In this document: positions 1 to 64,000 of the stretch, one piece after another | Layout of the letters: every line of letters begins with the position of its first letter | Numbering within the stretch: position 1 is the first letter of the stretch | DNA from: Candidatus Omnitrophota bacterium | GTDB taxonomy: Bacteria > Omnitrophota > Gorgyraeia > Zapsychrales > Zapsychraceae | Assembly (NCBI GenBank): GCA_050250375.1 | Contig: JBFWOS010000002.1 | Location: 645,149-709,148 of the forward strand | Length of the DNA: 64,000 nt | Direction of reading: 5' to 3' | The notes under the pieces: generated by a model | Database searches by the model: none | Told to the model about the DNA's origin: nothing | The model's input: only the letters and a program-made list of their open reading frames with translations | Position numbers and translations under genes: made by a program

Positions 1-837
1 CTCCGCGACCGGAGGCATCAGGGGCGGTTATGTGGTAGGCATCCGATGTCCGTCCATAACCGGCCATTTCAGCAATGATTGGAGCCCCGCGTTTTTTCGC
101 GTGTTCCAACGTTTCGAGGATCGCCACACCTGCTCCTTCTGCCATCACAAACCCGTCCCGTTCTTTGTCAAAGGGCCGGGATGCACCTTGCGGGTCATCA
201 TTGCGCTGGCTTAAGGCCTTGAGCGCACAAAACCCACCGACACCAAGAATGGTTGTCGCGCTTTCCGTCCCTCCGGCTAACATGACATCGACATCACCGT
301 ATTGTAAAAAACGATAAGCATCACCGATCGCGTTGGTGGCGGTTGAACATGCGGTCGCGACACATGTGGCCGGGCCAAGAGCCCCCATTTCGATGGAAAC
401 CTGTCCGGCAGCTTCATTGATAATTATTTTTGGAATCAAATGCGGTGATAACCGGCCGGGGCCTTTTTCAATAAATTTCTGGTATTCAGATTCGGCCGTT
501 CCGATACTGCCAATGCCGGAACCGAGTAAAACACCCACCCGGTCACGGTCAACAGAATCCATGTTTAATCTTGCATTTTTGACGGCTTCGCGGCTGGCAA
601 CGGCGGCAAACTGGACGAATCGGGATAAATTTCTGGCTTCTTTCGTCGAAAAATAATTCAACGGATCGTATTCATTGATATGTCCGGAAATCCTGGAATC
701 AAATTGGCTGACATCAAAATGGGTAATGGTCGTTATCCCGCTTTTTCCGGCTTTCAGGGATTCCCAGAAACTTGCAACGTCCATACCAACGGGGGAAATG
801 ACGCCTAACCCAGTGATTACAATGCGTTTTTTTTCCA
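1..837 (-). CDS. fabF: 3-oxoacyl-ACP synthase II, 3' partial; gene runs off the left edge
   Basis: The reverse complement from 837 translates to MEKKRIVITGLGVISPVGMDV..., a typical KAS II N-terminus. The reading frame stays open to position 1. It sits downstream of acpP in the usual fabG-acpP-fabF order. Not in the ORF track because its stop lies outside the window. Confidence 0.8.
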
Positions 838-853
838 TATTATTAAAGATAAG

Positions 854-875
854 GCCTCGGCGTAAAAGCCGAGGC
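854..875 (-). terminator. Stem-loop gcctcggc-N6-gccgaggc between acpP and fabF, a possible attenuator or terminator
   Basis: An 8 bp perfect inverted repeat is read directly from the sequence. An acpP-fabF intergenic hairpin is common in bacteria. Confidence 0.4.
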
Positions 876-913
876 ACCTGTTTTAGATCTTTGGAGCGGA
901 ATCCACAAGCCGA

Positions 914-1156
914 TTACGCGCTTGCGTTTCCCTTTTCATTTATATATTTTATGGCGTCACCAACCGTCGTCATCTTTTCGGCATCTTCATCAGGGATTTC
1001 AACGCTGAACTCTTCTTCTAAGGCCATGATTAATTCAACGGTATCCAGAGAATCAGCTCCGAGGTCATCAATAAAAGATGCCTCAGGGGTAACTTCCTCT
1101 TCTTTGACCCCGAGTTGTTCAGCGATTATTGATTTTATCTTTTCTTCAACTGCCAT
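914..1156 (-). CDS. acpP: Acyl carrier protein
   Basis: 80 aa acidic protein with the phosphopantetheine attachment motif [12 protein letters not shown]. Confidence 0.92.
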
Positions 1157-1189
1157 GTATATTCCTCCTTGGAAAGGTTGCTCTATAAA

Positions 1190-1930
1190 TTAAATCGCCA
1201 TCCCGCCATCGACAACGATTGTTTGTCCTGTTATATAACTGGCTTCATCAGAAGCCAGAAATAGACACGTCCCGGCGACATCGCTCGGTTTTCCGAATTT
1301 TCCTAATGGAATCTTTTTCAGTAGGTATTCCTGTGCAGAATTTTTGAGTTGAGCCGTCATATCTGTTTCAATATATCCTGGCGCTACGCTGTTTACCGTT
1401 ATTCCGCGTGAAGCAAATTCTTTGGCAACGGATTTTGTAAAGCCGATCATTCCCGCTTTACTCGCGGCGTAGTTTGCCTGTCCCGTATTGCCAATCATTC
1501 CAATGATCGAAGAAATATTGATAATTCTGCCTTTTTTTGCTTTCAACATTATTTTGGTAATGACTTTCGTACAGTTGAAAACACCTCGGAGATTGATATT
1601 CATCACATCATCCCAGTCGGATTCACTCATCCGGAGCAATAAATTATCTTTGGTAATGCCTGCGTTGTTAACTAATATATCAATGCCCCTATATTTGTCA
1701 AGAATTTTGTTAACGATTTCATTGACATTTGCAAGGTTTGTCACGTCGCAGGCAAAAGAATCGGCCTGAAGGCCTTCTTTAACAATTTCCGCACAAACCG
1801 TTCGAGCCAATTCGGCATCACGGCCCAAAATGATCACAACTGCGCCTTCAAAGGCAAAACTTCGGGCGATTTCTTTCCCGATCCCGCGGGTCGATCCGGT
1901 CACCATCACCACTTTGTTTTTAAACCGCAT
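1190..1930 (-). CDS. fabG: 3-oxoacyl-ACP reductase
   Basis: SDR with TGSTRGIGKEIA Rossmann motif and the YAASKAG active-site motif. Lies directly upstream of acpP. Confidence 0.9.
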   Translation of the reverse strand: MRFKNKVVMVTGSTRGIGKEIARSFAFEGAVVIILGRDAELARTVCAEIVKEGLQADSFACDVTNLANVNEIVNKILDKYRGIDILVNNAGITKDNLLLRMSESDWDDVMNINLRGVFNCTKVITKIMLKAKKGRIINISSIIGMIGNTGQANYAASKAGMIGFTKSVAKEFASRGITVNSVAPGYIETDMTAQLKNSAQEYLLKKIPLGKFGKPSDVAGTCLFLASDEASYITGQTIVVDGGMAI

Positions 1931-2004
1931 AAGCTCTCATTTGTTCTGCTTTAATTTATCGCTATAATATCAAGCCGTTCTTATATTTCAAGGAAAAAAA
2001 TAAA

Positions 2005-2436
2005 TTAAATATCAATGTCATTATAATTGTCCGGGGGAGTAGTCCGGGAGTGGATATGAACGGCGTTCCCCGTTTTGATCATCTCTTCCATCTTCTTTTG
2101 AACAAGGAGTTTGATTATGGACCGGGTGACCGGAATTAATAAAAAAAGTCCGATCACATCCGAGACAAAACCGGGTGTCAAAAGGACTATACCTCCGGTC
2201 AGGATCATCAGACCGTCCAGTAGTTCAGCGCTGGGTAACTGACCCCGCTCAAGGCTGGCTTTAATTTTATTGAGGACAATAAAGCCCTGCATTCTGGCCA
2301 AAGATGCTCCAACCACACCGGTTACAATAATCAGCAGGATTGTGTTGAGGGCACCGATATGACTGCCTACTTCTATTAATATCAGGAGTTCAATCGCCGG
2401 TAATACGGTAAATAGGATGATCAGATAAGGAAACAT
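2005..2436 (-). CDS. fxsA: FxsA family inner membrane protein
   Basis: 143 aa with two N-terminal transmembrane helices and an FxsA-like LLIPVTRS-type region. Confidence 0.55.
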   Translation of the reverse strand: MFPYLIILFTVLPAIELLILIEVGSHIGALNTILLIIVTGVVGASLARMQGFIVLNKIKASLERGQLPSAELLDGLMILTGGIVLLTPGFVSDVIGLFLLIPVTRSIIKLLVQKKMEEMIKTGNAVHIHSRTTPPDNYNDIDI

Positions 2437-2437
2437 G

Positions 2438-2824
2438 TTAATAATCCAGATTAGGGATTAGTTGCAAGACAGATTTTTTTAAGAAATCACGTTCGTAAAA
2501 GTCCTGGTCCACCACGGTCTTGTTAAAAACGATCACATCAAGATCAATCGTCCGTGGGCCGGATTTGATTTCGGAGCGTTTCCGCTCCAGGGTCTGTTCC
2601 AATAATTTGAGGCGCTGCGTCAATTCCTCCCTGCTGAGGTCGGTTTCAATATGAACCGACCCGTTAATGAAATCATCCTGCTGGGTATAACCAATCGGTT
2701 TGGTCTGTATAAAATCGGATTCACCCAAAACCCGGAAATTCTCCCGGAGCAAAAGACGCGCTTTTTCGATATTGGCCTGCGGGTCAATGTTTGACCCCAG
2801 GCCGATGACAGCCTGGTTCTTCAT
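2438..2824 (-). CDS. folK: 2-amino-4-hydroxy-6-hydroxymethyldihydropteridine pyrophosphokinase
   Basis: Begins AVIGLGSNI and contains RTIDLDVI and YERDF, the classic HPPK signature. Confidence 0.85.
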   Translation of the reverse strand: MKNQAVIGLGSNIDPQANIEKARLLLRENFRVLGESDFIQTKPIGYTQQDDFINGSVHIETDLSREELTQRLKLLEQTLERKRSEIKSGPRTIDLDVIVFNKTVVDQDFYERDFLKKSVLQLIPNLDY

Positions 2825-3174
2825 GTTCGTTTTTGAGTTAATTCAATGGAGACGCTGTCGGCAAACCTTAAGGCAAACGGTTTATCAACTTTAACGGTTG
2901 CTTCCTGAATAAGCGGGTCATCCATAATTATGGTTAACACGGTATCAGCCAGTTTTTCAATCAGGTAGAAATTGGATTGTTCAACCTTCTGTATGACTTT
3001 TTTGGTTATTTTTTTATAATCAACGGTATCTTGCAGTTTATCCGAGTCGATGGATTTCTTGGGGTCAAAATGAAGCCGGATGTTGATCACCACATCCTGT
3101 TTGTGATCACGTTCCCAGTCGTTGGCCCCGATAATGGTTCGAAGTCGGAGATTTTCGATATGAATAATAGCCAT
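2821..3174 (-). CDS. folB: Dihydroneopterin aldolase; the ORF extends to 3249 but the likely start is MAIIHIENL
   Basis: IENLRLRTIIGANDWER matches the FolB N-terminus. Starting at 3174 avoids overlap with the upstream SDR. Confidence 0.75.
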   Translation of the reverse strand: MAIIHIENLRLRTIIGANDWERDHKQDVVINIRLHFDPKKSIDSDKLQDTVDYKKITKKVIQKVEQSNFYLIEKLADTVLTIIMDDPLIQEATVKVDKPFALRFADSVSIELTQKRT

Positions 3175-3187
3175 CAGATTCCTTAGG

Positions 3188-3991
3188 TTAAAGTAAATGT
3201 TCTCCACCGTCAGCATAAATGATCTGTCCGGTGAGATAGTCATTGTCAATTAAGAATTGTATGGTTCGGGTGATATTTTGTAAAGCCCCCTTGCGTTTTA
3301 ATGGGACATTTTTGGCCAGGCGGTTGAGATATCCGGTTTCTTCTTTTTCAGGCGGAAGGATCAGCCCCGGGGCGATTCCGTTGACCCGGATCAGCGGGGC
3401 CAGCGCCGCCGCGGACATTTCCGTTAAATGAAGAAGAGTTTTTTTCGACAATAGGTACGAAAAATGTTTCGTCGAGTGTTTAACAATGTTTGTATCCAGG
3501 ATATTGATAATTTGTCCCTTTTTACATGTGTTCGCGAAGGTTTGCGTCAATAAAAACGGTGTCCGGACATGAAGGTGAAGGTTTTTCTCAAATTGGTTAA
3601 GGGTCGTGTCTTTCAGACCATCCGGTTCAAACACGGACGCATTATTAATCAAAACGGACAACCGGGGGAATGATTTCTTCACTTCACGGATCAGTTTTTT
3701 GGTTTTTTCGGCGTTATTTAAGTCGCAGGGAAAGATGCCCGCATGAGCCCCTTTCTTTTTTAATTCTTTCGAAAGATCAAGGGCCTCCTTTCGGGAACGG
3801 TTATAATGGATGGCGACATCAAAACCCATTTCCGCCAGTTTAATGCAGATGGCTTTTCCGATCCTCCGTGACCCGCCTGTGACCAAAGCACATTGATGAG
3901 AAGATTTCGTGTTCATAAGCATGTGAATCATAACATAGCCCCTGTTTGAAGTCAATCCGCAAACAACAGCAAAGTGTTCCATTAAAGCCAT
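3188..3991 (-). CDS. Short-chain dehydrogenase/reductase, candidate pteridine reductase; true start probably near 3916
   Basis: ALVTGGSRRIGKAI Rossmann motif and an SDR fold. It lies in an operon with folB and folK, which suggests a FolM/PTR1-like role by inference. Confidence 0.6.
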   Translation of the reverse strand: MALMEHFAVVCGLTSNRGYVMIHMLMNTKSSHQCALVTGGSRRIGKAICIKLAEMGFDVAIHYNRSRKEALDLSKELKKKGAHAGIFPCDLNNAEKTKKLIREVKKSFPRLSVLINNASVFEPDGLKDTTLNQFEKNLHLHVRTPFLLTQTFANTCKKGQIINILDTNIVKHSTKHFSYLLSKKTLLHLTEMSAAALAPLIRVNGIAPGLILPPEKEETGYLNRLAKNVPLKRKGALQNITRTIQFLIDNDYLTGQIIYADGGEHLL

Positions 3992-4064
3992 TTAGAGGAG
4001 TAATTCATCCTTGTGCTGGCAAACATGTATGCTATAATACGCCTCTAATATAAGGATTAATATC

Positions 4065-4868
4065 ATGATACCTATTAATGATTATCATATGCACACCCCT
4101 TTATGCGGCCATGCGGTCGGTTTACCGGCTGAATATGCCCGGAATGCCGTTAAAGTTGGCCTGGAGGAAATCGGGTTCTCAGACCACGCCCCGTTTGTCC
4201 ATATGGTTGATCCTGGTGTAACCATGAGCGAAGCCCAATTGCCGGAATACTATAAAATGATTGAAGAAGTCCAGCATCAATATAAAAATGAGCTAAGGAT
4301 CAAAGTGGCCATTGAAGCGGATTTTATCCCCGGCTATGAAGACAAGACGCAGGCCATTCTGAGTGATTATCCGTACGATTATGTGATTGGTTCGGTCCAT
4401 TTTATCAAGGATTGGGGTTTTGATGATCCCTCTCAACGGAATCAATGGGACGAGCAGGATGTGAATGCCGTTTATAGAGACTATTATGAACTGCTTCGTC
4501 AATGCGCAAAATCCGGGATGTACGACATCATGGCCCATTGTGATTTGGTAAAAAAGTTCGGCCATCAACCGACGGTTGACTTAATCGAAGAAATCCGGCG
4601 GACCGCCCAGGTGTTTAAAGAAACCGGGGTGGCCATTGAAATCAATACGTCCGGTTGGCGCAAGCCCTGCAAGGAACAGTATCCGGCGCTCCATTGCCTG
4701 GAGATTTATGCGGACCACCAGATCCCCTTAACCTTCGGTTCCGATGCACATGATCCAAAGGACGTCGGGGCGGATTTTACCCGGGCCCTTGATTTGGTCA
4801 AGGCCGCGGGATTTAAAGAATATGTCCTTTTCAAACAAAGAAAGATCGAACGGAGCATACAATTATGA
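4065..4868 (+). CDS. PHP-family histidinol-phosphatase-like metal-dependent phosphoesterase
   Basis: N-terminal DYHMHTPLCGHA, typical of HisK/PHP phosphatases. Confidence 0.7.
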   Translation: MIPINDYHMHTPLCGHAVGLPAEYARNAVKVGLEEIGFSDHAPFVHMVDPGVTMSEAQLPEYYKMIEEVQHQYKNELRIKVAIEADFIPGYEDKTQAILSDYPYDYVIGSVHFIKDWGFDDPSQRNQWDEQDVNAVYRDYYELLRQCAKSGMYDIMAHCDLVKKFGHQPTVDLIEEIRRTAQVFKETGVAIEINTSGWRKPCKEQYPALHCLEIYADHQIPLTFGSDAHDPKDVGADFTRALDLVKAAGFKEYVLFKQRKIERSIQL

Positions 4869-5326
4869 GTCATATTTTAGGGATTGACCATGTGGCCATC
4901 AACGTCAGGAATATTGACCAGTCGGTCGAATTTTATACTCAAGTCGTCGGGTTGAAAATTACTGATCGGGAACCCTCCAAGCCGGGCATTGAATATTTCC
5001 TGGATGCGGGTCCCTCTCTGATCGGGATTATCCAGGCCGATAACCTGGACGATGAGCATCCGTTTGCGCATACAGGTTTAGGCGCCAACCATTTTTCATT
5101 CCGTGTGCATGCGGATGATTTTGAACCTTTTATTCAACGCCTGGAAAAACATCACGTACGGATCGAATACGCGAAGAAAAGACCGAAATCCTGGTCACTC
5201 TATTTTTATGACATAGATGGTAACAAAGTTGAAGCCACGTCCTGGCCGCTTGAAGATGGTCTGTCCAGTGACCGGATCAAGCTGGAAAAATATGACCCAT
5301 CTGACAAACAGTGGAAAGCTTATTAA
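4865..5326 (+). CDS. VOC/glyoxalase family protein
   Basis: GIDHVAINVRNIDQSVEFY is a glyoxalase-fold motif. Its start overlaps the preceding stop by 4 nt. Confidence 0.6.
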   Translation: MSHILGIDHVAINVRNIDQSVEFYTQVVGLKITDREPSKPGIEYFLDAGPSLIGIIQADNLDDEHPFAHTGLGANHFSFRVHADDFEPFIQRLEKHHVRIEYAKKRPKSWSLYFYDIDGNKVEATSWPLEDGLSSDRIKLEKYDPSDKQWKAY

Positions 5327-5336
5327 CGGAGAATTA

Positions 5337-5810
5337 ATGATGACGCTGCACGAAGGTGATCAGGCCCCGGACTTTTCGTTACCTGCCAGTAATGGTGAAG
5401 AGGTGTCCCTGGGCGATTTTAGAGACAAGAACAGGGTCGTCCTCTATTTTTATCCCAAAGATGATACCCCGGGCTGCACCGTGGAAGCCTGTGGTTTTAA
5501 GGACGAGATCCATTCATTTATCTTACAAAATGCGGTCGTGATCGGTATTAGTCCGGATTCAATTAAACATCATGAGAAATTCATCATGAAATATGATCTT
5601 CCTTTTCTTTTGTTAAGTGACGAAGATAAAAAAACGTGTCAGGATTACGGGGTCTGGATTAAGAAGAGTATGTACGGACGTCAATATATGGGGGTGGACC
5701 GCAAGACCTTCCTGATTGCCAAAGACGGGACGATTGTTAAAATTTTTGATAAAGTAAAACCGAGCGGACACAACCTTGAAGTCCTCGAGGTTTTAAAAAC
5801 GGACCGATAA
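5337..5810 (+). CDS. bcp: Thiol peroxidase, Bcp-type peroxiredoxin
   Basis: YFYPKDDTPGCTVEAC peroxidatic cysteine motif. Start chosen at MMTLHEGDQAPDF rather than the upstream in-frame ATG of the ORF track. Confidence 0.8.
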   Translation: MMTLHEGDQAPDFSLPASNGEEVSLGDFRDKNRVVLYFYPKDDTPGCTVEACGFKDEIHSFILQNAVVIGISPDSIKHHEKFIMKYDLPFLLLSDEDKKTCQDYGVWIKKSMYGRQYMGVDRKTFLIAKDGTIVKIFDKVKPSGHNLEVLEVLKTDR

Positions 5811-5813
5811 CCT

Positions 5814-7505
5814 ATGCGATTTCTCACGGCCAAATCTTCTCATTTTATTTTTGCCGCACTCTGTATCACGATTGTGTCGGGCGTCTGTTATTTTTCGACG
5901 CTTTCGGCTCCCTTTTTATGGGACGACCAATATCTGGTTGTCAATAATCCACAGATAAAAAATCCGGCCAAAAGTGAAGAATTATTTACCAGCACCATCG
6001 GGCAGGATACCATTCAGCATTCTTATTACCGGCCGCTGCAGATGTTGAGTTATATGCTCGACCATTTATTCTGGAAGGATGAACCGCTGGGGTTTCACTT
6101 GACCAATGTTTTCCTTCATGCCCTGGCCGGGATTTGTTTGATGGAATTTTTATGGATCCTGTCTCTGAGCCGGTGGACGGCGTTATACGCCGCGCTCCTT
6201 TTTGTTTCGCATCCGGTCCATACGGAAGCGGTCTCTTACATTTCCGGACGGGCGGATCCGCTGGTCGCGGTCTTCACATTCTTGACGATTGGGACGTATA
6301 TTTACTCTTGCAAGAAAAACTCGCCCATCAAATCATCCCTTCATGTTTTATTCGGATTGGCCTTTTATGTCATGGCCCTTTTATCCAAGGAACAGGCCGT
6401 GATCATTCCGTTTATGTTGATTTTGTATCATATCTCTTATAAATCCAAAATTCGCTGGGCGGCTATTATTCCGTTTTTTTTAATCACGGCCGGTTATGCG
6501 GCGGTTCGGATCCTCGGGCTTTTTTTTACGGCCGTGCAGCTGGATGCCTCTTCCGGAACAAGTTTAAGCGAACGATTACCGGGGGCTTTTGTGGCCCTAT
6601 TTTCTTATATCCGTTTGTTGCTCCTTCCGGTCAATTTACATATGGGGTACGGTCAGCAGACATTTGAGTTCGGAGATTCCCAGGTCTCGGCAGGGTTTTC
6701 CATCTTTTTGTTGATGATGATCCTTTTCTTTAAACAGCGGCGGGATTATCCGTTGATGAGTTTTGCGATCGGCTGGTTTTTACTGGGCCTGATTCCCGTC
6801 TCCAATCTGATTCCGGTCAATGCTTATATGGCGGAACATTGGCTTTATCTGCCGTCGGTCGGTTATTTTATTTTGTTCGGGATGTTTTTCGGATTTTTAT
6901 ACAAACGGATTCCCGGGAAATGGTTTATTGAAGGATTATTTTCGATCTTTTTGGTTTTTCAGATTATTCTAACCGTCCAGCAAAATCAGGTCTGGAAAGA
7001 TCCGGTGGCGCTTTATTCCAGGGTTTTGATGCATAACCCGTCTTTTGTCAAAGCACATTATAATCTGGCCAATACACTTGTCTCCCGCGGAGAATTTGAT
7101 CAGGCGATCCAGCACTATCAGGCAGCCATTCAGTCCAATCCGCGTTACGCCGATGCCCAAAACAATCTGGGGGTTGCCTATCAGAAAAAAGGCGACCTGA
7201 GCCACGCATACCGTTGTTATCTGAATGCCCTGGAAATTAATCCTCATCATGTTGACGCGAATAATAATATCGGGAATATCCTGACCCAACAAGGCCGCTA
7301 CGAAGAAGCGGCCATCTATTTTCAGAAAATTTTGAACGTAAATCCCAATTATGCGGGGGCGTATAACAATTTGGGAATCCTCTATGCCCGCCAGGGCCAA
7401 TATAAGAAAGCGGTTGAATATATCAACCGTGCGCTTGCCATCGATCCGCATTTCCAGGAAGCCCTGGATAATCTAAAAGATGTTAGCCAATATATAGAGA
7501 AGTAG
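5814..7505 (+). CDS. TMTC-like (DUF1736) polytopic membrane protein with C-terminal TPR repeats, a putative glycosyltransferase
   Basis: About 10 transmembrane helices in the N-terminal 400 aa, then at least four TPR units (AHYNLANTL..., AQNNLGVAY..., ANNNIGNIL..., AYNNLGILY...). Confidence 0.65.
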   Translation: MRFLTAKSSHFIFAALCITIVSGVCYFSTLSAPFLWDDQYLVVNNPQIKNPAKSEELFTSTIGQDTIQHSYYRPLQMLSYMLDHLFWKDEPLGFHLTNVFLHALAGICLMEFLWILSLSRWTALYAALLFVSHPVHTEAVSYISGRADPLVAVFTFLTIGTYIYSCKKNSPIKSSLHVLFGLAFYVMALLSKEQAVIIPFMLILYHISYKSKIRWAAIIPFFLITAGYAAVRILGLFFTAVQLDASSGTSLSERLPGAFVALFSYIRLLLLPVNLHMGYGQQTFEFGDSQVSAGFSIFLLMMILFFKQRRDYPLMSFAIGWFLLGLIPVSNLIPVNAYMAEHWLYLPSVGYFILFGMFFGFLYKRIPGKWFIEGLFSIFLVFQIILTVQQNQVWKDPVALYSRVLMHNPSFVKAHYNLANTLVSRGEFDQAIQHYQAAIQSNPRYADAQNNLGVAYQKKGDLSHAYRCYLNALEINPHHVDANNNIGNILTQQGRYEEAAIYFQKILNVNPNYAGAYNNLGILYARQGQYKKAVEYINRALAIDPHFQEALDNLKDVSQYIEK

Positions 7506-7537
7506 AAAGTAACGTTGAGTGTGGAATTTTTTGAATG

Positions 7538-7568
7538 TCGGATGTTCTGAATTATCCGAATTTTTTTT
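7538..7568 (+). terminator. Rho-independent terminator, possibly bidirectional, between the convergent TMTC-like gene and ispG
   Basis: tcggat-N10-atccga followed by T8, read directly. It overlaps the ispG stop codon. Confidence 0.55.
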
Positions 7569-8766
7569 GGATATGCTTTTCGAGGATCACAATAAATTCG
7601 TCTTTGATATGATCCCCTTTTAAGGTAAGGGTCTTTTCACCGTTCTCGTAAACAGGCGCGACGGGTTCTTCCGATGCTCCTGGCAGGCTGATGCCGATAT
7701 CCGCATGCCGGCTCTCTCCCGGTCCGTTGACGACACATCCCATCACCGCGATCTTTAATTTTTCAACGCCGGGGTACTGCAGTTTCCAGGCAGGCATTTT
7801 CCGTTCGATATGATCGTTGATGTCCCGCGCAAGGATTTGAAAGAAATTACTGCTGGTGCGGCCGCATCCCGGGCAGCTGGTCACACTCGGCTTAAAATAA
7901 CGCATCCCCAGCGCCTGCAGGATATGTTTACAGACTTCGACCTCGCGTGAGCGCGGGACATCCGGTTGCGGGGTTAATGAGACCCGGATGGTATCGCCGA
8001 TTCCCTGCTGCAATAAAATCGCCAGGGCCGCGGCACTGGAAGCAATGCCCTGAACATTCGCACCGGCCTCGGTCAATCCGAGATGCAGGGCGTAATCACA
8101 TTGTTGGGCTAATCGAGAGTATACCGTCACCATGTCCTGAAGGATGGACATCTTCACGCTTAACACAATTTTATCCTTTTTCATTCCCAACGATTCAGCG
8201 AGCCGGGCGCTGGCCAAAGCGCTTTGAATCATGGCGTCAAACGTGACTTCTTTAAAATCCTTCGGCTCTTTTTGTCCCGCGTTTTCATCCATCAATTTAG
8301 TTAATAAATCTTGGTCTAGAGAACCCCAATTGACCCCGATACGGACCGGTTTGTCATGTTGAATCGCGATTTTAATGATCTGGGAAAAGTTCCCGTCATG
8401 GCGTTCTCCGCGTCCGACATTCCCCGGATTTATACGATATTTAGCCAGCGTACGGGCGCATTCCGGATGTTTCTGGAGCAAGGTATGTCCGTTAAAATGG
8501 AAGTCTCCGATAATGGGTGTTTTAAACCCTTTCTCACGTAGTTTTTGGATTATTTCTGGGACGCTTCGGGCCGCATCATCATCATTGACGGTCCAGCGGA
8601 CCATTTGGGAACCCGCTTCAATCAGGGAGACGGTCTGTTCAAACGTGGCCTTGATATCCGCCGTTGGGGTATCGGTCATGGACTGGACCACGACCGGAAA
8701 ATCTCCGCCTAAGGGGACATTCCCCACATGCACTGTTTGTGTTTTTCGTCTGGAAAGTTGTTCCAT
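7552..8766 (-). CDS. ispG: 4-hydroxy-3-methylbut-2-enyl diphosphate synthase
   Basis: GcpE family: VGNVPLGGD near the N-terminus and the C-terminal cysteine cluster [10 protein letters not shown]...[10 protein letters not shown]. Confidence 0.9.
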
Positions 8767-8921
8767 TTGATTTATAATGGTTTATATTTATAATTACTAG
8801 CGGGTGGTTTTTGCGGTTAACCCGTTTACGGAGTTTACTAATTTAAAAATCATGCTATAATGACACAATTCTCTGGGAGAAGCAAGCCCATTTCAACCAT
8901 TACAGAATAGAGGTCTATTGA

Positions 8922-9851
8922 ATGGATATTTATCTCGCAAAAACTCAGGGGTTCTGCGCCGGCGTTTCTTTTGCCATCGATATCGTGGATGAAGCGCTCA
9001 AGCGTTACGGCGCCCCGTTGTATGTCTATCATGAAATTGTGCACAACACTTATGTCGTCAACCAGTTCCGGGGAAAAGGCGTTATTTTTGTGGAAGATAT
9101 CAATGATGTCCCTGAGGGTTCCAGGATCATATTTTCCGCTCATGGTGTTCCGCCGACAGTCATTGAACAGGCCCGCAGCCGCAAACTGAAATATGTGGAT
9201 GCCACCTGCCCTTTGGTTACCAAAGTCCATAACGAAGCTGTAAAGTTTTCCAATCATGAATATGAGACGGTTCTTATCGGGCATCGAGGTCATCAGGAAC
9301 TAATCGGCACTTCGGGATACGTTGACCCGAAATATTTGCATATTGTCGAAGATGAAGCGGAAATTGACGGACTGAAAATCGACAAACAGGCCCGGGTGGC
9401 CTATATCACCCAGACGACGTTATCCGTTGATGATACGGAAGCGATGATCGAGAAACTTAAAGACAAGTTCCCGAACCTGAATGCCCCTCCCCGTTCGGAT
9501 TTGTGTTACGCGACTCAGAACCGCCAGGATTCTGTCAAGGAGCTGGCCAAGAAATGTGATGTCATCATAATCTGTGGTTCGCCCAACAGTTCAAACAGCA
9601 ACCGTTTGCGCGAAACAGGTGAAAAAGCCGGCTGTCCCAGTTATATTATCGACACGGCGGTCGAGCTGGATTTATCCGTTCTCGTTGGTAAAAAGAAAGT
9701 CGGGATCAGTTCCGGGGCCTCGGTCCCGCGGGTCATCGTGGATGAACTGGTCCATCGGATCCAGGAAAAATTCCCGAATTCCGAAGTCCATGAGTTTGAT
9801 AATCCTGAAAAGCATATTGTTTTTGCATTGCCGAAAGAATTAAGGGATTAA
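8922..9851 (+). CDS. ispH: 4-hydroxy-3-methylbut-2-enyl diphosphate reductase
   Basis: LytB family: GFCAGV, HEIVHN and SSNSNRL conserved blocks. Confidence 0.9.
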   Translation: MDIYLAKTQGFCAGVSFAIDIVDEALKRYGAPLYVYHEIVHNTYVVNQFRGKGVIFVEDINDVPEGSRIIFSAHGVPPTVIEQARSRKLKYVDATCPLVTKVHNEAVKFSNHEYETVLIGHRGHQELIGTSGYVDPKYLHIVEDEAEIDGLKIDKQARVAYITQTTLSVDDTEAMIEKLKDKFPNLNAPPRSDLCYATQNRQDSVKELAKKCDVIIICGSPNSSNSNRLRETGEKAGCPSYIIDTAVELDLSVLVGKKKVGISSGASVPRVIVDELVHRIQEKFPNSEVHEFDNPEKHIVFALPKELRD

Positions 9852-9853
9852 GC

Positions 9854-10108
9854 ATGGCGAAGTTAATCATTGATAATGTTGAACACGAAATTCCGGACGG
9901 GTCCAAGATTGATGAGATCTGTGAAAATGAAGGAATTCCGTTCAGCTGTAATTCGGGGGTTTGCGGGACCTGCCAGATTGAAGTGCAGGAAGGCCGTGAA
10001 AATTTGAATGACTTAAACGATGAAGAAAATGAACTCGGTATGGACCGCAATAACCGGCTAAGCTGTCAGTGCCGTATAATAAGCGGGACCGTTAAAATAA
10101 CATATTAA
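9854..10108 (+). CDS. 2Fe-2S ferredoxin
   Basis: 84 aa with C-x4-C-x2-C (CNSGVCGTC) and a fourth distal cysteine. Starts 2 nt after the ispH stop. Confidence 0.7.
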   Translation: MAKLIIDNVEHEIPDGSKIDEICENEGIPFSCNSGVCGTCQIEVQEGRENLNDLNDEENELGMDRNNRLSCQCRIISGTVKITY

Positions 10109-10109
10109 T

Positions 10110-10559
10110 ATGAAATTTAATCTCTCGTCAACTCCTCTGGAACATCTTAATTTAAAACAGGATCTGGCCACGGATTCTTCCGGGGCCCTTTGCTGTTTTG
10201 AAGGAATTGTCCGCGACCGCAATGATGGCCGCCGGGTGACGGCGCTCGAATATGAGGCGTATCCTGAGCTTTGTGAAAAAGAAATGCAGAAAGTTTTTCA
10301 GGAAGTTAACCAAAAATTTAAAGTAATCCGGGTCAATTGTTTTCACCGCACCGGCCGGCTTAAGGTCGGCAAGATGGCGGTTTGGGTCGGCGTGACCTCG
10401 GCCCATCGGGATGACGCTTTTAAGGCCTGCCGGTTTGTTATTGACCAATTGAAAGAGCGCCTTCCTATTTGGAAAAAGGAATATTACGTGGAAGGTGATT
10501 CCGGCTGGATCAACACTCAGAAAAATGAATTCCCGCAGGGTTCGGTGCTCAGTTCTTAA
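10110..10559 (+). CDS. moaE: Molybdopterin synthase catalytic subunit
   Basis: MoaE blocks FEGIVRD, LEYEAY and PIWKKE. Confidence 0.8.
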   Translation: MKFNLSSTPLEHLNLKQDLATDSSGALCCFEGIVRDRNDGRRVTALEYEAYPELCEKEMQKVFQEVNQKFKVIRVNCFHRTGRLKVGKMAVWVGVTSAHRDDAFKACRFVIDQLKERLPIWKKEYYVEGDSGWINTQKNEFPQGSVLSS

Positions 10560-10573
10560 AATTAAAAAAAATT

Positions 10574-11530
10574 ATGTCATCCCCACTGCTCGACCATAAT
10601 ATAGATCTTTTATCCGACAACAGGCTCTCTTCTTACACTACCTTCAAACTGGGCGGTCCTGCCAAAGGGATTATTCATTGCCGGACAGCGCAAGAATTGG
10701 TGTATACAGTTCTTTTGTTAAATTTCCAGCGTGAACGGTTTATCCTGATCGGAGGCGGTTCCAACCTGGTGGTCAGTGATCAAGGCCTGGATTGTTATGT
10801 CATCCGTTACGTCAGTGAGGCCCCAATCATTCGTTTGCGCGGACAGGAACTTGTTGTCGGGGCCGGAACAGTCTTGGACCATTTAGCCGCTTATTCAGCG
10901 ACGAAGGGCCTTTCTGGTTTGAATTATACGAGTGGAATTCCAGGAACAGTCGGTGGTGCCATTGTCGGCAATGCCGGGGCGTTCGGCCGGCAGGTTGGTG
11001 ATGTTTTAGTCTCGGCCACGATCATGGATTTAAAAGGACAAAAACGGACAGTTAAGAACGCTGAACTCAAATTTCAATACCGTCATTCGGTCCTAAAAGA
11101 AACACAGGATATAGTTTTGGAAGCGGTGTTTCAGGTGCAGGGTGCGGATCCCCTTCTCTTATTAAAAGAACGGGAAGAAATTTTGACGATCCGGCATGAA
11201 AAACATCCGGATTTAACGAAAAATCCTTGTGCGGGCAGTTTTTTTCGGAATATTGAACCAACGTCCAAAGCGGAACACCGCCAGGCGGCTGGTTGGTTTT
11301 TAGACAAGGCCGGTGGTAAATCGCTCGTCTACGGCGGGGCCGCAATTTATCCCAAACACGCAAATATTATCATCAAAAATCAGGACTGCTGCGCCCAGGA
11401 TGTCTTTGAATTATCCAAAATGATGGCTGGTCTGGCCAAGGTCCATTTTAACCTGGACCTTGAACGGGAAGTGCGTTTTGTCGGTCAATTTGAAGGAAAA
11501 CCGGCCCACATTTCTGACGTCATCTGGTAA
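10574..11530 (+). CDS. murB: UDP-N-acetylenolpyruvoylglucosamine reductase
   Basis: FAD-binding N-terminus (TTFKLGGPA, IGGGSNL) and C-terminal MurB domain. Confidence 0.85.
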   Translation: MSSPLLDHNIDLLSDNRLSSYTTFKLGGPAKGIIHCRTAQELVYTVLLLNFQRERFILIGGGSNLVVSDQGLDCYVIRYVSEAPIIRLRGQELVVGAGTVLDHLAAYSATKGLSGLNYTSGIPGTVGGAIVGNAGAFGRQVGDVLVSATIMDLKGQKRTVKNAELKFQYRHSVLKETQDIVLEAVFQVQGADPLLLLKEREEILTIRHEKHPDLTKNPCAGSFFRNIEPTSKAEHRQAAGWFLDKAGGKSLVYGGAAIYPKHANIIIKNQDCCAQDVFELSKMMAGLAKVHFNLDLEREVRFVGQFEGKPAHISDVIW

Positions 11531-11534
11531 CCGG

Positions 11535-12488
11535 TTATTTTACGTCCTTCATTTTGTTTTCGAGCATTTGTTTCTGCTGTTCGTAAAATTTATCTTGTTC
11601 CTTCTTAAATTCTGCGCGTTCTTTATTCATCATCTCCAGCATTTTCGCATCGAGTTCTTTCTTTTCCGCTTCAAACTGCTTGATGGAATTCTCATGATCC
11701 TTCTTCATCTGGGCTAATTCTTTTTCATGCTGTTTCATGATCGCCATGCGTTCATTTTCAACCCGTTCGTTTTCTTTGGCCAGGTCTTTGAGCGCCATTT
11801 CATTCTCTTTAATCAGCTTCTTTTTTTCGACTTCATATTCTTTATCCCAGGCCTTGCTGTCTTTATCCAGTTTTGCCCGCATTTCTTTTTCTTCTGCGGC
11901 GTATTTTTCTTTGACCAGCTTGTTTTCTTTTTCCATTCTTTGTTGTTCCGTTTCAAACTGTTCCCGGAGGACTTTCATTTCATTTTCAAGCTGGGCTTTC
12001 GCGGCGGTGTTGTCTTCTTTCAGCTTCATTTTTTCCGCTTCGATCATTTTTTTGCTTTGGGCCTTTTCTTCTTCGATCGCCTTGCGGGCCGCTTCGTTTT
12101 CTTTAGCCATTTTTTCTTTCTTGGCGGCAAATTCTTTGGAGATCATTTGCTGTTCTTCCATGAGTTTGTCTTTGGCGGCTTTGTTGATTTCCTGCTGCGC
12201 GCGGATCTTGCTGATCAGGTTTTTTTGTTCATCCTTAAGGAGATTGTAATCTCCCTGCAATTTTTCGTTTTCTACATAAAGCCTTTTGTTTTTTTCCCGG
12301 ATGCTGTTGTTGTCTGAGGCCTGAGATTCATTGTCTTCGGCCATGGTATCTTGCTGCATCGAATATATATTTTTGTACGATTTCAATTGTTGCTGATAAA
12401 GAGAATCGTCACCGGCAAGCGATACAGAGGTAAATGTTAAGCCCAACAGCGTTACACCCAATAAAATGTTCAATGTCTTTAAATTCAT
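11535..12488 (-). CDS. Secreted K/E-rich coiled-coil protein
   Basis: Signal peptide MNLKTLNILLGVTLLGLTFTSVSLA followed by about 280 aa of low-complexity charged heptad-like sequence (EKE, KEN, AEK repeats). Confidence 0.5.
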   Translation of the reverse strand: MNLKTLNILLGVTLLGLTFTSVSLAGDDSLYQQQLKSYKNIYSMQQDTMAEDNESQASDNNSIREKNKRLYVENEKLQGDYNLLKDEQKNLISKIRAQQEINKAAKDKLMEEQQMISKEFAAKKEKMAKENEAARKAIEEEKAQSKKMIEAEKMKLKEDNTAAKAQLENEMKVLREQFETEQQRMEKENKLVKEKYAAEEKEMRAKLDKDSKAWDKEYEVEKKKLIKENEMALKDLAKENERVENERMAIMKQHEKELAQMKKDHENSIKQFEAEKKELDAKMLEMMNKERAEFKKEQDKFYEQQKQMLENKMKDVK

Positions 12489-12624
12489 GATATCTTCCTT
12501 TCCTCCAGAGAAATTAATATATGCACAAATATACCATATAATTCCCCATATACAAAATTTTTTAATACCACTAAGATTATTATTGCCAAATACTTATAAT
12601 ATACATATTTTGATATATATTATA

Positions 12625-13644
12625 CTATCCTCCGATTTGGAACATTTCGATCCTGGTTGTATGTTCCGGTTTGGCCGGTTGGGCGGCTCTGAGATTGGAA
12701 TATTGGTCTTTTCGTGTCCTCCAGACCGTGCGGATAAATTGTGTTAGGGTTTCGGTATCAGCGCCTTTTTGCAAAATCTCTTTGATATTCGGGCCGGTCT
12801 CGGCAAATAAACAGGTCACCAGCCGTCCGTCCGTTGTCAGCCGGATCCGGGTACAGGATTGGCAAAACGGCTGGGTCACCGACGAAATAAACCCGATTTC
12901 TCCCATTCCGTCTTTGAACCGGTACCGGTTGGCCACTTCACCATAATACTGACTTTCAGCCGGTTCAATCGGAAATTTCTGATTGATCCTCTGGACGATT
13001 TCTTTGGAAGGGACTACATATTTTCTTTCCCAATGATTACAGGTGCCCACATCCATATATTCGATAAAACGGACGATATGGCCGGTGCCGCGAAAGTAAT
13101 CAACCATGTCCAGGATTTGATGGTCGTTGACCCCTTTCTGCACGACCACATTGATTTTAATCGATTCAAATCCGGCTTTTTCAGCCGCTTTAAGTCCCAG
13201 AAGGACTTTTTGAATGGGGCTGTCCGTGCCGTTCATGACTTTAAAAACGCGGGAATCCAAAGTATCCAGGCTGACGGTCAGACGGCTTAAGCCGGCTTGT
13301 TTTAAAGGTTCAGCATATTCGCTCAATTTGGACCCGTTGGTGGTCAGAGCCAGGTCTTCGATTCCGGGCAGCCCGGAGAGTTTCTCAACCAGTTCCGTGA
13401 TCTTCGGGCGCAGCAGCGGCTCACCCCCGGTCAGCCGTATTTTCCGGACACCGCACTGGACGAACGCATCCGCGATCCTGTAAATATCGTCAAAACTCAA
13501 CCATTGTTCTTGGGCCAGAAATTGGTACGGGCCGTGGTCTTCTTCTTTCGGCATACAATAAGTGCAGCGGAAATTGCAGCGGTCGATGACCGAAATGCGC
13601 AGGTCATGTAATGGGCGGTTGAGCAGGTCGGTTGGTTTTTCCAT
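12625..13644 (-). CDS. moaA: GTP 3',8-cyclase, radical SAM
   Basis: CNFRCTYCMP radical-SAM cysteine motif plus the C-terminal MoaA cysteine triad (CQSCTRIRLTTDG). Confidence 0.9.
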   Translation of the reverse strand: MEKPTDLLNRPLHDLRISVIDRCNFRCTYCMPKEEDHGPYQFLAQEQWLSFDDIYRIADAFVQCGVRKIRLTGGEPLLRPKITELVEKLSGLPGIEDLALTTNGSKLSEYAEPLKQAGLSRLTVSLDTLDSRVFKVMNGTDSPIQKVLLGLKAAEKAGFESIKINVVVQKGVNDHQILDMVDYFRGTGHIVRFIEYMDVGTCNHWERKYVVPSKEIVQRINQKFPIEPAESQYYGEVANRYRFKDGMGEIGFISSVTQPFCQSCTRIRLTTDGRLVTCLFAETGPNIKEILQKGADTETLTQFIRTVWRTRKDQYSNLRAAQPAKPEHTTRIEMFQIGG

Positions 13645-13647
13645 CTC

Positions 13648-14103
13648 TTATTCCGTTGAAACGGTTGATTGATTGTTTAAAGCGGCCTTGAGTGTGTACC
13701 AGCCGAGGTTGGCGCATTTAATCCGGCCCGGATAATCCCAGATTCCTTTAAAGACGGTGATTTCCCCCAGGCAGTTCTGTTCCCGGTCGGGATCCAGCGT
13801 TTTATTGATCAAGCGTATAAATTCTTCAAAGATATTTTGAAACTCCTGAATACCAGCATTCATCAGCCGTCCGGTCATCAGGGACGCGGAACTTTTGCAG
13901 ACCGCGCAGCAATCACCCGTAAAGGAAAGCCCCCGGAACTGCTCATCCTGGGCATACACATAAACCGTGATTTCATCCCCGCACACGGGGTTATAACCGA
14001 CGGCTGAATGTGTATATTTTTTTAATTTAAGGAAATTCTGCGGACGCTGGCTGTGTTTGACCACGGTTTTCTGATAAAAAGAATTGGATAATTTCTGGTC
14101 CAT
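13648..14103 (-). CDS. sufU: SufU/IscU-like Fe-S assembly sulfur-transfer protein
   Basis: NPVCGDE and CAVCKSSASL cysteine blocks. Lies immediately downstream of sufS. Confidence 0.75.
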   Translation of the reverse strand: MDQKLSNSFYQKTVVKHSQRPQNFLKLKKYTHSAVGYNPVCGDEITVYVYAQDEQFRGLSFTGDCCAVCKSSASLMTGRLMNAGIQEFQNIFEEFIRLINKTLDPDREQNCLGEITVFKGIWDYPGRIKCANLGWYTLKAALNNQSTVSTE

Positions 14104-14108
14104 GGGCG

Positions 14109-15344
14109 TTATTGAAACACCTCAATGGCCTTTTTCACCGCGTTGATGAATTGGTCAATTTCCGTTCGTGTATTATAAATGGAAAAGGACGCCCGGGATG
14201 TGGCGCTGATCCCGAAATGTTTCATCACCGGCTGGGTGCAGTGGTGTCCGGTCCGGATGGCCACCCCTTCCTCATCAACCAGAGTGCCCATGTCATGCGG
14301 GTGGACATCAGGGTGAATAAAAGACAGTACTGAAGTTTTGGATTTGGCCGTTCCGATGACCCGGATCCCGGGTAATTCGGTTATACGTTTGGTCGCGTAC
14401 TCAAGCAGGTCCTTGCGGTGGTTCCGGCTTTTTTCCAGATCAATCGAATTCACATAATCAATCGCCGCGCCCAGTCCGATCACATCCGCGATGTTTGGAG
14501 TTCCGGCCTCAAATTTATACGGCAGTTTGTTATAAATTGTTTTTTCAAACGTAACGGAAGAAATCATATCGCCCCCGCCTTTATACGGCGGCATCTTGTT
14601 TAATAATTTAGATTTTCCGTAAAGGATTCCGACACCGGTCGGACCGAAAAGTTTGTGGGATGAAAAAACCAGAAAATCACAATCCAGCGCCTGCACATCA
14701 ATGGAGGTATAACTCACCGCCTGCGCGGCGTCCAAAAGGACCGGGACATGAAACCGGTGGGCTTCCTGGATAATTTCTTTGACCGGGTTGATGGTGCCTA
14801 ACGAATTCGAAATATAAACCACGGAAACGAGTTTGGTCTTTTCGTTCAGGAGCCGTTTAAAGGCGGCCATATCCAGTTCACCCTTCTCATCAAACGGCAC
14901 AATTTTCAGGATACATTTTTTTTCTTCCGCCAGCATCTGCCAGGGGACAATATTGGAATGGTGTTCCATCTCGGTGATCAGGATTTCGTCCCCGGCCTCG
15001 ATAAAGGCCCGGCCGTACGTCTGGGCGACCAGGTTAATGCCGTCGGTCGTTCCTCCGGTAATGATGATTTCATCCGGACTGCCGGCGTTCAAAAAGTGTT
15101 TGATTTTTTCACGGCTTCCTTCATAGGCCGACGTGGCCTTTTCGCTCAGGGTGTGCACGCCGCGGTGGACATTTGATGTCTCCTGCGTGTAATGGTGCAG
15201 CAGGGTATCGATGACGCAGCGGGGCTTAAAGGTCGTCGCCGCGTTATCCAGATAGACCAGCGGCTTACCGTGCACTTTAACCGACAGATTTGGAAATTCC
15301 TGCCGGATGGCTTCGACATTAAATTCGGTTGGTTGATTTTTCAT
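14109..15344 (-). CDS. sufS: Cysteine desulfurase SufS (PLP)
   Basis: Class V aminotransferase fold: SSHKLFGPTGVGILYG lysine region and C-terminal RTGHHCTQP. Confidence 0.9.
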   Translation of the reverse strand: MKNQPTEFNVEAIRQEFPNLSVKVHGKPLVYLDNAATTFKPRCVIDTLLHHYTQETSNVHRGVHTLSEKATSAYEGSREKIKHFLNAGSPDEIIITGGTTDGINLVAQTYGRAFIEAGDEILITEMEHHSNIVPWQMLAEEKKCILKIVPFDEKGELDMAAFKRLLNEKTKLVSVVYISNSLGTINPVKEIIQEAHRFHVPVLLDAAQAVSYTSIDVQALDCDFLVFSSHKLFGPTGVGILYGKSKLLNKMPPYKGGGDMISSVTFEKTIYNKLPYKFEAGTPNIADVIGLGAAIDYVNSIDLEKSRNHRKDLLEYATKRITELPGIRVIGTAKSKTSVLSFIHPDVHPHDMGTLVDEEGVAIRTGHHCTQPVMKHFGISATSRASFSIYNTRTEIDQFINAVKKAIEVFQ

Positions 15345-16663
15345 TACAGTTGGGCAAACGACGGTTCCAGCAGGGTAAGCAGTTTGCGTTTGATTTCCTG
15401 ATTTTTAACCGTGTTGAGAAGGTCGTCCACAAATCCTTTTACGAGCATCTTCTTGCTTTCCGCCTGTCCGATGCAGCGGGTCTGCAGATAAAACATCTCA
15501 TCCGCATCAAGCTGGCCGATCGTCGCGCCGTGAGTGCAGCGCACATCATCGGCAAAAATCTCGAGTTGCGGTTTGGTATCGACCCGGCATTTGTCACCGA
15601 GCAGCAGGTTTTTGTTTAACTGGTACGAATTGGTCTTCTGGGCAATCGGTTTGACAAAGATCTTGCCGTTAAAGACCGCCCGCGAAGACTGGTTCAAGAC
15701 CCCTTTGTACAGCTGGTTGCTGACGCAATTGGGAAACCGGTGATCCACCGCCGTGTGATTGTCAACATGCTGATGGCCGTAAAGGCAATAAAGTCCGTTT
15801 AACGTTGAGTTGATCCCTTCTCCGTTTAAGACGATATCCAGGTTATTGCGGTTGATCGCGCTTCCGGTCATGACGCAGATGCTGTCGAGATTTGAATTTT
15901 GCTCCTGCCAGACCCGTGTGCTGTTGATGTGATAAGCCTTTAAGCTTTCATGCTGGGCCTTGCTGTAATGCAAGGTCGCATTTTCAGCCAGGTGAATATC
16001 GGTCAACGCGTTCGTAAAATAAATGATCTCCTGGTTGAAGGCAATATGGCTTTCCAGCACCGTCGATTCGGACGATTTTCCTGCCAGGATAATCGTGCGC
16101 GGGAATGACAAGGCCTCGCCGTTGGACGAACTGGTGACATGGACCACATGGACATATTCCGGGACAATGCAATTCGGGGCGATCTCGATGAAAACCCCGT
16201 TGTCGGTCAAGGCGGTATTCAGAGCCACAAACGGAGCGGATTGGTTCGCCGAGTATTTTGATAATAACGTTTTAATTTTTTCGCCATGAGTTTTCAATGC
16301 GGCCGCCAGGGGCAGAACAGTCACCCCTTTGGGCAGACGGTCCAGCTTTGAATGCTGTTCACTGAAATGACCGTTGACATAAGTAATCTGGAGCGGATGG
16401 CCGGCACAGTACTGATCAAAGGCGGTTTGTTCCTTTAACTGGGCGTTGCCGTTGACATTATATTTTTGGTTGATGACCGTCGAAAGGTTGGTGTATTTCC
16501 ATTCCTCATCTTTTACGGTCGGAACACCGGTCTTTTCAAATCGGGTCAGGCTGTTTAACTTTAGTTCTTTTAACCAGCTGACCGGTTCCTGCTCAATCCT
16601 CTCATCCGTCAATTGTTTGAAGTTCTGGATAAAGGATGTCGTTTGTATGGATTTTTCACTCAT
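15344..16663 (-). CDS. sufD: Fe-S cluster assembly protein SufD
   Basis: 439 aa sitting between sufC and sufS with a SufB/D-family beta-helix C-terminal region. Its start overlaps the sufS stop. Confidence 0.8.
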   Translation of the reverse strand: MSEKSIQTTSFIQNFKQLTDERIEQEPVSWLKELKLNSLTRFEKTGVPTVKDEEWKYTNLSTVINQKYNVNGNAQLKEQTAFDQYCAGHPLQITYVNGHFSEQHSKLDRLPKGVTVLPLAAALKTHGEKIKTLLSKYSANQSAPFVALNTALTDNGVFIEIAPNCIVPEYVHVVHVTSSSNGEALSFPRTIILAGKSSESTVLESHIAFNQEIIYFTNALTDIHLAENATLHYSKAQHESLKAYHINSTRVWQEQNSNLDSICVMTGSAINRNNLDIVLNGEGINSTLNGLYCLYGHQHVDNHTAVDHRFPNCVSNQLYKGVLNQSSRAVFNGKIFVKPIAQKTNSYQLNKNLLLGDKCRVDTKPQLEIFADDVRCTHGATIGQLDADEMFYLQTRCIGQAESKKMLVKGFVDDLLNTVKNQEIKRKLLTLLEPSFAQL

Positions 16664-16683
16664 TATGTATTCTTCCTTAAATG

Positions 16684-17442
16684 TTAATTGATTAGCCAGT
16701 CGTATCCCTTTTCTTCAACGGCAAGGGCCAATTCTTTTCCTTCGGATTTAATGATTTTTCCATCGACCAGGATGTGGACAAAATCCGGGACGATATAATT
16801 CAGCAAACGCTGGTAATGGGTGATGATCAGGCTGGCATTGTCTTTACGTTTCAGTTTGTTGACCCCGTTGGCCACGATTTTCATGGAATCGATATCGAGC
16901 CCGGAATCGGTCTCATCCAGGACCGAGAAACGCGGGTTCAGGATGGCCATCTGGAGAATCTCGTTGCGCTTTTTTTCACCGCCGGAAAAATCCACATTCA
17001 GCGGGCGCTGGGTAAACTTGTCATCCATCTCGAGCATCTTAAGTTTTGTCTGCATATAGTCGTTAAACGCGACCGGGTCCATTTCTTCGGCGCCCTGATG
17101 GCGGCAGATTTCATTAAAGGCCGCCCGTAAAAATACGCTGGTGTTGACCCCCGGGATTTCGACCGGATACTGAAACGCGAGGAAAATCCCTTCCCTCGCA
17201 CGTTTTTCAGGATCCAGTTCCAGGATGTTGATTTTTTTGAAGTTGACTTCGTAAATGATTTCACCTTCAGTCACTTCATACTGCGGATGCCCGGCGATGA
17301 TCTTGGCCAGTGTGCTTTTGCCGGAACCGTTCGGTCCCATGATCGCATGGACTTCTCCTGGGTTAATCTTTAAATTAATCCCTTTCAGGATTTCTGTATC
17401 GTTATCTTCAACTTTTACGTGTAAATTTTTAATTTCAATCAT
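16684..17442 (-). CDS. sufC: Fe-S cluster assembly ATPase SufC
   Basis: Walker A GPNGSGKST, ABC signature FSGGEKKR and Walker B SVLDETDSGLD. Confidence 0.9.
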   Translation of the reverse strand: MIEIKNLHVKVEDNDTEILKGINLKINPGEVHAIMGPNGSGKSTLAKIIAGHPQYEVTEGEIIYEVNFKKINILELDPEKRAREGIFLAFQYPVEIPGVNTSVFLRAAFNEICRHQGAEEMDPVAFNDYMQTKLKMLEMDDKFTQRPLNVDFSGGEKKRNEILQMAILNPRFSVLDETDSGLDIDSMKIVANGVNKLKRKDNASLIITHYQRLLNYIVPDFVHILVDGKIIKSEGKELALAVEEKGYDWLIN

Positions 17443-17522
17443 TACGTTTTGTCCTCGCTTATCTGTACAATGTCACAGGTGACTTATGTCGTGTGACGTA
17501 TTTTTGGTTCATTGTTTGGTTC

Positions 17523-19013
17523 TTATCCTACGGATCCTTCCAGTTTCATTTCCAGCAATTTGACGGCTTCAACGGCAAATTCCAGAGGCAGTTCCTTGAA
17601 GACCTCCTTGCAGAATCCGTTAATGATCAGGGAGATCGATGCCTCAAGATCAAGCCCGCGGCTGGTCAGATAAAACAATTGTTCCGCGTTGATTTTCGAT
17701 GTGGAAGCTTCGTGTTCCATCGTCGCGGAATTATTGTTGATTTCAATATATGGAAACGTGTTGGCGGAACATTTATTGCCGACCAGCATGGAATCGCACT
17801 GGGAATAATTCCGGGCATTGTCCGCGGAGGGCTGAACTTTCACCAGCCCCCGGTACGTATTGTTGGATTCATCGGTGGAGATCCCTTTGGAAACAATCGT
17901 GCTCGTTGTGTTTTTTCCGATGTGGATCATTTTTGTCCCTGTGTCGGCCTGCATGCGGTGATTGGTCAGCGCGACTGAATAAAATTCGCCGACCGAATCG
18001 TCCCCCTGCAGGATGACGCTGGGGTATTTCCAGGTGATGGCCGATCCGGCCTCAACCTGGGTCCAGGAGATCTTGGAGCGTTTCCCTGCGCATTTGCCGC
18101 GCTTGGTCACGAAATTGTAGACCCCGCCCTTGCCTTCCTTATCGCCGGAATACCAGTTCTGGACCGTCGAATATTTAATCTCGGCCTTGTCCAGCGCGAT
18201 CAGTTCAACGACGGCCGCGTGCAGTTGGTTTTCATCCCGGGATGGTGCCGTGCAGCCTTCCAGATAACTGACGTAACTGCTGTCCTCGGCGATAATCAGC
18301 GTGCGTTCAAATTGGCCTGTCCCGGCCGAATTGATCCGGAAATAGGTCGAAAGTTCCAGCGGGCAGCGTACGCCTTTCGGGATAAAACAGAATGAACCGT
18401 CGCTGAAAACAGCGGAATTCAGGGCAGCGAAAAAGTTATCGCTGTAAGGAACAACGGAGCCGAGATATTTTTTGACCAGGTCCGGATGGTTCGCGATGGC
18501 CTCGGTGATGGAACAGAAAATGACCCCGACCTTTTCCAGTTCGGACTGATGGGTTGTCCCCACCGAGACGCTGTCAAAGACGGCATCAACTGCAACCCCG
18601 CTCAGCCGTTTCTGTTCACTCAACGGGATACCGAGTTTTTCAAAGGTCTTTAATAATTCCGGATCAACGTCTTTTAAATCTTTCACCCCTTCTTTGACAT
18701 TTTTGGGGGCGGTATAATAACTCAGCGCCTGGTAATCGATCGGCCCATAGGTAAAATTCGGCCAGTGCGGTTCTTTCAAGGTACACCAGTGGCGGTAGGC
18801 CTTCAGCCGCCATTCACGCATCCAGTCGGGTTCTTTTTTCTTGTCAGAAATCAGGTTGATGACGCCTTCGTTCAGGCCGGCCGGGATGCGGTCGGTCTCG
18901 ATGTCGGTAAAAAAACCGTATTTATAATCGCGCGACGACAAGGCGTTTTGTTCGATGGTTTTTTCATTGAGCAATTTTTCTTCAACAGCTTTATTCATGG
19001 GATTGTCCTTCAC
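17523..19013 (-). CDS. sufB: Fe-S cluster assembly scaffold SufB
   Basis: 496 aa SufB family. High-confidence call from overall length and position as the first suf gene. Confidence 0.88.
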
Positions 19014-19014
19014 G

Positions 19015-19482
19015 TTAGGAGTTGGCTCCTTCTAATGACTGTTTTTTGGACCGGATATTTTTTTCTTTGGAATGTTTGGATTCCAGGAGTTCTCCGATCG
19101 AGATGGAACTGAACAGTTTATTGATATTTTCATTTAACGACAGCATCGGGGAAATAATATGGCACGTGTGGTTGATCTCACAGCAGGAATATTCCCCGTG
19201 AAAACAATTGGCTATTTCAATCGGGCCGACGATCATCAGCGACAGGTCGCACAGTGATAATTTCGTCAGGTCGCGGATAATCTGGTAACCGCCTTTCGCG
19301 CCCTGTTCGGCCTGCAGGATTTCCTGCTGGGTCATGATCTGCAGGACCCGGGACGTCGGGTCAAACGGCGTTTTGTAAATATCACAGATCTCTTTGGCCG
19401 AAGTCAATTGACCAGGACTTTTGTGGCTCATGTGTTTGAGCGCGATGAGCGCGTATTCGATTTTGCGATTAATTTTAAACAT
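19015..19482 (-). CDS. Rrf2-family transcriptional regulator (IscR/SufR-like), probably Fe-S sensing
   Basis: N-terminal wHTH ([10 protein letters not shown]...) and a Cys cluster [15 protein letters not shown]. It heads the suf operon. Confidence 0.8.
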
Positions 19483-19486
19483 AATT

Positions 19487-19518
19487 AAGTGAGAAGTGAT
19501 AAGGGATAAGTGATAAGG
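19487..19518. repeat. Left inverted-repeat arm of four-helix-bundle cassette 1
   Basis: aagtgagaagtgataagggataagtgataagg matches the reverse complement of 19929-19960 at 27 of 32 positions. Confidence 0.7.
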
Positions 19519-19528
19519 TTTTGAATGA

Positions 19529-19882
19529 TTATTTGAGTTTCATTCTCAAACCATTGATCATTTTTCCGACTTCTTCCGCATCTTGGATTAATTTTTCAAA
19601 TTCCTGTTTAGTGCAATATTCTAAATCACAACTTAAAATTAGATGGTACTTTGTTTCCTGCAATGAACCTTGGGCAATCATGAGAAACCGTGAAAATTCT
19701 TTGGTCTGTTTCCGATGGCCCTCGGCAATATTGGCGCAAATTGAAACGGATGACCGGCGTATTTGACTGATTAAACCAAACAATTCATCTTTCGGAAATT
19801 TCTTGGTTAATTTGTAAATGTTTAGCGTCAATTTGTGCGCTTTTTGCCAAACAAATAAATCCTGAAAATTTATTATACTCAT
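19529..19882 (-). CDS. Four-helix-bundle protein (23S rRNA intervening-sequence protein / Avd family)
   Basis: 117 aa. The SVSICANIAEG...GSLQETKYHLIL pattern is characteristic of the TIGR02436 family. Confidence 0.8.
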   Translation of the reverse strand: MSIINFQDLFVWQKAHKLTLNIYKLTKKFPKDELFGLISQIRRSSVSICANIAEGHRKQTKEFSRFLMIAQGSLQETKYHLILSCDLEYCTKQEFEKLIQDAEEVGKMINGLRMKLK

Positions 19883-19928
19883 AACATCCCCTTTCGCTAT
19901 TTTTTTCGGGGGATGAAACTATTTTTTT

Positions 19929-19960
19929 ACTTATCCCTTATCCCTTCTCACTTATCCCTT
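19929..19960. repeat. Right inverted-repeat arm of four-helix-bundle cassette 1
   Basis: acttatcccttatcccttctcacttatccctt. See the left arm at 19487-19518. Confidence 0.7.
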
Positions 19961-20337
19961 TTCAGATCTACCTGAAGCGTATTAATTTTCGCCGCCAGGA
20001 TAAAATCGTTTTCTGACAATCCGCCGATTTTATGTGTGCTTAATTCCACCCTCAGGTTGCGGTAGCCGGTCAGATGGACATCCGGATGGTGATTGTCCTT
20101 TTCAGCCAAATCAGCAATGGCCTGGATGAATTGAACCGCCGCGATAAAATTCTTCATGACGAACAGGCGGAAGATCCCGTTTCCCGTATCCGTCATCTGC
20201 CAGCCCGGTATGGCCGTTAATTGGACGGCTGCCTCACTCTTATTCATCGGGGGAAGTCCGCCTTCACAGGGCTTGCACTTTTTTTGGGTTAAAGGAATAT
20301 CCGTCATGATCGGATTAATACATTTCCGCCAGTTCAA
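19948..20337 (-). CDS. Pterin-4a-carbinolamine dehydratase; start may be the internal M at 20307
   Basis: AEKDNHHPDVHLTGYRNLRVELSTH is the PCD signature ([EQ]-x-x-x-H-H-P). Confidence 0.8.
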   Translation of the reverse strand: MNWRKCINPIMTDIPLTQKKCKPCEGGLPPMNKSEAAVQLTAIPGWQMTDTGNGIFRLFVMKNFIAAVQFIQAIADLAEKDNHHPDVHLTGYRNLRVELSTHKIGGLSENDFILAAKINTLQVDLKRDK

Positions 20338-20896
20338 CCGTGATTTCCGGGTTAAACTGATCCTTTAAAATATTTTCAATCGCTTTCATCGTCCCCATGG
20401 AAGAACTTGGGCATGATCCGCAGGCACCTTGATAAAAAACCCGCAATACATTATTTTCATAACTGGTCAGCTGGATGTCCCCGCCGTCCATCTGCAGGGC
20501 CGGGCGCACCGTCTGATCCAGGATCGAATTGATCTGCTCCATTTCCGGAGAACTCTGGGCGGGGGCTTTGGACTCCACCTTGTTTTCTTCCACCTGGAAT
20601 TCCGGATTGTGGTCTTTGGCTTTTTCCATGATCGTCGCCCGGATCTTTTCTTCAAGGTCATCCCAGTCGGCTGATCCGTCCTGGGTCACGGTGATATAAT
20701 TGTCGTAAAAATAGACTTCATTGATCGCGGGGCTTAATTCAAAAATGCCTTTGGCCAACGGGTTATGTTCACATGCCCCGTTTTTTTTATAGGTAAAATT
20801 CCCCTCTTTTTTAACCGGTATATTCAGGACGAATTTCAGGGCATTCGGGTTCGGGGTGCTTTGGATCATTAATCGGATGTCCATATTGATCTCCAT
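20315..20896 (-). CDS. nfuA: Nfu/NifU-like Fe-S cluster carrier (Nfu_N plus NifU C-terminal domain)
   Basis: N-terminal TPNPNALKF (Nfu_N) and C-terminal GACGSCPSS CxxC motif. Confidence 0.8.
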   Translation of the reverse strand: MEINMDIRLMIQSTPNPNALKFVLNIPVKKEGNFTYKKNGACEHNPLAKGIFELSPAINEVYFYDNYITVTQDGSADWDDLEEKIRATIMEKAKDHNPEFQVEENKVESKAPAQSSPEMEQINSILDQTVRPALQMDGGDIQLTSYENNVLRVFYQGACGSCPSSSMGTMKAIENILKDQFNPEITVELAEMY

Positions 20897-21020
20897 TGTT
20901 TTGATTGATTGCCAGAATAGTTCAGGCGGTCATATACTTCAAAAAATAACTTATTTCGGCTACTAATATTACATATAATAATAGATAAATCAAGGTTTTT
21001 TCCCAGGCATCCGGTGTTTT

Positions 21021-21117
21021 GTTTAAAGGTTTAAGGTGAAAGGTTTAAAGGGGATGATTCATATTACCTTTAACTTTAAACTTTAAACGTTAAACTTTAA
21101 ACGTTAAACCGTTAAGG
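21021..21117. repeat. Long imperfect hairpin built from iterated gtttaaag / aggtgaaagg words, with no ORF inside
   Basis: Left arm gtttaaaggtttaaggtgaaaggtttaaagggg, loop of about 13 nt, right arm cctttaactttaaactttaaacgttaaactttaaacgttaaaccgttaagg. Read directly from the sequence. Confidence 0.6.
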
Positions 21118-22306
21118 ATAGATATTGGCCGACAACCAGGTCCGCAAAGGCAAAACTGCAGGTAAACGCCGGTGACACGGCATTGAGGATATGCAGGCTT
21201 TGGCTGTCCCCTTCAATGATGAAATCACTGACCAGTTCACGGGTGGTCTGGTTGAGCAGCTGGGCCCGGATGCCGGGCTGGGTGTATTCGGTAAATCCGT
21301 CCGGGTCGATCGCCTCGACCATATCCGTGGCCAGGCTGATAAAATATTTTTTGTTATATTTGCGCAGTTCCTCAAACGCGAGATTCCGGAAACCGAACGA
21401 ATTATTCAGGAAAAGTTTGGACTCTTCAAAACCGATCCGCGTTAATTCATCCAGCCGGAACCGGCTTAATCCGGAATACTGTTCCTTCCAGAATGCCGGT
21501 ATCGCCGTCGGGCCGATCTTGATGTGTCCGTCCACCGTCTTGGTAAAATGCACACCCAGAAACGGGTTCTTCAGATTGGGAACCGGATAAATATTGACCT
21601 TCACATCCGTATCGTTTTTGGTGTATTTCAGGTACAATCCTTTAAAAGGGATAACGGTGTACTTCAGCCCAAAGCCGAAATCACGGGCGATTTTATCGGC
21701 GTAAAGTCCGGCGCAGTTGATGATCATTCCCGCTTCGAATTCCCCCCGGTCCGTGATCAGGGTGTTTTTGTTTCTAGACAAGTATTTGGTCTGATACGAA
21801 AATTCGACGCCCATCTGTTTGAGCTCTTCCACCAGGGTCCGGCAGACTTCCCTGGGATCAATCGAGGCGGTTTCCGGCGACCAGAGGGCTTTTTTAAATG
21901 TCTTGACGTTTGGGTCGATTTCTTTTGCGGCGCCTTCATCAATGATCCGGATATTCGATCCGTTGGCTTTCCCCCGCTGTTCCAGTTCAAAAAGGGTCTT
22001 GAGTTCCTCTTCATTTCTGGCCACAACCAGTTTCCCGCATTCATTGATCTTCAGGCCTTTTTCCCGGCAGTAGGCCTTCATCGCCTGGCTGCCGCTGACC
22101 GTCAATTTCGCCTTCAGGCTGTTGGCGGTGTAATAAAAGCCGGCATGCAAAACTCCGCTGTTGCGACTGGAAGCATGGAACGCTTCGTGGTATTCTTTAT
22201 CAAGGACCAAAACCCCGGCATCCGGCCGTTTGGATTTTATGGTCCTGGCCAGCGTCAATCCGATGATCCCGCTTCCGATGATGATATAATTGTATTTAGC
22301 TGACAT
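21104..22306 (-). CDS. FAD-dependent oxidoreductase, L-2-hydroxyglutarate oxidase (LhgO)-like
   Basis: N-terminal YIIIGSGIIGLTLA dinucleotide-binding motif. Length (400 aa) and fold match LhgO. Confidence 0.65.
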   Translation of the reverse strand: MSAKYNYIIIGSGIIGLTLARTIKSKRPDAGVLVLDKEYHEAFHASSRNSGVLHAGFYYTANSLKAKLTVSGSQAMKAYCREKGLKINECGKLVVARNEEELKTLFELEQRGKANGSNIRIIDEGAAKEIDPNVKTFKKALWSPETASIDPREVCRTLVEELKQMGVEFSYQTKYLSRNKNTLITDRGEFEAGMIINCAGLYADKIARDFGFGLKYTVIPFKGLYLKYTKNDTDVKVNIYPVPNLKNPFLGVHFTKTVDGHIKIGPTAIPAFWKEQYSGLSRFRLDELTRIGFEESKLFLNNSFGFRNLAFEELRKYNKKYFISLATDMVEAIDPDGFTEYTQPGIRAQLLNQTTRELVSDFIIEGDSQSLHILNAVSPAFTCSFAFADLVVGQYLSLTV

Positions 22307-22342
22307 TTTGTATTAAAATATTGAACAAAACAGGAGGCCTAA

Positions 22343-22582
22343 ATGCCTGAACCAGAAGTCCCCCAAAAGAAACCGTATGTGAAAGAAATGGACGCCGGAA
22401 AATACGCCTGGTGTGCCTGCGGCAAATCGGCGAATCAGCCTTTCTGCGACGGATCACACCGCGGCTCAGGATTTTCTCCGGTGATTGTCGAGATCACCGA
22501 GAAAAAGACGGTCGCCTGGTGCGGCTGTAAACATTCCCATAACAAACCGTTTTGTGACGGTACTCACAAAGAACTGACCTGA
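22343..22582 (+). CDS. CDGSH iron-sulfur domain protein (two CDGSH motifs)
   Basis: CACGKSANQPFCDGSH and CGCKHSHNKPFCDGTH. Confidence 0.85.
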   Translation: MPEPEVPQKKPYVKEMDAGKYAWCACGKSANQPFCDGSHRGSGFSPVIVEITEKKTVAWCGCKHSHNKPFCDGTHKELT

Positions 22583-22830
22583 TGGCCAAGAAAAAATTCA
22601 CCAACGCCCAAAACGCCCCGTTTGTCCTCACCATGAAACCCGGAAAATACGCCTGGTGTTCATGCGGTGAATCAAAAAAACAGCCGTTTTGCGACGGCAC
22701 ACATGAAGAAACCGGTATGTATCCGGTCAGGGTCCACATCACCGAAGAAAAACAGGTGGCCTGGTGCGGGTGTAAATCGACTCAAAATCCGCCGTATTGT
22801 GACGGAACGCATAAAAAATTTATACAGTGA
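22582..22830 (+). CDS. CDGSH iron-sulfur domain protein, tandem paralog
   Basis: CSCGESKKQPFCDGTH and CGCKSTQNPPYCDGTH. Its start overlaps the previous stop (ATGA-type junction). Confidence 0.85.
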   Translation: MAKKKFTNAQNAPFVLTMKPGKYAWCSCGESKKQPFCDGTHEETGMYPVRVHITEEKQVAWCGCKSTQNPPYCDGTHKKFIQ

Positions 22831-22856
22831 TCAGTGGTGTGTGATCAGTGATCAGA
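22826..22856. repeat. Left inverted-repeat arm of four-helix-bundle cassette 2
   Basis: cagtgatcagtggtgtgtgatcagtgatcag matches the reverse complement of 23262-23292 at about 27 of 31 positions. It begins at the CDGSH stop codon. Confidence 0.7.
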
Positions 22857-22859
22857 AAT

Positions 22860-23213
22860 TTAATTCAGTTTAACTCTCAGGCCATTCAACATCCGGCCAA
22901 CTTCGTCCGCAATTTTATACAACGATTCGTAATCATTTGTAGGCAGATATTTCAAATCGTGACTGAGAATGAGGTGATATTTTGTTTCTTCCAAGGAGCC
23001 ATGGGCGATTTGTAAGAATCTTACAAAATCTTTCGTTGGTTTTTTTTGCCCTTCAGCTATATTGGCGCACACAGATACAGCGGACCGTCTGAGTTGACTG
23101 ACCAATCCATAAATCTCAAAAGTTGGATATCTTCGGGTGACTGTATAAATTTTTAATGTCAGTGAATGAGCTTTTTTCCAAACATTTAAATCTTGAAAAC
23201 TTTGAATCGACAT
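22860..23213 (-). CDS. Four-helix-bundle protein (23S rRNA IVS protein / Avd family), paralog of 19529-19882
   Basis: MSIQSFQDLNVWKKAH...SVCANIAEG...GSLEETKYHLILS. The ORF track extends to 23294, but that N-terminal extension is just translation of the flanking repeat. Confidence 0.8.
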   Translation of the reverse strand: MSIQSFQDLNVWKKAHSLTLKIYTVTRRYPTFEIYGLVSQLRRSAVSVCANIAEGQKKPTKDFVRFLQIAHGSLEETKYHLILSHDLKYLPTNDYESLYKIADEVGRMLNGLRVKLN

Positions 23214-23261
23214 AATTCCCCCTTTGTTATTTAAAAAGGGGGCTTTCGAGTTTTTTTCTTT

Positions 23262-23292
23262 CTGATCACTGATCCCTGACCACTGATCACTC
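23262..23292. repeat. Right inverted-repeat arm of four-helix-bundle cassette 2
   Basis: ctgatcactgatccctgaccactgatcactc. Confidence 0.7.
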
Positions 23293-23294
23293 AA

Positions 23295-23888
23295 TCATTT
23301 TTTCTCTAGCAAGTACAATCCCTGCGTCGCGAAAAGGTTGCGCATATACGGGATCCGTTTGACGCCGTTGATCGCGTTTTCCCGGATGATCGTGATGGAA
23401 TGGTCCCGGCAGAAAACACGGAAATCTTTCAGGCTCAAAAACCGCAGGTTCGGGGTGTCGTACCATTCGTACGGCAGGCCTTTGGTCAGCGGGACCCGGC
23501 CTCCGAAAAAGACCTGCAGACGTGACCGGCTGTAGCAGAAATTCGGAATCCCGACGATAACTTTCTTCCCGACCCGCAGCGCTTCAAGGATTACTTTTTT
23601 GGGATACAGGACTTCCTGGAGACTCTCATTCAGGATGACAAAATCAAACCGTTTGCTGGAATAATCTTCGAGGCCGGTGTCGATATCCCCGTGGGAGACG
23701 CTGACGCCCTTGGCCATGGATTCATAGATCGCCTGTTCATTGATTTCAATCCCGGAAACGTGGCAATGTTTTTCGGTTTTCAGCAGGGCCAGCAAGGACC
23801 CGTCGCCGCAGCCCAGGTCAAGGACCTTGGCCCCTTCCGCGATCATTTCAAGGATGATTTGGTGGTCTAAACGCATCTTATTTTTCAA
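23295..23888 (-). CDS. metW: Methionine biosynthesis protein MetW
   Basis: SAM-methyltransferase-like [11 protein letters not shown] motif. Overlaps metX in the conserved metXW arrangement. Confidence 0.85.
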
Positions 23889-24999
23889 ACCTCTGCAAGA
23901 AATGGGAGACCAGCTTTGACTGGTTTTCGACCTCGACCAAAAACGCGTCGTGGCCGTAACTGGATTCGATCAGGATCGCCGAGACGTCCAGGTCATTGGC
24001 CTTGAGCGCCTTGACCATCTCTTTGGACTGGTACGGCGGATACAGCCAGTCGGAACTGAACGAGATGACCAGAAACGGGCATTTGGCCGGTTTAAACGCC
24101 GACGTGACATCCCCCTTCTCTTCTGTTATATCAAAATAATCCAGCGCCTTGGACAGGTAAAGGTACGAGTTCGCGTCAAACCGCTGGACAAAACTTTCCC
24201 CGCGGTAGTTCAGGTAACTTTCCACTTCAAAGTCGGTCGAGAAATCATAACCCAGGCGTTCTTTTTTCATCAGCTTGCGGCCGAATTTTTCGTCCATGGA
24301 TTTTTCGCTCATATAAGTGATGTGGCCGATCATCCGGGCGACGGCCATGCCGCGCGCCGGGATGCTCTTGCCGTAATAGTCGCCGCCGTCCCAGTCCGGA
24401 TCACTCATGATCGCCCGGCGGGCCACCTCATGCAAGGCGATCTGCTGGGCGGTATGCCGGGTGTTGGTGGCGATGGCAATGCAGGAATCAACCGCGTCCG
24501 GATACATGATCGACCATTTCAGGGCGAGTAATCCGCCCATCGATCCTCCGGCGATGCTCATCAATCGTTTGATCCCAAGATGGTCGATCAGTTTTTTCTG
24601 GACCGCGCACATATCTTCCACCGTGACGACCGGAAAACTCAGTCCGTAAGGACGTCCGGTTTTGGGGTTGGTCGAGGCCGGTCCGGTGCTTCCCTTACAT
24701 CCGCCGATCACGTTCGCGCAGATCACATAATATTTATCGGTGTCAAACGCCTTGCCCGGTCCGATCATGGTGTCCCACCAGCCGGGTTTGTCATCCCCGG
24801 GATGAAAACCGGCGGCATGGGCGTCCGATGTCAGCGAATGGAAGACCAGGATCGCGTTGCTTTTACGGTCGTTGAGTGACCCGTACGTCTCGTAGGCCAC
24901 AGTAATCGGTCCGAGTTTTTCCCCGCTTTTGAGCTTGAGCTCATCCGGCGGTTCGCAAAACGTCACAAATTTTGTCTCGATAATTCCCAGGTCAGGCAT
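23878..24999 (-). CDS. metX: Homoserine O-acetyltransferase
   Basis: Alpha/beta hydrolase with GGSMGG nucleophile elbow and the MetX-length N-terminal domain. Confidence 0.9.
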
Positions 25000-25220
25000 A
25001 ATAAAACGCTTTATGTTAACAGGTTAGAAATATTATGAATGTTAGCACAGGCGGGTTGGCGTGTAAAGCCTGGAATTGATTAGCTGATAAGTGCTTTTAG
25101 GGTGATCAGCAAACGAATACAGAAGAAAAAGATACAAGAGACAAAGGGATTTTTTTGTATCTTGTTACTTGTCTCTTGGGATTTTCTGAGAGGGATTTTT
25201 TCAGATCTTGCGCACTCATT

Positions 25221-25249
25221 CCGATCACTGACCACTGATCCCTGATCAC
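25221..25249. repeat. Solo copy of the gatcactg-word repeat, next to the nadA stop
   Basis: ccgatcactgaccactgatccctgatcac uses the same words as the cassette 2 arms. Weak gataagtg and gtgatcag words also occur at 25084-25112. Confidence 0.55.
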
Positions 25250-25251
25250 TT

Positions 25252-26292
25252 TTATGCAGATTTTTTATTGTATTTAAACATCGCCTCAATACACGCGCGG
25301 GCGCGGTCAATGATCTGCGGGTCGATCTTCACCCGGTCACGGTCGGTCGGCTGGGTGAGCACCCGTTTGATATCTTCCAGCGAATTGGATTTCATATATT
25401 TGCACAGGGTGCAGGAGCCTACCAGTTTTTTTTGCGGGAGCTCCACCTGCAGGCGTCCGGCCAGCCCGCATTCGGTCAGCATCAGGAATTCCTTGTCCCG
25501 GGAGGATTTCATGTAATCCAGCAGTTCCGCCGTGCTCCCGACAAAATCAGAATTTTCCACCACCTCCGCGTTGCATTCCGGGTGGCTGATGATCTTCGCC
25601 TTCGGATATTCGGTCTTGACCTTGAAGATCTGTTCGGCCCCGTATTCCTCGTGCACATAACAGGTCCCGTTCCAGTACTGAATATCTTTTTTGACCCCGC
25701 GTTTGGCCAGTTCATTTTTCAGGTTGATCCCCATCAGCTTGTCGGGGAGAAAATAAATCTTGTCGTTGGGGATATTGGTGCAGATCGTATACACATTGGA
25801 CGACGTCACGCAGACATCGCATTCGGCCTTGACCGCGGCCGTTGTGTTGATGTAACAGACAAAGGTATAATCGGGGAATTGTTTACGCAGTTCACGCACC
25901 TGGTCGGCGGTAATCGAATCGGCCAAAGTACAGCCGTCTTCCAGCCCCGGGATCAGGACCTCTTTCTGCGGGCTGAGGATCTTGGCCGTGTCGCCCATAA
26001 ACCGCACCGCGGCGAACACGATCGTGGTCGCGTCGGTCTCCATTGCGTTTTTGCTCAGGATATACGAATCGCCGACATAATCCCCCACCCCGTAAATGAT
26101 CTCCGGCGTCACGTACGAATGCACGAGGATACAGGCGTTGCGCTGCTTTTTAAGGAAATTGATCTCATTGATCAAAGGCACCAGTTCCGCGCATTTCTGC
26201 AGGGAATACTGGCACACCTGTCCGCCCATCTTGACATCTTTCAGCAAATCATACAACTTGTCGGCGGTCATGACCGTGTCATGGGTTAACAT
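25252..26292 (-). CDS. nadA: Quinolinate synthase
   Basis: NadA blocks ILVHSY, VCYINTT and ISHPEC. Confidence 0.88.
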   Translation of the reverse strand: MLTHDTVMTADKLYDLLKDVKMGGQVCQYSLQKCAELVPLINEINFLKKQRNACILVHSYVTPEIIYGVGDYVGDSYILSKNAMETDATTIVFAAVRFMGDTAKILSPQKEVLIPGLEDGCTLADSITADQVRELRKQFPDYTFVCYINTTAAVKAECDVCVTSSNVYTICTNIPNDKIYFLPDKLMGINLKNELAKRGVKKDIQYWNGTCYVHEEYGAEQIFKVKTEYPKAKIISHPECNAEVVENSDFVGSTAELLDYMKSSRDKEFLMLTECGLAGRLQVELPQKKLVGSCTLCKYMKSNSLEDIKRVLTQPTDRDRVKIDPQIIDRARACIEAMFKYNKKSA

Positions 26293-27671
26293 GCGGCAAC
26301 CCTTCCTTTTAATACGTTCGGGCTGGCCCCGGTGATCTCCACCCGGACCAGGTCCCCGGTTTTGTATTGGCCGGTCTTGGCGATGATGACGCTTTTATTG
26401 CTGTCCGCCTTTCCGAAATAGGCGTCTTTGGTGCGGTTGGCCTCTTCCGCCTCGATCATCACCGGTTCGACGCGTCCGATATGGTCCCGGTATTTTTTGT
26501 AAGAAATTTCTTTTTGTAATTCATTTAACCCGACGATGCGTTCGGTCTTGATAAAATCCGGAACGTCGTCTTCAAATTTGCGCGACGCGATGGTCTGTTT
26601 GCGCTGGGAATATTTAAACATGAACGCGGAATCAAATTCAACCTTTTTCATCACATCCAGCGTGTCCCGGTGGTCCGCGTCCGTTTCGGTGCAGAAGCCG
26701 ACAATCACGTCCGTGGAGAACGCGATGCCCGGGATCTTCGCACGGATCTTGTCCACAAGCCTTAAAAATTCATCCTTGGTGTACGTGCGGTTCATCATTT
26801 CGAGGATCCGGTCACTGCCTGACTGCAGGGGCAAATGGATCTGTTTGCAGATTTTGGGGTTGTTCGCCATGATGTCCAGGAACTTGTCCGGGAAATCTTT
26901 CGGATGCGGGGATGTGAAACGGATGCGTTCAATCCCGTTGACCTTAGCCACCGCTTCCATGAGATCGGCAAAATCATGTTCTTCGTGACGGTATGAATTG
27001 ACATTCTGGCCCAGCAGGGTGATCTGTTTGAACCCGTCATCGGCCAGGCGTTTGGCCTCATCCACGACATTCGCCAGCGAACGGCTGCGTTCACGCCCGC
27101 GGGTGTACGGCACGACACAGAACGTGCAGAAATTATTGCACCCGCGCATGACCGCGATCCAGGCGTTGATGCCTTTTTCACGTTGCGGATAAACGTCACT
27201 GTACGTCTCGAATTCGGATAACGTCACATCGAAAGGTTTACCTGTAGGGGCGGGTTTTAAACCCGTCCCTACGGCATCATTATCTTCACCGGCAAACGAT
27301 TCCGCAATTAATTGCGGAAGCCTTTTGTAACTATCCGGCCCGGCGATAAAATCAATATTGATATTGCGGTTTTCCAGCAATTCCGTGCGCAGGTTGGTCG
27401 CCATACAGCCCAGGATCCCGATCTTGAAAGGTTTGTCGCGTTTTTCGGGTTCTTTTATTTCATGGCGTTTGTGTTTGATCTCATGGATACGGCCGTAAAT
27501 CTTGCGGTGCGCGTGTTCCCGGATCGCGCAGGTGTTGAGCATAATCACATCCGCCTCCAGTTCATCCGGCGTGAACGAATAATTCTCCTTCGCAAGAATA
27601 GCCTTCACCAGTTCGGTGTCGTATTCGTTCATTTGGCAGCCATAGGTTTCAACAAAAACCTTCTTCATCAT
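26286..27671 (-). CDS. miaB: MiaB-family tRNA methylthiotransferase; start at MMKKVFVETYGCQMN
   Basis: MTTase N-terminus ETYGCQMNEYD, radical-SAM CNNFCTFCVVP and C-terminal TRAM. A GGAGGA Shine-Dalgarno sequence lies 6 nt upstream of the ATG at 27671. The ORF track's longer frame to 27728 reads through the leader. Confidence 0.85.
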   Translation of the reverse strand: MMKKVFVETYGCQMNEYDTELVKAILAKENYSFTPDELEADVIMLNTCAIREHAHRKIYGRIHEIKHKRHEIKEPEKRDKPFKIGILGCMATNLRTELLENRNINIDFIAGPDSYKRLPQLIAESFAGEDNDAVGTGLKPAPTGKPFDVTLSEFETYSDVYPQREKGINAWIAVMRGCNNFCTFCVVPYTRGRERSRSLANVVDEAKRLADDGFKQITLLGQNVNSYRHEEHDFADLMEAVAKVNGIERIRFTSPHPKDFPDKFLDIMANNPKICKQIHLPLQSGSDRILEMMNRTYTKDEFLRLVDKIRAKIPGIAFSTDVIVGFCTETDADHRDTLDVMKKVEFDSAFMFKYSQRKQTIASRKFEDDVPDFIKTERIVGLNELQKEISYKKYRDHIGRVEPVMIEAEEANRTKDAYFGKADSNKSVIIAKTGQYKTGDLVRVEITGASPNVLKGRVAAC

Positions 27672-27698
27672 TTCCTCCAGGGTTTTTGTTGAAACCGG

Positions 27699-27733
27699 GG
27701 TCGATGCGACGATGCATCTGCGGCGCATCGACC
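27699..27733 (-). promoter_or_regulatory. 5'-leader stem-loop upstream of miaB
   Basis: ggtcgatgcg-N15-cgcatcgacc, a 10 bp stem. The loop contains the palindrome gatgcatc. Confidence 0.4.
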
Positions 27734-27811
27734 GGAAAAATAGCGGTCGTTGAAGTGAATAGTAATCGAATGTGTGTTCATAAAAGTCATAGAAGAATCC
27801 ATTTGATGGAT

Positions 27812-27930
27812 CTTATTAAACCGCAATTATACACCTTATCAGATATTCACGCAAGGCGGGTTTTGGAAGGAACGAGACAACCGTTCTTTTAGTGGAAAAA
27901 GGCTGGAAACCATCGCTTTAGGAGAAACGA
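27812..27930 (+). repeat. Intergenic direct repeat copy 1 (family of four)
   Basis: cttattaaaccgcaattatacaccttatcagatattcacgcaaggcgggttttggaagga...ttttagtggaaa.aggctggaaa...ttaggagaaacg. Aligned by eye to the copies at 31063, 37809 and 44869. Confidence 0.85.
27826..27854 (-). promoter_or_regulatory. Sigma70-like promoter inside repeat copy 1, reading toward miaB
   Basis: The minus strand reads TTGCGT-N17-TATAAT. The plus strand has acgcaa at 27849-27854 and attata at 27826-27831. Confidence 0.5.
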
Positions 27931-28396
27931 CTATTTTTCCAAAGTCTGAATGCAAACTTTTTTATTTGCGGAAGTTATCATATTTCAATTTTCAAAGTTA
28001 TTAAACGTAATTCAGGATATTGAAAACGGCACATCGACAATTAACATTTTTTTCCATTTGGCATAAGCTTTTTTATCAAAAGCATTATTCAAATTAAATT
28101 GAACGAATTGAAGATACTCATCCATGGAAAGCACGTGTTTTTCCTGTTTTGTTCCTTTGATAACCGGTAATTTGAAGTCGTCCACTATAGCGCCTCCAGA
28201 ATTTTATTATAAATTTCCTCTGTTCCGAATTTCAGGCATAATTCTTTAAATTTTTTATCCTTGAAATTAATATTATTGATTCTGATCAAATTAATAACAT
28301 CCGGTAAATCTTTGGTTAACCGTAATTTCGACCGAAGATCCGATAGCCATGAGTTTCTATGAAAACGAGCTTCTTATTTTGTTTTATATCAATCAC

Positions 28397-28825
28397 TTAT
28401 AATTCCGTCCTTTTGGTGTTCATCGGTTCATCTGCAGATGAAGGAGTACGAGTAATACGTAGCCAAATTAGTTTTCCAGAATATTTATCGCTGCCTAGTT
28501 CTTTCCTGAGCGATTTGCGCAACTCTGTTAGTAGAGCATCAAGATCAGCAGACTTTTGTGATACAAGTTCATTTACAAGTTTTTGTACAGAAACTATTTG
28601 TTTTTTATTCCCAAAAAGCTGAATATCTGAAACTGCCTGTTCAACATCATCTGCAACTTCATATATCCTTGGATGATGATTTGCCTTTGCAAGAGAACGG
28701 AAAACATCGACTAAATATTTTATTCTTTGTTCTCGTCGTTTATTTTCCCGATCACGCCATGCGGCAAACTGGTGTGAACACACAAGTGTTATTAAAGCTA
28801 CTACAATTGCCGGAATAGAAGTCAT
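28397..28825 (-). CDS. Hypothetical membrane-anchored protein
   Basis: 142 aa with one N-terminal transmembrane helix. No recognisable domain. Confidence 0.4.
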   Translation of the reverse strand: MTSIPAIVVALITLVCSHQFAAWRDRENKRREQRIKYLVDVFRSLAKANHHPRIYEVADDVEQAVSDIQLFGNKKQIVSVQKLVNELVSQKSADLDALLTELRKSLRKELGSDKYSGKLIWLRITRTPSSADEPMNTKRTEL

Positions 28826-28907
28826 GTTGATGTCTTGTCCAATGTTCTGTTTAATTAACTAATTTTTAAGAAAAGCATAACGGATTTTTAGCTCGACATT
28901 TTCTAAA

Positions 28908-29345
28908 TCAATCTTTCTTAAGAGCTTTTTCAAAATTTAAATTCTCAATATTTTGATTTATTCTTCCTCCCCAAAGATCTTTTCGCATTGCAATGACCGC
29001 CTGTTTATATGACTCAGGGGTTGGATCATTCAAGAAGTTATAACTTTTTAACAAAACATCATCTGAAGCATAAAGAATCATATTGTTCCATTCAGTTTTT
29101 AATTCTAAATATAGTCGCTCTTTTGAATTTAAGTCAGGTCTTTGAATTATAAGGAAATCTGACGAATCTTTATATTCCAGGTATCCATACATCAAAAGTA
29201 TGATGGCTTTATATCTCGTTTCTTTATATTGCTGCTTTTGTAGCGATACCGCTTTATTACGCTCCCAAATATTATTAAAGAAGGCGCCAATAATTCCTCC
29301 GATTCCAAGAAGGCTCAGTATTGGAATTATTTCGCTAATTATCAT
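28908..29345 (-). CDS. Hypothetical membrane-anchored protein
   Basis: 145 aa with N-terminal transmembrane helix IIPILSLLGIGGIIGAFF. No recognisable domain. Confidence 0.4.
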   Translation of the reverse strand: MIISEIIPILSLLGIGGIIGAFFNNIWERNKAVSLQKQQYKETRYKAIILLMYGYLEYKDSSDFLIIQRPDLNSKERLYLELKTEWNNMILYASDDVLLKSYNFLNDPTPESYKQAVIAMRKDLWGGRINQNIENLNFEKALKKD

Positions 29346-29462
29346 TATCGGTATCTCCGTTATCTCTAAATAGAATGTGCCCTATCAATTTCTGAGCAAT
29401 TTTCAGCATGGTCGTCCTTTTTCTTGCCCAATGGTCAGCCGAATGTCCATAGGTATATTTTT

Positions 29463-30302
29463 CTATTTCTTCCTTATCGTTTTTTCCGGCTGAGGCGGCA
29501 AGAAGTTATCCTTTGAAACAACTCTTTGCCCTGTTTTCTTCTCCAGATCTTTTCTTGCTTTTTTAGCAATGCCGCCGCCTTTTTTACCGGCAACTTTATT
29601 TTCCTCCATGCCGGTAGCCTGAACGCTTTCGGCAATTTGCCGTGTGGATAATTCTGCCAAGGCGGAAAAAATGAGTTCAGCCTCGGTCATATGATCGCGC
29701 AAATTTTGAGTCTTAAGACCTTTCATCTTTTTATGATCTTTGACGCTTAAATCAGACCATTCCTGATGGATGATATTGGTTAAAATGGCAAACTCGTCTT
29801 CCTTTTTGATTTCGTGGTCTTTCCAGTAATCTGTTAATTTATTGCGGGTCTCCTGGCCCATCATTCTCTGCTGAATCCACTTTTTGCTTCTGCCTTGTTT
29901 CTGCCAGTATTCACGCGAACGGTTAAGAGCTTTTTCAGGATCGGTTATTTCCTGCATTCTTTCATAGCCTACCTTTGCAAGCCATAATTTAATCGGTTCT
30001 GCTTTGGGGCTGGGGACAGATTGAACTAAACGAAGGATAGTTTCGACATCTGCGGTATCAGTCTTGTAGAATTTCCCATCACTGGACTGCATTTTCAGTT
30101 TGTCACATTTTGTGACAGACTCATTCCCTTCCTTTTTTAAACGGTTTTTAAGGGTAGTCCAATAGCTTTGCGCTTTTTTAAAATCTTTTTGTTCTATCAG
30201 AACCGCAATGATATCAATCACCGAAAAATACCAGGTATCGGTTTTCTCATCATAAATTCGACGAATTTTATAATTTTCGAACACTTCCAATGTGTTTTTC
30301 AT
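29463..30302 (-). CDS. DinD / Bro-N-like protein (DNA-damage-inducible protein D family)
   Basis: N-terminal Bro-N-like FENYKIRRIYDEKTDTWYFSVIDIIAVL. The C-terminal block KMKGLKTQNLRDHMTEAELIFSALAELSTRQI resembles E. coli DinD (KGLKKNQKILDHMGSTELAANLF...), compared from memory. Confidence 0.5.
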   Translation of the reverse strand: MKNTLEVFENYKIRRIYDEKTDTWYFSVIDIIAVLIEQKDFKKAQSYWTTLKNRLKKEGNESVTKCDKLKMQSSDGKFYKTDTADVETILRLVQSVPSPKAEPIKLWLAKVGYERMQEITDPEKALNRSREYWQKQGRSKKWIQQRMMGQETRNKLTDYWKDHEIKKEDEFAILTNIIHQEWSDLSVKDHKKMKGLKTQNLRDHMTEAELIFSALAELSTRQIAESVQATGMEENKVAGKKGGGIAKKARKDLEKKTGQRVVSKDNFLPPQPEKTIRKK

Positions 30303-30427
30303 TGCCTTATTTCCTGTTTAGATCTTACCATTTCGATATCTATAAACATTCTCACTAATTTCCAACACCGCTCATAAGTCTCACAAAGATTTTTTATTTG
30401 TACTTTGATCAATCATGGATCGTTCCG

Positions 30428-31084
30428 TTAATAACCCGAAAGACTTACGCCCTGTTGTTCAATCGTTTCCAATAAACCACGGACCCTGACCCGGCGCGCA
30501 TTGTCTTGACAGGTGGACATTACCGAATTGTAATACGCGGCCATTTCCTTATTATCCTTGGTCTTTTGGAAGATGGCGCGTCTTAAACCTTTGATTTTCG
30601 CAATCAGGTCTTCAGCATTGTAATCGCCGGGCAGGGGTTCGCTGTATTCCCCCAGTTTTTGCACGCAAGGCCGTAATGTCTCCTTGACCTTTTCGTCCCA
30701 CACATCAGACTCATCCTCAGAAAACCCGAGCTGCTTCAAACAATACTGCCTGTAATTTTTTAGGTCGCTGCAGTCTTTCGCCGTCAATGTTGTCACTTTT
30801 TTAACATAGTCGATGCATTGGCTGATGGATTGCCAGAGATTCAAATAATTGCAGGGCTTCAAAGACTTTTCTTCTTCAGCCAATTCCACGTAACACCAGC
30901 TGCGCTCTTCATCATCCTCGATGAGATCACACCGGTTCACCAGGCCGGCCTGCGCCCAGCTCAGGTGAGGCGTAAACAACAAAAATAAAATGGGTAACCC
31001 CGTCCAAAACGGCTGATATTTTACAGATTTTTTGTGTGTATCCATCATAGGGTTAATCCAACAAGGCTTCTTATTAAACGGCAA
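30428..31084 (-). CDS. Secreted cysteine-rich hypothetical protein; start probably the internal MMDTHKK
   Basis: Signal-peptide-like PILFLLFTPHLSWAQA and at least 8 Cys in about 180 aa. Confidence 0.45.
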   Translation of the reverse strand: MPFNKKPCWINPMMDTHKKSVKYQPFWTGLPILFLLFTPHLSWAQAGLVNRCDLIEDDEERSWCYVELAEEEKSLKPCNYLNLWQSISQCIDYVKKVTTLTAKDCSDLKNYRQYCLKQLGFSEDESDVWDEKVKETLRPCVQKLGEYSEPLPGDYNAEDLIAKIKGLRRAIFQKTKDNKEMAAYYNSVMSTCQDNARRVRVRGLLETIEQQGVSLSGY

Positions 31085-31197
31085 TTATACACCTTATCAG
31101 ATATTCACGCAAGGCGGGTTTTGGAAGGAATGAGACAACCGTTATTTTAGTGGAAACAGGCTGGAAAACATTGTTTTAGGAGAAACGGTACTTTTTT
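31063..31197 (+). repeat. Intergenic direct repeat copy 2
   Basis: The first ~70 nt (aaggcttcttattaaacggcaattatacacc...ggaaggaatg) are identical to copy 3. Confidence 0.85.
31084..31112 (-). promoter_or_regulatory. Sigma70-like promoter inside repeat copy 2, reading toward gene 30428-31084
   Basis: TTGCGT-N17-TATAAT on the minus strand (plus strand attata 31084-31089, acgcaa 31107-31112). Confidence 0.45.
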
Positions 31198-31245
31198 CCC
31201 AATATGTTATGACAAACTTTGGAAGTTGGTCAACGGTGGGTAGAA

Positions 31246-32058
31246 TCACCCAACATCATTGAGGAGTGACCAGTAAACGATGTGGTTCAACCATGATCGG
31301 GGAATTATCGGGTGTAGGTGATACAGCACCCGGTTGGAAAGTCCTGGAATGATGAGGGTGCGGCGTTTTTTCATGCCGTTGTAAGCTGTACGAACCAATT
31401 CAGAAGCCAAAGGCATTTGTCGATAACGTGCTTGACTATAGCTTCCATCAAAGGCCCTTTCCTGGAATTCTGATCGAAAACGCCCCGGACAAAAACTGCT
31501 TACGCAGACACCGGAATTTCGCAATTCATAGGCCAGAGATCTTGAAAATGATAACATACAGGCTTTGCTGGCGAAATATTCGGCTTCCAAAGGACCTGGC
31601 AAAAATGCGGCCATCGAAGCGACGTTTAAGATATGTCCGCTTTTTCTTTTTTTCATCTCCGGAATGAATACATGACATAATTCCATTGCGGTAATGACGT
31701 TGACCTGCATCATTTTATGGATTTGAGAAAAATCGCTTACTACAAATTCGCCAAAGGATCCAAATCCGGCATTGTTGACAAGAACGTCGACCGTAACGCC
31801 AGTGCTTTTGAGTTCCTGTGCAATTTCAAAGGATGCCCCGGGTTGGCTCAAATCTTTAACAAGAATTTCGACATTTAACTTGTTTTTAAGCAGAAGCTCC
31901 TGTTTTATCTCTTTCAGGCGCTCTTGACGACGGGCAATAAGAATCAGGTCGTGCCCTTTTTCTGCAAAAATGCGGGCTAAATCCAAACCCAACCCGCTGG
32001 ATGCTCCGGTTATTAGGGCCGTTTTACGCATAGGCCCTGAAATGAACAACTGTTTCAC
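31246..32058 (-). CDS. Short-chain dehydrogenase/reductase
   Basis: ALITGASSGLG Rossmann motif and YFASKA catalytic motif. Last gene of the PKS operon. Confidence 0.75.
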   Translation of the reverse strand: MKQLFISGPMRKTALITGASSGLGLDLARIFAEKGHDLILIARRQERLKEIKQELLLKNKLNVEILVKDLSQPGASFEIAQELKSTGVTVDVLVNNAGFGSFGEFVVSDFSQIHKMMQVNVITAMELCHVFIPEMKKRKSGHILNVASMAAFLPGPLEAEYFASKACMLSFSRSLAYELRNSGVCVSSFCPGRFRSEFQERAFDGSYSQARYRQMPLASELVRTAYNGMKKRRTLIIPGLSNRVLYHLHPIIPRSWLNHIVYWSLLNDVG

Positions 32059-32791
32059 TCATATACGTGAACATCTCGATATTTTTCAGGCCGCAGTTTT
32101 CGAGAATTGTTTTCAATTCCTCCGGCGGCGGAAAACATTTATTTGATTCCGGAAGATATTGAAAAGAATTAAACTCTCCCCGATGAAAAATATGTTTTCC
32201 CAAAAAAGGCAATACATTCTCAAAGTAAGCCCGGTAAAGAAACGTTTTGACCGGGCCCGTTGGCTTGCCTAAATCAATGATGTTTATGACTCCCCCGGGT
32301 TTGACAACCCGTTTCATTTCTTTGATGCCTTGAACAGGGTCCATTAAATTGCGTAGTCCATAACTCATAAAGACCGCATCAAACATCTTATCTTCAAATT
32401 TTAGCGCTTGAGCATCGGAAATTTTAAACTCAATACTGCTGTTTGCTTTGGCCCTCATCTGTGCGATATCGAGCATTTTCTCGGCGACATCAACGCCGAT
32501 GACATGAGAGCGGGGAAATATTTCTGCAATCAAAAAAGCGATATCCCCTGTTCCGGTGCAAATGTCCAGAACAAGATCGCCGTTTTGAATCCCCGAACAT
32601 CGCACCGCATGTGTTTTGTAGCGGTCTTGCAGGCCGAACGTCAGCACTTGATTCAGAGTGTCGTATTTTGGAGCAAGGCCGTTAAAAAATTTACGGTTAT
32701 ATTCGGCCCAGTTTTTTGCTGTAAAATATTTGCGAAAACCCACCTGATCGATCAATTTGTTTTTATCCATTAGATCAAACGACGTATTCAT
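32024..32791 (-). CDS. Class I SAM-dependent methyltransferase, UbiE/MenG-like
   Basis: LDICTGTGDIA motif I and PGGVINIID post-motif. Overlaps its neighbours on both sides. Confidence 0.8.
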   Translation of the reverse strand: MNTSFDLMDKNKLIDQVGFRKYFTAKNWAEYNRKFFNGLAPKYDTLNQVLTFGLQDRYKTHAVRCSGIQNGDLVLDICTGTGDIAFLIAEIFPRSHVIGVDVAEKMLDIAQMRAKANSSIEFKISDAQALKFEDKMFDAVFMSYGLRNLMDPVQGIKEMKRVVKPGGVINIIDLGKPTGPVKTFLYRAYFENVLPFLGKHIFHRGEFNSFQYLPESNKCFPPPEELKTILENCGLKNIEMFTYMSETVVHFRAYA

Positions 32792-33878
32792 ACTGTTTCT
32801 CTCCTTTCACCTGATTTTTTACTTTTGCGTCCTGCCATTCGGCCAAGCAACCGAACGCTGTCAACCCGGCACCAAATGCAAAGATACCGACCTGATCGCT
32901 GTCTTGGCATGTATTTTGTGCCAGGATATCTTTGAGGACATACAACACACTCGGGGACGACATGTTTCCGTAACGGGCGAGTACCGAACGTGAATAATCA
33001 AACGTATCCGGTTCAAACGGGTGGATTGATTCAATCGCATCAAGAATCGCACGTCCTCCCGGATGAACGGCAAGATAATCAAGATCCAATGTAAAATCTC
33101 GCGTTAATTTTTTATAAACCTGATAAAAAGCGGAAGCGGCTAATCCCGGGACCTCTTTTTTTAAGACATTCATTAAGCGGCCATTTTTTGTCACGTAGCG
33201 CAGGTCATCACGGTATTGCGGCCAAAGGATGGACTGGAATTCTTTGATCAGCAAACCGGTTGAGCGTTCTTTGTTTGTCATTAGGCAGGCCGCCGCTCCG
33301 TCACCAAAAATGGAATTGGAAATGATCAAGTCAAGATTTTCGCTCCAATATGATGTTGCTGTACAAATCTCCACCGCTAAGACAATGACATTGGCATGCG
33401 GGTGAGTGTTGAGATACTGCCAGGCCGATTTCATTCCCGGTACGGCCGCCCCGCAACCTGTTCCAACTATATCAAGCGCGTAAATATTTTCTTTTAATCC
33501 GGCGGCCTGGGAAATATAAGAAGTCAATCCCGGGCAAAGGTAACCTGTGCAAGTCGTAATGACAATACCGTCAATGTCATCTGGAATCAGTCCTGTTTGA
33601 TCAAGTAAACGTCTGACGGCCTCTGTTCCAAGTTTAGTCGCCTGAACCTGAAAACGATGGATGGCCTCGTCCTGAGTTTCCTCAAATAATTTTTCCGGCT
33701 CATCATCAATAGCCACATAGCGGGTATGTATGGACGGCTCGGCAAGAAATTTGCTGTAAAGCCGTTTTTCCTTCTTAGAACGCAACGGTGAGTTAAGGAT
33801 TCGCTCAAGAATAGCTTTTTGAGTTAACTTCAGAGGCGGGTTAGCGGTGGCAATATCGACCAATTTAACGGAAACCAT
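32775..33878 (-). CDS. Type III polyketide synthase (chalcone/stilbene synthase superfamily)
   Basis: Active-site region ITTCTGYLCPGLTSY resembles bacterial RppA-type TSCTGFMMPSLTA. C-terminal FAFGAGLTAFG approximates the GFGPGLT motif. 367 aa. Confidence 0.78.
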   Translation of the reverse strand: MVSVKLVDIATANPPLKLTQKAILERILNSPLRSKKEKRLYSKFLAEPSIHTRYVAIDDEPEKLFEETQDEAIHRFQVQATKLGTEAVRRLLDQTGLIPDDIDGIVITTCTGYLCPGLTSYISQAAGLKENIYALDIVGTGCGAAVPGMKSAWQYLNTHPHANVIVLAVEICTATSYWSENLDLIISNSIFGDGAAACLMTNKERSTGLLIKEFQSILWPQYRDDLRYVTKNGRLMNVLKKEVPGLAASAFYQVYKKLTRDFTLDLDYLAVHPGGRAILDAIESIHPFEPDTFDYSRSVLARYGNMSSPSVLYVLKDILAQNTCQDSDQVGIFAFGAGLTAFGCLAEWQDAKVKNQVKGEKQYEYVV

Positions 33879-35037
33879 AAGGACTCCTTTGCGACGTAAA
33901 AGCAGATGATTGATGAAATGTGTTAAATAAACTGTTTATATTTTTCTCGCGCCACTTAAGCACGCGGATAATCATGTTAGATGCATTCTTGTCGTGGCCG
34001 ATTGACCCGATCATTTTTGATAAACGGATCGGCCAGGCAAAACGACGTTTGAATGTTTTTTCATAAACACGGGCTACGGATGACCGGTCAACCTCCCCCG
34101 GACGGGTAGAACCGAGCAGGCCTCCTAAAAGGATGCCGCTATTTAAAGCCAAAGAAATGCCGCCTCCTGCAACAGGATGAATCAAAGCCGCAGCGTCACC
34201 GACATAAAAGGCGTTTCCATCGAAAAACCGGCTGCGGCGATTCATATCAACGAAAATCCCCTTCCATGGGCTGAGCAGACGGGACGAACCCATCTGCCGG
34301 CTTAAACACGGATTGGAGGAAAGTAAGTGAGACCAAATATTTTCGTACTTCCCCTTCAGCTGTTTAAAAAGAGAACCTTTAATGACATAACAGACGTTTA
34401 CGGCATTATTTTCAAAACGGTTAATGCCGACATGTCCCCGATCGATAAAGTGCATAATCACATCACTGCCCATATTTTGGCACGAATCAAACAGGCCAAA
34501 GACGCCAAACAACCGTGATGGGGAATTCTGTAATCCGGTTTCAGGAATGCCGCCATTGGCATAAATAAGATGCCGGACTTTGATGTCGTTTTGTATTGCA
34601 GCCTTTGATTTGGTAAGTGTCAATTGACACATCTGTGGCGTATGAACGATGTTTTTCGCCACGCACGCATCTTCAAAGATAACTCCCAAGCTTTTGGCTT
34701 TTTGAACCATGATGTCATCTAAAGATTTGCGGCTGAACCCTAAACCTGAATGGGAATTACTGTCGGTAAGTAATGGCACCCGGATGAATTGTCCATTGGA
34801 CGCACTTAAATGGACGTGTGTCACTTCCAGGGCCCCTTTCTCCATGATTTCGTCAAGGATACCGTAACGCACAAAGATAGACCTATTCTCAGGGCCAATA
34901 AAACCTCCGCACACTTTGTCTCTCGGAAAAGATGATTTTTCGATTAAAACGACTTTCCATCCTTTCGATGCCAACTCCATCGATGTCGCGAGCCCTGCCG
35001 GGCCGGCACCAATAATAGCCGCGTCGTAATAGTTCAT
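33865..35037 (-). CDS. FAD-dependent oxidoreductase/monooxygenase (geranylgeranyl-reductase-like)
   Basis: AAIIGAGPAGLATSMEL dinucleotide-binding motif and a GG-reductase-like core. Confidence 0.75.
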   Translation of the reverse strand: MNYYDAAIIGAGPAGLATSMELASKGWKVVLIEKSSFPRDKVCGGFIGPENRSIFVRYGILDEIMEKGALEVTHVHLSASNGQFIRVPLLTDSNSHSGLGFSRKSLDDIMVQKAKSLGVIFEDACVAKNIVHTPQMCQLTLTKSKAAIQNDIKVRHLIYANGGIPETGLQNSPSRLFGVFGLFDSCQNMGSDVIMHFIDRGHVGINRFENNAVNVCYVIKGSLFKQLKGKYENIWSHLLSSNPCLSRQMGSSRLLSPWKGIFVDMNRRSRFFDGNAFYVGDAAALIHPVAGGGISLALNSGILLGGLLGSTRPGEVDRSSVARVYEKTFKRRFAWPIRLSKMIGSIGHDKNASNMIIRVLKWREKNINSLFNTFHQSSAFTSQRSPYGFR

Positions 35038-35624
35038 GATGAAATCTCTTTAAGAAGCGACTGAAAGTGTATATGGACGGTGTCAAACACCCGGATTAAC
35101 ATCAAAACAGACGGCGGTTTGAGATTTAACGCCTTCAGGCTTAAATCGACGTCTCCGCTCAGCACAATTCCCTCTTCTGTTTCCGCAATCACAACAGGTA
35201 TTTCAATATTCTGTGATTGATCTTTAATGGTCAGCTGTCCTTTTAAAACATAGCTTCGTGGGCGGCTGTCCTTTGATGCCTGGGGCATCACCGTAGAGAA
35301 AGAATAACGGATGTCAGGAAAATGTTTGCTATCGAACATCAAGAACATTTGTTCGTCGCGCTTTTCATTCTGTGTATCCAGGGAAGATGTTTCAACATGA
35401 ACATCCCCTGATTCAAGAAAATGGTCTGATTCAGAATCTGTCTGAAATGTCCCTTTAAATCGGTGCGCCTTTCCTTCAACCTCGTGCAGTGTGGAGCGGA
35501 AGGAAAACTTAATGAGGCTTTGGCTCGTATCAATGGCATAAGTCGTCTGGTCAGCCATAACCGGCTTCAAAAACATGATTCCTGAAAGAGTGATAATGCC
35601 GAATACGATAAAGATGTTTTTCAT
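35034..35624 (-). CDS. YceI-like periplasmic lipid/polyisoprenoid-binding protein
   Basis: Start at MKNIFIVFG (signal peptide) with AAGGAGG 7 nt upstream. YceI-like beta-barrel region LIKFSFRSTLHEVEGKA. The ORF track extends to 35720 through the Shine-Dalgarno sequence. Confidence 0.65.
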   Translation of the reverse strand: MKNIFIVFGIITLSGIMFLKPVMADQTTYAIDTSQSLIKFSFRSTLHEVEGKAHRFKGTFQTDSESDHFLESGDVHVETSSLDTQNEKRDEQMFLMFDSKHFPDIRYSFSTVMPQASKDSRPRSYVLKGQLTIKDQSQNIEIPVVIAETEEGIVLSGDVDLSLKALNLKPPSVLMLIRVFDTVHIHFQSLLKEISS

Positions 35625-35776
35625 GGTGGTCCTCCTTAAAGGGATAGTATGCCTGAGTAAATCCAACAAATCACCCGGAGAATAGCGATCGGCCTGAAAA
35701 AACAATGAAAAAAATGTCACTGGAAGGAAGAATCCCGCAAATTTTTGCAGGGTGACGTTCAGGAGAGAATTTTTGT

Positions 35777-36331
35777 TTAGGAAATTCCGTACTTTTTCAG
35801 TTTATACCATAAGGTCCGTTCGGAAATTTTCAACAGTTTCGCGGCTTGAGCCTTGACATGGCCGGATTGTTCGAGGGCTTTGATGATCAATTCTTTTTCC
35901 CGCTGAGAAACACCTTCATCAAGCGATAGTAAAGGCTGTGTTGCGGTACCGGGTTGGGGATATTTTTGCAGGATTTCACGGATTAACTTTTCTAAATCAT
36001 CAACCGTAAAAGGCTTCTGAATATAATCATCCGCCCCGTGCTTAAGCGATTTTACAGCCGTATCAACATCCGAATGCGCGGTCATCACGATAATGGGCAG
36101 GTCAATGTTCAGGCGTTCCAATTCGTAGATCAGTTCAACGCCGGACATCCCAGGCAACCGTATATCGGTCAGCAGAATATCGACCGCTTTATTGAAGATA
36201 ATATCCAAGGCTTCTTCTGCTGTCGTCGCTGTCAGAACGTTAAACCCCAGAGGCTTAAATCCGAGGCGCAAGACGCGTAAAAGCCGCTCTTCGTCATCAA
36301 CAATCAATAAATTAACTACCGGCTGAGACAT
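35777..36331 (-). CDS. Response regulator, REC plus Fis-type HTH, no sigma54 AAA domain
   Basis: LLIVDDEE...DILLTDIRLPGMSG receiver domain and C-terminal HTH (GHVKAQAAKLLKISERTLWYKLKKYGI). Likely start at MSQPVVNL. Confidence 0.75.
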   Translation of the reverse strand: MSQPVVNLLIVDDEERLLRVLRLGFKPLGFNVLTATTAEEALDIIFNKAVDILLTDIRLPGMSGVELIYELERLNIDLPIIVMTAHSDVDTAVKSLKHGADDYIQKPFTVDDLEKLIREILQKYPQPGTATQPLLSLDEGVSQREKELIIKALEQSGHVKAQAAKLLKISERTLWYKLKKYGIS

Positions 36332-37634
36332 TGGAATTTTCCTTGGCTTTTTTAAATAATAAGGTGACCGTTGTTCCTTTTTCCGGGATCGACGTAAGCG
36401 CAATATGCCCCTTATTATTTTCGACAATTTTCTTGGCGACGAAGAGTCCAAGACCAGAACCATTTTCTTTTGTTGTTACAAATGGGTCAAAGACTTTATT
36501 GATGATCTTAGGATCGATGCCGCGGCCTGAATCACTGATAATTATTTCATAGATTCCTTTATTTGCAGAAGTTGTGATGGTGACCTCTTTGTCCGGACGG
36601 GAAGCTTGGATGGCGTTAAGGATGATGTTGATCAAGACTTGTTTCAATTGATCTCGGTCGCATAATATCCGCTGGCCGGCCGCTTTATTGGAGAACAGAA
36701 GGCGCACGCTGTGTTTTTTGCCAACCCCAACTAAGAGCTGAATAACCTGTTGAATGGTTTCGGCAGGATCTTCATCCGGTATGATTTTTTTCGCAGTTAT
36801 ATTTAATTGAAGGAGTTGGTCAATCAGACCATTAATTCGATCCGCCTCTTCGATCAGATATCCTGAAATCTCATACTCCTCGGAATCAGCAGGAAGTTTT
36901 TTCTTAATAACAGAGGCCGATGATTTAATGATACTCAGCGGATTACGAATTTCATGGGAAAGACTTTGGGCTATGAGGCCAATAGTCTGATTCTTTTCAT
37001 TGTTAATTAGGGACAGGGTATTTTTGTTGATCACGTGAATAAACCAGGTCGCCACTCCGGTCAGAAAAAGGAGAAAAACGACGGTCATGATTGTCATCGG
37101 GAGCAGGATTTGCTGTTTTGTTTCTTCCGCAGAGTTCGCGGCCTCGCCTATTTCCTGGATATAAAAACCTTGTAAGTTCATCGAAGCCAGGCGCATGGAC
37201 TGTAATTGTTGAATGACATGTTGTTTGAACGCAATTGAAGCAGAGGGTGCCTTAAGAGTTTCCAAGAGGATCTGGAAGTTATCAGCAATTTTCAGGTAAT
37301 CTTTATTTTCCGCGATGCTGTGGCTTGCTTCTTCATACTCTTCCAAACGGACGGAAGACTGCCGTATTTCATCCAATTCTTGTGATAATTGTTCCAAGGT
37401 GGCTAAATCGATCTTTTCCAGGGGCGCATTATTTTCAAGTTGCGATATGTCAGCGATAATTTCTTCTGTTTCATTGATAAAAGCGGTTACAACCTTAAGC
37501 TCCCTCCATTCTTCATCCAGACGTTGATGGGCGGTGTTCATCGCGAAGATTCTATTAAAAATAACACCCGCGCCGATTACGACAAATAAAAGAATGATGA
37601 AAATATATAATCTGACCTGGTGAGTTAGCTTCAT
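36312..37634 (-). CDS. Sensor histidine kinase
   Basis: Two transmembrane helices, HisKA H-box LSHEIRNPL and HATPase_c (DSGRGI...GSGLGL). Confidence 0.8.
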   Translation of the reverse strand: MKLTHQVRLYIFIILLFVVIGAGVIFNRIFAMNTAHQRLDEEWRELKVVTAFINETEEIIADISQLENNAPLEKIDLATLEQLSQELDEIRQSSVRLEEYEEASHSIAENKDYLKIADNFQILLETLKAPSASIAFKQHVIQQLQSMRLASMNLQGFYIQEIGEAANSAEETKQQILLPMTIMTVVFLLFLTGVATWFIHVINKNTLSLINNEKNQTIGLIAQSLSHEIRNPLSIIKSSASVIKKKLPADSEEYEISGYLIEEADRINGLIDQLLQLNITAKKIIPDEDPAETIQQVIQLLVGVGKKHSVRLLFSNKAAGQRILCDRDQLKQVLINIILNAIQASRPDKEVTITTSANKGIYEIIISDSGRGIDPKIINKVFDPFVTTKENGSGLGLFVAKKIVENNKGHIALTSIPEKGTTVTLLFKKAKENSNVSAGS

Positions 37635-37808
37635 AAAGAATTAGAATCATTTTTGTATTAGAGGGATACAATTGGCCTTAATTAATTCCCTGCTCGATTG
37701 GCGCTTCAGTGATATTTTCTTTTACTATTCTTTTTTGCAACCATCGGGCGCACATCTTCACAATAAAAATTGCTTTTTCGGGTGTGTCGTTCATAGGGGC
37801 AATTCACG

Positions 37809-37933
37809 AAGGCTTCTTATTAAACGGCAATTATACACCTTATCAGATATTCACGCAAGGCGGGTTTTGGAAGGAATGTTAAGACCGTTATTTTAGTGGA
37901 AACAGACTGGAAAGTATTTATTTAAGAGAAACG
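37809..37933 (+). repeat. Intergenic direct repeat copy 3
   Basis: See copy 2. Lies in the divergent region between the HK gene and the EPS operon. Confidence 0.85.
37830..37858 (-). promoter_or_regulatory. Sigma70-like promoter inside repeat copy 3, reading toward the HK/RR/PKS genes
   Basis: TTGCGT-N17-TATAAT on the minus strand (plus strand attata 37830-37835, acgcaa 37853-37858). Confidence 0.45.
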
Positions 37934-38069
37934 ACTTTCCTGTCCCGCGTAAAGCCTGACAAGACTGCCAATCCACATTAACCCGAGTTAATGTTTCTTT
38001 AATCTTAATTTAATACACAATCTGTTAATATCTCGCAAGGGTTGAGCATTACTCGGAAGGTGTAGGCCT

Positions 38070-38762
38070 ATGAGACAAAAAATTCGGATGTGGCCTTGGA
38101 TGATTGTCGGGATACTGATTGTGGTTGATACCTATCTGGTCTTTGAAACGACGCATACATTCTATAAACACTATCATATAGGCCGGCGTCTTTATGATGA
38201 AGGGAAATATTCCCAGGCCCTGCCTCATCTTTTAGGAGCTTATCGTATGAGCCCGGAGAACAAAAATGTTGGCTGGAAACTGATTTCGGCTTTCCAGCAG
38301 CTTGGACGGGAAGCCGAAGCGCGCCGTGTTCTCGAAAGACTGAGTGCCCGGACTTCGGTAAACCTTGAAGCCATCGAGCAATTGGGCGACATGTCGTATT
38401 CGACGAAGGCATATTCCCTGGCACGCCACCAATATTATCGAATACTACTGCGTAAACCATCTGATGAAATCCGAAAAAAGTATGCCTTGGCGCTTTTCGC
38501 GGAAGAAAACTATGTTGCGGCCCTTCAGCAAATGGACATTCTTTTGGCAAAAAAATCAGATGATTTTGATCTCCGTTTTCAACACGCACAAATCATTGCA
38601 GCTTTGGGAGATCATGATCGGGCGAGTCGCGAACTCAATTCATTAAGGGATGATGGGTACACAAAAAAAGAGGCGCTCATTTTGCTGGCGGACCAGCTCC
38701 GCCATCTCGGACGGGAAGAAGAAGCAATAAAAATATATCGGGAGGTATTCAATGAAAGCTAA
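38070..38762 (+). CDS. TPR-repeat protein with N-terminal transmembrane anchor
   Basis: One transmembrane helix (WMIVGILIVV) then TPR-like helical repeats. Its C-terminal about 130 aa is paralogous to the C-terminus of the next gene. Confidence 0.6.
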   Translation: MRQKIRMWPWMIVGILIVVDTYLVFETTHTFYKHYHIGRRLYDEGKYSQALPHLLGAYRMSPENKNVGWKLISAFQQLGREAEARRVLERLSARTSVNLEAIEQLGDMSYSTKAYSLARHQYYRILLRKPSDEIRKKYALALFAEENYVAALQQMDILLAKKSDDFDLRFQHAQIIAALGDHDRASRELNSLRDDGYTKKEALILLADQLRHLGREEEAIKIYREVFNES

Positions 38763-39651
38763 CAGGGCATGGATTGCCGCTGTATCTTCGATCTTTCTAA
38801 TTTTGACCGATTCCGTATCGTTCGGTGAAACAGATCTTACAGTCGAAGACCGGGCAAAGATGGGAGAAATTTATAGTCTGGAACGGCTTCAAAGATACGA
38901 TGAGGTAAAACCGCTTATCGCGGCGCTGCGCAGTCGATATCCTGAGAACAGCGAGATCAAATGGACGCAGGCGCGCATCCTGGGGTTCAGCGGGAGTTGG
39001 GAAGAAGCATCGGGCATTTTTGATGAGTTATGTGCCGATGAGTGTGAAAAAGAAATTGTCGTAACCTACGGGCACATCCTTGAATCGCAGGGCTCCAATC
39101 CCGGAACTTTGTCGCACATCAAGAAATTGGTGGACAGATATCCCGATTATGAAAAACTTCAGTCGATCTATATACAAATTTTATCCTGGAACGGCCAAAA
39201 CCCGGAAGGACGTGCTGCTCTCGAGAAACTCCATGAACAATTCCCGGAAGACCTTAAAATTATCGCTGCCTTGGGAGACGCTGCGTACGCCGCTGAAAAA
39301 TATACGCTTGCAGAGAAATATTATAGACATTTCCTGAGCCAGGAAATGTCTCCGGACGTTCACAATAAGTTCATCAATACACTGATTAGTCAGAAAAAGC
39401 ATGTGGAAGCGATTGAGGAAATGGATCGTTTGCTTCTCGAGGATCCGCAAAATCCGGATTTGCGCCATCAGTATGCCAGGGTCCTCTCCACCGCGGGAAA
39501 GCATGAAGAGGCCGTCAGTGAGTTAAAGACGTTGTTGCAGGAAGGCTATCAGAAAAAAGAGGCGCTGGTCCTGCTTGGCGATGAGCTTCGTTTATTGGGA
39601 CGCAATGATGAAGCTCTAAAGGTCTATCGCGAGGTTACAAATGCGGATTAA
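38752..39651 (+). CDS. Secreted TPR-repeat protein
   Basis: Signal peptide. The N-terminal domain (LTVEDRAKMGEIYSLERLQRYDE...) is paralogous to the N-terminus of 39641-41566. The C-terminus is paralogous to 38070-38762. Confidence 0.6.
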   Translation: MKANRAWIAAVSSIFLILTDSVSFGETDLTVEDRAKMGEIYSLERLQRYDEVKPLIAALRSRYPENSEIKWTQARILGFSGSWEEASGIFDELCADECEKEIVVTYGHILESQGSNPGTLSHIKKLVDRYPDYEKLQSIYIQILSWNGQNPEGRAALEKLHEQFPEDLKIIAALGDAAYAAEKYTLAEKYYRHFLSQEMSPDVHNKFINTLISQKKHVEAIEEMDRLLLEDPQNPDLRHQYARVLSTAGKHEEAVSELKTLLQEGYQKKEALVLLGDELRLLGRNDEALKVYREVTNAD

Positions 39652-41566
39652 ATGGCCGTTCGTGTTACCTTTATTGCTGATCGCCGGGGTTGCATCAAAG
39701 GCCTACGGGGCCAGCCCTCCCCTCACGCTTGAGGATCGCGCCAAAATCGGAGAAATTTACACTCTGGAGGATCTGAAACAGTACGATGACGCCTTACCGC
39801 TGATCGAGGATCTCATGGATCGGTATCCCGATGACAGGGAGGTTCAGCGGACCTATGTGCGGATCGTTGGATTTGGAGGAGACTGGGAACGGGCCGCGGA
39901 AGTTATGGAGACCCTGTGTGTGGAGCACTGCGATGACCAAATTGTCGAAACATACGGACATATCCTTGAGGCACAAGGCCCAAATCCGGATACACTGGTC
40001 GAGATGGAAAGACTCCTTGAGCGGTACCCTCAGAATCCTGAGCTTAAATCCATTTATGCGGACATGTCTACCTGGAATCAATCATCGAACGCACAGTCGG
40101 CGACTGTTAATACCCCTCAGGATGGTCAGGTCGATTTGAATGATGTTCAAATTCTTGTCGAGCAGAATAGGCATGAGGAAGCTCTGGACTTGATTGAGCG
40201 TTACCTGGACACCTCCCCAGAAGATGAATCGGCGCTCCTGTGGAAAGCTCGCGTCCTGAGCTGGTACGGGAAACGAATTCCTGCTATTCGGGTGTATCAG
40301 GAACTAATACAGGCCGATCCAGACAACATCACGTATTATCGAGAATGCGCACGTGTTATGGGATGGGCCGGAAATTATTATAATTCGAGCAAGATTTATC
40401 AGAAGGCGATCGAACGTTTTCCTGATCACGCAGGCCTTAAGGCCGAGGCCGCCGCAAAAAACGCCTATTATCACGGTAAATTCCTTCAGGCTGAAGAAAA
40501 CTACCGTAATTGGTTGGAGATAGAGTCGGGTAACCCCGAGGCTCTTTTTGATTTGGGGCAGATCCACGCGCGCAGCCGGCGCTTCTCGGCTACCCAGATG
40601 GACTATGCGGAACTGTTCGAGAGATATCCGAGCATCGATGAAGCCCGTTCTGCCCGTGATAAGGCCGATTTGTACGCACATGGTTGGATGACGGAATCCG
40701 GATTTACGCGCTATGAGGCGGACAGCGAATCCCGGCAGGCGGACGTACGGTTGAATCAGATTTTTACACAATTCGAAAAGATGATTCTCGGGAACATGTG
40801 GGTCGGGATACGGACCGAGGATCTGGATTATTTCTTCAACGATACGGATGCTGAGATCAGCCGTCAACGCTATTCGGCCTGGCTGGGACAAGGTTTCTCT
40901 CCTACGACATATTGGCAGGCGGGATTCGGAATCAGTAAATCTTCCGATGGGCTCAAGGACCTTTATTATCCCCATGCGCAAGTTCAGCTGCCTTTCATAT
41001 CTGAGAAATTTTTATGGAATCTTTCCTATAAACAAGACGATATCATCCAAAATTCAGACACGATCATCAGCACCCTGCAAGCCGATGAATATCGCGTGCG
41101 TGGGACATACAAGCCGTTTAAATTTATCGAAATCGGTGGTGATGAAAGTATTGCCCTATACTCCGATGACAATGAGCGGGAGATGTTCGGCGGCGACGCA
41201 GCATGGATTATGCTGCATGAACCCATGCGTTTGGTGGCGAAATATCGTTGGCAAAATACCCAATATGATCAGATCAATCCGGATTATTTCTCACCGGATG
41301 ACTTCGTATCCAAACGGGCTTCGCTGGAATGGCAGCATTACCTCAATAAGCGCAATTTATATTGGGGAGCAAATCAAACTTGGTACCGGCTGAAATATGA
41401 ATACGTTATGAATCCAAGTGATATTAATCATGTGATTACGGCCGGACTCAACCTGGAGTTGAGTAAAAGGTTGATATTAAAAGTTGAAGCCCAACGCACT
41501 TTGCACGAAGACCAGGATATATATAAAGAAAACATAGGAACGGCTTCGGTATTCTTCATTTTTTAG
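39641..41566 (+). CDS. Outer-membrane exopolysaccharide export protein, BcsC/PgaA-like: TPR N-terminus plus C-terminal beta-barrel
   Basis: Signal peptide, TPR region, then an about 300 aa C-terminal region with alternating aromatic/hydrophobic pattern ending in F (…ASVFFIF), as expected for an outer-membrane beta-barrel. Confidence 0.6.
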   Translation: MRIKWPFVLPLLLIAGVASKAYGASPPLTLEDRAKIGEIYTLEDLKQYDDALPLIEDLMDRYPDDREVQRTYVRIVGFGGDWERAAEVMETLCVEHCDDQIVETYGHILEAQGPNPDTLVEMERLLERYPQNPELKSIYADMSTWNQSSNAQSATVNTPQDGQVDLNDVQILVEQNRHEEALDLIERYLDTSPEDESALLWKARVLSWYGKRIPAIRVYQELIQADPDNITYYRECARVMGWAGNYYNSSKIYQKAIERFPDHAGLKAEAAAKNAYYHGKFLQAEENYRNWLEIESGNPEALFDLGQIHARSRRFSATQMDYAELFERYPSIDEARSARDKADLYAHGWMTESGFTRYEADSESRQADVRLNQIFTQFEKMILGNMWVGIRTEDLDYFFNDTDAEISRQRYSAWLGQGFSPTTYWQAGFGISKSSDGLKDLYYPHAQVQLPFISEKFLWNLSYKQDDIIQNSDTIISTLQADEYRVRGTYKPFKFIEIGGDESIALYSDDNEREMFGGDAAWIMLHEPMRLVAKYRWQNTQYDQINPDYFSPDDFVSKRASLEWQHYLNKRNLYWGANQTWYRLKYEYVMNPSDINHVITAGLNLELSKRLILKVEAQRTLHEDQDIYKENIGTASVFFIF

Positions 41567-41585
41567 GGTACATGGGAGAGATGCC

Positions 41586-43121
41586 ATGAAATATAATAAG
41601 AAAATAATTCTTCAGACCAGACCCTCAAAGGCCTTAGTCGTAATTTTGCTGGTATCCCTCGTTATTTATGTCATTATTCGCACACTATATCTTTGGTTTG
41701 CCATGGGCACGAAGTTGGAAATGGTTTTAGCCTGGATTTTTCTGGGTGCGGAATTATTCATCATGATTCACGCCATCGGATATTATTTGAATGTATTGAG
41801 GGCAAACTCCCCTTCGCATTATCCAAAGATAGCCGATGAGGAACCATCTATTGCTGTCCTGATCCCCGCCCGGCACGAACCCAGTGATGTAATCGAACAG
41901 ACACTTCTGGCTTGCTATAATCTGGACTACGAGAATAAATCCATTTATTTGCTGGATGACTCCTCCATCGTATCCTACAAACAAGAGGCAAATAGGATCG
42001 CCGAGCAGTTTGGTTCAGTCGTGTTTTCCAGGGATGAACATCGCGGAGCCAAGGCCGGTATCATCAATGATTGTTGCCGCACTTTAAGTGAAAAATATGT
42101 TGCCATACTGGATGCCGATCAGAACCCCATGCCGCATTTTTTAAAGGCCCTGGTGCCGTACCTGCAGCAGGATGAAAATCTGGCCTTCGTACAAAGTCCG
42201 CAATTCTATACCAATTGCTCCGTCAACAGTGTTGCGATGACGTCAAATTACCAACAAGGTATATTTTACGAATATATTTGCGAAGGAAAAAGCCGTAACG
42301 GAGCGATGATGTGCTGCGGAACAAATGTTCTGATGCGAAGAGCGGCTCTTGAGGACATCGGGGGCTTTGACGAAAAAACTGTGACCGAGGACTTTGCCAC
42401 CTCCCTTCGCTTGCATCTTAAGGGATGGAATACACTGTACATTAATAACCCCCTGGTTTTCGGTATGGCGCCACAAGATCTGATCGCGTATTTCAAACAG
42501 CAGTCACGCTGGTCAATGGGAAACACTCAGGTTTTTAAAAGCGTGATCAGGGCTTTCTTTACCCAGCCGTTCAGGCTGACAACCCGACAATGGTTTGAAT
42601 ATTTTATTACGGGTACTTATTATTTTATTGCCTGGGCCTATTTATTTTTGTTTGCCTTTCAGTTGATTTTCACTTTCTTAAATGTGCCGTCATTTTTTAT
42701 GGATCCCTATGTATACACGACCACGTTCATCCCGTATTTCCTGTTGGCCCTTGCTGTATTTTATTCCAGCATGGGATTGCGCCACTATGCGTTTTCAAAT
42801 ATCCTTAAAACTCACCTTTTGACGATTTTATCCATACCAGTTTACCTGAGAACAACACTGCTTGGGTTAATAAACATTCACAGCAAGTTTCAGGTTACGC
42901 CCAAGACGGGATCCACACGAGTGCCGTATAGGTTGTTATGGGGGCAGATATTTTTCTGGGTCTTGAATCTTATTGCGATGACATGGGGTATTTTAAGATG
43001 GATTTATGAAAGGAATATGGGAATCCTTTTTAACGTGTTCTGGCTCTTTGTTCACGCAATTGTTTTTTCATCGATATTCTATTTTAACGAAAATGAATGG
43101 GTGCAGGAGCAGGAGATATGA
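41586..43121 (+). CDS. Processive family-2 glycosyltransferase, cellulose-synthase/PgaC-like, no PilZ domain
   Basis: DxD motifs (YLLDDSS, ILDADQNP), TED motif (TEDFATS) and QQSRW (QxxRW). Flanked by N- and C-terminal transmembrane helices. Confidence 0.8.
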   Translation: MKYNKKIILQTRPSKALVVILLVSLVIYVIIRTLYLWFAMGTKLEMVLAWIFLGAELFIMIHAIGYYLNVLRANSPSHYPKIADEEPSIAVLIPARHEPSDVIEQTLLACYNLDYENKSIYLLDDSSIVSYKQEANRIAEQFGSVVFSRDEHRGAKAGIINDCCRTLSEKYVAILDADQNPMPHFLKALVPYLQQDENLAFVQSPQFYTNCSVNSVAMTSNYQQGIFYEYICEGKSRNGAMMCCGTNVLMRRAALEDIGGFDEKTVTEDFATSLRLHLKGWNTLYINNPLVFGMAPQDLIAYFKQQSRWSMGNTQVFKSVIRAFFTQPFRLTTRQWFEYFITGTYYFIAWAYLFLFAFQLIFTFLNVPSFFMDPYVYTTTFIPYFLLALAVFYSSMGLRHYAFSNILKTHLLTILSIPVYLRTTLLGLINIHSKFQVTPKTGSTRVPYRLLWGQIFFWVLNLIAMTWGILRWIYERNMGILFNVFWLFVHAIVFSSIFYFNENEWVQEQEI

Positions 43122-44248
43122 AGCCGATTATTTATTTATTGCTTGTCGTATTCGGGGTCTTTTTTCTGGTGGCCTGGATGCTTTCCGCGCTGACAAAAGA
43201 TGAGGCCTTTGTGCGACTGGAAGAAGGCTGGCGTGGATACAAGAATATTTTTGTTCAACCGGACGGAAAGGTATATCGAATCGAGGAAGAGGATGTTACT
43301 TCTGAAGGCCAGGCGAACGCCATGCTTCGCGCTGTCATCATGGATGATCAGGAGACCTTTGGGCGGATCTTAACTTGGACACAGAATAACCTGTCACGCA
43401 AAGACCGCGAGGGAGATTACTTGTTGTCGTGGTACTATAAAAATGGTGCCGTTCAGGATTCCATGCCGGCCGCTGATGCAGATATCGAATATGCCCTTGC
43501 GCTACTGCTGGCGTCACGAAAATGGGATGACGGTACCTATGCGGAGACGGCGTTGTTGGTACTCAAGGATATCCTGGACCGGCTGACAGTCGTGTTTCGA
43601 GGACGCCGCTATCTATTGCCGTGGATCATCCAGGACCCCGCTGATCAGGAGAGAATTCCTCAGAATCTCTCCTACTATTCCCCGTCTTTTTTTAAATTTT
43701 TCTACGAGTATGACCGGGATCCACGTTGGCTGGAACTTGTGGATACCACTTATGATCTTTTACTGCAAGCCCAAAAGGAATTTGACGGAATGCAGGGTTG
43801 CGGAGTAGTGCCGGATTGGAGTAAAGTCGACCATCAAGGTAAGCTTCATGCCTATGAGGGAAAATCCAGCAATTTTTCCTGGGAAGCGGTGAGAGTACCC
43901 ATGCGTGTCGGCATCGATGCTTTTTTATTTCGTGACCCCCGGGCCATTGAAGTGTTGTCCGGATTCGTCAAGTTTGCCGAAACGCAGTTAAACGAAACTG
44001 GAAAACTTGTCAGCAAGTACAGTTATGATTGTAAGCCCCTTTCAACACCGGAAAGCCCGCTCATGTTTTCGTCTATCTACATCGCCATGGAATTGACCAA
44101 TAGTCCGCAGGCTTCGTCTGTATGGGAAAGGCTGTCGCAATGGTTTCACCGGAGCCGGAAAGGCGGATATTACGAGGACCCGCGTAAGTATTATACGAAC
44201 AGTCTCGTATGGGTTGCAGACTTCTTATATATGGAGAAAGCGCAATGA
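43097..44248 (+). CDS. Glycoside hydrolase family 8 (BcsZ-like endoglucanase)
   Basis: GH8 signature AADADIEYALALLLASRKW. N-terminal transmembrane anchor or signal peptide. Confidence 0.78.
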   Translation: MGAGAGDMKPIIYLLLVVFGVFFLVAWMLSALTKDEAFVRLEEGWRGYKNIFVQPDGKVYRIEEEDVTSEGQANAMLRAVIMDDQETFGRILTWTQNNLSRKDREGDYLLSWYYKNGAVQDSMPAADADIEYALALLLASRKWDDGTYAETALLVLKDILDRLTVVFRGRRYLLPWIIQDPADQERIPQNLSYYSPSFFKFFYEYDRDPRWLELVDTTYDLLLQAQKEFDGMQGCGVVPDWSKVDHQGKLHAYEGKSSNFSWEAVRVPMRVGIDAFLFRDPRAIEVLSGFVKFAETQLNETGKLVSKYSYDCKPLSTPESPLMFSSIYIAMELTNSPQASSVWERLSQWFHRSRKGGYYEDPRKYYTNSLVWVADFLYMEKAQ

Positions 44249-44478
44249 GTAGTGATGAAATGATGTCAACGCTGGAGGAAATCCGCAAAATCGAAGGGGC
44301 TATCTCACTTTACTTAGGGCATATAAGGAATACACTGAATTTCTCTGGCTTTGATAAGGCGCTGCTAAATGATGTTGAAAAACGTCTTGCCTCTATACAT
44401 AGGGAAAGCCAAGAACAGAATATTTCTCTTAAGTATTTAATTGAAGAAATTAAGAAAGGAAACCGGAATGTTTACTAA
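44245..44478 (+). CDS. Small hypothetical protein, translationally coupled to the GH8 gene
   Basis: ATGA overlap with the GH8 stop. 77 aa with no known motif. Confidence 0.35.
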   Translation: MSSDEMMSTLEEIRKIEGAISLYLGHIRNTLNFSGFDKALLNDVEKRLASIHRESQEQNISLKYLIEEIKKGNRNVY

Positions 44479-44803
44479 TGAGATCTACAGCGAATATTTT
44501 CACGAGATATATCTTAAAAAGAAGAAAAAACTTAAATTGCTCTGCTTTTTGTCGGAACAAATTCTGGACGATGCTGTTGGAAAAGTCCTGGCCCGATTCT
44601 TGGAACAGGACATACGGCATGTGTTATTGCTGGAAGAATTGCTGGCATCGGTAGCCCCCCAAGAACGGTCTGAGGCTTATAGCGCTGAAGATACGACCGA
44701 AGAAAGCAGTTTACTTCTATTGGAGGATATTAAACGTATCCTGCAGAATAAAAAAGCTCAAGAGCCACGGTTTTCTCCATGGTATATGCGGGAAGAGCGG
44801 TAG
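44468..44803 (+). CDS. Small acidic hypothetical protein
   Basis: Start at MFTNEIY, overlapping the previous stop. No known motif. Confidence 0.35.
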   Translation: MFTNEIYSEYFHEIYLKKKKKLKLLCFLSEQILDDAVGKVLARFLEQDIRHVLLLEELLASVAPQERSEAYSAEDTTEESSLLLLEDIKRILQNKKAQEPRFSPWYMREER

Positions 44804-44868
44804 TGATATAGCCTTGCTTGAGTAAGCGGTCATCCATAGGTTTTAAAGACTTTTTTTGCAGGAGACTT

Positions 44869-44968
44869 TTACAAATTATCGGATATTCACGTAAGGCGGG
44901 TTTTGGAAGGAATGATTGGATCGTTATTTTAGTGGAAACAGGCTGGAAAATATCGCCTAGGAGAAACG
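44869..44968 (+). repeat. Intergenic direct repeat copy 4, the most diverged
   Basis: acaaattatcggatattcacgtaaggcgggttttggaaggaatg...ttttagtggaaacaggctggaaaa...taggagaaacg. The -10 element is degenerate (TAAAAG). Confidence 0.8.
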
Positions 44969-44971
44969 ATG

Positions 44972-45367
44972 TTATTTTTTACTTTGCGTCCTTAATATTT
45001 TATTCATTTCTTTTCCCATGGCCAATTCATCGATTAATTTATCCAGATAACGGATGTTTCTCATCAGTTTATCTTCAATGTCTTCGATGCGATACCCGCA
45101 GATTGTCCCTTTGATCAAGGCCACATTCGCATTCATTTGAGGCGCCTGTTCAAAAAATGTCTCAAAATCATTCTTTTTATCCAGTTGTTCCTGCAGACCT
45201 TTTTTGTCATATCCGGTTAACCAGAATATGATTTCATCGACCTCTGCCTTTGTGCGTCCCTTTTTCTCTGCTTTTTGAATATATAAAGGGTAAACGCCGG
45301 CAAAAGCGATCGTATAAATTTTAGGTTTTTCGCCCTTCGGTTTAATAATCTTTTTTTTGCCGGTCAT
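44972..45367 (-). CDS. DUF2200-like hypothetical protein
   Basis: 131 aa. [24 protein letters not shown] resembles DUF2200 proteins, from memory. Confidence 0.45.
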
Positions 45368-45418
45368 GATTTCATCTTCCTCTCTTTTTTTATCTAACGG
45401 TCATCAAAAAAGGATACA

Positions 45419-46678
45419 TTATTTCAATAAAGGCAACCCGCGTCCGATAATATATCTAAACCAGTACCCGGCCAGCAGAGATGTAACGATGGCAATCAGC
45501 ACCAGGACAACAAAAAATGTTTCATTAATAATCCCCATGTCAAACGCAACCGTGGCTAAAACGATTCCCGGTCCTCCTCTGGTGTTCATGGCAACTCCCA
45601 AATTAAAACTGGAAAGCCAATCTTTGCCTGCTAATCGTGAGGCTGCCATTGTTCCGATCGTTTCAAACAAGGCGCTAAACACCAAAAATCCCAGAAAGAG
45701 TATGGGGTCAAAGTGATGAACTAAATCCAGTTTCAGCCCGACCACGGCAAAATAAATGGGGATAAAGAAACCCAGGGATATTTCCTTAATGTGCACCTTC
45801 ACCGTATTGAATTTTTCATCAGGAATCATCCCGATTACGATGCCGGCCAGAAAGGCCCCGAATACAATATTGACATCCAAAACACTGGCTATAGCCGAAA
45901 ACAAAAAACATATGAATAAAACATACCCGGATACCGATGATTTAATAAGCAAGTTGCCTCTTGATTTGTTGCTTTTATTAATGATCTTTGGCATAACAAA
46001 AAGAGAAATTAAAAAGAACATCAAAGTGATAAACACGGTTGTGACGACACTCATCGGCGTGACCGTCTCGTTGCTGACAAGACCTGTCGCGATAGCCAGC
46101 GCGATCCAGAGAATGACATCTTGAATAGTCGCTGTTGCCAGGACGACTTTGGCAAAACGGGTTTCCATGATATCGAGATCAATGAATATTCTTGATATGA
46201 CCGGTATGGACGTTACGGCAACGGCAATCGCAATAACAATCGTTAGGGCAAGCATGTTGCCCTTTGTTCCTAAATAAGGGGAAAAATCAAAAAACCGGGG
46301 AGCGATCCAGCCTGCAAAAAATGGAATGACTGTCGCTCCGAGCAAAAGAAAGACGCACAATTTTCCGTCTTCCTTTGTCAGGGATTTCTGGATTTCAAAA
46401 CCGGACAGAAACATTAATAAGACAAGCCCCATCCAATAAATCAAGGAGATGAGTTTGCCTTCTCCCTCGAAAGCGTTGAAGATCCAGTCATAAATGCCCG
46501 GGGAAAAATAACCCAAAAACGAAGGTCCAAGGAGTAATCCGCCGGTAATTTCTCCGATCACCCGGGGCATCTTGAATCTGTGAAAGAGATACCCAAATAC
46601 ATGCGCCGATATTAAAAGGGCGGCAATGGCGAAGAAAAATCGTGTTAATTCAAAGTTTGTTAATGTTATTAAACTCAT
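45419..46678 (-). CDS. Cation:proton antiporter (CPA/Kef-type Na+/H+ exchanger family)
   Basis: 419 aa with about 12 transmembrane helices and sodium/hydrogen-exchanger-like helices. Confidence 0.7.
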   Translation of the reverse strand: MSLITLTNFELTRFFFAIAALLISAHVFGYLFHRFKMPRVIGEITGGLLLGPSFLGYFSPGIYDWIFNAFEGEGKLISLIYWMGLVLLMFLSGFEIQKSLTKEDGKLCVFLLLGATVIPFFAGWIAPRFFDFSPYLGTKGNMLALTIVIAIAVAVTSIPVISRIFIDLDIMETRFAKVVLATATIQDVILWIALAIATGLVSNETVTPMSVVTTVFITLMFFLISLFVMPKIINKSNKSRGNLLIKSSVSGYVLFICFLFSAIASVLDVNIVFGAFLAGIVIGMIPDEKFNTVKVHIKEISLGFFIPIYFAVVGLKLDLVHHFDPILFLGFLVFSALFETIGTMAASRLAGKDWLSSFNLGVAMNTRGGPGIVLATVAFDMGIINETFFVVLVLIAIVTSLLAGYWFRYIIGRGLPLLK

Positions 46679-46715
46679 TCAATAATGCAGGTCCGTGGAT
46701 ATTTATTGTCAGATT

Positions 46716-48809
46716 CTAACGGGTTTGCTGGAGCATCATGATTGTATGCTGGAATTTTTGTGAATACTTCTGCTGTATCCGCCGGAATTCCTCCTGTAAC
46801 GACTGACGTTCCTGATCGGAACGTGTTTTAATGATTTTGGGTTCATAATCCGCTTTAATGTCCGCCATGAGTTCTTTGTACGCTTCGTTCATTTCCTGGA
46901 TAAGTGTTGTCTTTGGATTGACGGATGTTTCCCGCTGGGCAGTGCCGCGGGTCTCTCCCCGGCGGCGGGCGTAAGGATCCTGTGTCGTTGACTCTTGCTG
47001 CCGGTCCCCCGGCGCAGACACCGGCGCGTTTTTGGAAACCGGCTTGTCCTTCATCTTGAGGATGGCATCGAACCTTTCCTGGTAAGGGTCCTCCTTCAAG
47101 CGGGTGCTAAACGTATTCGGCGCGTTTCCGGTCAGTTTTGATTCGATGTACTGCGCGCGTTTGGTCTGGGCGTTCATCAACCGCTCCCAGGCCGCCGTGT
47201 CCATGGGCGGGGCGGCTGTTTTCACCTTGGGTTCCCGAGGGATGTCCCTGGATATGATCTTCTCCGGTTTCGGCGGCGGCAGATACTTGGCCGGCACAGG
47301 TCCCGGCGGATCGCTTTCCTGAGCAGCGCCGGCCAGAACTAATCCCTCCTCCTGAAGCGACGGCAGGCCGTTGGCCGCGCGGACCAGATTCTCCCCGAGC
47401 TGTGTGATCGTGGCGCAGTCACAAGGATGGTCCTTAAAAAATTTTCCCAATTGATAGGCCTCATTGTTCTCCATCGTCGCGTTGATCTTGTCCTTAAAAT
47501 CTTTAACACCCATGTCGGTGTATTTTTTTTCGTTATGCATCATATCGTTCATGGACTTGGCGAAAAAATATTTGAACACCGCCGGCCGGTAATCATTCCA
47601 TTGGGGCGTAAACCGTTTATCGATATAAACCTCTTCATAGGTATCGCGGTACTGGCTTTCCTGGTGGCCGTCCATGTAATAGGTCGTGCTGATCTTTTCG
47701 GAAGACGGGATCAGGTATTTTTTGAATTCTTTCACGTAATCCTTGCAGCGGGTGGAAAAGATCTCCGCATAGGAATTGAAATACATCTTGAACTTCTCGT
47801 TATCCGCATACAGTTTGAAATCGCCGTCAAAAATACGCCGCGGCAGTTCGAAATCCTTATATTTAGCCCAAAACTCGTCATATTTATACACGACCCCAGG
47901 CTGCCGGGTCTGAAGGCTGTAATGGTCCCGGCGGTGGGCCGCGTTGACATATAAAACGTCATTTTTGTGTTCGATGAATCCGGCCAGGGTCAGGTCCTTG
48001 TTCTGCTTCGGATCATAATTGAAAAAAACGCTGTTGTCCGCGGACCGGCGCGGAGGGATCACTTCCAGCGTTCCGGAACGCAGTTGATATGAGTAAATAA
48101 TGATGCCTCGTTCGGGCCGCCAATGGCGTTCCGTGTCCAGTTCGTATTCATCTTTATAAAAATGGTGGACCAGCACGCCTTCGAGATTGCCGCAGCGGTT
48201 GAGAAAGGGTTTTAACGTCTCATTAAGCCCGGCGATAAAGTCCGCGTCCGGCACGCCGTTGGTCAGGGGGATGATCGTCGCCTGCGGATCGGAAACGTCG
48301 TGTTCGATATAAAGGTTAAAGACCGGGTTCGACTCCGAGACATACTGCTCGGACTCGATCTCGACGCGTTTGTATTCCTTGTCCAGCCATTCCTTACTGT
48401 CCTTCTGCTCTTGCATAAGATCATCGAGGACTGTTTGATATTCTTCGCGCGTAATCGTCTTATGCTGATAAAGCATTTTGGGAAGCTGGCGCATGTGTTC
48501 CTGGTTTTCATCCATGAACTTTTGCCACTGCTCATAGAGCGGTTTGGTGTGTTCTTTCTGATAAGCCCATTTGCGTTCCTGTGTGGAATCCCGCTCCTGG
48601 CTGGTCATGACAGGAAGCCGGGTGAACCGGGCCGGACAGGCGGCGGCCTCCCCGTTCCATTCGGCATCGGGCGAATAGACTTTATACCCCTGACCTTCGG
48701 CCAGCAGACGGCCGAACTTACTGGTTCGTTCCTCCCGTGCCCATTGTTCATCGGCAAAAGCCTGATTAACGTAAAGGAGTAAAAAACACAAATAAAGAAT
48801 CTTTTTCAA
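46716..48809 (-). CDS. Large secreted hypothetical protein
   Basis: Signal peptide MKKILYLCFLLLYVNQAFA. 697 aa rich in K/E/Y/W, with a Pro-rich segment. No known domain. Confidence 0.5.
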   Translation of the reverse strand: MKKILYLCFLLLYVNQAFADEQWAREERTSKFGRLLAEGQGYKVYSPDAEWNGEAAACPARFTRLPVMTSQERDSTQERKWAYQKEHTKPLYEQWQKFMDENQEHMRQLPKMLYQHKTITREEYQTVLDDLMQEQKDSKEWLDKEYKRVEIESEQYVSESNPVFNLYIEHDVSDPQATIIPLTNGVPDADFIAGLNETLKPFLNRCGNLEGVLVHHFYKDEYELDTERHWRPERGIIIYSYQLRSGTLEVIPPRRSADNSVFFNYDPKQNKDLTLAGFIEHKNDVLYVNAAHRRDHYSLQTRQPGVVYKYDEFWAKYKDFELPRRIFDGDFKLYADNEKFKMYFNSYAEIFSTRCKDYVKEFKKYLIPSSEKISTTYYMDGHQESQYRDTYEEVYIDKRFTPQWNDYRPAVFKYFFAKSMNDMMHNEKKYTDMGVKDFKDKINATMENNEAYQLGKFFKDHPCDCATITQLGENLVRAANGLPSLQEEGLVLAGAAQESDPPGPVPAKYLPPPKPEKIISRDIPREPKVKTAAPPMDTAAWERLMNAQTKRAQYIESKLTGNAPNTFSTRLKEDPYQERFDAILKMKDKPVSKNAPVSAPGDRQQESTTQDPYARRRGETRGTAQRETSVNPKTTLIQEMNEAYKELMADIKADYEPKIIKTRSDQERQSLQEEFRRIQQKYSQKFQHTIMMLQQTR

Positions 48810-48828
48810 TGAAACTTCCCCTTTACTT

Positions 48829-49275
48829 TTATCCCTGTATATCCGGCTCCACCAGGTTGGCCAAGAGCAGGAGTGATTCCTGCCAGCCCAGGTAACACAT
48901 TTCCGCCGGGATCATTGACGGGACTCCTTCCTGCGTGATGGACAGTTCCGTCCCGCAGGAGACTTCGCGCAATTCGATCGTGGCGGTCATTTCTCCCGGC
49001 AGGTTCGGGTCATCAAACTTGTCTGTGTAACGGATGCGTTTGCCCGGGACCAGCTCTACATAGGTGCCGCCGAAGGAATGGCTTTGTTTGGTCGTGAAAT
49101 TGGTGAACGACATTTTGTACGTTCCGCCGACTTTGACGTCCATGTGATGGACGGTACAGGTAAATCCGTACGGGGAAATCCATTTGGCGATGGCGTCCGG
49201 TTCAAGAAACGCCCGATAAAGTTTTTCCGGGGTGGTGCGCAAAACGCGGTGAAGACGAATGGTATTGGTTGACAT
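48829..49275 (-). CDS. SRPBCC / Aha1-domain protein
   Basis: 148 aa Aha1-like fold pattern (LHRVLRTTPEKLYRAFLEPDAIAKW). Confidence 0.6.
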   Translation of the reverse strand: MSTNTIRLHRVLRTTPEKLYRAFLEPDAIAKWISPYGFTCTVHHMDVKVGGTYKMSFTNFTTKQSHSFGGTYVELVPGKRIRYTDKFDDPNLPGEMTATIELREVSCGTELSITQEGVPSMIPAEMCYLGWQESLLLLANLVEPDIQG

Positions 49276-49337
49276 GATGGTCCTTTCCGTAATGGTTAAA
49301 TGGTTAACGGTTTATAGCGGTCAATCGGTTTTAAGTT

Positions 49338-50198
49338 TCATTGGGGCGCCTGCAGGCCCTTCAGATTTTCTTCATATTCTTTGGAAAACGTATATTTTCC
49401 GGTGCCGGGGAGTTTTCCCAGAAGACAGAGCCCGTACCAGATCGCGCAATTGATGCTGCCGACGATGATTCCGTATTGTTTGGTGAAGGCCTCCCGTTGG
49501 GACGCTTCTTTCATGAACTGCATCAGGACCAGGCCGTCCGCCAGGGTCAGGATCACCATCACCGGAACAAACCAGCAGAAGCCGAAGACCAGGCGTTTCA
49601 TCAGGGGGCGTTTGGGCCGTTCTCCTTTTTTAAGCTGTTCCTGCATTTTTTTGATTTCCTTCAGGGCCGGGAAGTAGATCAGGTCCATCCGCTGGAAAGT
49701 GATAAAGATAATCACCGCGGCAAAAAAGCAGACACCGAGCGCGCCGGCCTCGTCCGCGGTGAACGCGCCGTCACGCATTACCAGGACCACAGGGACCACG
49801 AACGCGAGACAGACGCGCTGGGCATCGCGATACCAGCGGTATAGTTTGATCTGGGAAACCTTGTTCTCAAGGATCATGCCCCAGAAGAACGACATGGCGA
49901 ACGGGATCAGTCCGATGAAGATCCCCCACTCCTTGGGAACGTGCAGCGCGCGAAAGAGCAGCACTGTCCCGCCGACGGCGGCGTAGATCATGAGCCCCAT
50001 GACGGGATAGACCATCCAGATAAACGGCGAAACCAAAATCAGGGTGTAAGCGACGCCGGGGACTTCGACTTTCTTACCAGCGCCTCCGAGGGTGTCTTCC
50101 AACGCCTTCTGTGACTTGCCCCTGTTATACTCCCCGCTGTCCATGCCGTGGTGATACTGGCCGCCGCGGTACCCCGCATTATAGTCGTCATTGCTCAT
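49338..50198 (-). CDS. Hypothetical polytopic membrane protein
   Basis: Gly/Tyr-rich cytoplasmic N-terminus then about 6 transmembrane helices. No known domain. Confidence 0.4.
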   Translation of the reverse strand: MSNDDYNAGYRGGQYHHGMDSGEYNRGKSQKALEDTLGGAGKKVEVPGVAYTLILVSPFIWMVYPVMGLMIYAAVGGTVLLFRALHVPKEWGIFIGLIPFAMSFFWGMILENKVSQIKLYRWYRDAQRVCLAFVVPVVLVMRDGAFTADEAGALGVCFFAAVIIFITFQRMDLIYFPALKEIKKMQEQLKKGERPKRPLMKRLVFGFCWFVPVMVILTLADGLVLMQFMKEASQREAFTKQYGIIVGSINCAIWYGLCLLGKLPGTGKYTFSKEYEENLKGLQAPQ

Positions 50199-50303
50199 CG
50201 TTTTTCCTCAATCAAGCTTTGTTAGTTCCTTCCCGTGGTCGCCCACGGTGTATTTCGGGATATTTTACCCGAAGCCGTCCACAAACACAAGATGATAACT
50301 TTT

Positions 50304-50612
50304 TTACGGCTTCCATTGAAACCGTGCCAAATCCACACGGCCTTCCTTTGAAAACACAATCCCTTCTTTCTTCAGAAGATCCTTCTGCAGGTCAGCAAAC
50401 GGGCGTTCGCTGATTTCCCCTTGGGCGTTGATCACCCGCTGCCACGGCACGTCCGAATGTTCATCCAGGGCGCTCAGCGCGTAACCCACCCGCCGGGCTT
50501 GCCGCGGGATCCCGGCAATCGCGGCAATCTGTCCATACGTCGCCACTTGTCCGCGGCGGATTTTCCGGACAGCCGCATAAATTTTTTCGTAGGTCGTCGT
50601 CTGTTTCGTCAT
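50304..50612 (-). CDS. MGMT-family protein, the DNA-binding domain of methylated-DNA-protein-cysteine methyltransferase only
   Basis: VATYGQIAAIAG...PWQRVINAQGEIS. Confidence 0.7.
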   Translation of the reverse strand: MTKQTTTYEKIYAAVRKIRRGQVATYGQIAAIAGIPRQARRVGYALSALDEHSDVPWQRVINAQGEISERPFADLQKDLLKKEGIVFSKEGRVDLARFQWKP

Positions 50613-50623
50613 AGGTTCACGTG

Positions 50624-50677
50624 AAAAAGGTGACGGACACCGTTTTTCAATATAAAAACGGTGTCCGTCACCTTTTT
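50624..50677. terminator. Perfect palindromic terminator, identical to 63004-63057
   Basis: aaaaaggtgacggacaccgtttttcaatataaaaacggtgtccgtcaccttttt. Confidence 0.7.
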
Positions 50678-51315
50678 AGACACTTCTTGAGCAGCCAGAC
50701 ATTTTCTCTGGCCGGGCATTTTCCCTTTAATCCGCCCGGGATATTTGTGCTTTCCATGAACGTTAAATGATAACTGCCGTTGTAGTGTTCATGGATTTCA
50801 TCGTTGCTCACGGAAAACGGCGGGCCGTCCATCAGGGTCTGATCATACTCGAAACTTAAAAGCAGTTGCGGCGTCTTATCCGTGATTGTTTTTAAGTGTT
50901 TTGTATAACGGCCCCTCATTTCTTCGGGCAGGGCGACCAGAGCGGCCCGGTCGTAAACGGCGTCAACAGGGCCGAGCATTGTTCCGGATAATTGAAAGAT
51001 ATCCCCGACAAAGATGTCGATGTTTTCCGCGCGGTAAAGAGTCATGCCGCCAACAACGGAAATGTCCGGTTCCAATCCAAGGCCCGTAAACAGTTGTTCA
51101 ACGGCCATCCGGCTCAATTCAGCGCCGGCCACACGATAACCGTTCCTTAACAACCAGGTTATATCCAGCGTCTTGCCGCATAAGGGTAGAAAAACACGAT
51201 TGCCTTTTGATAAAGACAGGTTTTTGAAATGTTTGAGCAGCGCGGGGTTGACTTCATTGGCGTGGAAAGCGATATCATTTGTTTCCCATTTCTCATGCCA
51301 GAATTTTGAGTCCAT
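50668..51315 (-). CDS. tpm: Thiopurine S-methyltransferase family protein
   Basis: FWHEKWETNDIAFHANEVNPALLKHF is the TPMT N-terminal signature. Confidence 0.72.
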   Translation of the reverse strand: MDSKFWHEKWETNDIAFHANEVNPALLKHFKNLSLSKGNRVFLPLCGKTLDITWLLRNGYRVAGAELSRMAVEQLFTGLGLEPDISVVGGMTLYRAENIDIFVGDIFQLSGTMLGPVDAVYDRAALVALPEEMRGRYTKHLKTITDKTPQLLLSFEYDQTLMDGPPFSVSNDEIHEHYNGSYHLTFMESTNIPGGLKGKCPARENVWLLKKCLKR

Positions 51316-51375
51316 AAAATGTGTCCAGGGTAACGGGTTATTTAGAAAACACCTGATTACAAATGGGAAGATATC

Positions 51376-51570
51376 TTAATGTTCATCATCTTCATCGGCC
51401 ATTTTTTTAAGGACGATGGCGATGGTTTCGGCATCGATTCCGGCTTCCCGCATCAGCGACCGGGCGGATTTAAGATTGTCCGCGTCAACCGCCTCAAAAA
51501 ATTCTTCCAGTTTGTCAATGCGGGCGAGCTTCTCCAACACGAGGGTGCCTTCAAAATCGTCTTCGTCCAT
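51376..51570 (-). CDS. Small acidic hypothetical protein
   Basis: 64 aa, D/E-rich. Weak call. Confidence 0.3.
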   Translation of the reverse strand: MDEDDFEGTLVLEKLARIDKLEEFFEAVDADNLKSARSLMREAGIDAETIAIVLKKMADEDDEH

Positions 51571-51583
51571 AGTGTACCCGCGG

Positions 51584-52012
51584 TTATTTTTTAGATTCCA
51601 GAATGTTCTTTAACGTGCTGATATCGTTTTGAATCATGGACGCGTCGGCCTGAAACGCCGCCTCATCCATGTCCGGCTGGCGGAACAGGGTAAAAATAAC
51701 CTCGCTGCCCGGGCCGTTGGCCACCACCCGCATCGGATTATAAAACAGCACACCCGACTCCAGCTCGACTTCGTGGTCCAAGACCCCGTATTCATTCGGA
51801 GGATCGAAGCGTATTTTTATTTTGCCCATGGGGGAATCGGCAATCCATTCGCCGTTTTTCTCGGTGATCGACCCGCTTAGACCCGAGGCCCAGGCCGGCA
51901 GGTTGGCCGGGTCAGAAGCGTAGGCATAGACATCCGCGGGTCTGCGGTTGATTGAAACACTGATATGACGCGCTTCCAGTAACGTTGGTGCCATAACGGT
52001 CCCTCCCTTCAC
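51584..52012 (-). CDS. SRPBCC-like / polyketide-cyclase-fold protein
   Basis: 142 aa. Fold inferred from its pattern only. Confidence 0.4.
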   Translation of the reverse strand: MKGGTVMAPTLLEARHISVSINRRPADVYAYASDPANLPAWASGLSGSITEKNGEWIADSPMGKIKIRFDPPNEYGVLDHEVELESGVLFYNPMRVVANGPGSEVIFTLFRQPDMDEAAFQADASMIQNDISTLKNILESKK

Positions 52013-52020
52013 ACGTCTTG

Positions 52021-52422
52021 TTATTTCGAAAACAACGGTTTGTATTTTTTCCAGTATCCGCTCATGGCGATGATCTGCAGGAGTCCCATCACGGCCGGCA
52101 GGACCATCTCGTTGACGCCGGGTGTTAAAAACGCGTGGTACAGAAAAATATGCAGGGTCACCGGGGCGAGGATGACCAGCGACAACGGCGCGGCCAGTCC
52201 GGTCAACAGCAGTAATCCGCCGATGACCTCGGTGATTTTAAGGAGCGGGAAAAAATACCCGGTGCCCATCATGCCCTCCATGAACGCCATGGCCGCCGGA
52301 GGCATTGCCGGCTGTTCAGGCATGGTCATCAGGCCCAATGCCATGGCCAGCCCCATCCCTCCGAAGACTAAATAAATCAAACCCAGAAGTATCCTTGCGC
52401 CTAACTGAATTTTTCGTGCCAT
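52021..52422 (-). CDS. DoxX-family membrane protein
   Basis: 133 aa with 4 transmembrane helices and DoxX-like topology. Confidence 0.6.
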   Translation of the reverse strand: MARKIQLGARILLGLIYLVFGGMGLAMALGLMTMPEQPAMPPAAMAFMEGMMGTGYFFPLLKITEVIGGLLLLTGLAAPLSLVILAPVTLHIFLYHAFLTPGVNEMVLPAVMGLLQIIAMSGYWKKYKPLFSK

Positions 52423-52486
52423 TTCATTTTCCTTTATAGATGATTTCCCCGCGGTTTGTTCGTTTAAAGAAACGGCGGGACCAATT

Positions 52487-54193
52487 TTATTTAAAGACAG
52501 AATCGAACTGGTTGACCACGGCGCTGGCCTTCTGCGTCGGGTGGCCGGGCATCTTGCTGGACATCACCAGCGGTTTGCCGAATTTGTCGACCACCAGAAG
52601 TCCGGGCGTCTGGAACATGCCCAGCCCGTTCATCAGGAAATACATCCGTCCCTTCTGGTAAGCCGGCACCGTCGGCCAGGGCATGGATTCCTTTTTCATG
52701 TAGGCCAGCATCGGGGGAAGGGTGTCTTCCCACGGCCAGACCACAAAGGCAACGTCATCACGCCCGGCGAAATATTGATTGTAATGTTTCACGAACTCCG
52801 GCGTGAACGCGTGGCAGAACCCGCAGGTGGATGCCGCCATATAGAATACGTAATACTTGGCATCCTTGACGGACACGGGTTTTCCGTTTGCGTCCACGGT
52901 GTTCAGGCCTTTGAGGATTTCCGCCACCACTCCCGGTCGTTCATCCACGGGAATCGCGGCCAGTTTGCTCGCGCGGTTAAAGACATCCGTATATTTGGCG
53001 TCCATCAATAAAAGTTCGGATGAGCGCGGATCATAGACACCGACTTTGTTGTTCGCGCGCACCTCCACCAGGTCCACTTCACTGCCCTCTTTAAAGGCCA
53101 GTCTTCCAAAACTGACCGCTTCAAGGATATTTACTTTGGACGGCCACAGGGAACGGTCCTGCGCGATAATCGCAAAGGTCAGCGCGCGTTGTTCCGGCGT
53201 TAAGGTCGCCCAATTAGTGTTGGCATCCGCGAGCAGGGTGGTTTCATTGGCCGCGAATGTGAGGGTGTACCCCTTAGGCGCGAGCAGGACAACCTCAGCG
53301 GCGGTCACATCATAGACCTTCATTTTCAGCCCCGCGTTGAGCGGTTCGCCGTCCACGGTGATGCTGACCAATAATGTAGTCTGTTCCGGCCAGCGTTCCG
53401 GACGGCCGATGAGATCCCGCCAGGTCAATTTGGGGACCGGCGCGTTGTTCGCTGGAGCGGCTGTCTGATTTGTTGTTGATGCCGCAGCGGCTGGTTTTGT
53501 CTTGTCCGCGGCCGCGGTCTGGGTGTTTCCTTTGGATGTGACCGATGCCAGAATGGTCGTGAAATAATCCTTTTTATATCCGCCGTCGGCGTAAAGCTGG
53601 CCGTTTTCTTCCCAGATAAAGGTCGGCGACACCAGGCTTTGGCTGCGCCAGCCGTTTTTCTGCAGGGTCGGAATAATGCTTCCGGTCACGGCGGACTGGA
53701 CCGCGTTATAGGCATCAATGGATTCATCAGTACTGTCACCGGCCGGGGCGGTTTTTTGTTTTTTCATGAAGGCGTGGTAATCCTTGATGTTGCGCGAAAG
53801 CGCGAGCGCCGCGGTTTCATTGACCGAGCGCTGGTTCACGGGATAAAAAATGTAACGCGCCTCTACACCCGGGATCGTGCCGTTATAGTCTTTGTATAAC
53901 TGCTGGCAGTACGGACAGTCGGAAAATTCAAACACGTACAGGACCGGACCGCTGCCTTCTTTCGCGTAAGGCAGCTGTTCGAGCGTTTTTTTGAGTTTGT
54001 CCCCGCCGTTTTTGATCGGGATGCTGGCGGCCGGCGCCGCCGAAGCCAGCCGTCCCGTGATCATGACACCCGCCATGACCAGTCCGATAAGACTGATGAT
54101 TTTCTTCATAACTCCTCCGTTCGTTTTAAGAAATCCGGAATATTCAAGTTCCGGTTTTATTTGATTCTGCTTCGCATACCACGGTGCTTGCAT
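52487..54193 (-). CDS. Secreted tandem thioredoxin-fold protein (DsbA/thiol-disulfide oxidoreductase-like)
   Basis: Signal peptide and two CxxC motifs (DCPYCQQ, CGFCHAF) separated by an Ala/Thr-rich linker. Confidence 0.6.
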   Translation of the reverse strand: MQAPWYAKQNQIKPELEYSGFLKTNGGVMKKIISLIGLVMAGVMITGRLASAAPAASIPIKNGGDKLKKTLEQLPYAKEGSGPVLYVFEFSDCPYCQQLYKDYNGTIPGVEARYIFYPVNQRSVNETAALALSRNIKDYHAFMKKQKTAPAGDSTDESIDAYNAVQSAVTGSIIPTLQKNGWRSQSLVSPTFIWEENGQLYADGGYKKDYFTTILASVTSKGNTQTAAADKTKPAAAASTTNQTAAPANNAPVPKLTWRDLIGRPERWPEQTTLLVSITVDGEPLNAGLKMKVYDVTAAEVVLLAPKGYTLTFAANETTLLADANTNWATLTPEQRALTFAIIAQDRSLWPSKVNILEAVSFGRLAFKEGSEVDLVEVRANNKVGVYDPRSSELLLMDAKYTDVFNRASKLAAIPVDERPGVVAEILKGLNTVDANGKPVSVKDAKYYVFYMAASTCGFCHAFTPEFVKHYNQYFAGRDDVAFVVWPWEDTLPPMLAYMKKESMPWPTVPAYQKGRMYFLMNGLGMFQTPGLLVVDKFGKPLVMSSKMPGHPTQKASAVVNQFDSVFK

Positions 54194-54411
54194 CGGGGTT
54201 GGACGTCGGGCAGAATCATCTCTGCGAAGCTCGAACGTGAAAACATTCGAGCGTAGCAGGATGGGTATGCTTCGCAGAATGAACCGATTGTCCTCGAGGG
54301 CGAGGTTATTGTTTTATATGAGCGAGCTAAAGCCGTTGTCAGATACCCCGCATCTTGATGCGGGGAGCTGGGTTCATTTTTCAACCGCCATTAAGTACGG
54401 GGCCCCCTGAA

Positions 54412-54924
54412 TTAGTCCACACGTTCGCCTTCGTAATAATCCACCGACGGCTGTTCCTTGATAATGAATTTCACTTTCGCGCCCATGACCCCGGTCTTGG
54501 GATCAGCGCAGCCGACCGCGGCCAATTTTTTGGAATCCGGGTAGCCGACCACTTCGGTCGAAAGAAGTGTGGACAGGCACAGATACCGCAGCGGCCCGGT
54601 TCCGGTATTTTTGATACTGTGCGCATGCTCCGGCCCGGGCGGGTACGCGATGTAATCACCGGCGCCCACGGTGACGGTATCGGCGCCGATCCGCGTTTCG
54701 CCCGTCCCTTCGAGGATGTAAACCCCTTCTTCATTCGCGCAGTGATAATGATAAGGAAAGGCGGTCTTGCCCGGCGGCACTTCATACCAGGAACAACCGA
54801 TCATGCTCCCGCCGCTCACCGGTCCGCCGACCCGTTTTCCGGTAAACGCAAACTTCGAGCCCTTGGCTTGGACCCGCGGTTCAACTTCACTGATATTGGT
54901 GATGTTAGGATGCTTCTTGCCCAT
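54412..54924 (-). CDS. Cupin-domain protein
   Basis: HYHCANEEGVYILEGTGE cupin motif 1 (H-x-H...E...G). Confidence 0.7.
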   Translation of the reverse strand: MGKKHPNITNISEVEPRVQAKGSKFAFTGKRVGGPVSGGSMIGCSWYEVPPGKTAFPYHYHCANEEGVYILEGTGETRIGADTVTVGAGDYIAYPPGPEHAHSIKNTGTGPLRYLCLSTLLSTEVVGYPDSKKLAAVGCADPKTGVMGAKVKFIIKEQPSVDYYEGERVD

Positions 54925-54964
54925 CTCGTCTCTCCTAGTGATTTTAGATTAATTTTACTTATAG

Positions 54965-55708
54965 TTAATTGTCATCAAAAGCAATCCAAGGCTCTTGATA
55001 AATTTTTTTTGATTGTAAAAATTTAATTTTTGGAAATAGATTAACCATTTGGTTCAAAATTGCTGGATTAATGTTACACCCACAATAGACAGTTTTAATA
55101 TTGTCGGGCAAAAGATAGTATTCTTTGTCTTGAATGATTCGAAATTCACCTTCATACTCCCACTTCGACAATTTTGTAATTAGGGCTCTGTACGCCTGGG
55201 ATTCTCGTATTTGCGAACCTTTACCATCTAATATATCAGGAAATTCTCTTGCGTATTCCACCTCGTAAATTGACGTATTAAATTTATATTGAGTTTTATA
55301 TTTATCATCTTCATCTTTTGGTTGATTATGTGCAAAAGTAATTTCGTCATTAGGAATATCAATTTCAATTGCAATCCCAGAATGACCATTTGCATAATGG
55401 GCCCATAATAAAATGTCATTCTTATTCTTGGATAAAGCGCATACTTTTTTTGAGTATAGAATTTCCTGGAATTCTGCTGCGTACGGGTCCGAATGAGTAA
55501 TATCCTTCCAGTTTCCAAAAACAGTTCTTGTAATAACCCCATTTTCCATTTTCACAGTCCTTTCTGTGTTAGTTGAATATCGAATCAAACAATATCCTTC
55601 GAAGGGGTCATTAAATTTTCTCACATCCGAACAATGCAGACGGTTATTTATTAGAATGTCGTATACATACTGTAAGTTATCAAGTAAACGAAATTTATAA
55701 AGCTTCAT
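54965..55708 (-). CDS. DUF2971-domain protein
   Basis: MKLYKFRLL...FNDPFEGY N-terminal signature. Confidence 0.65.
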   Translation of the reverse strand: MKLYKFRLLDNLQYVYDILINNRLHCSDVRKFNDPFEGYCLIRYSTNTERTVKMENGVITRTVFGNWKDITHSDPYAAEFQEILYSKKVCALSKNKNDILLWAHYANGHSGIAIEIDIPNDEITFAHNQPKDEDDKYKTQYKFNTSIYEVEYAREFPDILDGKGSQIRESQAYRALITKLSKWEYEGEFRIIQDKEYYLLPDNIKTVYCGCNINPAILNQMVNLFPKIKFLQSKKIYQEPWIAFDDN

Positions 55709-55859
55709 AGTGTCCAGCCATAGTTTCCATGCGCTTCTCGGTACACGTCCCGTAATTCCGGAGACACATCCTTAAAAAATACCGGGGACAGCATACTTAA
55801 TTACCCATAATTATATATTGTGTCCCCAGAGTTCTTAAAAGTTTGCGGATTACTAATAT

Positions 55860-56474
55860 TTAATCAGCATTAACCTCTTCTTCTGTAGGAAAATTTGAAA
55901 ATCTCTTGTTATATTTACGGACATCTTTTTGTGTCCAGAAAATATCTTTAACATTACGTATTCTTTTAAATTCATTTATCAAAGCAGCTGATAATCGGGT
56001 ATTATATTTTTTCGCCATTTTTAAAAATACGAGATCTTTTAACAAATAAACTTCGGTTCTGCCTCCCTTATATTTTGTCAATATCTCTAATATCTTATCA
56101 ATTGGAAGTTTCCCCTTTGGTTCAAGGTACAATACCATTTTATTCGAAGCAAATTTCTTTGTATCTTTATTAATCTTGTTGCACGTTTCAAAGACGACCT
56201 GAACAGCTTTTTTCAGCGGTATGTTGAAGAATTCTCTTTTTTTATTTATTCGGTTTAAATCTAATCTTTTGTGAATTAAGTTTTCAGCTAAAATCGAATC
56301 AAAAACATCTTCCTCATAAAGAACTTCAAATTCGGAAGGTATGCCAGTACCTGAAGAAATTTCTTTTGCTCGTGTCTCCGAAATCCTACTCGTTCTCCCA
56401 ATTTTAATGATGGCATCCTTGTGATAAGGATTACGCAATATATAAATTTTACCTGCCTTCTTATTATTCATCAA
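55860..56474 (-). CDS. T5orf172 / MUG113 (GIY-YIG-like) domain protein
   Basis: GKIYILRNPYHKDAIIKIGRT matches the T5orf172 core (G.VY.L.N....KIG.T). Confidence 0.7.
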   Translation of the reverse strand: MMNNKKAGKIYILRNPYHKDAIIKIGRTSRISETRAKEISSGTGIPSEFEVLYEEDVFDSILAENLIHKRLDLNRINKKREFFNIPLKKAVQVVFETCNKINKDTKKFASNKMVLYLEPKGKLPIDKILEILTKYKGGRTEVYLLKDLVFLKMAKKYNTRLSAALINEFKRIRNVKDIFWTQKDVRKYNKRFSNFPTEEEVNAD

Positions 56475-56495
56475 ACTCTTGGATTCCCAGAATTT

Positions 56496-57218
56496 TTAAT
56501 CCGCCATCAGAATTTTCAACATTTTTGGATAATTGTTAATGAATTCTTTAGTCACCTGATAATGCTCTGTTTTGGTGTAATCAATATTTTTGATCCCGGA
56601 TTCTTCCAGAACAAAGATGCATGAATCGGGATAGGCCATAAGTATCGGCGAATGAGTTGCAATAATAAATTGGGAATTCTGGCTGACAAGATCATGGATT
56701 CTTGAAATCAAGGCCAGTTGTCGTGACGGGGATAAGGCCGCTTCAGGTTCATCAAGTATATAAAGACCGTTTCCACTAAAACGGTTTAAAACCAGCGACA
56801 TAAACGATTCTCCATGGGATTGATCATGGAGGGCCTTGTCCCCATAACTATCCCCTACGCCCAATTTTTTAACTTCCGAGGCCACATTATAAAAACTTTC
56901 GGCCCGAAGAAAATATCCGTCTTTAGCGTGACTTGTTCCTTTCGACAATCTCAGGCACTTATACAGATCAGAATGTGTCGATTGTGTCGAAAAATTAAAA
57001 TTTTTCGATCCGCCTTCAGCGTTAAATCCCCATGAAATCGCGATGGCCTCAAGAAGAGTTGATTTGCCTGAACCATTTTCACCCACAATAAATGTAACAT
57101 GTGGGTGGAATTCCAGATTGTCCAGATAACGTACCGCTGGAAGATGAAAAGGAAATTCCTTGAAGGAACTTACTTTGTCTTTTAAAAGTTCTGCTTTTAA
57201 TAAATATTGTGTGCGCAT
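56496..57218 (-). CDS. Small ABC-type (AAA_21-like) ATPase
   Basis: Walker A GENGSGKST, Q-loop, Walker B/D-loop ILDEPEAALSP and H-loop IIATHSP. Only 240 aa. Confidence 0.75.
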   Translation of the reverse strand: MRTQYLLKAELLKDKVSSFKEFPFHLPAVRYLDNLEFHPHVTFIVGENGSGKSTLLEAIAISWGFNAEGGSKNFNFSTQSTHSDLYKCLRLSKGTSHAKDGYFLRAESFYNVASEVKKLGVGDSYGDKALHDQSHGESFMSLVLNRFSGNGLYILDEPEAALSPSRQLALISRIHDLVSQNSQFIIATHSPILMAYPDSCIFVLEESGIKNIDYTKTEHYQVTKEFINNYPKMLKILMAD

Positions 57219-57300
57219 ATTCGATCTTGGGACACATACCGTAACCCGAACGGATTAGGGTTCAGGTGTGTGTTCCCGGAATTACCACAGAATTAAAGTA

Positions 57301-58206
57301 TTATTTTTTTTCGATTCCATAGTGCATCATTTGAACATCAATCGGTTCTGGTTTGGTTGAGTTTGTCATTAAAGAGACTATAGCCATCAAAGATGTTGTG
57401 TCAGGTACAACAAATGAACTTTCCAAAGTCAAAGCTCCTTTATTCTCGTGAATGACCATACTCTTAAATGAAACTATCATGTCCGATAAGTTTGAATTTT
57501 GTTCCCCTTTTTGAACTGTCAACATTAGTTTGGCAGGAACTATTTCAACCTCATAGTTTATCTGGAATGTCATCTTTATTGTATCCCCAACATATAAGAT
57601 TTTCTGAGATTCTGGAGAATAAGACAATATTCGCAGAGATCCGTTCGTGTTTGAATAGTTTTGAATTGATATTTGTCGGGGTTCCTGTATGGAATTAGTA
57701 TCAATATCATTTCCGTTTTCATCTACAACCTTATATGCCCGCATGTCATTAACTGAAGTTTTGTTATTACCAGCCATTAATAATGGAATAATAACCATGA
57801 CGGCTCCAGTTTTGGGTACTCTAAACTCTTGTTGGATTTTTGTAACTCCAGAATGGTTGGTAAGTACAACCGTTTTACTAGCAATTAAAACATTAGAAAA
57901 ATTTTCAGTTAATTCACCTTTTTGAATATTTAAGGAAATTACAGCATTTGGATTTTGAACTTTATATTCAAGTTCCACTTCGAATTGAACAGTTTGTCCC
58001 ATGATAAGTGGCGAAGAAGGGTCAGGCGAAATTGAAATTATCCTCAGTGCGTTTCCGTTTTCATCGTTAAGTGAACCTTCCCCGCAGCCGTAAAGAGCAT
58101 ATGCGAAGTTTATGCAAAAGCCAGAAATTAAGATATGTAAAAGAAATGTTAGGATTGACCTATTTACCATTGGAATCATTCGTCCAGAGTCGCGGGTTTT
58201 ATTCAT
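57301..58206 (-). CDS. Secreted/lipoprotein-like protein with two internal tandem domains of about 130 aa
   Basis: The domains SISPDPSSPLIMGQTVQFEVELEYKV... and SYSPESQKILYVGDTIKMTFQINYEV... are clearly paralogous. Confidence 0.45.
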   Translation of the reverse strand: MNKTRDSGRMIPMVNRSILTFLLHILISGFCINFAYALYGCGEGSLNDENGNALRIISISPDPSSPLIMGQTVQFEVELEYKVQNPNAVISLNIQKGELTENFSNVLIASKTVVLTNHSGVTKIQQEFRVPKTGAVMVIIPLLMAGNNKTSVNDMRAYKVVDENGNDIDTNSIQEPRQISIQNYSNTNGSLRILSYSPESQKILYVGDTIKMTFQINYEVEIVPAKLMLTVQKGEQNSNLSDMIVSFKSMVIHENKGALTLESSFVVPDTTSLMAIVSLMTNSTKPEPIDVQMMHYGIEKK

Positions 58207-58337
58207 TTCGTAACCGCCTACAAAAAGGTGACGGCCTTTTTACATTGGTGATATTAGGATGCTTCTTGCCCATCACTTCTCCCCTCCGTTTGGATAAGAT
58301 TCTTGTGTCCCCGGAAATTCTAAGTTATTTTTCGATG

Positions 58338-58781
58338 TTAATTTTTTGAAATATTTTCAATCTCAATTTTTAAAGTCGTCAGGGTCAGCCGTATATCGAG
58401 CATGAAAAGCGACAGCGAGATGATCAGAGAAATAAGGCTCACCGCGAAAATAATCTCAATGGTCACATTTAAATTGACCCCGAAAACGATGGATAAAAAC
58501 AGCAAAAGCACATCGAGCGCCACACAGGCAATGCTGAAGACCAGCAGGGCGATCGCGCTGCGCAGATACCGGCAGCGGTTGTAAATGATGGTGATCTGTT
58601 CTTTTAAAAATCGTTTATCAGCGTCTTTGGCTGCGGCGGTTTCTCTGATCAGGAAGCGCACCCGATCGCTGGCGCGGCCCAGGCGGTTGGTCATGGTCAA
58701 TAAAAGAAAACCAAAGCCTGAGATCAGCAAACACGGCGCCACAGACGCCTGCAGGGTTTTAATGATACTATCGGTGTACAT
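58338..58781 (-). CDS. DUF2721-like membrane protein
   Basis: 147 aa, 3 transmembrane helices, LLLTMTNRL motif. Confidence 0.45.
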   Translation of the reverse strand: MYTDSIIKTLQASVAPCLLISGFGFLLLTMTNRLGRASDRVRFLIRETAAAKDADKRFLKEQITIIYNRCRYLRSAIALLVFSIACVALDVLLLFLSIVFGVNLNVTIEIIFAVSLISLIISLSLFMLDIRLTLTTLKIEIENISKN

Positions 58782-58859
58782 ATTTGCTTCCTTTTAAACA
58801 ATGCGGTAATTTTAAACAGTTAAACGCCAAACATTTTTTTAATTAATAAGGCTGCCTAT

Positions 58860-59708
58860 TTATTTTATAATATCCTTATTTCTTTCCCACCATTTAACAA
58901 TATTGTCTAGAACGAATGGGTTCCAGTCAATATTTGCTTCTTCCGCAAAAATTTTGCCAGCATAATATGTGGTGTTGAGACTATTGCTATTACTAAGAAT
59001 GCCAAATAAGAAATTCAGTTTCTTATATCTTGAAAAATCACTTCGTGTTTTCAAATATTCAATCAGAGCGGGCTGGTTAGCTAAAGTAATTTCACTGTAT
59101 AGTTTTTGAAAATCTTCAAATGTTAAATTATTTGGATCATAATTTAATTTTCTCCAATCAATTACGATATAACCAGGAGGAGAACGAAATTTAAGTCGTA
59201 TTTCATGAACAGTCTGATATGCTTCAATAGCAAAAGGGTGATTTGGATTTGAAGTTAACTTGATTAGTTCGTTAAACGAAATTCTATTATCATTTTGAGC
59301 AGATAATACTAAACGTGAAAAGTCTGAGATTTGTTCAATTTCCTGAATTTTTGAAAAAGCATCAGACGTTAATCCCGATACCTTGGCGAGATCTATTTCA
59401 AGTGTTTTAGTTTTTTCAGAAATTGTTGATTTGGCTTCTTCTATTGCAGGATCAAGTTTTTTCTCGATAAGGTTAGTGGCTTCTTGAATTGCAACTTTCT
59501 CAAGAGTGCTTTGAACGTTTGGCTCAGTAAATTTTTCTTTGACCGTTAAATTGATGCCTACCTGAGATAATAAGACTAAAATTAGTGATATAACGCCTAT
59601 CCATATGTTTAACCAAGCGATTAACTCAGATTTGATTTTATCGGTTTGCTTTTTAATTAAGGCTTCATCATTATTATCCGGCTTATTATTTATTATTGGT
59701 ATGCTCAT
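58860..59708 (-). CDS. Hypothetical membrane-anchored protein
   Basis: 282 aa with one transmembrane helix near the N-terminus. No known domain. Confidence 0.35.
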   Translation of the reverse strand: MSIPIINNKPDNNDEALIKKQTDKIKSELIAWLNIWIGVISLILVLLSQVGINLTVKEKFTEPNVQSTLEKVAIQEATNLIEKKLDPAIEEAKSTISEKTKTLEIDLAKVSGLTSDAFSKIQEIEQISDFSRLVLSAQNDNRISFNELIKLTSNPNHPFAIEAYQTVHEIRLKFRSPPGYIVIDWRKLNYDPNNLTFEDFQKLYSEITLANQPALIEYLKTRSDFSRYKKLNFLFGILSNSNSLNTTYYAGKIFAEEANIDWNPFVLDNIVKWWERNKDIIK

Positions 59709-59840
59709 AAGTTATATTTCTTAGAAATTTTTAATTTAAAGTAATTGTCTGTTAAAATCGGGATAGTTCACAATACTTAATTTCACCTAAGGATAAGAAC
59801 AATTTAATATAGTATCCTCGGAGTTATGTTCCCTGTTGAA

Positions 59841-60164
59841 TCATATCTGCTTCCATATCGTAAAATGCCCTTGATCAATGGTGCCGGAATCTTTCCATTG
59901 CGTATATTTTTGTTCGGCCCCGGGGAAGAGCGGCCACATTGCGTTTAACAGATTTTGATACCCGGCCATCTCTTCCGTTATGCGCAGCGGATGGGTGTCT
60001 TCCGCGCAGATCACCATGCAGATCAGGTCGTGGGTCAGATAATCGTGTTTGTAACAGTAAATCCGGTTGATGCCGGACCAGGGAACCAGATTTTCTTCGT
60101 GCTCACCCCGGATGAAAAAGCCGTTCTTCAGGATGGCAATAATGCCTTTATTCAGATCTTCCAC
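59841..60164 (-). CDS. Hypothetical protein
   Basis: 107 aa. No known domain. Confidence 0.3.
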   Translation of the reverse strand: MEDLNKGIIAILKNGFFIRGEHEENLVPWSGINRIYCYKHDYLTHDLICMVICAEDTHPLRITEEMAGYQNLLNAMWPLFPGAEQKYTQWKDSGTIDQGHFTIWKQI

Positions 60165-60237
60165 GGTGCCTTTCTTCTCTTAAAATATATAAGCCCCTAT
60201 TATATAAGCGGCCATTAAATCTGGCAAGATGATCGTA

Positions 60238-60534
60238 TCAGCCGCCGGCCACGGAGCCGACAATCATAAACGGTTCTTGGCCTTTGGCCACCGCTTCCGG
60301 TAAAAGTTTATCGGGCGGATCATGGGTCAGGTCTTCTTCGCAGGCGAAAAAACGCAGGAACGCCCGGCGTTTGAATGTGCCGTGGTCGCGGACCGTTCCG
60401 CGGAGCATCGGATAACGTTTTTCCAGCGCGTCCAGGACCGCGCGCTGGGTCACCGGTCCCTCAACCTCCAGATTGACTTCTCCCTCGACCCGGGCCAGGG
60501 TCTTTAAATGGGCCGGGATGATCACGCGAATCAT
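60238..60534 (-). CDS. MoaD/ThiS-family ubiquitin-like sulfur-carrier protein with C-terminal Gly-Gly
   Basis: 98 aa ending ...MIVGSVAGG. Its start overlaps the stop of the upstream BNR gene by 4 nt. Confidence 0.6.
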
Positions 60535-61709
60535 GGGATGCTCTGCACCTCGACAGAATAGACCGACGGAAGGTCATGCACGATCGCCTCCCAGCGGTCA
60601 CCGCCATCCACCGAGGCGTAAACCTGCCCTCCGGTCGTGCCGAAATAAATGCCGCAGTCATCGAGGGTGTCAACCGCCATGGCGTCGCGCAGGATGTTCA
60701 CGTAACAGTCTTTCTGCGGAAGGCCGTTGGTGAGCGCCTCCCATTCGTTGCCTCCGGTGCGGCTGCGGTACACGCGCAGTTTTCCTTCCAGCGGAAAATG
60801 TTCGGAATCACTTTTGATGGGCACGACATAAATGGTCTCGGGTTCATGCGCGTGCACGCCGATGGGGAAACCGAAATCGGTCGGCAGGTTGCCGCTGACT
60901 TCTTTCCATAAATCGCCGGCATTATCGCTGCGCATCACGTCCCAGTGTTTCTGCATAAAAAGGACGTCCGGCCTCGACGGGTGAAGGGCCATATTGTGGA
61001 CGCAGTGGCCGACCTCGGCGTCCTGGTCCGGGATATATTGGGATTTCAACCCTTTGTTGATCGGTTTCCAGGTAATGCCGCCGTCATCGGTGCGAAACGC
61101 GCCGGCCGCTGAGATGGCGATATAAATCCGTTTGGGGTTTTTCGGGTCCAGCAGGATCGTGTGCAGGCCCATGCCTCCGGCGCCGGGTGTCCATTGGGAG
61201 CCGGTGCCGTGCCCGCGCAGACCGGATAATTCCTTCCAGCTTTTTCCGCCGTCTTTGGTGACAAAGAGCGCGGCGTCCTCGACTCCGGCGTAGACATGAT
61301 CAGGGTCGGTCAGGGACGGTTCCAAATGCCAGACACGTTTGAATTCCCAGGGGTGCTGGGTGCCGTCGTACCATTGATGGGTCGTTAACGGATGGGCCTG
61401 GGTGTCGTACATAAATTTGTTGCTTTCCCCCATGGGAAAACCTTCCGGTGAGGTGGTCATTTCACCGGGCGGGGTTCCGGGCTGGTACCAGGTTTTGCCG
61501 CCGTCATCGGAACGCTGGATGATCTGGCCGAACCAGCCGCTGGTCTGTGAGGTATAGATACGGTCAGGATCGACCGGTGAACCTTTCATGTGATAAATCT
61601 CCCAGCCGGCGAAATGCGGACCGCTGACGTCCCACTTTTTGCGCTGGCTGTCCGAGGTGAGGATAAAGGCGCCTTTGCGTGTGCCGGCTAAAACCCTGAC
61701 TTTCTTCAT
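60531..61709 (-). CDS. BNR/Asp-box repeat protein (Ycf48-like / sialidase-fold beta-propeller)
   Basis: Four S-x-D-G-G-x-(T/S)-W Asp-boxes ([32 protein letters not shown]). No signal peptide. Confidence 0.7.
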
Positions 61710-61865
61710 GGTTATCTCCTTTTTTTACTGGGAACAGTTGGCTCAAGAATTATACAATCATCTTTTGGGTAAATCCATCAAGAATTTTTGCAATTGTGCC
61801 GAAAGGAAACGGCATTAATTTTTGGCTGTTCATTTTCTTTTTTTTGATTAAAATAGAACCTGCTT

Positions 61866-63002
61866 ATGGAAAACTTTTCCCAGGAAGAAAAAATCCGGTA
61901 TTCACGGCAGACCATCCTGCCCATGATCGGCGCGCAGGGACAACAGCGGCTGAAAGACGCGCGTGTCCTTCTGGTCGGCGCGGGGGGCCTGGGTTCGTCC
62001 CCGGCCATTTATCTGGCCGCGGCCGGCGTGGGGACCATCGGCCTCATCGATGCCGACACGGTGTCCCTTTCCAATCTCCACCGGCAGGTGCTTCACTATA
62101 CTTCGGATATCGACTGTCTTAAGGTCGACTCGGCCGCGGACAAACTCAAACAGATCAATCCGCATGTGCAGGTGATTAAACACCCGGTGCGGCTGACAGC
62201 GGTCAACGCGCGTGAGATCATTTCCGGTTACGACCTGATCATAGACGGCACGGATAATTTGCCGTCACGGTATCTCATCAATGACGCGTGTTTTTTTCTG
62301 AACAAACATTTTATTTTCGGCGGTGTGCACCAGTTTGAAGGCCAGGTCAGTATTTTCGGTCCGGGCGGCCCCTGCTACCGCTGTCTTTTTCGTGAACCGC
62401 CTCCCCCTGAGGAAATGCCGTCGTGCGCTGAAGCCGGTGTGATCGGTGTTGTCCCGGGCATCATCGGGCTGATGCAGGCCAATGAAGCGGTCAAATGGAT
62501 CTGCCGGATCGGCGAATCTCTGTTGGGACGGCTGCTGATCTTTGACGCGCTTTCCGTGCGCTGGCACGCGGTCACGATCAAAAAGGATCCGGACTGTCCT
62601 TTATGCGGGACATCTCCGACCATCCATTCCGTTGAAAATGATCAATGGCATTGTGCCGTTCCGGAGAAACCGCAGGAAGCCGTTATCGCAGAAATCACGG
62701 TCAAAGAATTAAAACAGCGGCGCGATCAGGATCCGGACCTTTATTTGCTGGATGTGCGGGAACAGGCGGAATGGGACATCGCGCGTATCGACGGCGCGTG
62801 TTTAAAACCGTTAAGTAATCTGGATGAGAATTTTGAAGATATCCCCAAGGACAGGACAGTGTATTGTTATTGCAAAGCCGGCGGGCGCAGCGCCCGGGCG
62901 ATTGAATTTCTGCAGTCCAAAGGTTATACCGATTTGGTCAAGATCAAAGGCGGCATTGAGGCCTGGTCAAAGGAAATTGATCCGACCATTGCGCAGTATT
63001 AG
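61866..63002 (+). CDS. moeZ: MoeZ/MoeB-type E1-like adenylyltransferase with C-terminal rhodanese domain
   Basis: ThiF Rossmann VGAGGLGS and CxxC zinc motifs (CYRC...CPLC). The C-terminal rhodanese has its active Cys in CYCKAGGRS. Confidence 0.85.
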   Translation: MENFSQEEKIRYSRQTILPMIGAQGQQRLKDARVLLVGAGGLGSSPAIYLAAAGVGTIGLIDADTVSLSNLHRQVLHYTSDIDCLKVDSAADKLKQINPHVQVIKHPVRLTAVNAREIISGYDLIIDGTDNLPSRYLINDACFFLNKHFIFGGVHQFEGQVSIFGPGGPCYRCLFREPPPPEEMPSCAEAGVIGVVPGIIGLMQANEAVKWICRIGESLLGRLLIFDALSVRWHAVTIKKDPDCPLCGTSPTIHSVENDQWHCAVPEKPQEAVIAEITVKELKQRRDQDPDLYLLDVREQAEWDIARIDGACLKPLSNLDENFEDIPKDRTVYCYCKAGGRSARAIEFLQSKGYTDLVKIKGGIEAWSKEIDPTIAQY

Positions 63003-63003
63003 T

Positions 63004-63057
63004 AAAAAGGTGACGGACACCGTTTTTCAATATAAAAACGGTGTCCGTCACCTTTTT
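63004..63057. terminator. Bidirectional palindromic terminator, second identical copy
   Basis: aaaaaggtgacggacaccgtttttcaatataaaaacggtgtccgtcacctttttt between convergent moeZ and the Na/Pi gene. Confidence 0.75.
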
Positions 63058-63059
63058 TA

Positions 63060-64000
63060 TTAATATTCCAAGACAGGTTCTTTATTTTCGAGCAGTACGG
63101 CGGTTCCGAGATTCGATAAGCGGTCCCCGATCCGTTCCATATTATTGACCAGTTCCAGGAAGATAAAACCGGAATCCATCTTGCATTTCCGTTTTTTCAG
63201 GCGGGTGACATGATTCTGTTTTAACTCCTGCTCAAGACCGTTGAGAGTTCTTTCATGGAGCATTAAACGCCGGGCGGAGATGGGATCGGAATGGTCAAAG
63301 GCCTGTTCGGCATCGTCAAACATGCGGTAGAGTTCATCGCGCATCCGCTGGATTTCCGTAATGGCTTCCTTTGAGAAGACATTTTTGTTGCTCAGCCGCC
63401 GTTTGGTTAATTCGGAGATGTTTTGCGAATGGTCCCCGATCCGTTCCATATCATTCACCAGATGGATTAAGACCGGGAGTTTTTCCGATTCTTCGGGGAG
63501 CAGTTTTTTCTGGGACAGCCGGACGATATAATCCGTAATCCTTCCCTGCAGGTTATCGGTGACCGATTCAAGCTCGCTGGCCCGGTTGGCCTTGGCCTGG
63601 TCTTCTTCAATAAAACTTTCAATCCCGGCGGTGACGGCCTTGAGGGACACTTTCAGCATGTAAAGAACTTCTTTGTGCACCTGTTCCAGCGCCAGGGTGG
63701 GCGAGTCCAGTAAATGTTCTTCCAGGTATTGGGTGCCGTAGTCGATGGAGTCCTTGCGTTTGGGCACGAGCATAATGCTCACTTTCTCAAGGAATCCGAT
63801 AAACGGTAAAAAGACCAGCGTATTAATTACGTTAAATACACTGTGCGCCACGGCGATATGCACCATAATATTTTCCGGGGAGAGTTCACCCGGGACCAGC
63901 CCTTTGATCAGCTCCGTATACCATCCCAGGTACACGAAGACTAAAATATAACAAGTCCCCAGGACATTAAATATTGTGTGTGACATCGCCGCGCGGCGCG
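63060..64000 (-). CDS. Na/Pi-cotransporter family protein, C-terminal part with two PhoU-like domains; 5' end is outside the window
   Basis: Transmembrane tail then two PhoU-like repeats (NMERIGDH / NMERIGDR). The frame is open to the window edge. Confidence 0.6.
   Translation of the reverse strand, partial: RRAAMSHTIFNVLGTCYILVFVYLGWYTELIKGLVPGELSPENIMVHIAVAHSVFNVINTLVFLPFIGFLEKVSIMLVPKRKDSIDYGTQYLEEHLLDSPTLALEQVHKEVLYMLKVSLKAVTAGIESFIEEDQAKANRASELESVTDNLQGRITDYIVRLSQKKLLPEESEKLPVLIHLVNDMERIGDHSQNISELTKRRLSNKNVFSKEAITEIQRMRDELYRMFDDAEQAFDHSDPISARRLMLHERTLNGLEQELKQNHVTRLKKRKCKMDSGFIFLELVNNMERIGDRLSNLGTAVLLENKEPVLEY

Follow-up and report, generated by a model that had tools for sequence, protein, structure and literature searches.

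A probable cellulose-synthase-like exopolysaccharide secretion operon without BcsB or PilZ, and with a half-ferritin-like gene pair, in an Omnitrophota bacterium

In the cellulose-producing systems studied so far, the activity of the synthase BcsA requires its partner BcsB (PMC8892547). BcsA-like cores are also known that function without BcsB and can make beta-glucans other than cellulose (PMC8892547, PMC10374906), one of them being RiGT2 of Romboutsia, whose product is a (1,3;1,4)-beta-glucan and not cellulose (PMC10374906). Here, we describe an operon that we consider likely to represent a distinct lineage of the cellulose-synthase kind: a synthase-dependent exopolysaccharide secretion operon with neither BcsB nor PilZ, in which a pair of small proteins would gate the synthase. 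It is one copy of a widespread and hitherto undescribed cassette; in the searchable literature, we found no paper that describes it.

Within the window (the whole 64,000-nt stretch of DNA that was analysed), positions 38070 to 44803 hold seven genes, encoding three TPR proteins, a PilZ-less GT2 of the BcsA type, a GH8 hydrolase and two small proteins, sA and sB (Table 1). All features of the initial annotation are present, at most a few bases off. The successive junctions from TPR1 through TPR2, TPR3, GT2, GH8 and sA to sB measure -11, -11, +19, -4, -4 and -11 nt, and the genes thus form a single, translationally coupled operon. For GH8, the ATG at 43118, which overlaps the stop codon of GT2 in an ATGA, is a likelier start than the upstream ATG at 43097; the true start of sB is the ATG at 44468 (MFTNE...) and not the TTG at 44441.

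Table 1. Features of the operon and its flanks (window coordinates)
Feature	Position	Strand	Description
Response regulator	ORF 35777-36463, likely start near 36331	-	REC + Fis-type HTH; Response_reg + HTH_8 (Pfam)
Two-component system	35777-37634	-	Divergently transcribed from the operon
Histidine kinase	36312-37634	-	HisKA/HATPase_c (Pfam)
D1 repeat copy 3	37774-37933	+	Intergenic family of ~120-160 nt; divergent promoter region upstream of TPR1
TPR1	38070-38762	+	230 aa; TPR families in Pfam
TPR2	38752-39651	+	299 aa; TPR families in Pfam; signal-peptide-like N-terminus
TPR3-porin	39641-41566	+	641 aa, ends ...VFFIF (terminal Phe); signal peptide; TPR families in Pfam
GT2	41586-43121	+	511 aa; PilZ-less BcsA-core synthase-translocase (predicted)
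GH8	43118-44248	+	PF01270 Glyco_hydro_8, 9.9e-36; N-terminal signal peptide or anchor; BcsZ-like, predicted periplasmic glycanase
sA	44245-44478	+	77 aa, predicted cytoplasmic helix-loop-helix; diverged half-ferritin paralogue of sB
sB	44468-44803	+	111 aa, predicted cytoplasmic; N-terminal ~65 aa half-ferritin helix-loop-helix
D1 repeat copy 4	44810-44969	+	Immediately after the sB stop codon

The synthase is built of two transmembrane helices, a GT-A domain and four further transmembrane helices with interface helices and a gating loop. The DxD, TED and QQSRW motifs reported for it earlier are all present, and Pfam found no PilZ domain in it, as had been claimed. LDDSS (D124, D125), DAD (D176, D178), TED (267-269) and QQSRW (305-309) are invariant in 76 homologues, and the gating loop FxVTxK (F435xxT438xK440) is likewise invariant among homologues. 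In Pfam, the protein matches Glyco_tranf_2_3 (2.2e-28) and, weakly, Cellulose_synt; against the TIGR03030 CelA model, it scores 5.9e-66 over model positions 49-558 of 714, and against BcsA in the PDB 3e-43, the alignment covering residues 194-684 of the E. coli protein. Identity to BcsA and to the GT2s of rhizobial megaplasmids is low, at only 27-29% and about 28%, respectively. The eight top Foldseek matches of the AF2 model (pLDDT 92.7, pTM 0.91) are, every one, BcsA, with a best TMq of 0.82, and the model thus resembles BcsA rather than a nonprocessive GT2 of the Dpm type. Within the family, forms of 500 aa that stop directly after the last transmembrane helix are found in hundreds of genomes, and variants of about 610 aa carry a degenerate PilZ-like tail.

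The third TPR protein is predicted to combine an arm of about nine TPR hairpins (residues 30-347) with a C-terminal 16-strand outer-membrane beta-barrel (residues 349-640, nt ~40685-41560; AF2, pLDDT 82.2). The five top PDB matches of the barrel in Foldseek are BcsC (9b8a, 9b8h, 6tzk), PelB (9h80) and PgaA (4y25, TMt 0.78, rmsd 3.8), which places it in the class that the initial annotation had proposed, and a barrel HMM detects the domain adjoining the GT2 in 75 ORFs across 86 sources (85 loci and the window). On the two points on which that annotation had staked its reading, the GT2 is thus BcsA-like rather than Dpm-type and a barrel is predicted for TPR3, so the core of it, a cellulose-synthase-like operon in which a processive GT2 lacking PilZ stands together with a GH8 and a TPR protein bearing an outer-membrane barrel, is kept. 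The absence of BcsB, of a deacetylase and of a c-di-GMP receptor, also claimed, holds for the window copy, the Pfam scan finding no BcsB, deacetylase, PilZ or GGDEF in the operon or its 10 flanking ORFs (31246-37634, 44972-48809). For the c-di-GMP receptor, it does not extend to the family, in which many relatives have an sB-PilZ protein and one an sB-GGDEF protein.

TPR1 has a hydrophobic helix in its N-terminus, MWPWMIVGILIVVDTYLVF, and would be anchored by it in the inner membrane, with its TPR part in the periplasm. Its homologues (phmmer E values from 3e-88 to 5e-6), of about 195-245 aa, have an xTQ motif after a hydrophobic segment and lie, in many loci, directly upstream of the porin gene; within the cassette, TPR1 represents the conserved 'anchor + TPR' element. 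TPR2, whose gene is also present in the related loci L001/L007 and L006, is predicted to be a secreted periplasmic protein and, judging from the alignments, a lineage-specific mosaic paralogue with a TPR3-like N-module and a TPR1-like C-module: residues 7-147 are 45% identical to residues 5-146 of TPR3 and residues 107-297 are 35% identical to residues 38-228 of TPR1 (BLASTP E 7e-32), while the cross-combinations reach only 19-24%. The exchange of paralogous modules noticed earlier is thus upheld, but its supposed recency is not, the modules being 35-45% identical as protein and 57% as DNA, and the layout of TPR1, TPR2 and TPR3 being common to relatives with GT2s 68-75% identical. The mosaic is genuine, but old.

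The GT2 has relatives in at least 562 species genomes, and in 83 nonredundant loci the usual gene order is TPR-porin, GT2, GH8 or GH26, sA and sB. One carrier of the cassette is the cultured Chlorobium luteolum, whose genome is complete (CP000096). The two small ORFs, which the initial annotation had as merely trailing the operon, turn out to be better conserved than any other accessory gene of the cassette, GH8 included: in 70 of the 83 loci, representing at least eight phyla, they lie within 6 kb of the GT2, in fixed order even where the hydrolase changes. Six of the 13 loci without them are truncated contigs; the other seven, all from Chlorobiaceae, have ample flanking sequence and a cassette with no sA/sB nearby, and the pair is thus not indispensable everywhere. 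As an independent check, look-ups begun from sB-family proteins reached the same cassette in three cases out of three.

The sB family, which comprises 1581 clusters at 50% identity and has some members named 'ferritin family protein' by NCBI, has the consensus MFTKEDY..YF...E...DE.rH, with one Glu in helix 1 and an ExxH in helix 2, and its profile matches the Due Ferri di-iron peptides (9.6e-8), symerythrin (4e-6), bacterioferritin and EncB/EncC. An iterated HMM finds about 78 distinct ORFs for sA, every time just before sB. Characterised by an L(F)xSG(L/F) loop and by DVY at its C-terminus, sA has no match in Pfam or NCBIfam and a weak one to the encapsulated ferritin EncC in the PDB (0.011); its hhalign match to sB (91-92% probability, E 6e-7 to 9e-7) marks the two as paralogues, sA differing by a 9-residue loop insertion and by an ExxH Glu that is mostly replaced by S. 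The putative metal ligands are partly lost in the window copy, with E18 changed to K and E48 to D in sB, where H51 is retained, and the consensus H59 changed to Q in sA. The C-terminal tail of the window sB is acidic and not PilZ. In relatives, sB is fused to PilZ, HAMP-GGDEF (9.5e-47), REC-CofD or a NotI-like domain, and the PilZ fusions, seen in many relatives, are canonical (PF07238, 6.7e-9 and 1.9e-6, with RRxxxR and DxSxxG). The fusions to PilZ, HAMP-GGDEF and REC-CofD suggest a signalling role, in which sA and sB would probably form a heterodimeric sensor that gates the synthase.

Copies 3 and 4 of the D1 repeat bracket the operon as described earlier, starting at 37774 and 44810; two further copies on the same strand start at 27770 and 31028, and the 30-nt core has four matches where none is expected by chance. 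The repeat has no match in Rfam, and its consensus fold includes one compensatory pair only. The neighbouring two-component system is suggestive of a possible transcriptional input to the operon. Of the 83 related loci, 16 have REC-domain genes no more than 3 kb from the cassette, and the closest relative, L001, has no REC-domain gene or two-component system beside its cassette.

Taken together, these parts could work as follows. The GT2, a minimal BcsA core of six transmembrane helices, GT-A domain and gating loop, would polymerise a nucleotide-sugar, giving a beta-linked glycan that is probably a beta-glucan and that it would extrude through a membrane channel of its own. On the periplasmic side, the chain may be relayed by the inner-membrane-anchored TPR1, the soluble TPR2 and then the TPR arm of TPR3, leaving the cell through the 16-strand porin of the latter, while GH8 would trim or release it in the fashion of BcsZ. 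The sA/sB pair would assemble in the cytoplasm into a four-helix bundle, which would dock on the synthase to gate it; many relatives have a PilZ on the same module, which would thus bring in control by c-di-GMP. In the window copy, which lacks a PilZ and has partly lost the metal ligands, control is likely to be transcriptional, through the two-component system, and/or to come from sA/sB alone.

A canonical Bcs operon that makes beta-1,4-glucan, and whose BcsB and c-di-GMP receptor genes lie in another part of the genome, would explain why the GT2, in both sequence and structure, GH8 and the porin find their best matches in BcsA, BcsZ and BcsC. We consider it improbable, given that the GT2, at 27-29% identity to BcsA, reaches 222.9 bits where the TIGR03030 cut-off is 699.1, and that it ends right after its last transmembrane helix, as do the 500-aa forms. 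In addition, the published Bcs types I-III all have BcsB (PMC8892547), and the conserved order of the 83 loci, judged by size and order rather than by a BcsB search, includes no BcsB-sized partner; the conserved partners are instead sA/sB and the anchored TPR protein. Rather more weight, though still short of an even chance, goes to a different polymer, such as a mixed-linkage beta-glucan, a beta-mannan-like glycan or an amino-sugar polymer, for which the GH8 would be specific. The family signature reported for the hydrolase directly after the GT2 is indeed there (ADADIEYALALL, with SEGQ and ADADIEYA motifs, besides the Pfam match), and 37 related ORFs have a GH8 in the same position; GH8 enzymes (CAZy family GH8) act on several substrates, and among the members are chitosanases, lichenases, xylanases and the Listeria Pss exopolysaccharide hydrolase PssZ. 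A sister clade of the GT2 has a GH26-like hydrolase instead (PF02156, 7.6e-14 and 9.3e-13), the hydrolase type tracking the GT2 clade, and (1,3;1,4)-beta-glucan can be the product of BcsA-like synthases that share the motifs of the GT2 (PMC10374906). Against such a product, the window falls in the GH8 clade, its GH8 matches the NCBIfam BcsZ model over 43-370 (1.5e-35; 122.8 bits, cut-off 299), the GT2 scores 103 bits with the PgaC model (cut-off 422) and 223 with that of CelA, and the Pfam scan of the operon found no deacetylase or other modifying enzyme. Naming the product cellulose goes beyond this evidence.

The small proteins, in turn, might be unrelated passengers that take no part in polysaccharide production, such as an addiction module or a ferritin-like pair for iron storage or detoxification. 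Neither membrane nor secretion signals are present in their sequences, the proteins are similar to half-ferritins of the ferroxidase type, encapsulated ferritins among them, and the seven Chlorobiaceae loci do without them. We nonetheless find this doubtful, as the pair is translationally coupled to GH8, keeps its place across phyla despite the change of hydrolase, leads back to the same cassette from sB itself and has sB fused to PilZ, GGDEF and REC, domains that serve signalling rather than storage.

Compared with BcsA-BcsB-BcsC-BcsZ of types I-III, the operon has the same organisation, with a processive GT2 carrying D,D,D,QxxRW, TED and FxVTxK, a TPR protein with a 16-strand porin and a periplasmic GH8. 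It differs from them in having no BcsB, in a GT2 without PilZ and without the two N-terminal transmembrane helices of BcsA, and in scores of the GT2, GH8 and porin that all fall far short of the NCBIfam equivalog cut-offs; it has extra conserved parts in the anchored TPR protein and the half-ferritin pair, and the c-di-GMP input of the cassette, where present, would come in trans via sB-PilZ. With PgaABCD, it shares a TPR protein with a barrel, PgaA being a close structural match to that of TPR3, and a PilZ-less GT2, as PgaC is; unlike there, the GT2 is far below the PgaC cut-off, PgaB deacetylase is missing and the hydrolase is a GH8. For c-di-GMP control, PgaC relies on PgaD, a small membrane protein that acts as its partner; sA and sB, by contrast, appear to be soluble half-ferritins. 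The BcsB-independent comparators, the cyanobacterial CesA with HlyD/TolC partners, BgsA of Sinorhizobium and Romboutsia RiGT2, use an MFP/TolC route or no porin, and none has been described with a TPR-porin and a half-ferritin pair. Lastly, the helix-loop-helix of about 65 aa in sB is the unit that, in EncFtn/EncB/EncC, symerythrin and Due Ferri, dimerises into a di-metal site. Unlike those half-ferritins, sA and sB are a diverged heteropair with putative metal binding, encoded in a polysaccharide operon and with no encapsulin nearby, and in relatives sB is joined to signalling domains.

The seven genes of the operon follow one another at junctions of -11, -11, +19, -4, -4 and -11 nt from TPR1 to sB, the pattern of a translationally coupled operon, and every element listed in the initial annotation was found within 38070-44803 and its flanks (see table). 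Its statement that BcsB, a deacetylase and a c-di-GMP receptor are absent holds for the operon and ten flanking ORFs (31246-37634 and 44972-48809), among which Pfam detected no BcsB, deacetylase, PilZ or GGDEF gene. A scan of 37500-45500 for sigma-70 promoters and intrinsic terminators gave signals no better than shuffled sequence.

Features of the operon and its surroundings, in window coordinates
Feature	Position	Strand or placement	Description or basis
TPR1	38070-38762	+	ORF, 230 aa
TPR2	38752-39651	+	ORF, 299 aa
TPR3	39641-41566	+	ORF, 641 aa
GT2	41586-43121	+	ORF, 511 aa
GH8	43118 (likelier start; alternative 43097) to 44248	+	ORF
sA	44245-44478	+	ORF, 77 aa
sB	44468-44803	+	ORF, 111 aa
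Histidine kinase	36312-37634	divergent, upstream of operon	Pfam
REC + Fis-HTH regulator	35777-36463	divergent, upstream of operon	Pfam
SDR, UbiE-type methyltransferase, type III polyketide synthase, FAD-dependent oxidoreductase, YceI-like protein	31246-35720	minus	Pfam
DUF2200 and Na+/H+ exchanger genes		downstream of operon	Pfam
697-aa secreted protein	46716-48809	minus	signal peptide, charged low-complexity stretches, no Pfam family
D1 repeat	27770-27929	+	about 120-160 nt, intergenic
D1 repeat	31028-31187	+	about 120-160 nt, intergenic
D1 repeat, copy 3	37774-37933	+	about 120-160 nt, intergenic
D1 repeat, copy 4	44810-44969	+	about 120-160 nt, intergenic

The synthase is 100% identical to an NCBI protein labelled 'MAG: glycosyltransferase [Candidatus Omnitrophota bacterium]' and matches the GT2 families of Pfam, with no Pfam match to PilZ (PF07238); in its AlphaFold2 model, the chain ends 10 residues past the last transmembrane (TM) helix. 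The best NCBIfam model is that of CelA/BcsA (TIGR03030, 5.9e-66), matched over model positions 49-558 of 714 at 222.9 bits, far below the equivalog cut-off of 699.1, and the cut-offs of the BcsA model NF008558 (162.9 bits against 992) and the PgaC model TIGR03937 (103 bits against 422.3) were not reached either. The best matches among PDB sequences were BcsA of E. coli (3e-43) and of Rhodobacter (4e-39); the alignment to the former covers residues 194-684, comprising TM3-TM8 and the GT domain, and leaves outside its first two TM helices and the PilZ domain. The hits of a tblastn search against plasmids were all 26-29% identical, and the search did not separate BcsA from other rhizobial GT2s (e.g., BgsA) as the nearest characterised relative.

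The AlphaFold2 model (pLDDT 92.7, pTM 0.91), which like the motif invariance rests on 76 homologues, has from N to C terminus two TM helices, a GT-A domain, interface helices and four more TM helices, six TM helices in total. In a Foldseek search of the PDB, the best eight structures were all BcsA (TMq 0.82 and rmsd 3.4 Å to 9b8v_E), with plant CesA and hyaluronan synthases ranking below. Invariant among the homologues are D124/D125, D176xD178, T267-E268-D269 and Q305-Q-S-R308-W309; CCGTN (243-247) is likewise invariant across the family, as are F435, T438 and K440 of a gating loop of the FxVTxK type, FQVTPK at 435-440. On these motifs, the predicted fold and the ranking of BcsA first, GT2 is a processive, membrane-embedded synthase-translocase of the BcsA/CesA/HAS type. 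The alternative of a nonprocessive, Dpm-type GT2 is ruled out by the same motifs and structural ranking, and the PilZ-less processive synthase proposed initially, with modelling against BcsA as the suggested check, was borne out.

For the third TPR protein, the choice lay between an outer-membrane barrel, as the initial annotation had it, and a helical or soluble C terminus. The AlphaFold2 model (pLDDT 82.2) decides for the former, with TPR helices at 30-347 followed by sixteen beta-strands at 349-640. The five best PDB structures in Foldseek were BcsC (9b8a, 9b8h and 6tzk), PelB (9h80) and PgaA (4y25; TMt 0.78, rmsd 3.8 Å); scores against the sequence models of BcsC and PgaA stayed under their cut-offs. 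As modelled, TPR3 qualifies as an export porin of the BcsC/PgaA/PelB class, a periplasmic TPR array joined to a 16-strand barrel. TPR2 and TPR3 start with signal-peptide-like sequences, and TPR1 looks membrane anchored, judging from the hydrophobic helix at its start. The mosaic of paralogous modules in these proteins is real: residues 7-147 of TPR2 are 45% identical to 5-146 of TPR3 and residues 107-297 of TPR2 are 35% identical to 38-228 of TPR1, versus 19-24% for other pairings. The shuffling was, however, described as recent, and that does not hold. Given that the modules are only 35-45% identical in protein, that the N-modules share only 57% identity in DNA and that the same three-gene layout is found in loci whose GT2 is 75% (the closest relative, L001, and L007) or 68% identical (L006), the sequence comparisons indicate that the shuffling is old. 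In many loci outside the Chlorobi, the gene immediately before that of the porin encodes a homologue of TPR1, about 195-245 aa long, in which a hydrophobic segment at the N terminus is combined with an xTQ motif and TPRs. In locus L002, of Chlorobium luteolum (CP000096), a 556-aa porin protein (8297-9967 of the locus) opens with a hydrophobic helix and then an STQ motif, resembling the TPR1 proteins that other phyla encode as separate, anchored chains; anchor and porin may be joined there in a single chain, or the helix may be a signal peptide.

The hydrolase is a GH8 enzyme with its family signature, as first annotated: it matches PF01270 (9.9e-36) and contains both the SEGQ motif, with the catalytic Glu, and the AADADIEYA motif, but at 122.8 bits does not reach the cut-off of 299 of the BcsZ model NF008305. 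Among related loci, GH8 was found in 37 ORFs, and a similar number of loci have, at that position, a GH26-like secreted protein of about 315 aa instead (PF02156, 7.6e-14 and 9.3e-13). We considered that GH8 and GH26 might be interchangeable and the polymer therefore lichenan-like. The idea was dropped, however, as in a neighbor-joining tree of GT2, without support values, hydrolase type tracks the two main clades, the window GT2 falling in the GH8 clade and adjoining the Chlorobiaceae. A single old hydrolase swap and two different polymers fit this pattern equally well, and the hydrolase thus gives no pointer to the identity of the polymer. BcsA-like enzymes with the same motifs can produce (1,3;1,4)-beta-glucan (PMC10374906).

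The cassette is widespread. More than 1000 candidate proteins matched GT2 at E ≤ 0.001, most of them about 500 aa long and without PilZ, and in a scan with one genome per species, at least 562 genomes had a relative. These genomes belong to Omnitrophota, Chlorobiaceae, Planctomycetota (including Phycisphaerae and Sedimentisphaerales), Elusimicrobiota, Fibrobacterota, Latescibacterota, Sumerlaeota and Auribacterota, and the cassette is seen in the same groups. For a census, all stop-to-stop ORFs of 85 loci and the window were translated and searched with HMMs that had been seeded from three loci and then iterated. This yielded 75 ORFs with the porin domain and about 78 distinct ORFs for each of sA and sB, and the commonest order was TPR-porin, GT2, hydrolase, sA, sB. 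With duplicates removed, both small genes lie within 6 kb of GT2 in 70 of 83 loci; of the other 13, six are on truncated contigs, and the remaining seven, all from Chlorobiaceae, have plenty of flanking sequence. In Chlorobium luteolum, the pair lies upstream of the gene for the porin. As a check that did not depend on GT2, three members of the sB family identified by profile were looked up, and each proved to lie in the same cassette. The small ORFs, initially described as trailing the operon, are an integral part of it.

In the window, sA and sB have no match in Pfam or NCBIfam, and their ferritin-like kinship is visible only with profiles built from 80 loci. Members of the sA family conserve E18, Y24, H27, an L-F-x-S-G-L loop, S56, H59 and a C-terminal D-V-Y; those of sB conserve M-F-T-K-E-D-Y..Y-F and then E18, D34, E48 and H51, a pattern of one Glu in helix 1 and ExxH in helix 2, of which E18 is kept in 68%, E48 in 77% and H51 in 78% of members. 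By profile alignment (hhalign probability 91-92%, E 6e-7 to 9e-7), the two families are distant paralogues. Against PDB sequences, the sB profile matched the 'Due Ferri' di-metal helix-loop-helix peptides (5c39 at 9.6e-8, 1mft and 1y47), the designed di-iron protein 2hz8, symerythrin (4e-6), bacterioferritin, the encapsulated ferritins EncB/EncC and manganese catalase; sA gave only weak matches (EncC, 0.011). In all the proteins matched by sB, two hairpins of this kind form a four-helix bundle around a di-metal site. Some sB members are labelled 'ferritin family protein' at NCBI. An exhaustive search returned 1581 clusters (50% identity) at E ≤ 0.001, as compared with 15 proteins by a word-indexed search with the same profile; most clusters are of about 64 aa, and a few, of 117-180 aa, contain two matched stretches.

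From the paralogy and these two-stretch proteins, we infer that two sA/sB hairpins assemble into a four-helix bundle binding two metal ions. The pairing of sA with sB and their contact with GT2 are put forward in the same spirit: the two would form a cytoplasmic, heterodimeric half-ferritin module belonging to the synthase and acting in signalling, the role to which the fusions of sB point. In the window copy, the metal site may be degenerate, since sB has K18 and D48 beside H51, and sA, which keeps E18 and H27, has Q at the H59 position. The sB proteins seen beside the longer GT2s described below (e.g., in L004) have lost the histidine of ExxH (…SENMEAF…).

None of the seven operon proteins in the window matches PilZ, and its sB has an acidic 45-residue tail in its place. 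In 14 other loci, sB is fused to a canonical PilZ domain (PF07238, 6.7e-9 and 1.9e-6) with RRxxxR and DxSxxG present; in L053, it forms the N-terminal head of a TM-HAMP-GGDEF protein (9.5e-47), and in L075, it is followed by REC and CofD domains. In many lineages, the module could thereby supply c-di-GMP control in trans. GT2 variants of about 610 aa (L004, L013, L039, L041, L042, L052, L056, L057, L061, L066 and L086) have a C-terminal extension of about 100 aa, with a subthreshold PilZ match (E 0.022) and no RxxxR motif, which was missed by an HMM made from the PilZ domains that are fused to sB; we leave it as 'PilZ-like, degenerate'. A partner unexpected for a polysaccharide operon was seen in five Chlorobiaceae loci (L025, L030, L031, L036 and L038), where sB ORFs of 457-524 aa combine the half-ferritin with a NotI-like restriction-endonuclease domain (PF12183, 2.4e-55), a long low-complexity linker lying between the two.

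A link between the operon and the two-component system beside it is only suggestive: REC-domain genes lie at most 3 kb from the cassette in 16 of 83 loci, and the closest relative, L001, has no adjoining two-component system. The minus-strand cluster beyond the regulator may encode an alkylresorcinol/pyrone-type lipid pathway, and L001 likewise has an FAD oxidoreductase upstream of the cassette. The bracketing of the operon by copies 3 and 4 of the D1 repeat, noted initially, is real, and the four copies are on the same strand, with a perfectly conserved core (…ATTCACGCAAGGCGGGTTTTGGAAGGAATG…TTTTAGTGGAAAC…GGAGAAACG). D1 has no Rfam match, its consensus structure is weak on either strand with little covariation, and no copies occur in the 85 related loci (L001-L085); it could be a MITE/REP-like element, a small RNA or a regulatory site. 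Elsewhere in the window, a 54-nt perfect palindrome (AAAAAGGTGACGGACACCGTTTTT…AAAAACGGTGTCCGTCACCTTTTT) is present in two identical copies 12.4 kb apart (50624-50677 and 63004-63057) and looks like a reused bidirectional terminator-like hairpin; inverted repeats about 400 nt apart, at 19485-19976 and 22814-23303, consist of short GTGATAAG/GATCAGTGATCA-like units; and GC content falls to 0.33-0.41 at 28001-30000 and 55001-60000, possibly acquired islands, against about 0.45-0.55 elsewhere.

Overall, the core of the initial reading, a minimal cellulose-synthase-like exopolysaccharide operon, stands, with corrections to the age of the shuffling, the role of the small ORFs and how firmly the polymer can be named. 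The most interesting result, the half-ferritin pair together with the breadth of the cassette, lay outside its emphasis. Our tentative proposal, which we hold to be possible rather than probable, is that the cassette represents a phylogenetically widespread class of synthase-dependent glycan secretion that has so far gone undescribed. In it, a BcsB-less synthase with a BcsA core would be controlled by a new kind of subunit, a heterodimeric 'natural Due Ferri' half-ferritin, sA/sB, sensing metal, redox state or O2 and, in many lineages, linking that signal with c-di-GMP by way of a PilZ or GGDEF domain fused to it. The building of biofilm matrix by Gram-negative bacteria is modelled chiefly on synthase-dependent secretion, as of cellulose, PNAG, alginate and Pel, and current models hold BcsB and the PilZ domain to be essential partners of cellulose synthase. 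The cassette would show a natural minimal BcsA core working with other partners and widen the range of such systems to anaerobic phyla that have been little studied and are mostly uncultured. It would also add a new regulatory module of two half-ferritins of about 70 residues, which corresponds in nature to the designed Due Ferri peptides and whose history of fusion to PilZ, GGDEF and REC domains can be traced; if the proposal is true, oxidative or iron status would be directly tied to matrix production in these mostly anaerobic bacteria. As the cassette occurs in cultured Chlorobium luteolum DSM 273 and in relatives of Chlorobium chlorochromatii and Elusimicrobium minutum, the hypothesis is open to direct testing.

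We found no description of the cassette in the literature on cellulose synthase, PilZ/ferritin-like proteins and synthase-dependent GH8/GH26 systems; this, its departures from BcsA, BcsB and PgaBCD and the extra conserved parts are our grounds for regarding it as a distinct form of synthase-dependent secretion. Published Bcs types I-III share the catalytic tandem BcsA-BcsB, with BcsC or a porin-less TPR protein, BcsK, and the only BcsB-less examples in that classification are cyanobacterial, with HlyD/TolC-like partners (PMC8892547). Like the Bcs and Pga systems, the cassette has a synthase, a TPR-porin and a periplasmic hydrolase. In contrast to BcsA, however, the window synthase is without PilZ and scores below the equivalog cut-off; in contrast to Bcs types I-III, no bcsB lies beside it, in the operon with its ten flanking ORFs or in the annotated related loci; and in contrast to PgaABCD, the PgaC cut-off is not reached and the operon and scanned flanks are without a PgaB deacetylase. 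What the cassette has beyond both systems are further conserved components, foreign to Bcs and Pga alike.

Follow-up and report, generated by a model that had tools for sequence, protein, structure and literature searches.

A gene for a small protein ending in Gly-Gly overlaps a beta-propeller gene and lies opposite a gene for an E1-rhodanese protein, an arrangement that raises the question of whether these genes serve molybdenum-cofactor synthesis or another sulfur-transfer or ubiquitin-like pathway. The genes lie in a window of 64,000 nucleotides (64 kb), the whole stretch of DNA that was analysed. An earlier sequence-only reading described a Gly-Gly carrier, a 4-nt overlap, an Asp-box propeller and a divergent E1-rhodanese gene, and the ORF list and the sequence bore this arrangement out. 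The carrier gene (60238–60534, minus strand; ORF and sequence) encodes a 98-aa beta-grasp protein, a putative CysO/SAMP1-like sulfur-carrier or ubiquitin-like (Ubl) protein that ends in Ala-Gly-Gly (...GSVAGG*). Its ATG overlaps the TGA of the propeller gene within the sequence ATGA (60531–60534, minus strand), a start/stop overlap of the kind expected for translational coupling. The propeller gene (60531–61709, minus strand), whose ATG is preceded at 7 nt by AAGGAG, encodes a protein of 392 aa. As judged from Pfam, PDB, AlphaFold2 (AF2) and Foldseek results, this protein is a cytoplasmic Asp-box (BNR) beta-propeller with seven blades and belongs to the 3b7f family. A divergent intergenic region of 156 bp (61710–61865, from the ORF coordinates) separates the propeller operon from the E1 gene (61866–63002, plus strand), whose 378-aa product is predicted from Pfam domains and motifs to be an E1-like adenylyltransferase with a rhodanese domain.

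No Rfam element and no consensus sigma-70-like promoter match were found in the intergenic region, and a search for riboswitches and other RNA elements ahead of the operon, in the window and in 11 loci, gave nothing relevant. A terminator scan placed a bidirectional intrinsic terminator with a 20-bp stem at 63007–63054, where it ends the E1 transcription unit; sub-threshold Rfam "miRNA" matches at this position were merely hairpin matches to the terminator. GC3 of the carrier-propeller pair was 0.68–0.71, slightly above the normal range of the window, which is no clear sign that this genome acquired the pair by recent horizontal transfer.

The simplest explanation given by the sequence-only reading was that the carrier and the MoeZ-like protein are the molybdopterin pair of the window. 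moaA and moaE are present as it stated: Pfam confirmed moaE at 10110–10559, and MoaA (12625–13644) has the radical-SAM motif CNFRCTYC. No Gly-Gly-ending MoaD-like ORF was found beside moaE, and the ORF upstream of moaE encodes a 2Fe-2S ferredoxin. These findings would suit a carrier that is the MoaD of this genome, works with MoaE and is activated by MoeZ, the propeller being an unrelated co-transcribed gene. The same explanation would account for the labels of related carriers ("MoaD/ThiS family" or "molybdopterin synthase sulfur carrier subunit") and for the MoeB/MoeZ models that match the E1 best, and it could draw on functional redundancy among Ubl sulfur carriers, which has been described as possible (PMC11323500). 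However, the carrier lies 50 kb from moaE. No moa gene recurred among the neighbours of the pair, and in 73 of 80 loci, as well as in Burkholderiaceae, the carrier is inherited together with the propeller.

The carrier itself also argued against MoaD. It had no match at threshold to the Pfam and NCBIfam ThiS/MoaD models and none at E ≤ 0.01, and its score against ThiS (PF02597) was 13.2 bits, below the cut-off of 22.5 bits. The AF2 model of the carrier was a beta-grasp fold (pLDDT 91) with disordered tail residues 95–97. Its best Foldseek matches were SAMP1 (3po0, E = 9.7e-6) and CysO (4n6e_B, 8.7e-5; 3dwg_C, 2e-4), with TM-scores of 0.73–0.82, and MoaD chains ranked ninth or lower. When a profile of propeller-linked carriers was searched against the PDB with hmmsearch, CysO (3dwg_C, 2.1e-15; 4n6e_B, 2.5e-15) and SAMP1 (9e-10) were matched, and no canonical MoaD or ThiS structure was found at E ≤ 1. 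In the main clade, the carriers contain an insertion of 5 residues, share an invariant Cys64 and have diverged past the Pfam ThiS threshold. On the evidence of fold and profile, the carrier is CysO/SAMP1-like, not MoaD or ThiS; the firm clustering with canonical MoaD that the sequence-only reading had considered was not seen. Neither a CysM nor a Mec/JAMM protease partner recurred in neighbour clustering of 160 loci. We therefore regard a molybdopterin pair as very improbable, in view of the failed ThiS/MoaD models, the CysO/SAMP1 grouping and the propeller linkage; a dual role of the carrier with MoaE may be conceivable in this genome, of which 64 kb were covered. The alternative in the sequence-only reading, that the coupling of carrier and propeller marks a distinct system of sulfur transfer or ubiquitin-like conjugation, was supported as the better frame.

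Conservation of the pair across genomes, the check proposed for that alternative, was clear. The pair was present in 73 of 80 GTDB reference-genome loci from at least 8 phyla, and 34 of these 73 related loci had the same 4-nt (−4) overlap, which was also found in several divergent-clade loci. In a metagenome set whose loci were found by a scan with a narrower propeller alignment, 35 of 80 loci had the pair, including 20 of the 22 loci of a sub-branch with ~60% identity. Four architectures were observed, and the pairing persists at propeller identities as low as 30%. In the first, as in the window, the propeller gene precedes the carrier gene. In Burkholderiaceae the order is reversed, with 30% propeller identity and both genes in 53 of 54 records. 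The third is a fusion (P0457) of carrier (ThiS), Gly-Gly, linker and propeller, with the Gly-Gly at the fusion junction, and in the fourth a Ser/Thr-kinase-propeller fusion (P0384/L088, L096) is followed by a Gly-Gly carrier within 8 nt or at a −4 overlap. The pair was also present in Arthrobacter. Approximately half of the divergent-clade loci had no adjacent carrier, and propeller-only clades exist. These findings indicate that the gene pair is conserved across at least 10 bacterial phyla and is not peculiar to this genome; because it recurs in 73 of 80 reference loci and in distant clades, the adjacency is far beyond chance.

No third gene universal to the pair was found in the neighbourhoods of the 160 loci. 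The candidates HxlR, YCII, VOC, DUF4760, PIN, DUF4440, Ralstonia MBL-fold hydrolase, EamA, PadR and UDG were all lineage-specific. An ORF downstream of the propeller at one locus (L090), tried as a truncated carrier, is a YqeC-like P-loop fragment.

The E1 had Pfam domains ThiF (9.8e-80) and Rhodanese (7.5e-17), and its motifs were GAGGLG, C170xxC...C244xxC, Cys187 and the rhodanese loop C336KAGGRS. Its closest PDB relatives were Uba4 (1.4e-59), MoeB and ThiF. The best NCBIfam matches, MoeZ (418.5 bits; cut-off 647) and MoeB PRK08762 (421.6 bits; cut-off 449), were under the equivalog cut-offs. Judged by its sequence, the E1 shares the MoeZ/Uba4 architecture and is not assignable to any named equivalog. 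An E1 gene adjoined the pair in about 6 of the 160 loci. At one of them (L001) a MoeZ-type E1 with 71% identity to that of the window is divergent as in the window; three others (L135, L163, L168) also have a MoeZ-type E1 beside the pair, and at L056 a PRK12475-type E1 lies 12 nt upstream of the pair on the same strand. Thus, two E1 subtypes have joined the pair repeatedly and in different arrangements. The E1 is an occasional member of the conserved module and probably acts as a shared housekeeping activator. Antiphage E1-E2-JAB systems (Bil, CBASS Cap2, 6A-MBL) were considered for this locus and rejected: no E2 or JAB recurs, and the E1 matches them via the generic ThiF core only. PADLOC defence models gave no match for the carrier or the propeller.

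Does the carrier use its C terminus at all? It could instead serve the propeller passively, as a structural subunit or a chaperone, without being activated at its C terminus and with the Gly-Gly as an ancestral leftover. A few partners lack the terminal Gly-Gly (Nonomuraea, which ends in ...LPALA, and L099, L123 and L164), the Gly-Gly is internal in the P0457 fusion, and the E1 is mostly non-adjacent, as a passive subunit would allow. Nevertheless, an Ala-Gly-Gly terminus was found in 68 of 72 complete main-clade carriers, and Gly-Gly was kept in all examined Burkholderiaceae, Arthrobacter and kinase-linked carriers as well as at the P0457 junction. Beta-grasp proteins that lose carrier function typically lose Gly-Gly, as in the TmoB, RnfH and YukD families. 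Its retention across deep divergence implies C-terminal chemistry, and the independent recruitment of E1 genes argues in the same direction. A passive subunit is thus improbable.

Pfam matched the propeller to Sortilin-Vps10 and BNR, both above the cut-offs. It lacked an N-terminal hydrophobic signal, and residues 3–10 formed the first beta-strand of the model, in agreement with the cytoplasmic location proposed by the sequence-only reading. A sequence search of the PDB matched 3b7f (3.3e-73, 34% identity). The AF2 model (pTM 0.86) was a single seven-bladed Asp-box propeller, and Foldseek matched it to 3b7f (TM 0.81/0.86), followed by GH74 enzymes, sortilin, Ycf48 and DAIP; 3b7f is the sole close structural relative. 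We rejected two glycosidase assignments. Many records label the protein an exo-alpha-sialidase (GH33); however, sialidases are six-bladed, none was among the top 50 Foldseek matches, and sialidase chains aligned locally with one Asp-box (residues 47–76, E 0.07–0.13). GH74 xyloglucanases have two tandem seven-bladed propellers that form the catalytic cleft, whereas this protein is a single 392-aa cytoplasmic propeller, and the GH74 Foldseek matches span one domain only (TM by target 0.30–0.36).

The propeller is ~80% identical between phyla. In an alignment of 50 sequences from 8 phyla, 142 of 392 columns were invariant, and twelve invariant polar residues all lay on the top face of the model. 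Across propeller clades, three His, one Asp and Lys, Arg, Tyr and Gln residues on the top face were invariant, Lys12 was nearly invariant, and no Cys was invariant. Loops 107–122 and 166–178 were conserved and had low confidence in the AF2 model, as expected for segments that become ordered on binding. The family is large: two clades each contain more than 8,000 clusters at 90% identity, and clustering at 50% identity gives 1,335 clusters at E ≤ 1e-30. Three long homologs (P0003, P0005, P0006), tried as fusions, are internal duplications, and a scan of viral contigs gave only a 25-residue Asp-box match.

Taken together, the findings on the pair favour a sulfur-transfer or ubiquitin-like pathway that is as yet undescribed over ordinary molybdenum-cofactor synthesis. 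We consider it fairly probable that the pair is an unrecognised, phylum-spanning Ubl/sulfur-carrier pathway with the Asp-box propeller as effector, distinct from the molybdenum-cofactor, thiamin, cysteine and tRNA-thiolation pathways. The effector would be either a thiocarboxylate-dependent sulfurtransferase (for a thio-metabolite or a metal-sulfide centre in the hub) or a receptor of the Ubl tail, wired in some lineages to Ser/Thr-kinase signalling. The former is favoured over the latter. Our specific proposal, which we hold tentatively and put at slightly under an even chance, is that the carrier and propeller are a dedicated two-protein system apart from molybdenum-cofactor synthesis in which the propeller is the sulfur-acceptor enzyme.

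A mechanism for this proposal would have three steps. The E1 would adenylate the C-terminal glycine of the carrier, and a persulfide on rhodanese Cys336 would turn the adenylate into a thiocarboxylate; the architecture and motifs of the E1 are observed, and gene adjacency suggests the carrier as its substrate. Carrier and propeller, whose coupled synthesis is indicated by the ATGA overlap, would then come together, the flexible Ala-Gly-Gly tail docking in a pocket on the top face of the propeller. This pocket may be lined by K12, H183, S200, Y225, H238, Q253, H255, D301, Y336 and R341, which are invariant in 30%-identity relatives; docking is suggested by this conservation and by propeller topology. 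In the third step, which is speculative, the propeller would serve as sulfur-acceptor enzyme, the counterpart of MoaE, ThiG, CysM or BexX, and would pass the thiocarboxylate sulfur either to a small molecule, perhaps one resembling a sugar, or to a metal centre of the propeller hub.

To our knowledge, every characterised non-E1 protein co-encoded with a Gly-Gly beta-grasp carrier is its sulfur-acceptor enzyme (MoaD-MoaE, ThiS-ThiG, CysO-CysM, TtuB-TtuA). The sulfur-acceptor reading is supported by conservation of the pair through order reversal, the P0457 fusion and the ~60%-identity sub-branch, by repeated recruitment of E1 genes beside the pair, by the full set of adenylation and rhodanese motifs in the window E1, by the CysO/SAMP1-like character of the carrier and by the invariant top-face residues of the propeller. 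Several findings count against it. The propeller has no cross-clade invariant Cys, its structural neighbours (3b7f, which has no assigned function, glycosidases and peptide-tail binders) offer no catalytic precedent for sulfur chemistry, the carrier is absent from about half of the divergent-clade loci, a few partners lack Gly-Gly, and the E1 is rarely adjacent. The kinase-propeller fusions hint at a role in binding or sensing.

These fusions bring in the other form of effector, a propeller that is a non-enzymatic receptor or covalent target of the activated carrier tail and reads its free, thiocarboxylated or conjugated state, wired in some lineages to a Hanks-type Ser/Thr kinase. Both kinase-propeller fusions are followed by a Gly-Gly carrier. 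The Sortilin-Vps10 match fits such a receptor, and sortilin, Ycf48 and DAIP, the non-glycosidase structural neighbours, all bind C-terminal peptide tails. The near-invariant Lys12 and the propeller-only clades are also consistent with it, as are the proximity of the carrier to SAMP1, which both carries sulfur and modifies proteins, and the HxlR- and PadR-type regulators and detoxification-type genes among recurrent neighbours. However, none of the components of a conjugation system, such as a JAMM/JAB protease or an E2, recurred in the 160 loci, PADLOC gave no match, and the rhodanese domain of the window E1 points to sulfur chemistry. A simple tail-binding pocket usually needs less conservation than the invariant top-face His and Asp residues and the 80% identity between phyla seen here. 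We regard a receptor or target as possible, though rather unlikely, and keep the sulfur-acceptor enzyme as the preferred reading.

Full-text literature searches found no prior description of a BNR or propeller protein paired with a MoaD, ThiS or other sulfur carrier, and the Iyer/Aravind surveys do not mention the propeller partner. The BNR protein of Price et al. is of another family (COG4447/RND), F510_1955 is a lipoprotein with no assigned function that Anoxybacillus secretes, and papers on Geobacter and ANME had no bearing on the pair. Ubiquitin descends from prokaryotic sulfur-carrier beta-grasp proteins, and each new partner class that we know of (MoaE, ThiG, CysM, TtuA, BexX) has revealed new sulfur-insertion chemistry or protein modification. 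The propeller occurs in thousands of genomes and is among their most conserved proteins. The family is found in the dominant soil phyla Acidobacteriota, Verrucomicrobiota, Planctomycetota and Nitrospirota, and in the tractable or clinically relevant Burkholderia cepacia complex, Ralstonia solanacearum and Cupriavidus metallidurans, where the pair is mis-annotated as "sialidase" and "thiamine biosynthesis protein ThiS". The finding corrects this widespread annotation, and the function of the pair is directly testable in model strains by genetics and biochemistry.

Among known systems, CysO-CysM of Mycobacterium tuberculosis and CysO/BexX of the Amycolatopsis 2-thiosugar pathway share the carrier fold, the closest sequence profile, the Gly-Gly terminus, a MoeZ-type E1 with rhodanese, which here would serve the carrier, and a partner expected to take the C-terminal tail. 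Their partner is a PLP sulfhydrylase or a ThiG-like enzyme, whereas here it is a seven-bladed Asp-box propeller, and the Mec/JAMM protease of the CysO system is absent from the pair. MoaD-MoaE with MoeB/MoeZ has a beta-grasp Gly-Gly carrier and an E1 in common with this locus, and moaD-moaE typically encodes a small and a large subunit whose translation is coupled; however, the carrier here is unlinked to moaE, and the propeller fold is unrelated to MoaE. Urm1-Uba4 and SAMP1-UbaA, which need no E2 or E3, share the E1-rhodanese architecture and a SAMP1-like carrier. Their carriers supply the enzymes of tRNA thiolation (Ncs6/NcsA) and are conjugated to many targets, whereas the carrier here has one co-encoded propeller and no PP-loop ATPase.

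Sortilin/Vps10, Ycf48 and DAIP are Asp-box propellers that give a precedent for gripping the free C-terminal tail of another protein. Their similarity to the propeller is low (TM 0.34–0.6), blade numbers differ (sortilin has 10), and they are extracellular or lumenal with no link to Ubl or sulfur chemistry. The closest counterpart is 3b7f (Reut_B4987 of Cupriavidus/Ralstonia eutropha JMP134), a single seven-bladed Asp-box propeller of the same family, whose crystal structure has been public since 2007. It was deposited by structural genomics as a "putative glycosyl hydrolase with BNR repeats"; its function was given as "not known" (PMC2716378), and the published discussion of the structure that we found does not mention a sulfur-carrier link. 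3b7f belongs to the divergent Burkholderiaceae clade of reversed gene order, in which a carrier gene lies immediately upstream of the propeller gene.

The ORFs, the window sequence and Pfam agreed on the gene layout described in the sequence-only reading. The carrier gene (60238-60534, minus strand) encodes a 98-aa protein with C-terminus ...GSVAGG. Its ATG shares ATGA with the TGA of the propeller gene (60531-61709, minus strand), giving a 4-nt overlap; the 392-aa propeller matched Pfam Sortilin-Vps10 and BNR/Asp-box above cut-offs. The divergent E1 gene (61866-63002, plus strand) encodes a 378-aa protein with ThiF and Rhodanese domains, and its unit ends at a bidirectional terminator with a 20-bp stem (63007-63054). 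In the E1, GAGGLG is the nucleotide-binding motif, four Cys form a zinc site, and Cys187 and a rhodanese loop (C336KAGGRS) are present; its nearest solved structures are Uba4, MoeB and ThiF. Two NCBIfam matches were sub-threshold: the propeller matched NF045728 ('F510_1955 family glycosylhydrolase'), and the rhodanese domain of the E1 matched NF045521 ('rhoda_near_glyco'). The latter name hints at a curated neighbourhood in other bacteria, with a rhodanese beside a BNR 'glycosylhydrolase'. F510_1955 is a secreted Anoxybacillus lipoprotein without known function (PMC3948429).

The carrier had been taken, most simply, for the canonical MoaD of the window, in which moaE (10110-10559) and moaA (12625-13644) are present as reported. 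The slot directly upstream of moaE is usually moaD. Here, a gene for an 84-aa 2Fe-2S ferredoxin (9854-10108; Pfam Fer2, 8.8e-13) lies 2 nt upstream of moaE, and no GG-ending MoaD was found in that part of the window. Neither Pfam nor NCBIfam gave the carrier a match at E<=0.01, and its score with ThiS PF02597 was 13.2 bits, below the 22.5 cut-off. Its AlphaFold2 model (pLDDT 91, pTM 0.83) was confident except for the last three residues; the nearest structures in Foldseek were SAMP1 (3po0) and CysO (4n6e_B, 3dwg_C), with TM 0.73-0.82, and MoaD chains scored lower. A profile of propeller-linked carriers from all clades (A4) matched CysO (2e-15), SAMP1 (9e-10) and a Thermus MoaD-related protein (1e-7). 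TtuB scored just 0.28 with this profile, and canonical MoaD or ThiS structures were absent at E<=1. Carriers of divergent clades passed Pfam ThiS (12 of 17 alignment members; best E-value 1.5e-12) and were 32-43% identical to a CysO sequence in a small local comparison; the A4 search independently confirmed this likeness. The carrier is indeed longer than canonical MoaD, the excess being due to an architecture of the CysO/SAMP1 type and to a short insertion found in the main clade alone (close relatives of the window propeller). These findings identify the carrier as a beta-grasp protein of the CysO/SAMP1 type with a retained GG terminus; that it is a plain MoaD is highly improbable.

Conservation of the propeller-carrier pair in the main clade was analyzed by scanning a single genome for each GTDB species, which gave 588 relatives. 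In 73 of the best 80 loci, the carrier gene was downstream on the same strand, and 34 of these had a 4-nt overlap identical to that of the window. An AGG terminus was present in 68 of 72 complete carriers. Where propeller and carrier were split, the intervening genes were unrelated cargo (e.g. PIN toxin, DUF4440). Most loci were from Acidobacteriota; the others represented Omnitrophota, Nitrospirota, Planctomycetota, Verrucomicrobiota, Myxococcota (Anaeromyxobacter oryzae), Gemmatimonadota, Binatia, Bacteroidota and Proteobacteria. In Burkholderiaceae, propeller identity fell to just 30%, and the gene directly upstream encoded an 89-aa GG carrier. Of 54 plasmid or chromid records, 53 kept both genes, Ralstonia, the B. 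cepacia complex, Paraburkholderia and C. metallidurans CH34 being among them; the genes stood under varying labels ('sialidase', 'thiamine biosynthesis protein ThiS'). The adjacency is thus common to many phyla rather than unique to this genome, and the pair is a conserved unit, often translationally coupled.

Several individual loci (L numbers) and propeller homologues (P numbers) were unusual. A 4.3-kb contig binned as Bathyarchaeia (L074) carried a carrier and a 76%-identical propeller, probably through binning contamination or recent transfer. Four carriers (L004 7986-8288, L010 7179-7484, L137 and L158) had 2-3 residues beyond Gly-Gly (GGRK, GGRGL, GGSE and GGQK) and would need proteolytic processing; no JAMM protease was seen near them. 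In P0003, P0005 and P0006, ~60-95 residues of the blade-2/insert region were duplicated in tandem within the protein, which is either an assembly artefact or a real variant.

The sole true PDB relative of the propeller by sequence was 3b7f (3.3e-73), a JCSG seven-bladed Asp-box propeller with function listed as 'not known'. The propeller model (pTM 0.86) matched 3b7f with TM 0.81-0.86; GH74 domains came next (TM ~0.6), then sortilin, Ycf48 and DAIP. The propeller is therefore a member of the 3b7f family, itself without known function. The common label 'exo-alpha-sialidase' is unsupported, because sialidases match at one Asp-box alone. Mean propeller identity was 0.81 within and 0.78 between phyla, and 142 of 392 columns were invariant (50 sequences, 8 phyla); conservation is extreme and nearly flat across phyla. 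Propeller and carrier identities were correlated (r = 0.51). Polar residues invariant across two clades of 30% identity formed two groups: the first comprised the Asp-box positions of the bottom face, which are structural, and the second T10, K12, H183, S200, Y225, H238, Q253, H255, D301, Y336, R341 and T359. Going by strand order in the predicted secondary structure, rather than by coordinates, all twelve residues of the second group would be at the top face, in blades 1 and 4-7. Model confidence was low for two conserved loops (107-122 and 166-178).

In Arthrobacter (Actinobacteria), a GG carrier was downstream of the propeller. In Nonomuraea gerenzanensis (L084 5084-5395), the downstream beta-grasp-like ORF ended in ...YVLPALA; propeller-adjacent beta-grasp proteins of L099, L123 and L164 also had no terminal Gly-Gly, which suggests that some lineages have lost the C-terminal chemistry. 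An exhaustive representative search gave 1,335 propeller clusters at E<=1e-30. Among 80 divergent metagenomic loci, a carrier was present in 35 overall and in 20 of 22 in the sub-branch nearest the query; the remoter loci were mixed, with the carrier upstream in some and none in many. The pairing is thus dominant but not universal in the superfamily. In one divergent locus, the ORF overlapping the propeller stop by 4 nt (L090 1429-1581) was a YqeC-like P-loop fragment, not a carrier (27.1 bits; cut-off 27.6). Selenium-dependent molybdenum hydroxylases use YqeC as an accessory. P0457 (L087 602-1966) was a ThiS-domain-...AVSGG-ASDVRKGSA-propeller fusion with a 9-residue linker after GG. It was in frame at the DNA level and came solely from one 2.3-kb contig; it could be a real fusion, then needing cleavage after GG, or a sequencing artefact. 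Hanks-type Ser/Thr kinase-propeller fusions were seen twice in metagenomes, with no membrane segment between domains: 8 nt after P0384 (L088 1050-3453) came a gene for a 93-aa ThiS-family protein (...AVSGG), and the second (L096, 3-1838 + downstream) overlapped a GG carrier. These fusions, the carrier-less clades and the analogy with Sortilin, Ycf48 and DAIP make a Ubl receptor or signalling component a strong rival reading of the propeller, if a less probable one than the favored reading below.

A MoeZ-type E1 was beside the pair in one of the best 80 main-clade loci, that of an Omnitrophota relative (L001, 71% identity). In a gammaproteobacterial MAG (L056), a PRK12475-type ThiF protein without rhodanese, on the same strand, ended 12 nt before the propeller. 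MoeZ-type E1s were also near L135, L163 and L168; those of L163 and L168 had the rhodanese domain, and the L135 copy was truncated, without its C-terminal end. E1 genes have thus joined the pair repeatedly, which supports E1-dependent activation of the carrier C-terminus; a merely passive subunit role for the carrier is unlikely. The rarity of E1 adjacency implies a shared housekeeping E1 in most genomes.

Neighbour clustering of the loci revealed no universal third gene; the recurring neighbours (HxlR, YCII, VOC, DUF4760, PadR, EamA and UDG) were lineage-specific. No riboswitch was found around the pair, and neither carrier nor propeller matched defence-system models. The pair had GC3 0.68-0.71, slightly over the window's normal range (top 0.67). 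The block beside the carrier (55860-59708) had GC3 0.24-0.36, vs 0.45-0.71 elsewhere in the window, and contained a T5orf172/MUG113 protein (1.8e-22 to PADLOC candidate PDC-S57), an AAA_15/AAA_21 ATPase with mad3/AriA/PtuA-like matches, and two ORFs without family. This islet, separate from the pair, is probably a defence-type insertion of foreign origin. In one acidobacterial locus, an Acido-Lenti-1 sRNA (Rfam RF01687, 38.9 bits; L007 3745-3789) lay ~2.2 kb ahead of the propeller gene; it is probably unrelated to the pair.

We class the pair as a sulfur-carrier/Ubl system with a new partner class; full-text literature searches and the relevant passages of the main beta-grasp surveys gave no earlier account of the pairing. 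We propose that the E1 would thiocarboxylate the carrier, whose tail may then dock in the top-face pocket of the propeller; what the propeller would do next is speculative. We tentatively favor the propeller as a new sulfur-acceptor enzyme because of the invariant His and Asp residues in the pocket and because of precedent: to our knowledge, all characterised non-E1 proteins encoded alongside a GG carrier are the sulfur-acceptor enzymes of their carriers.
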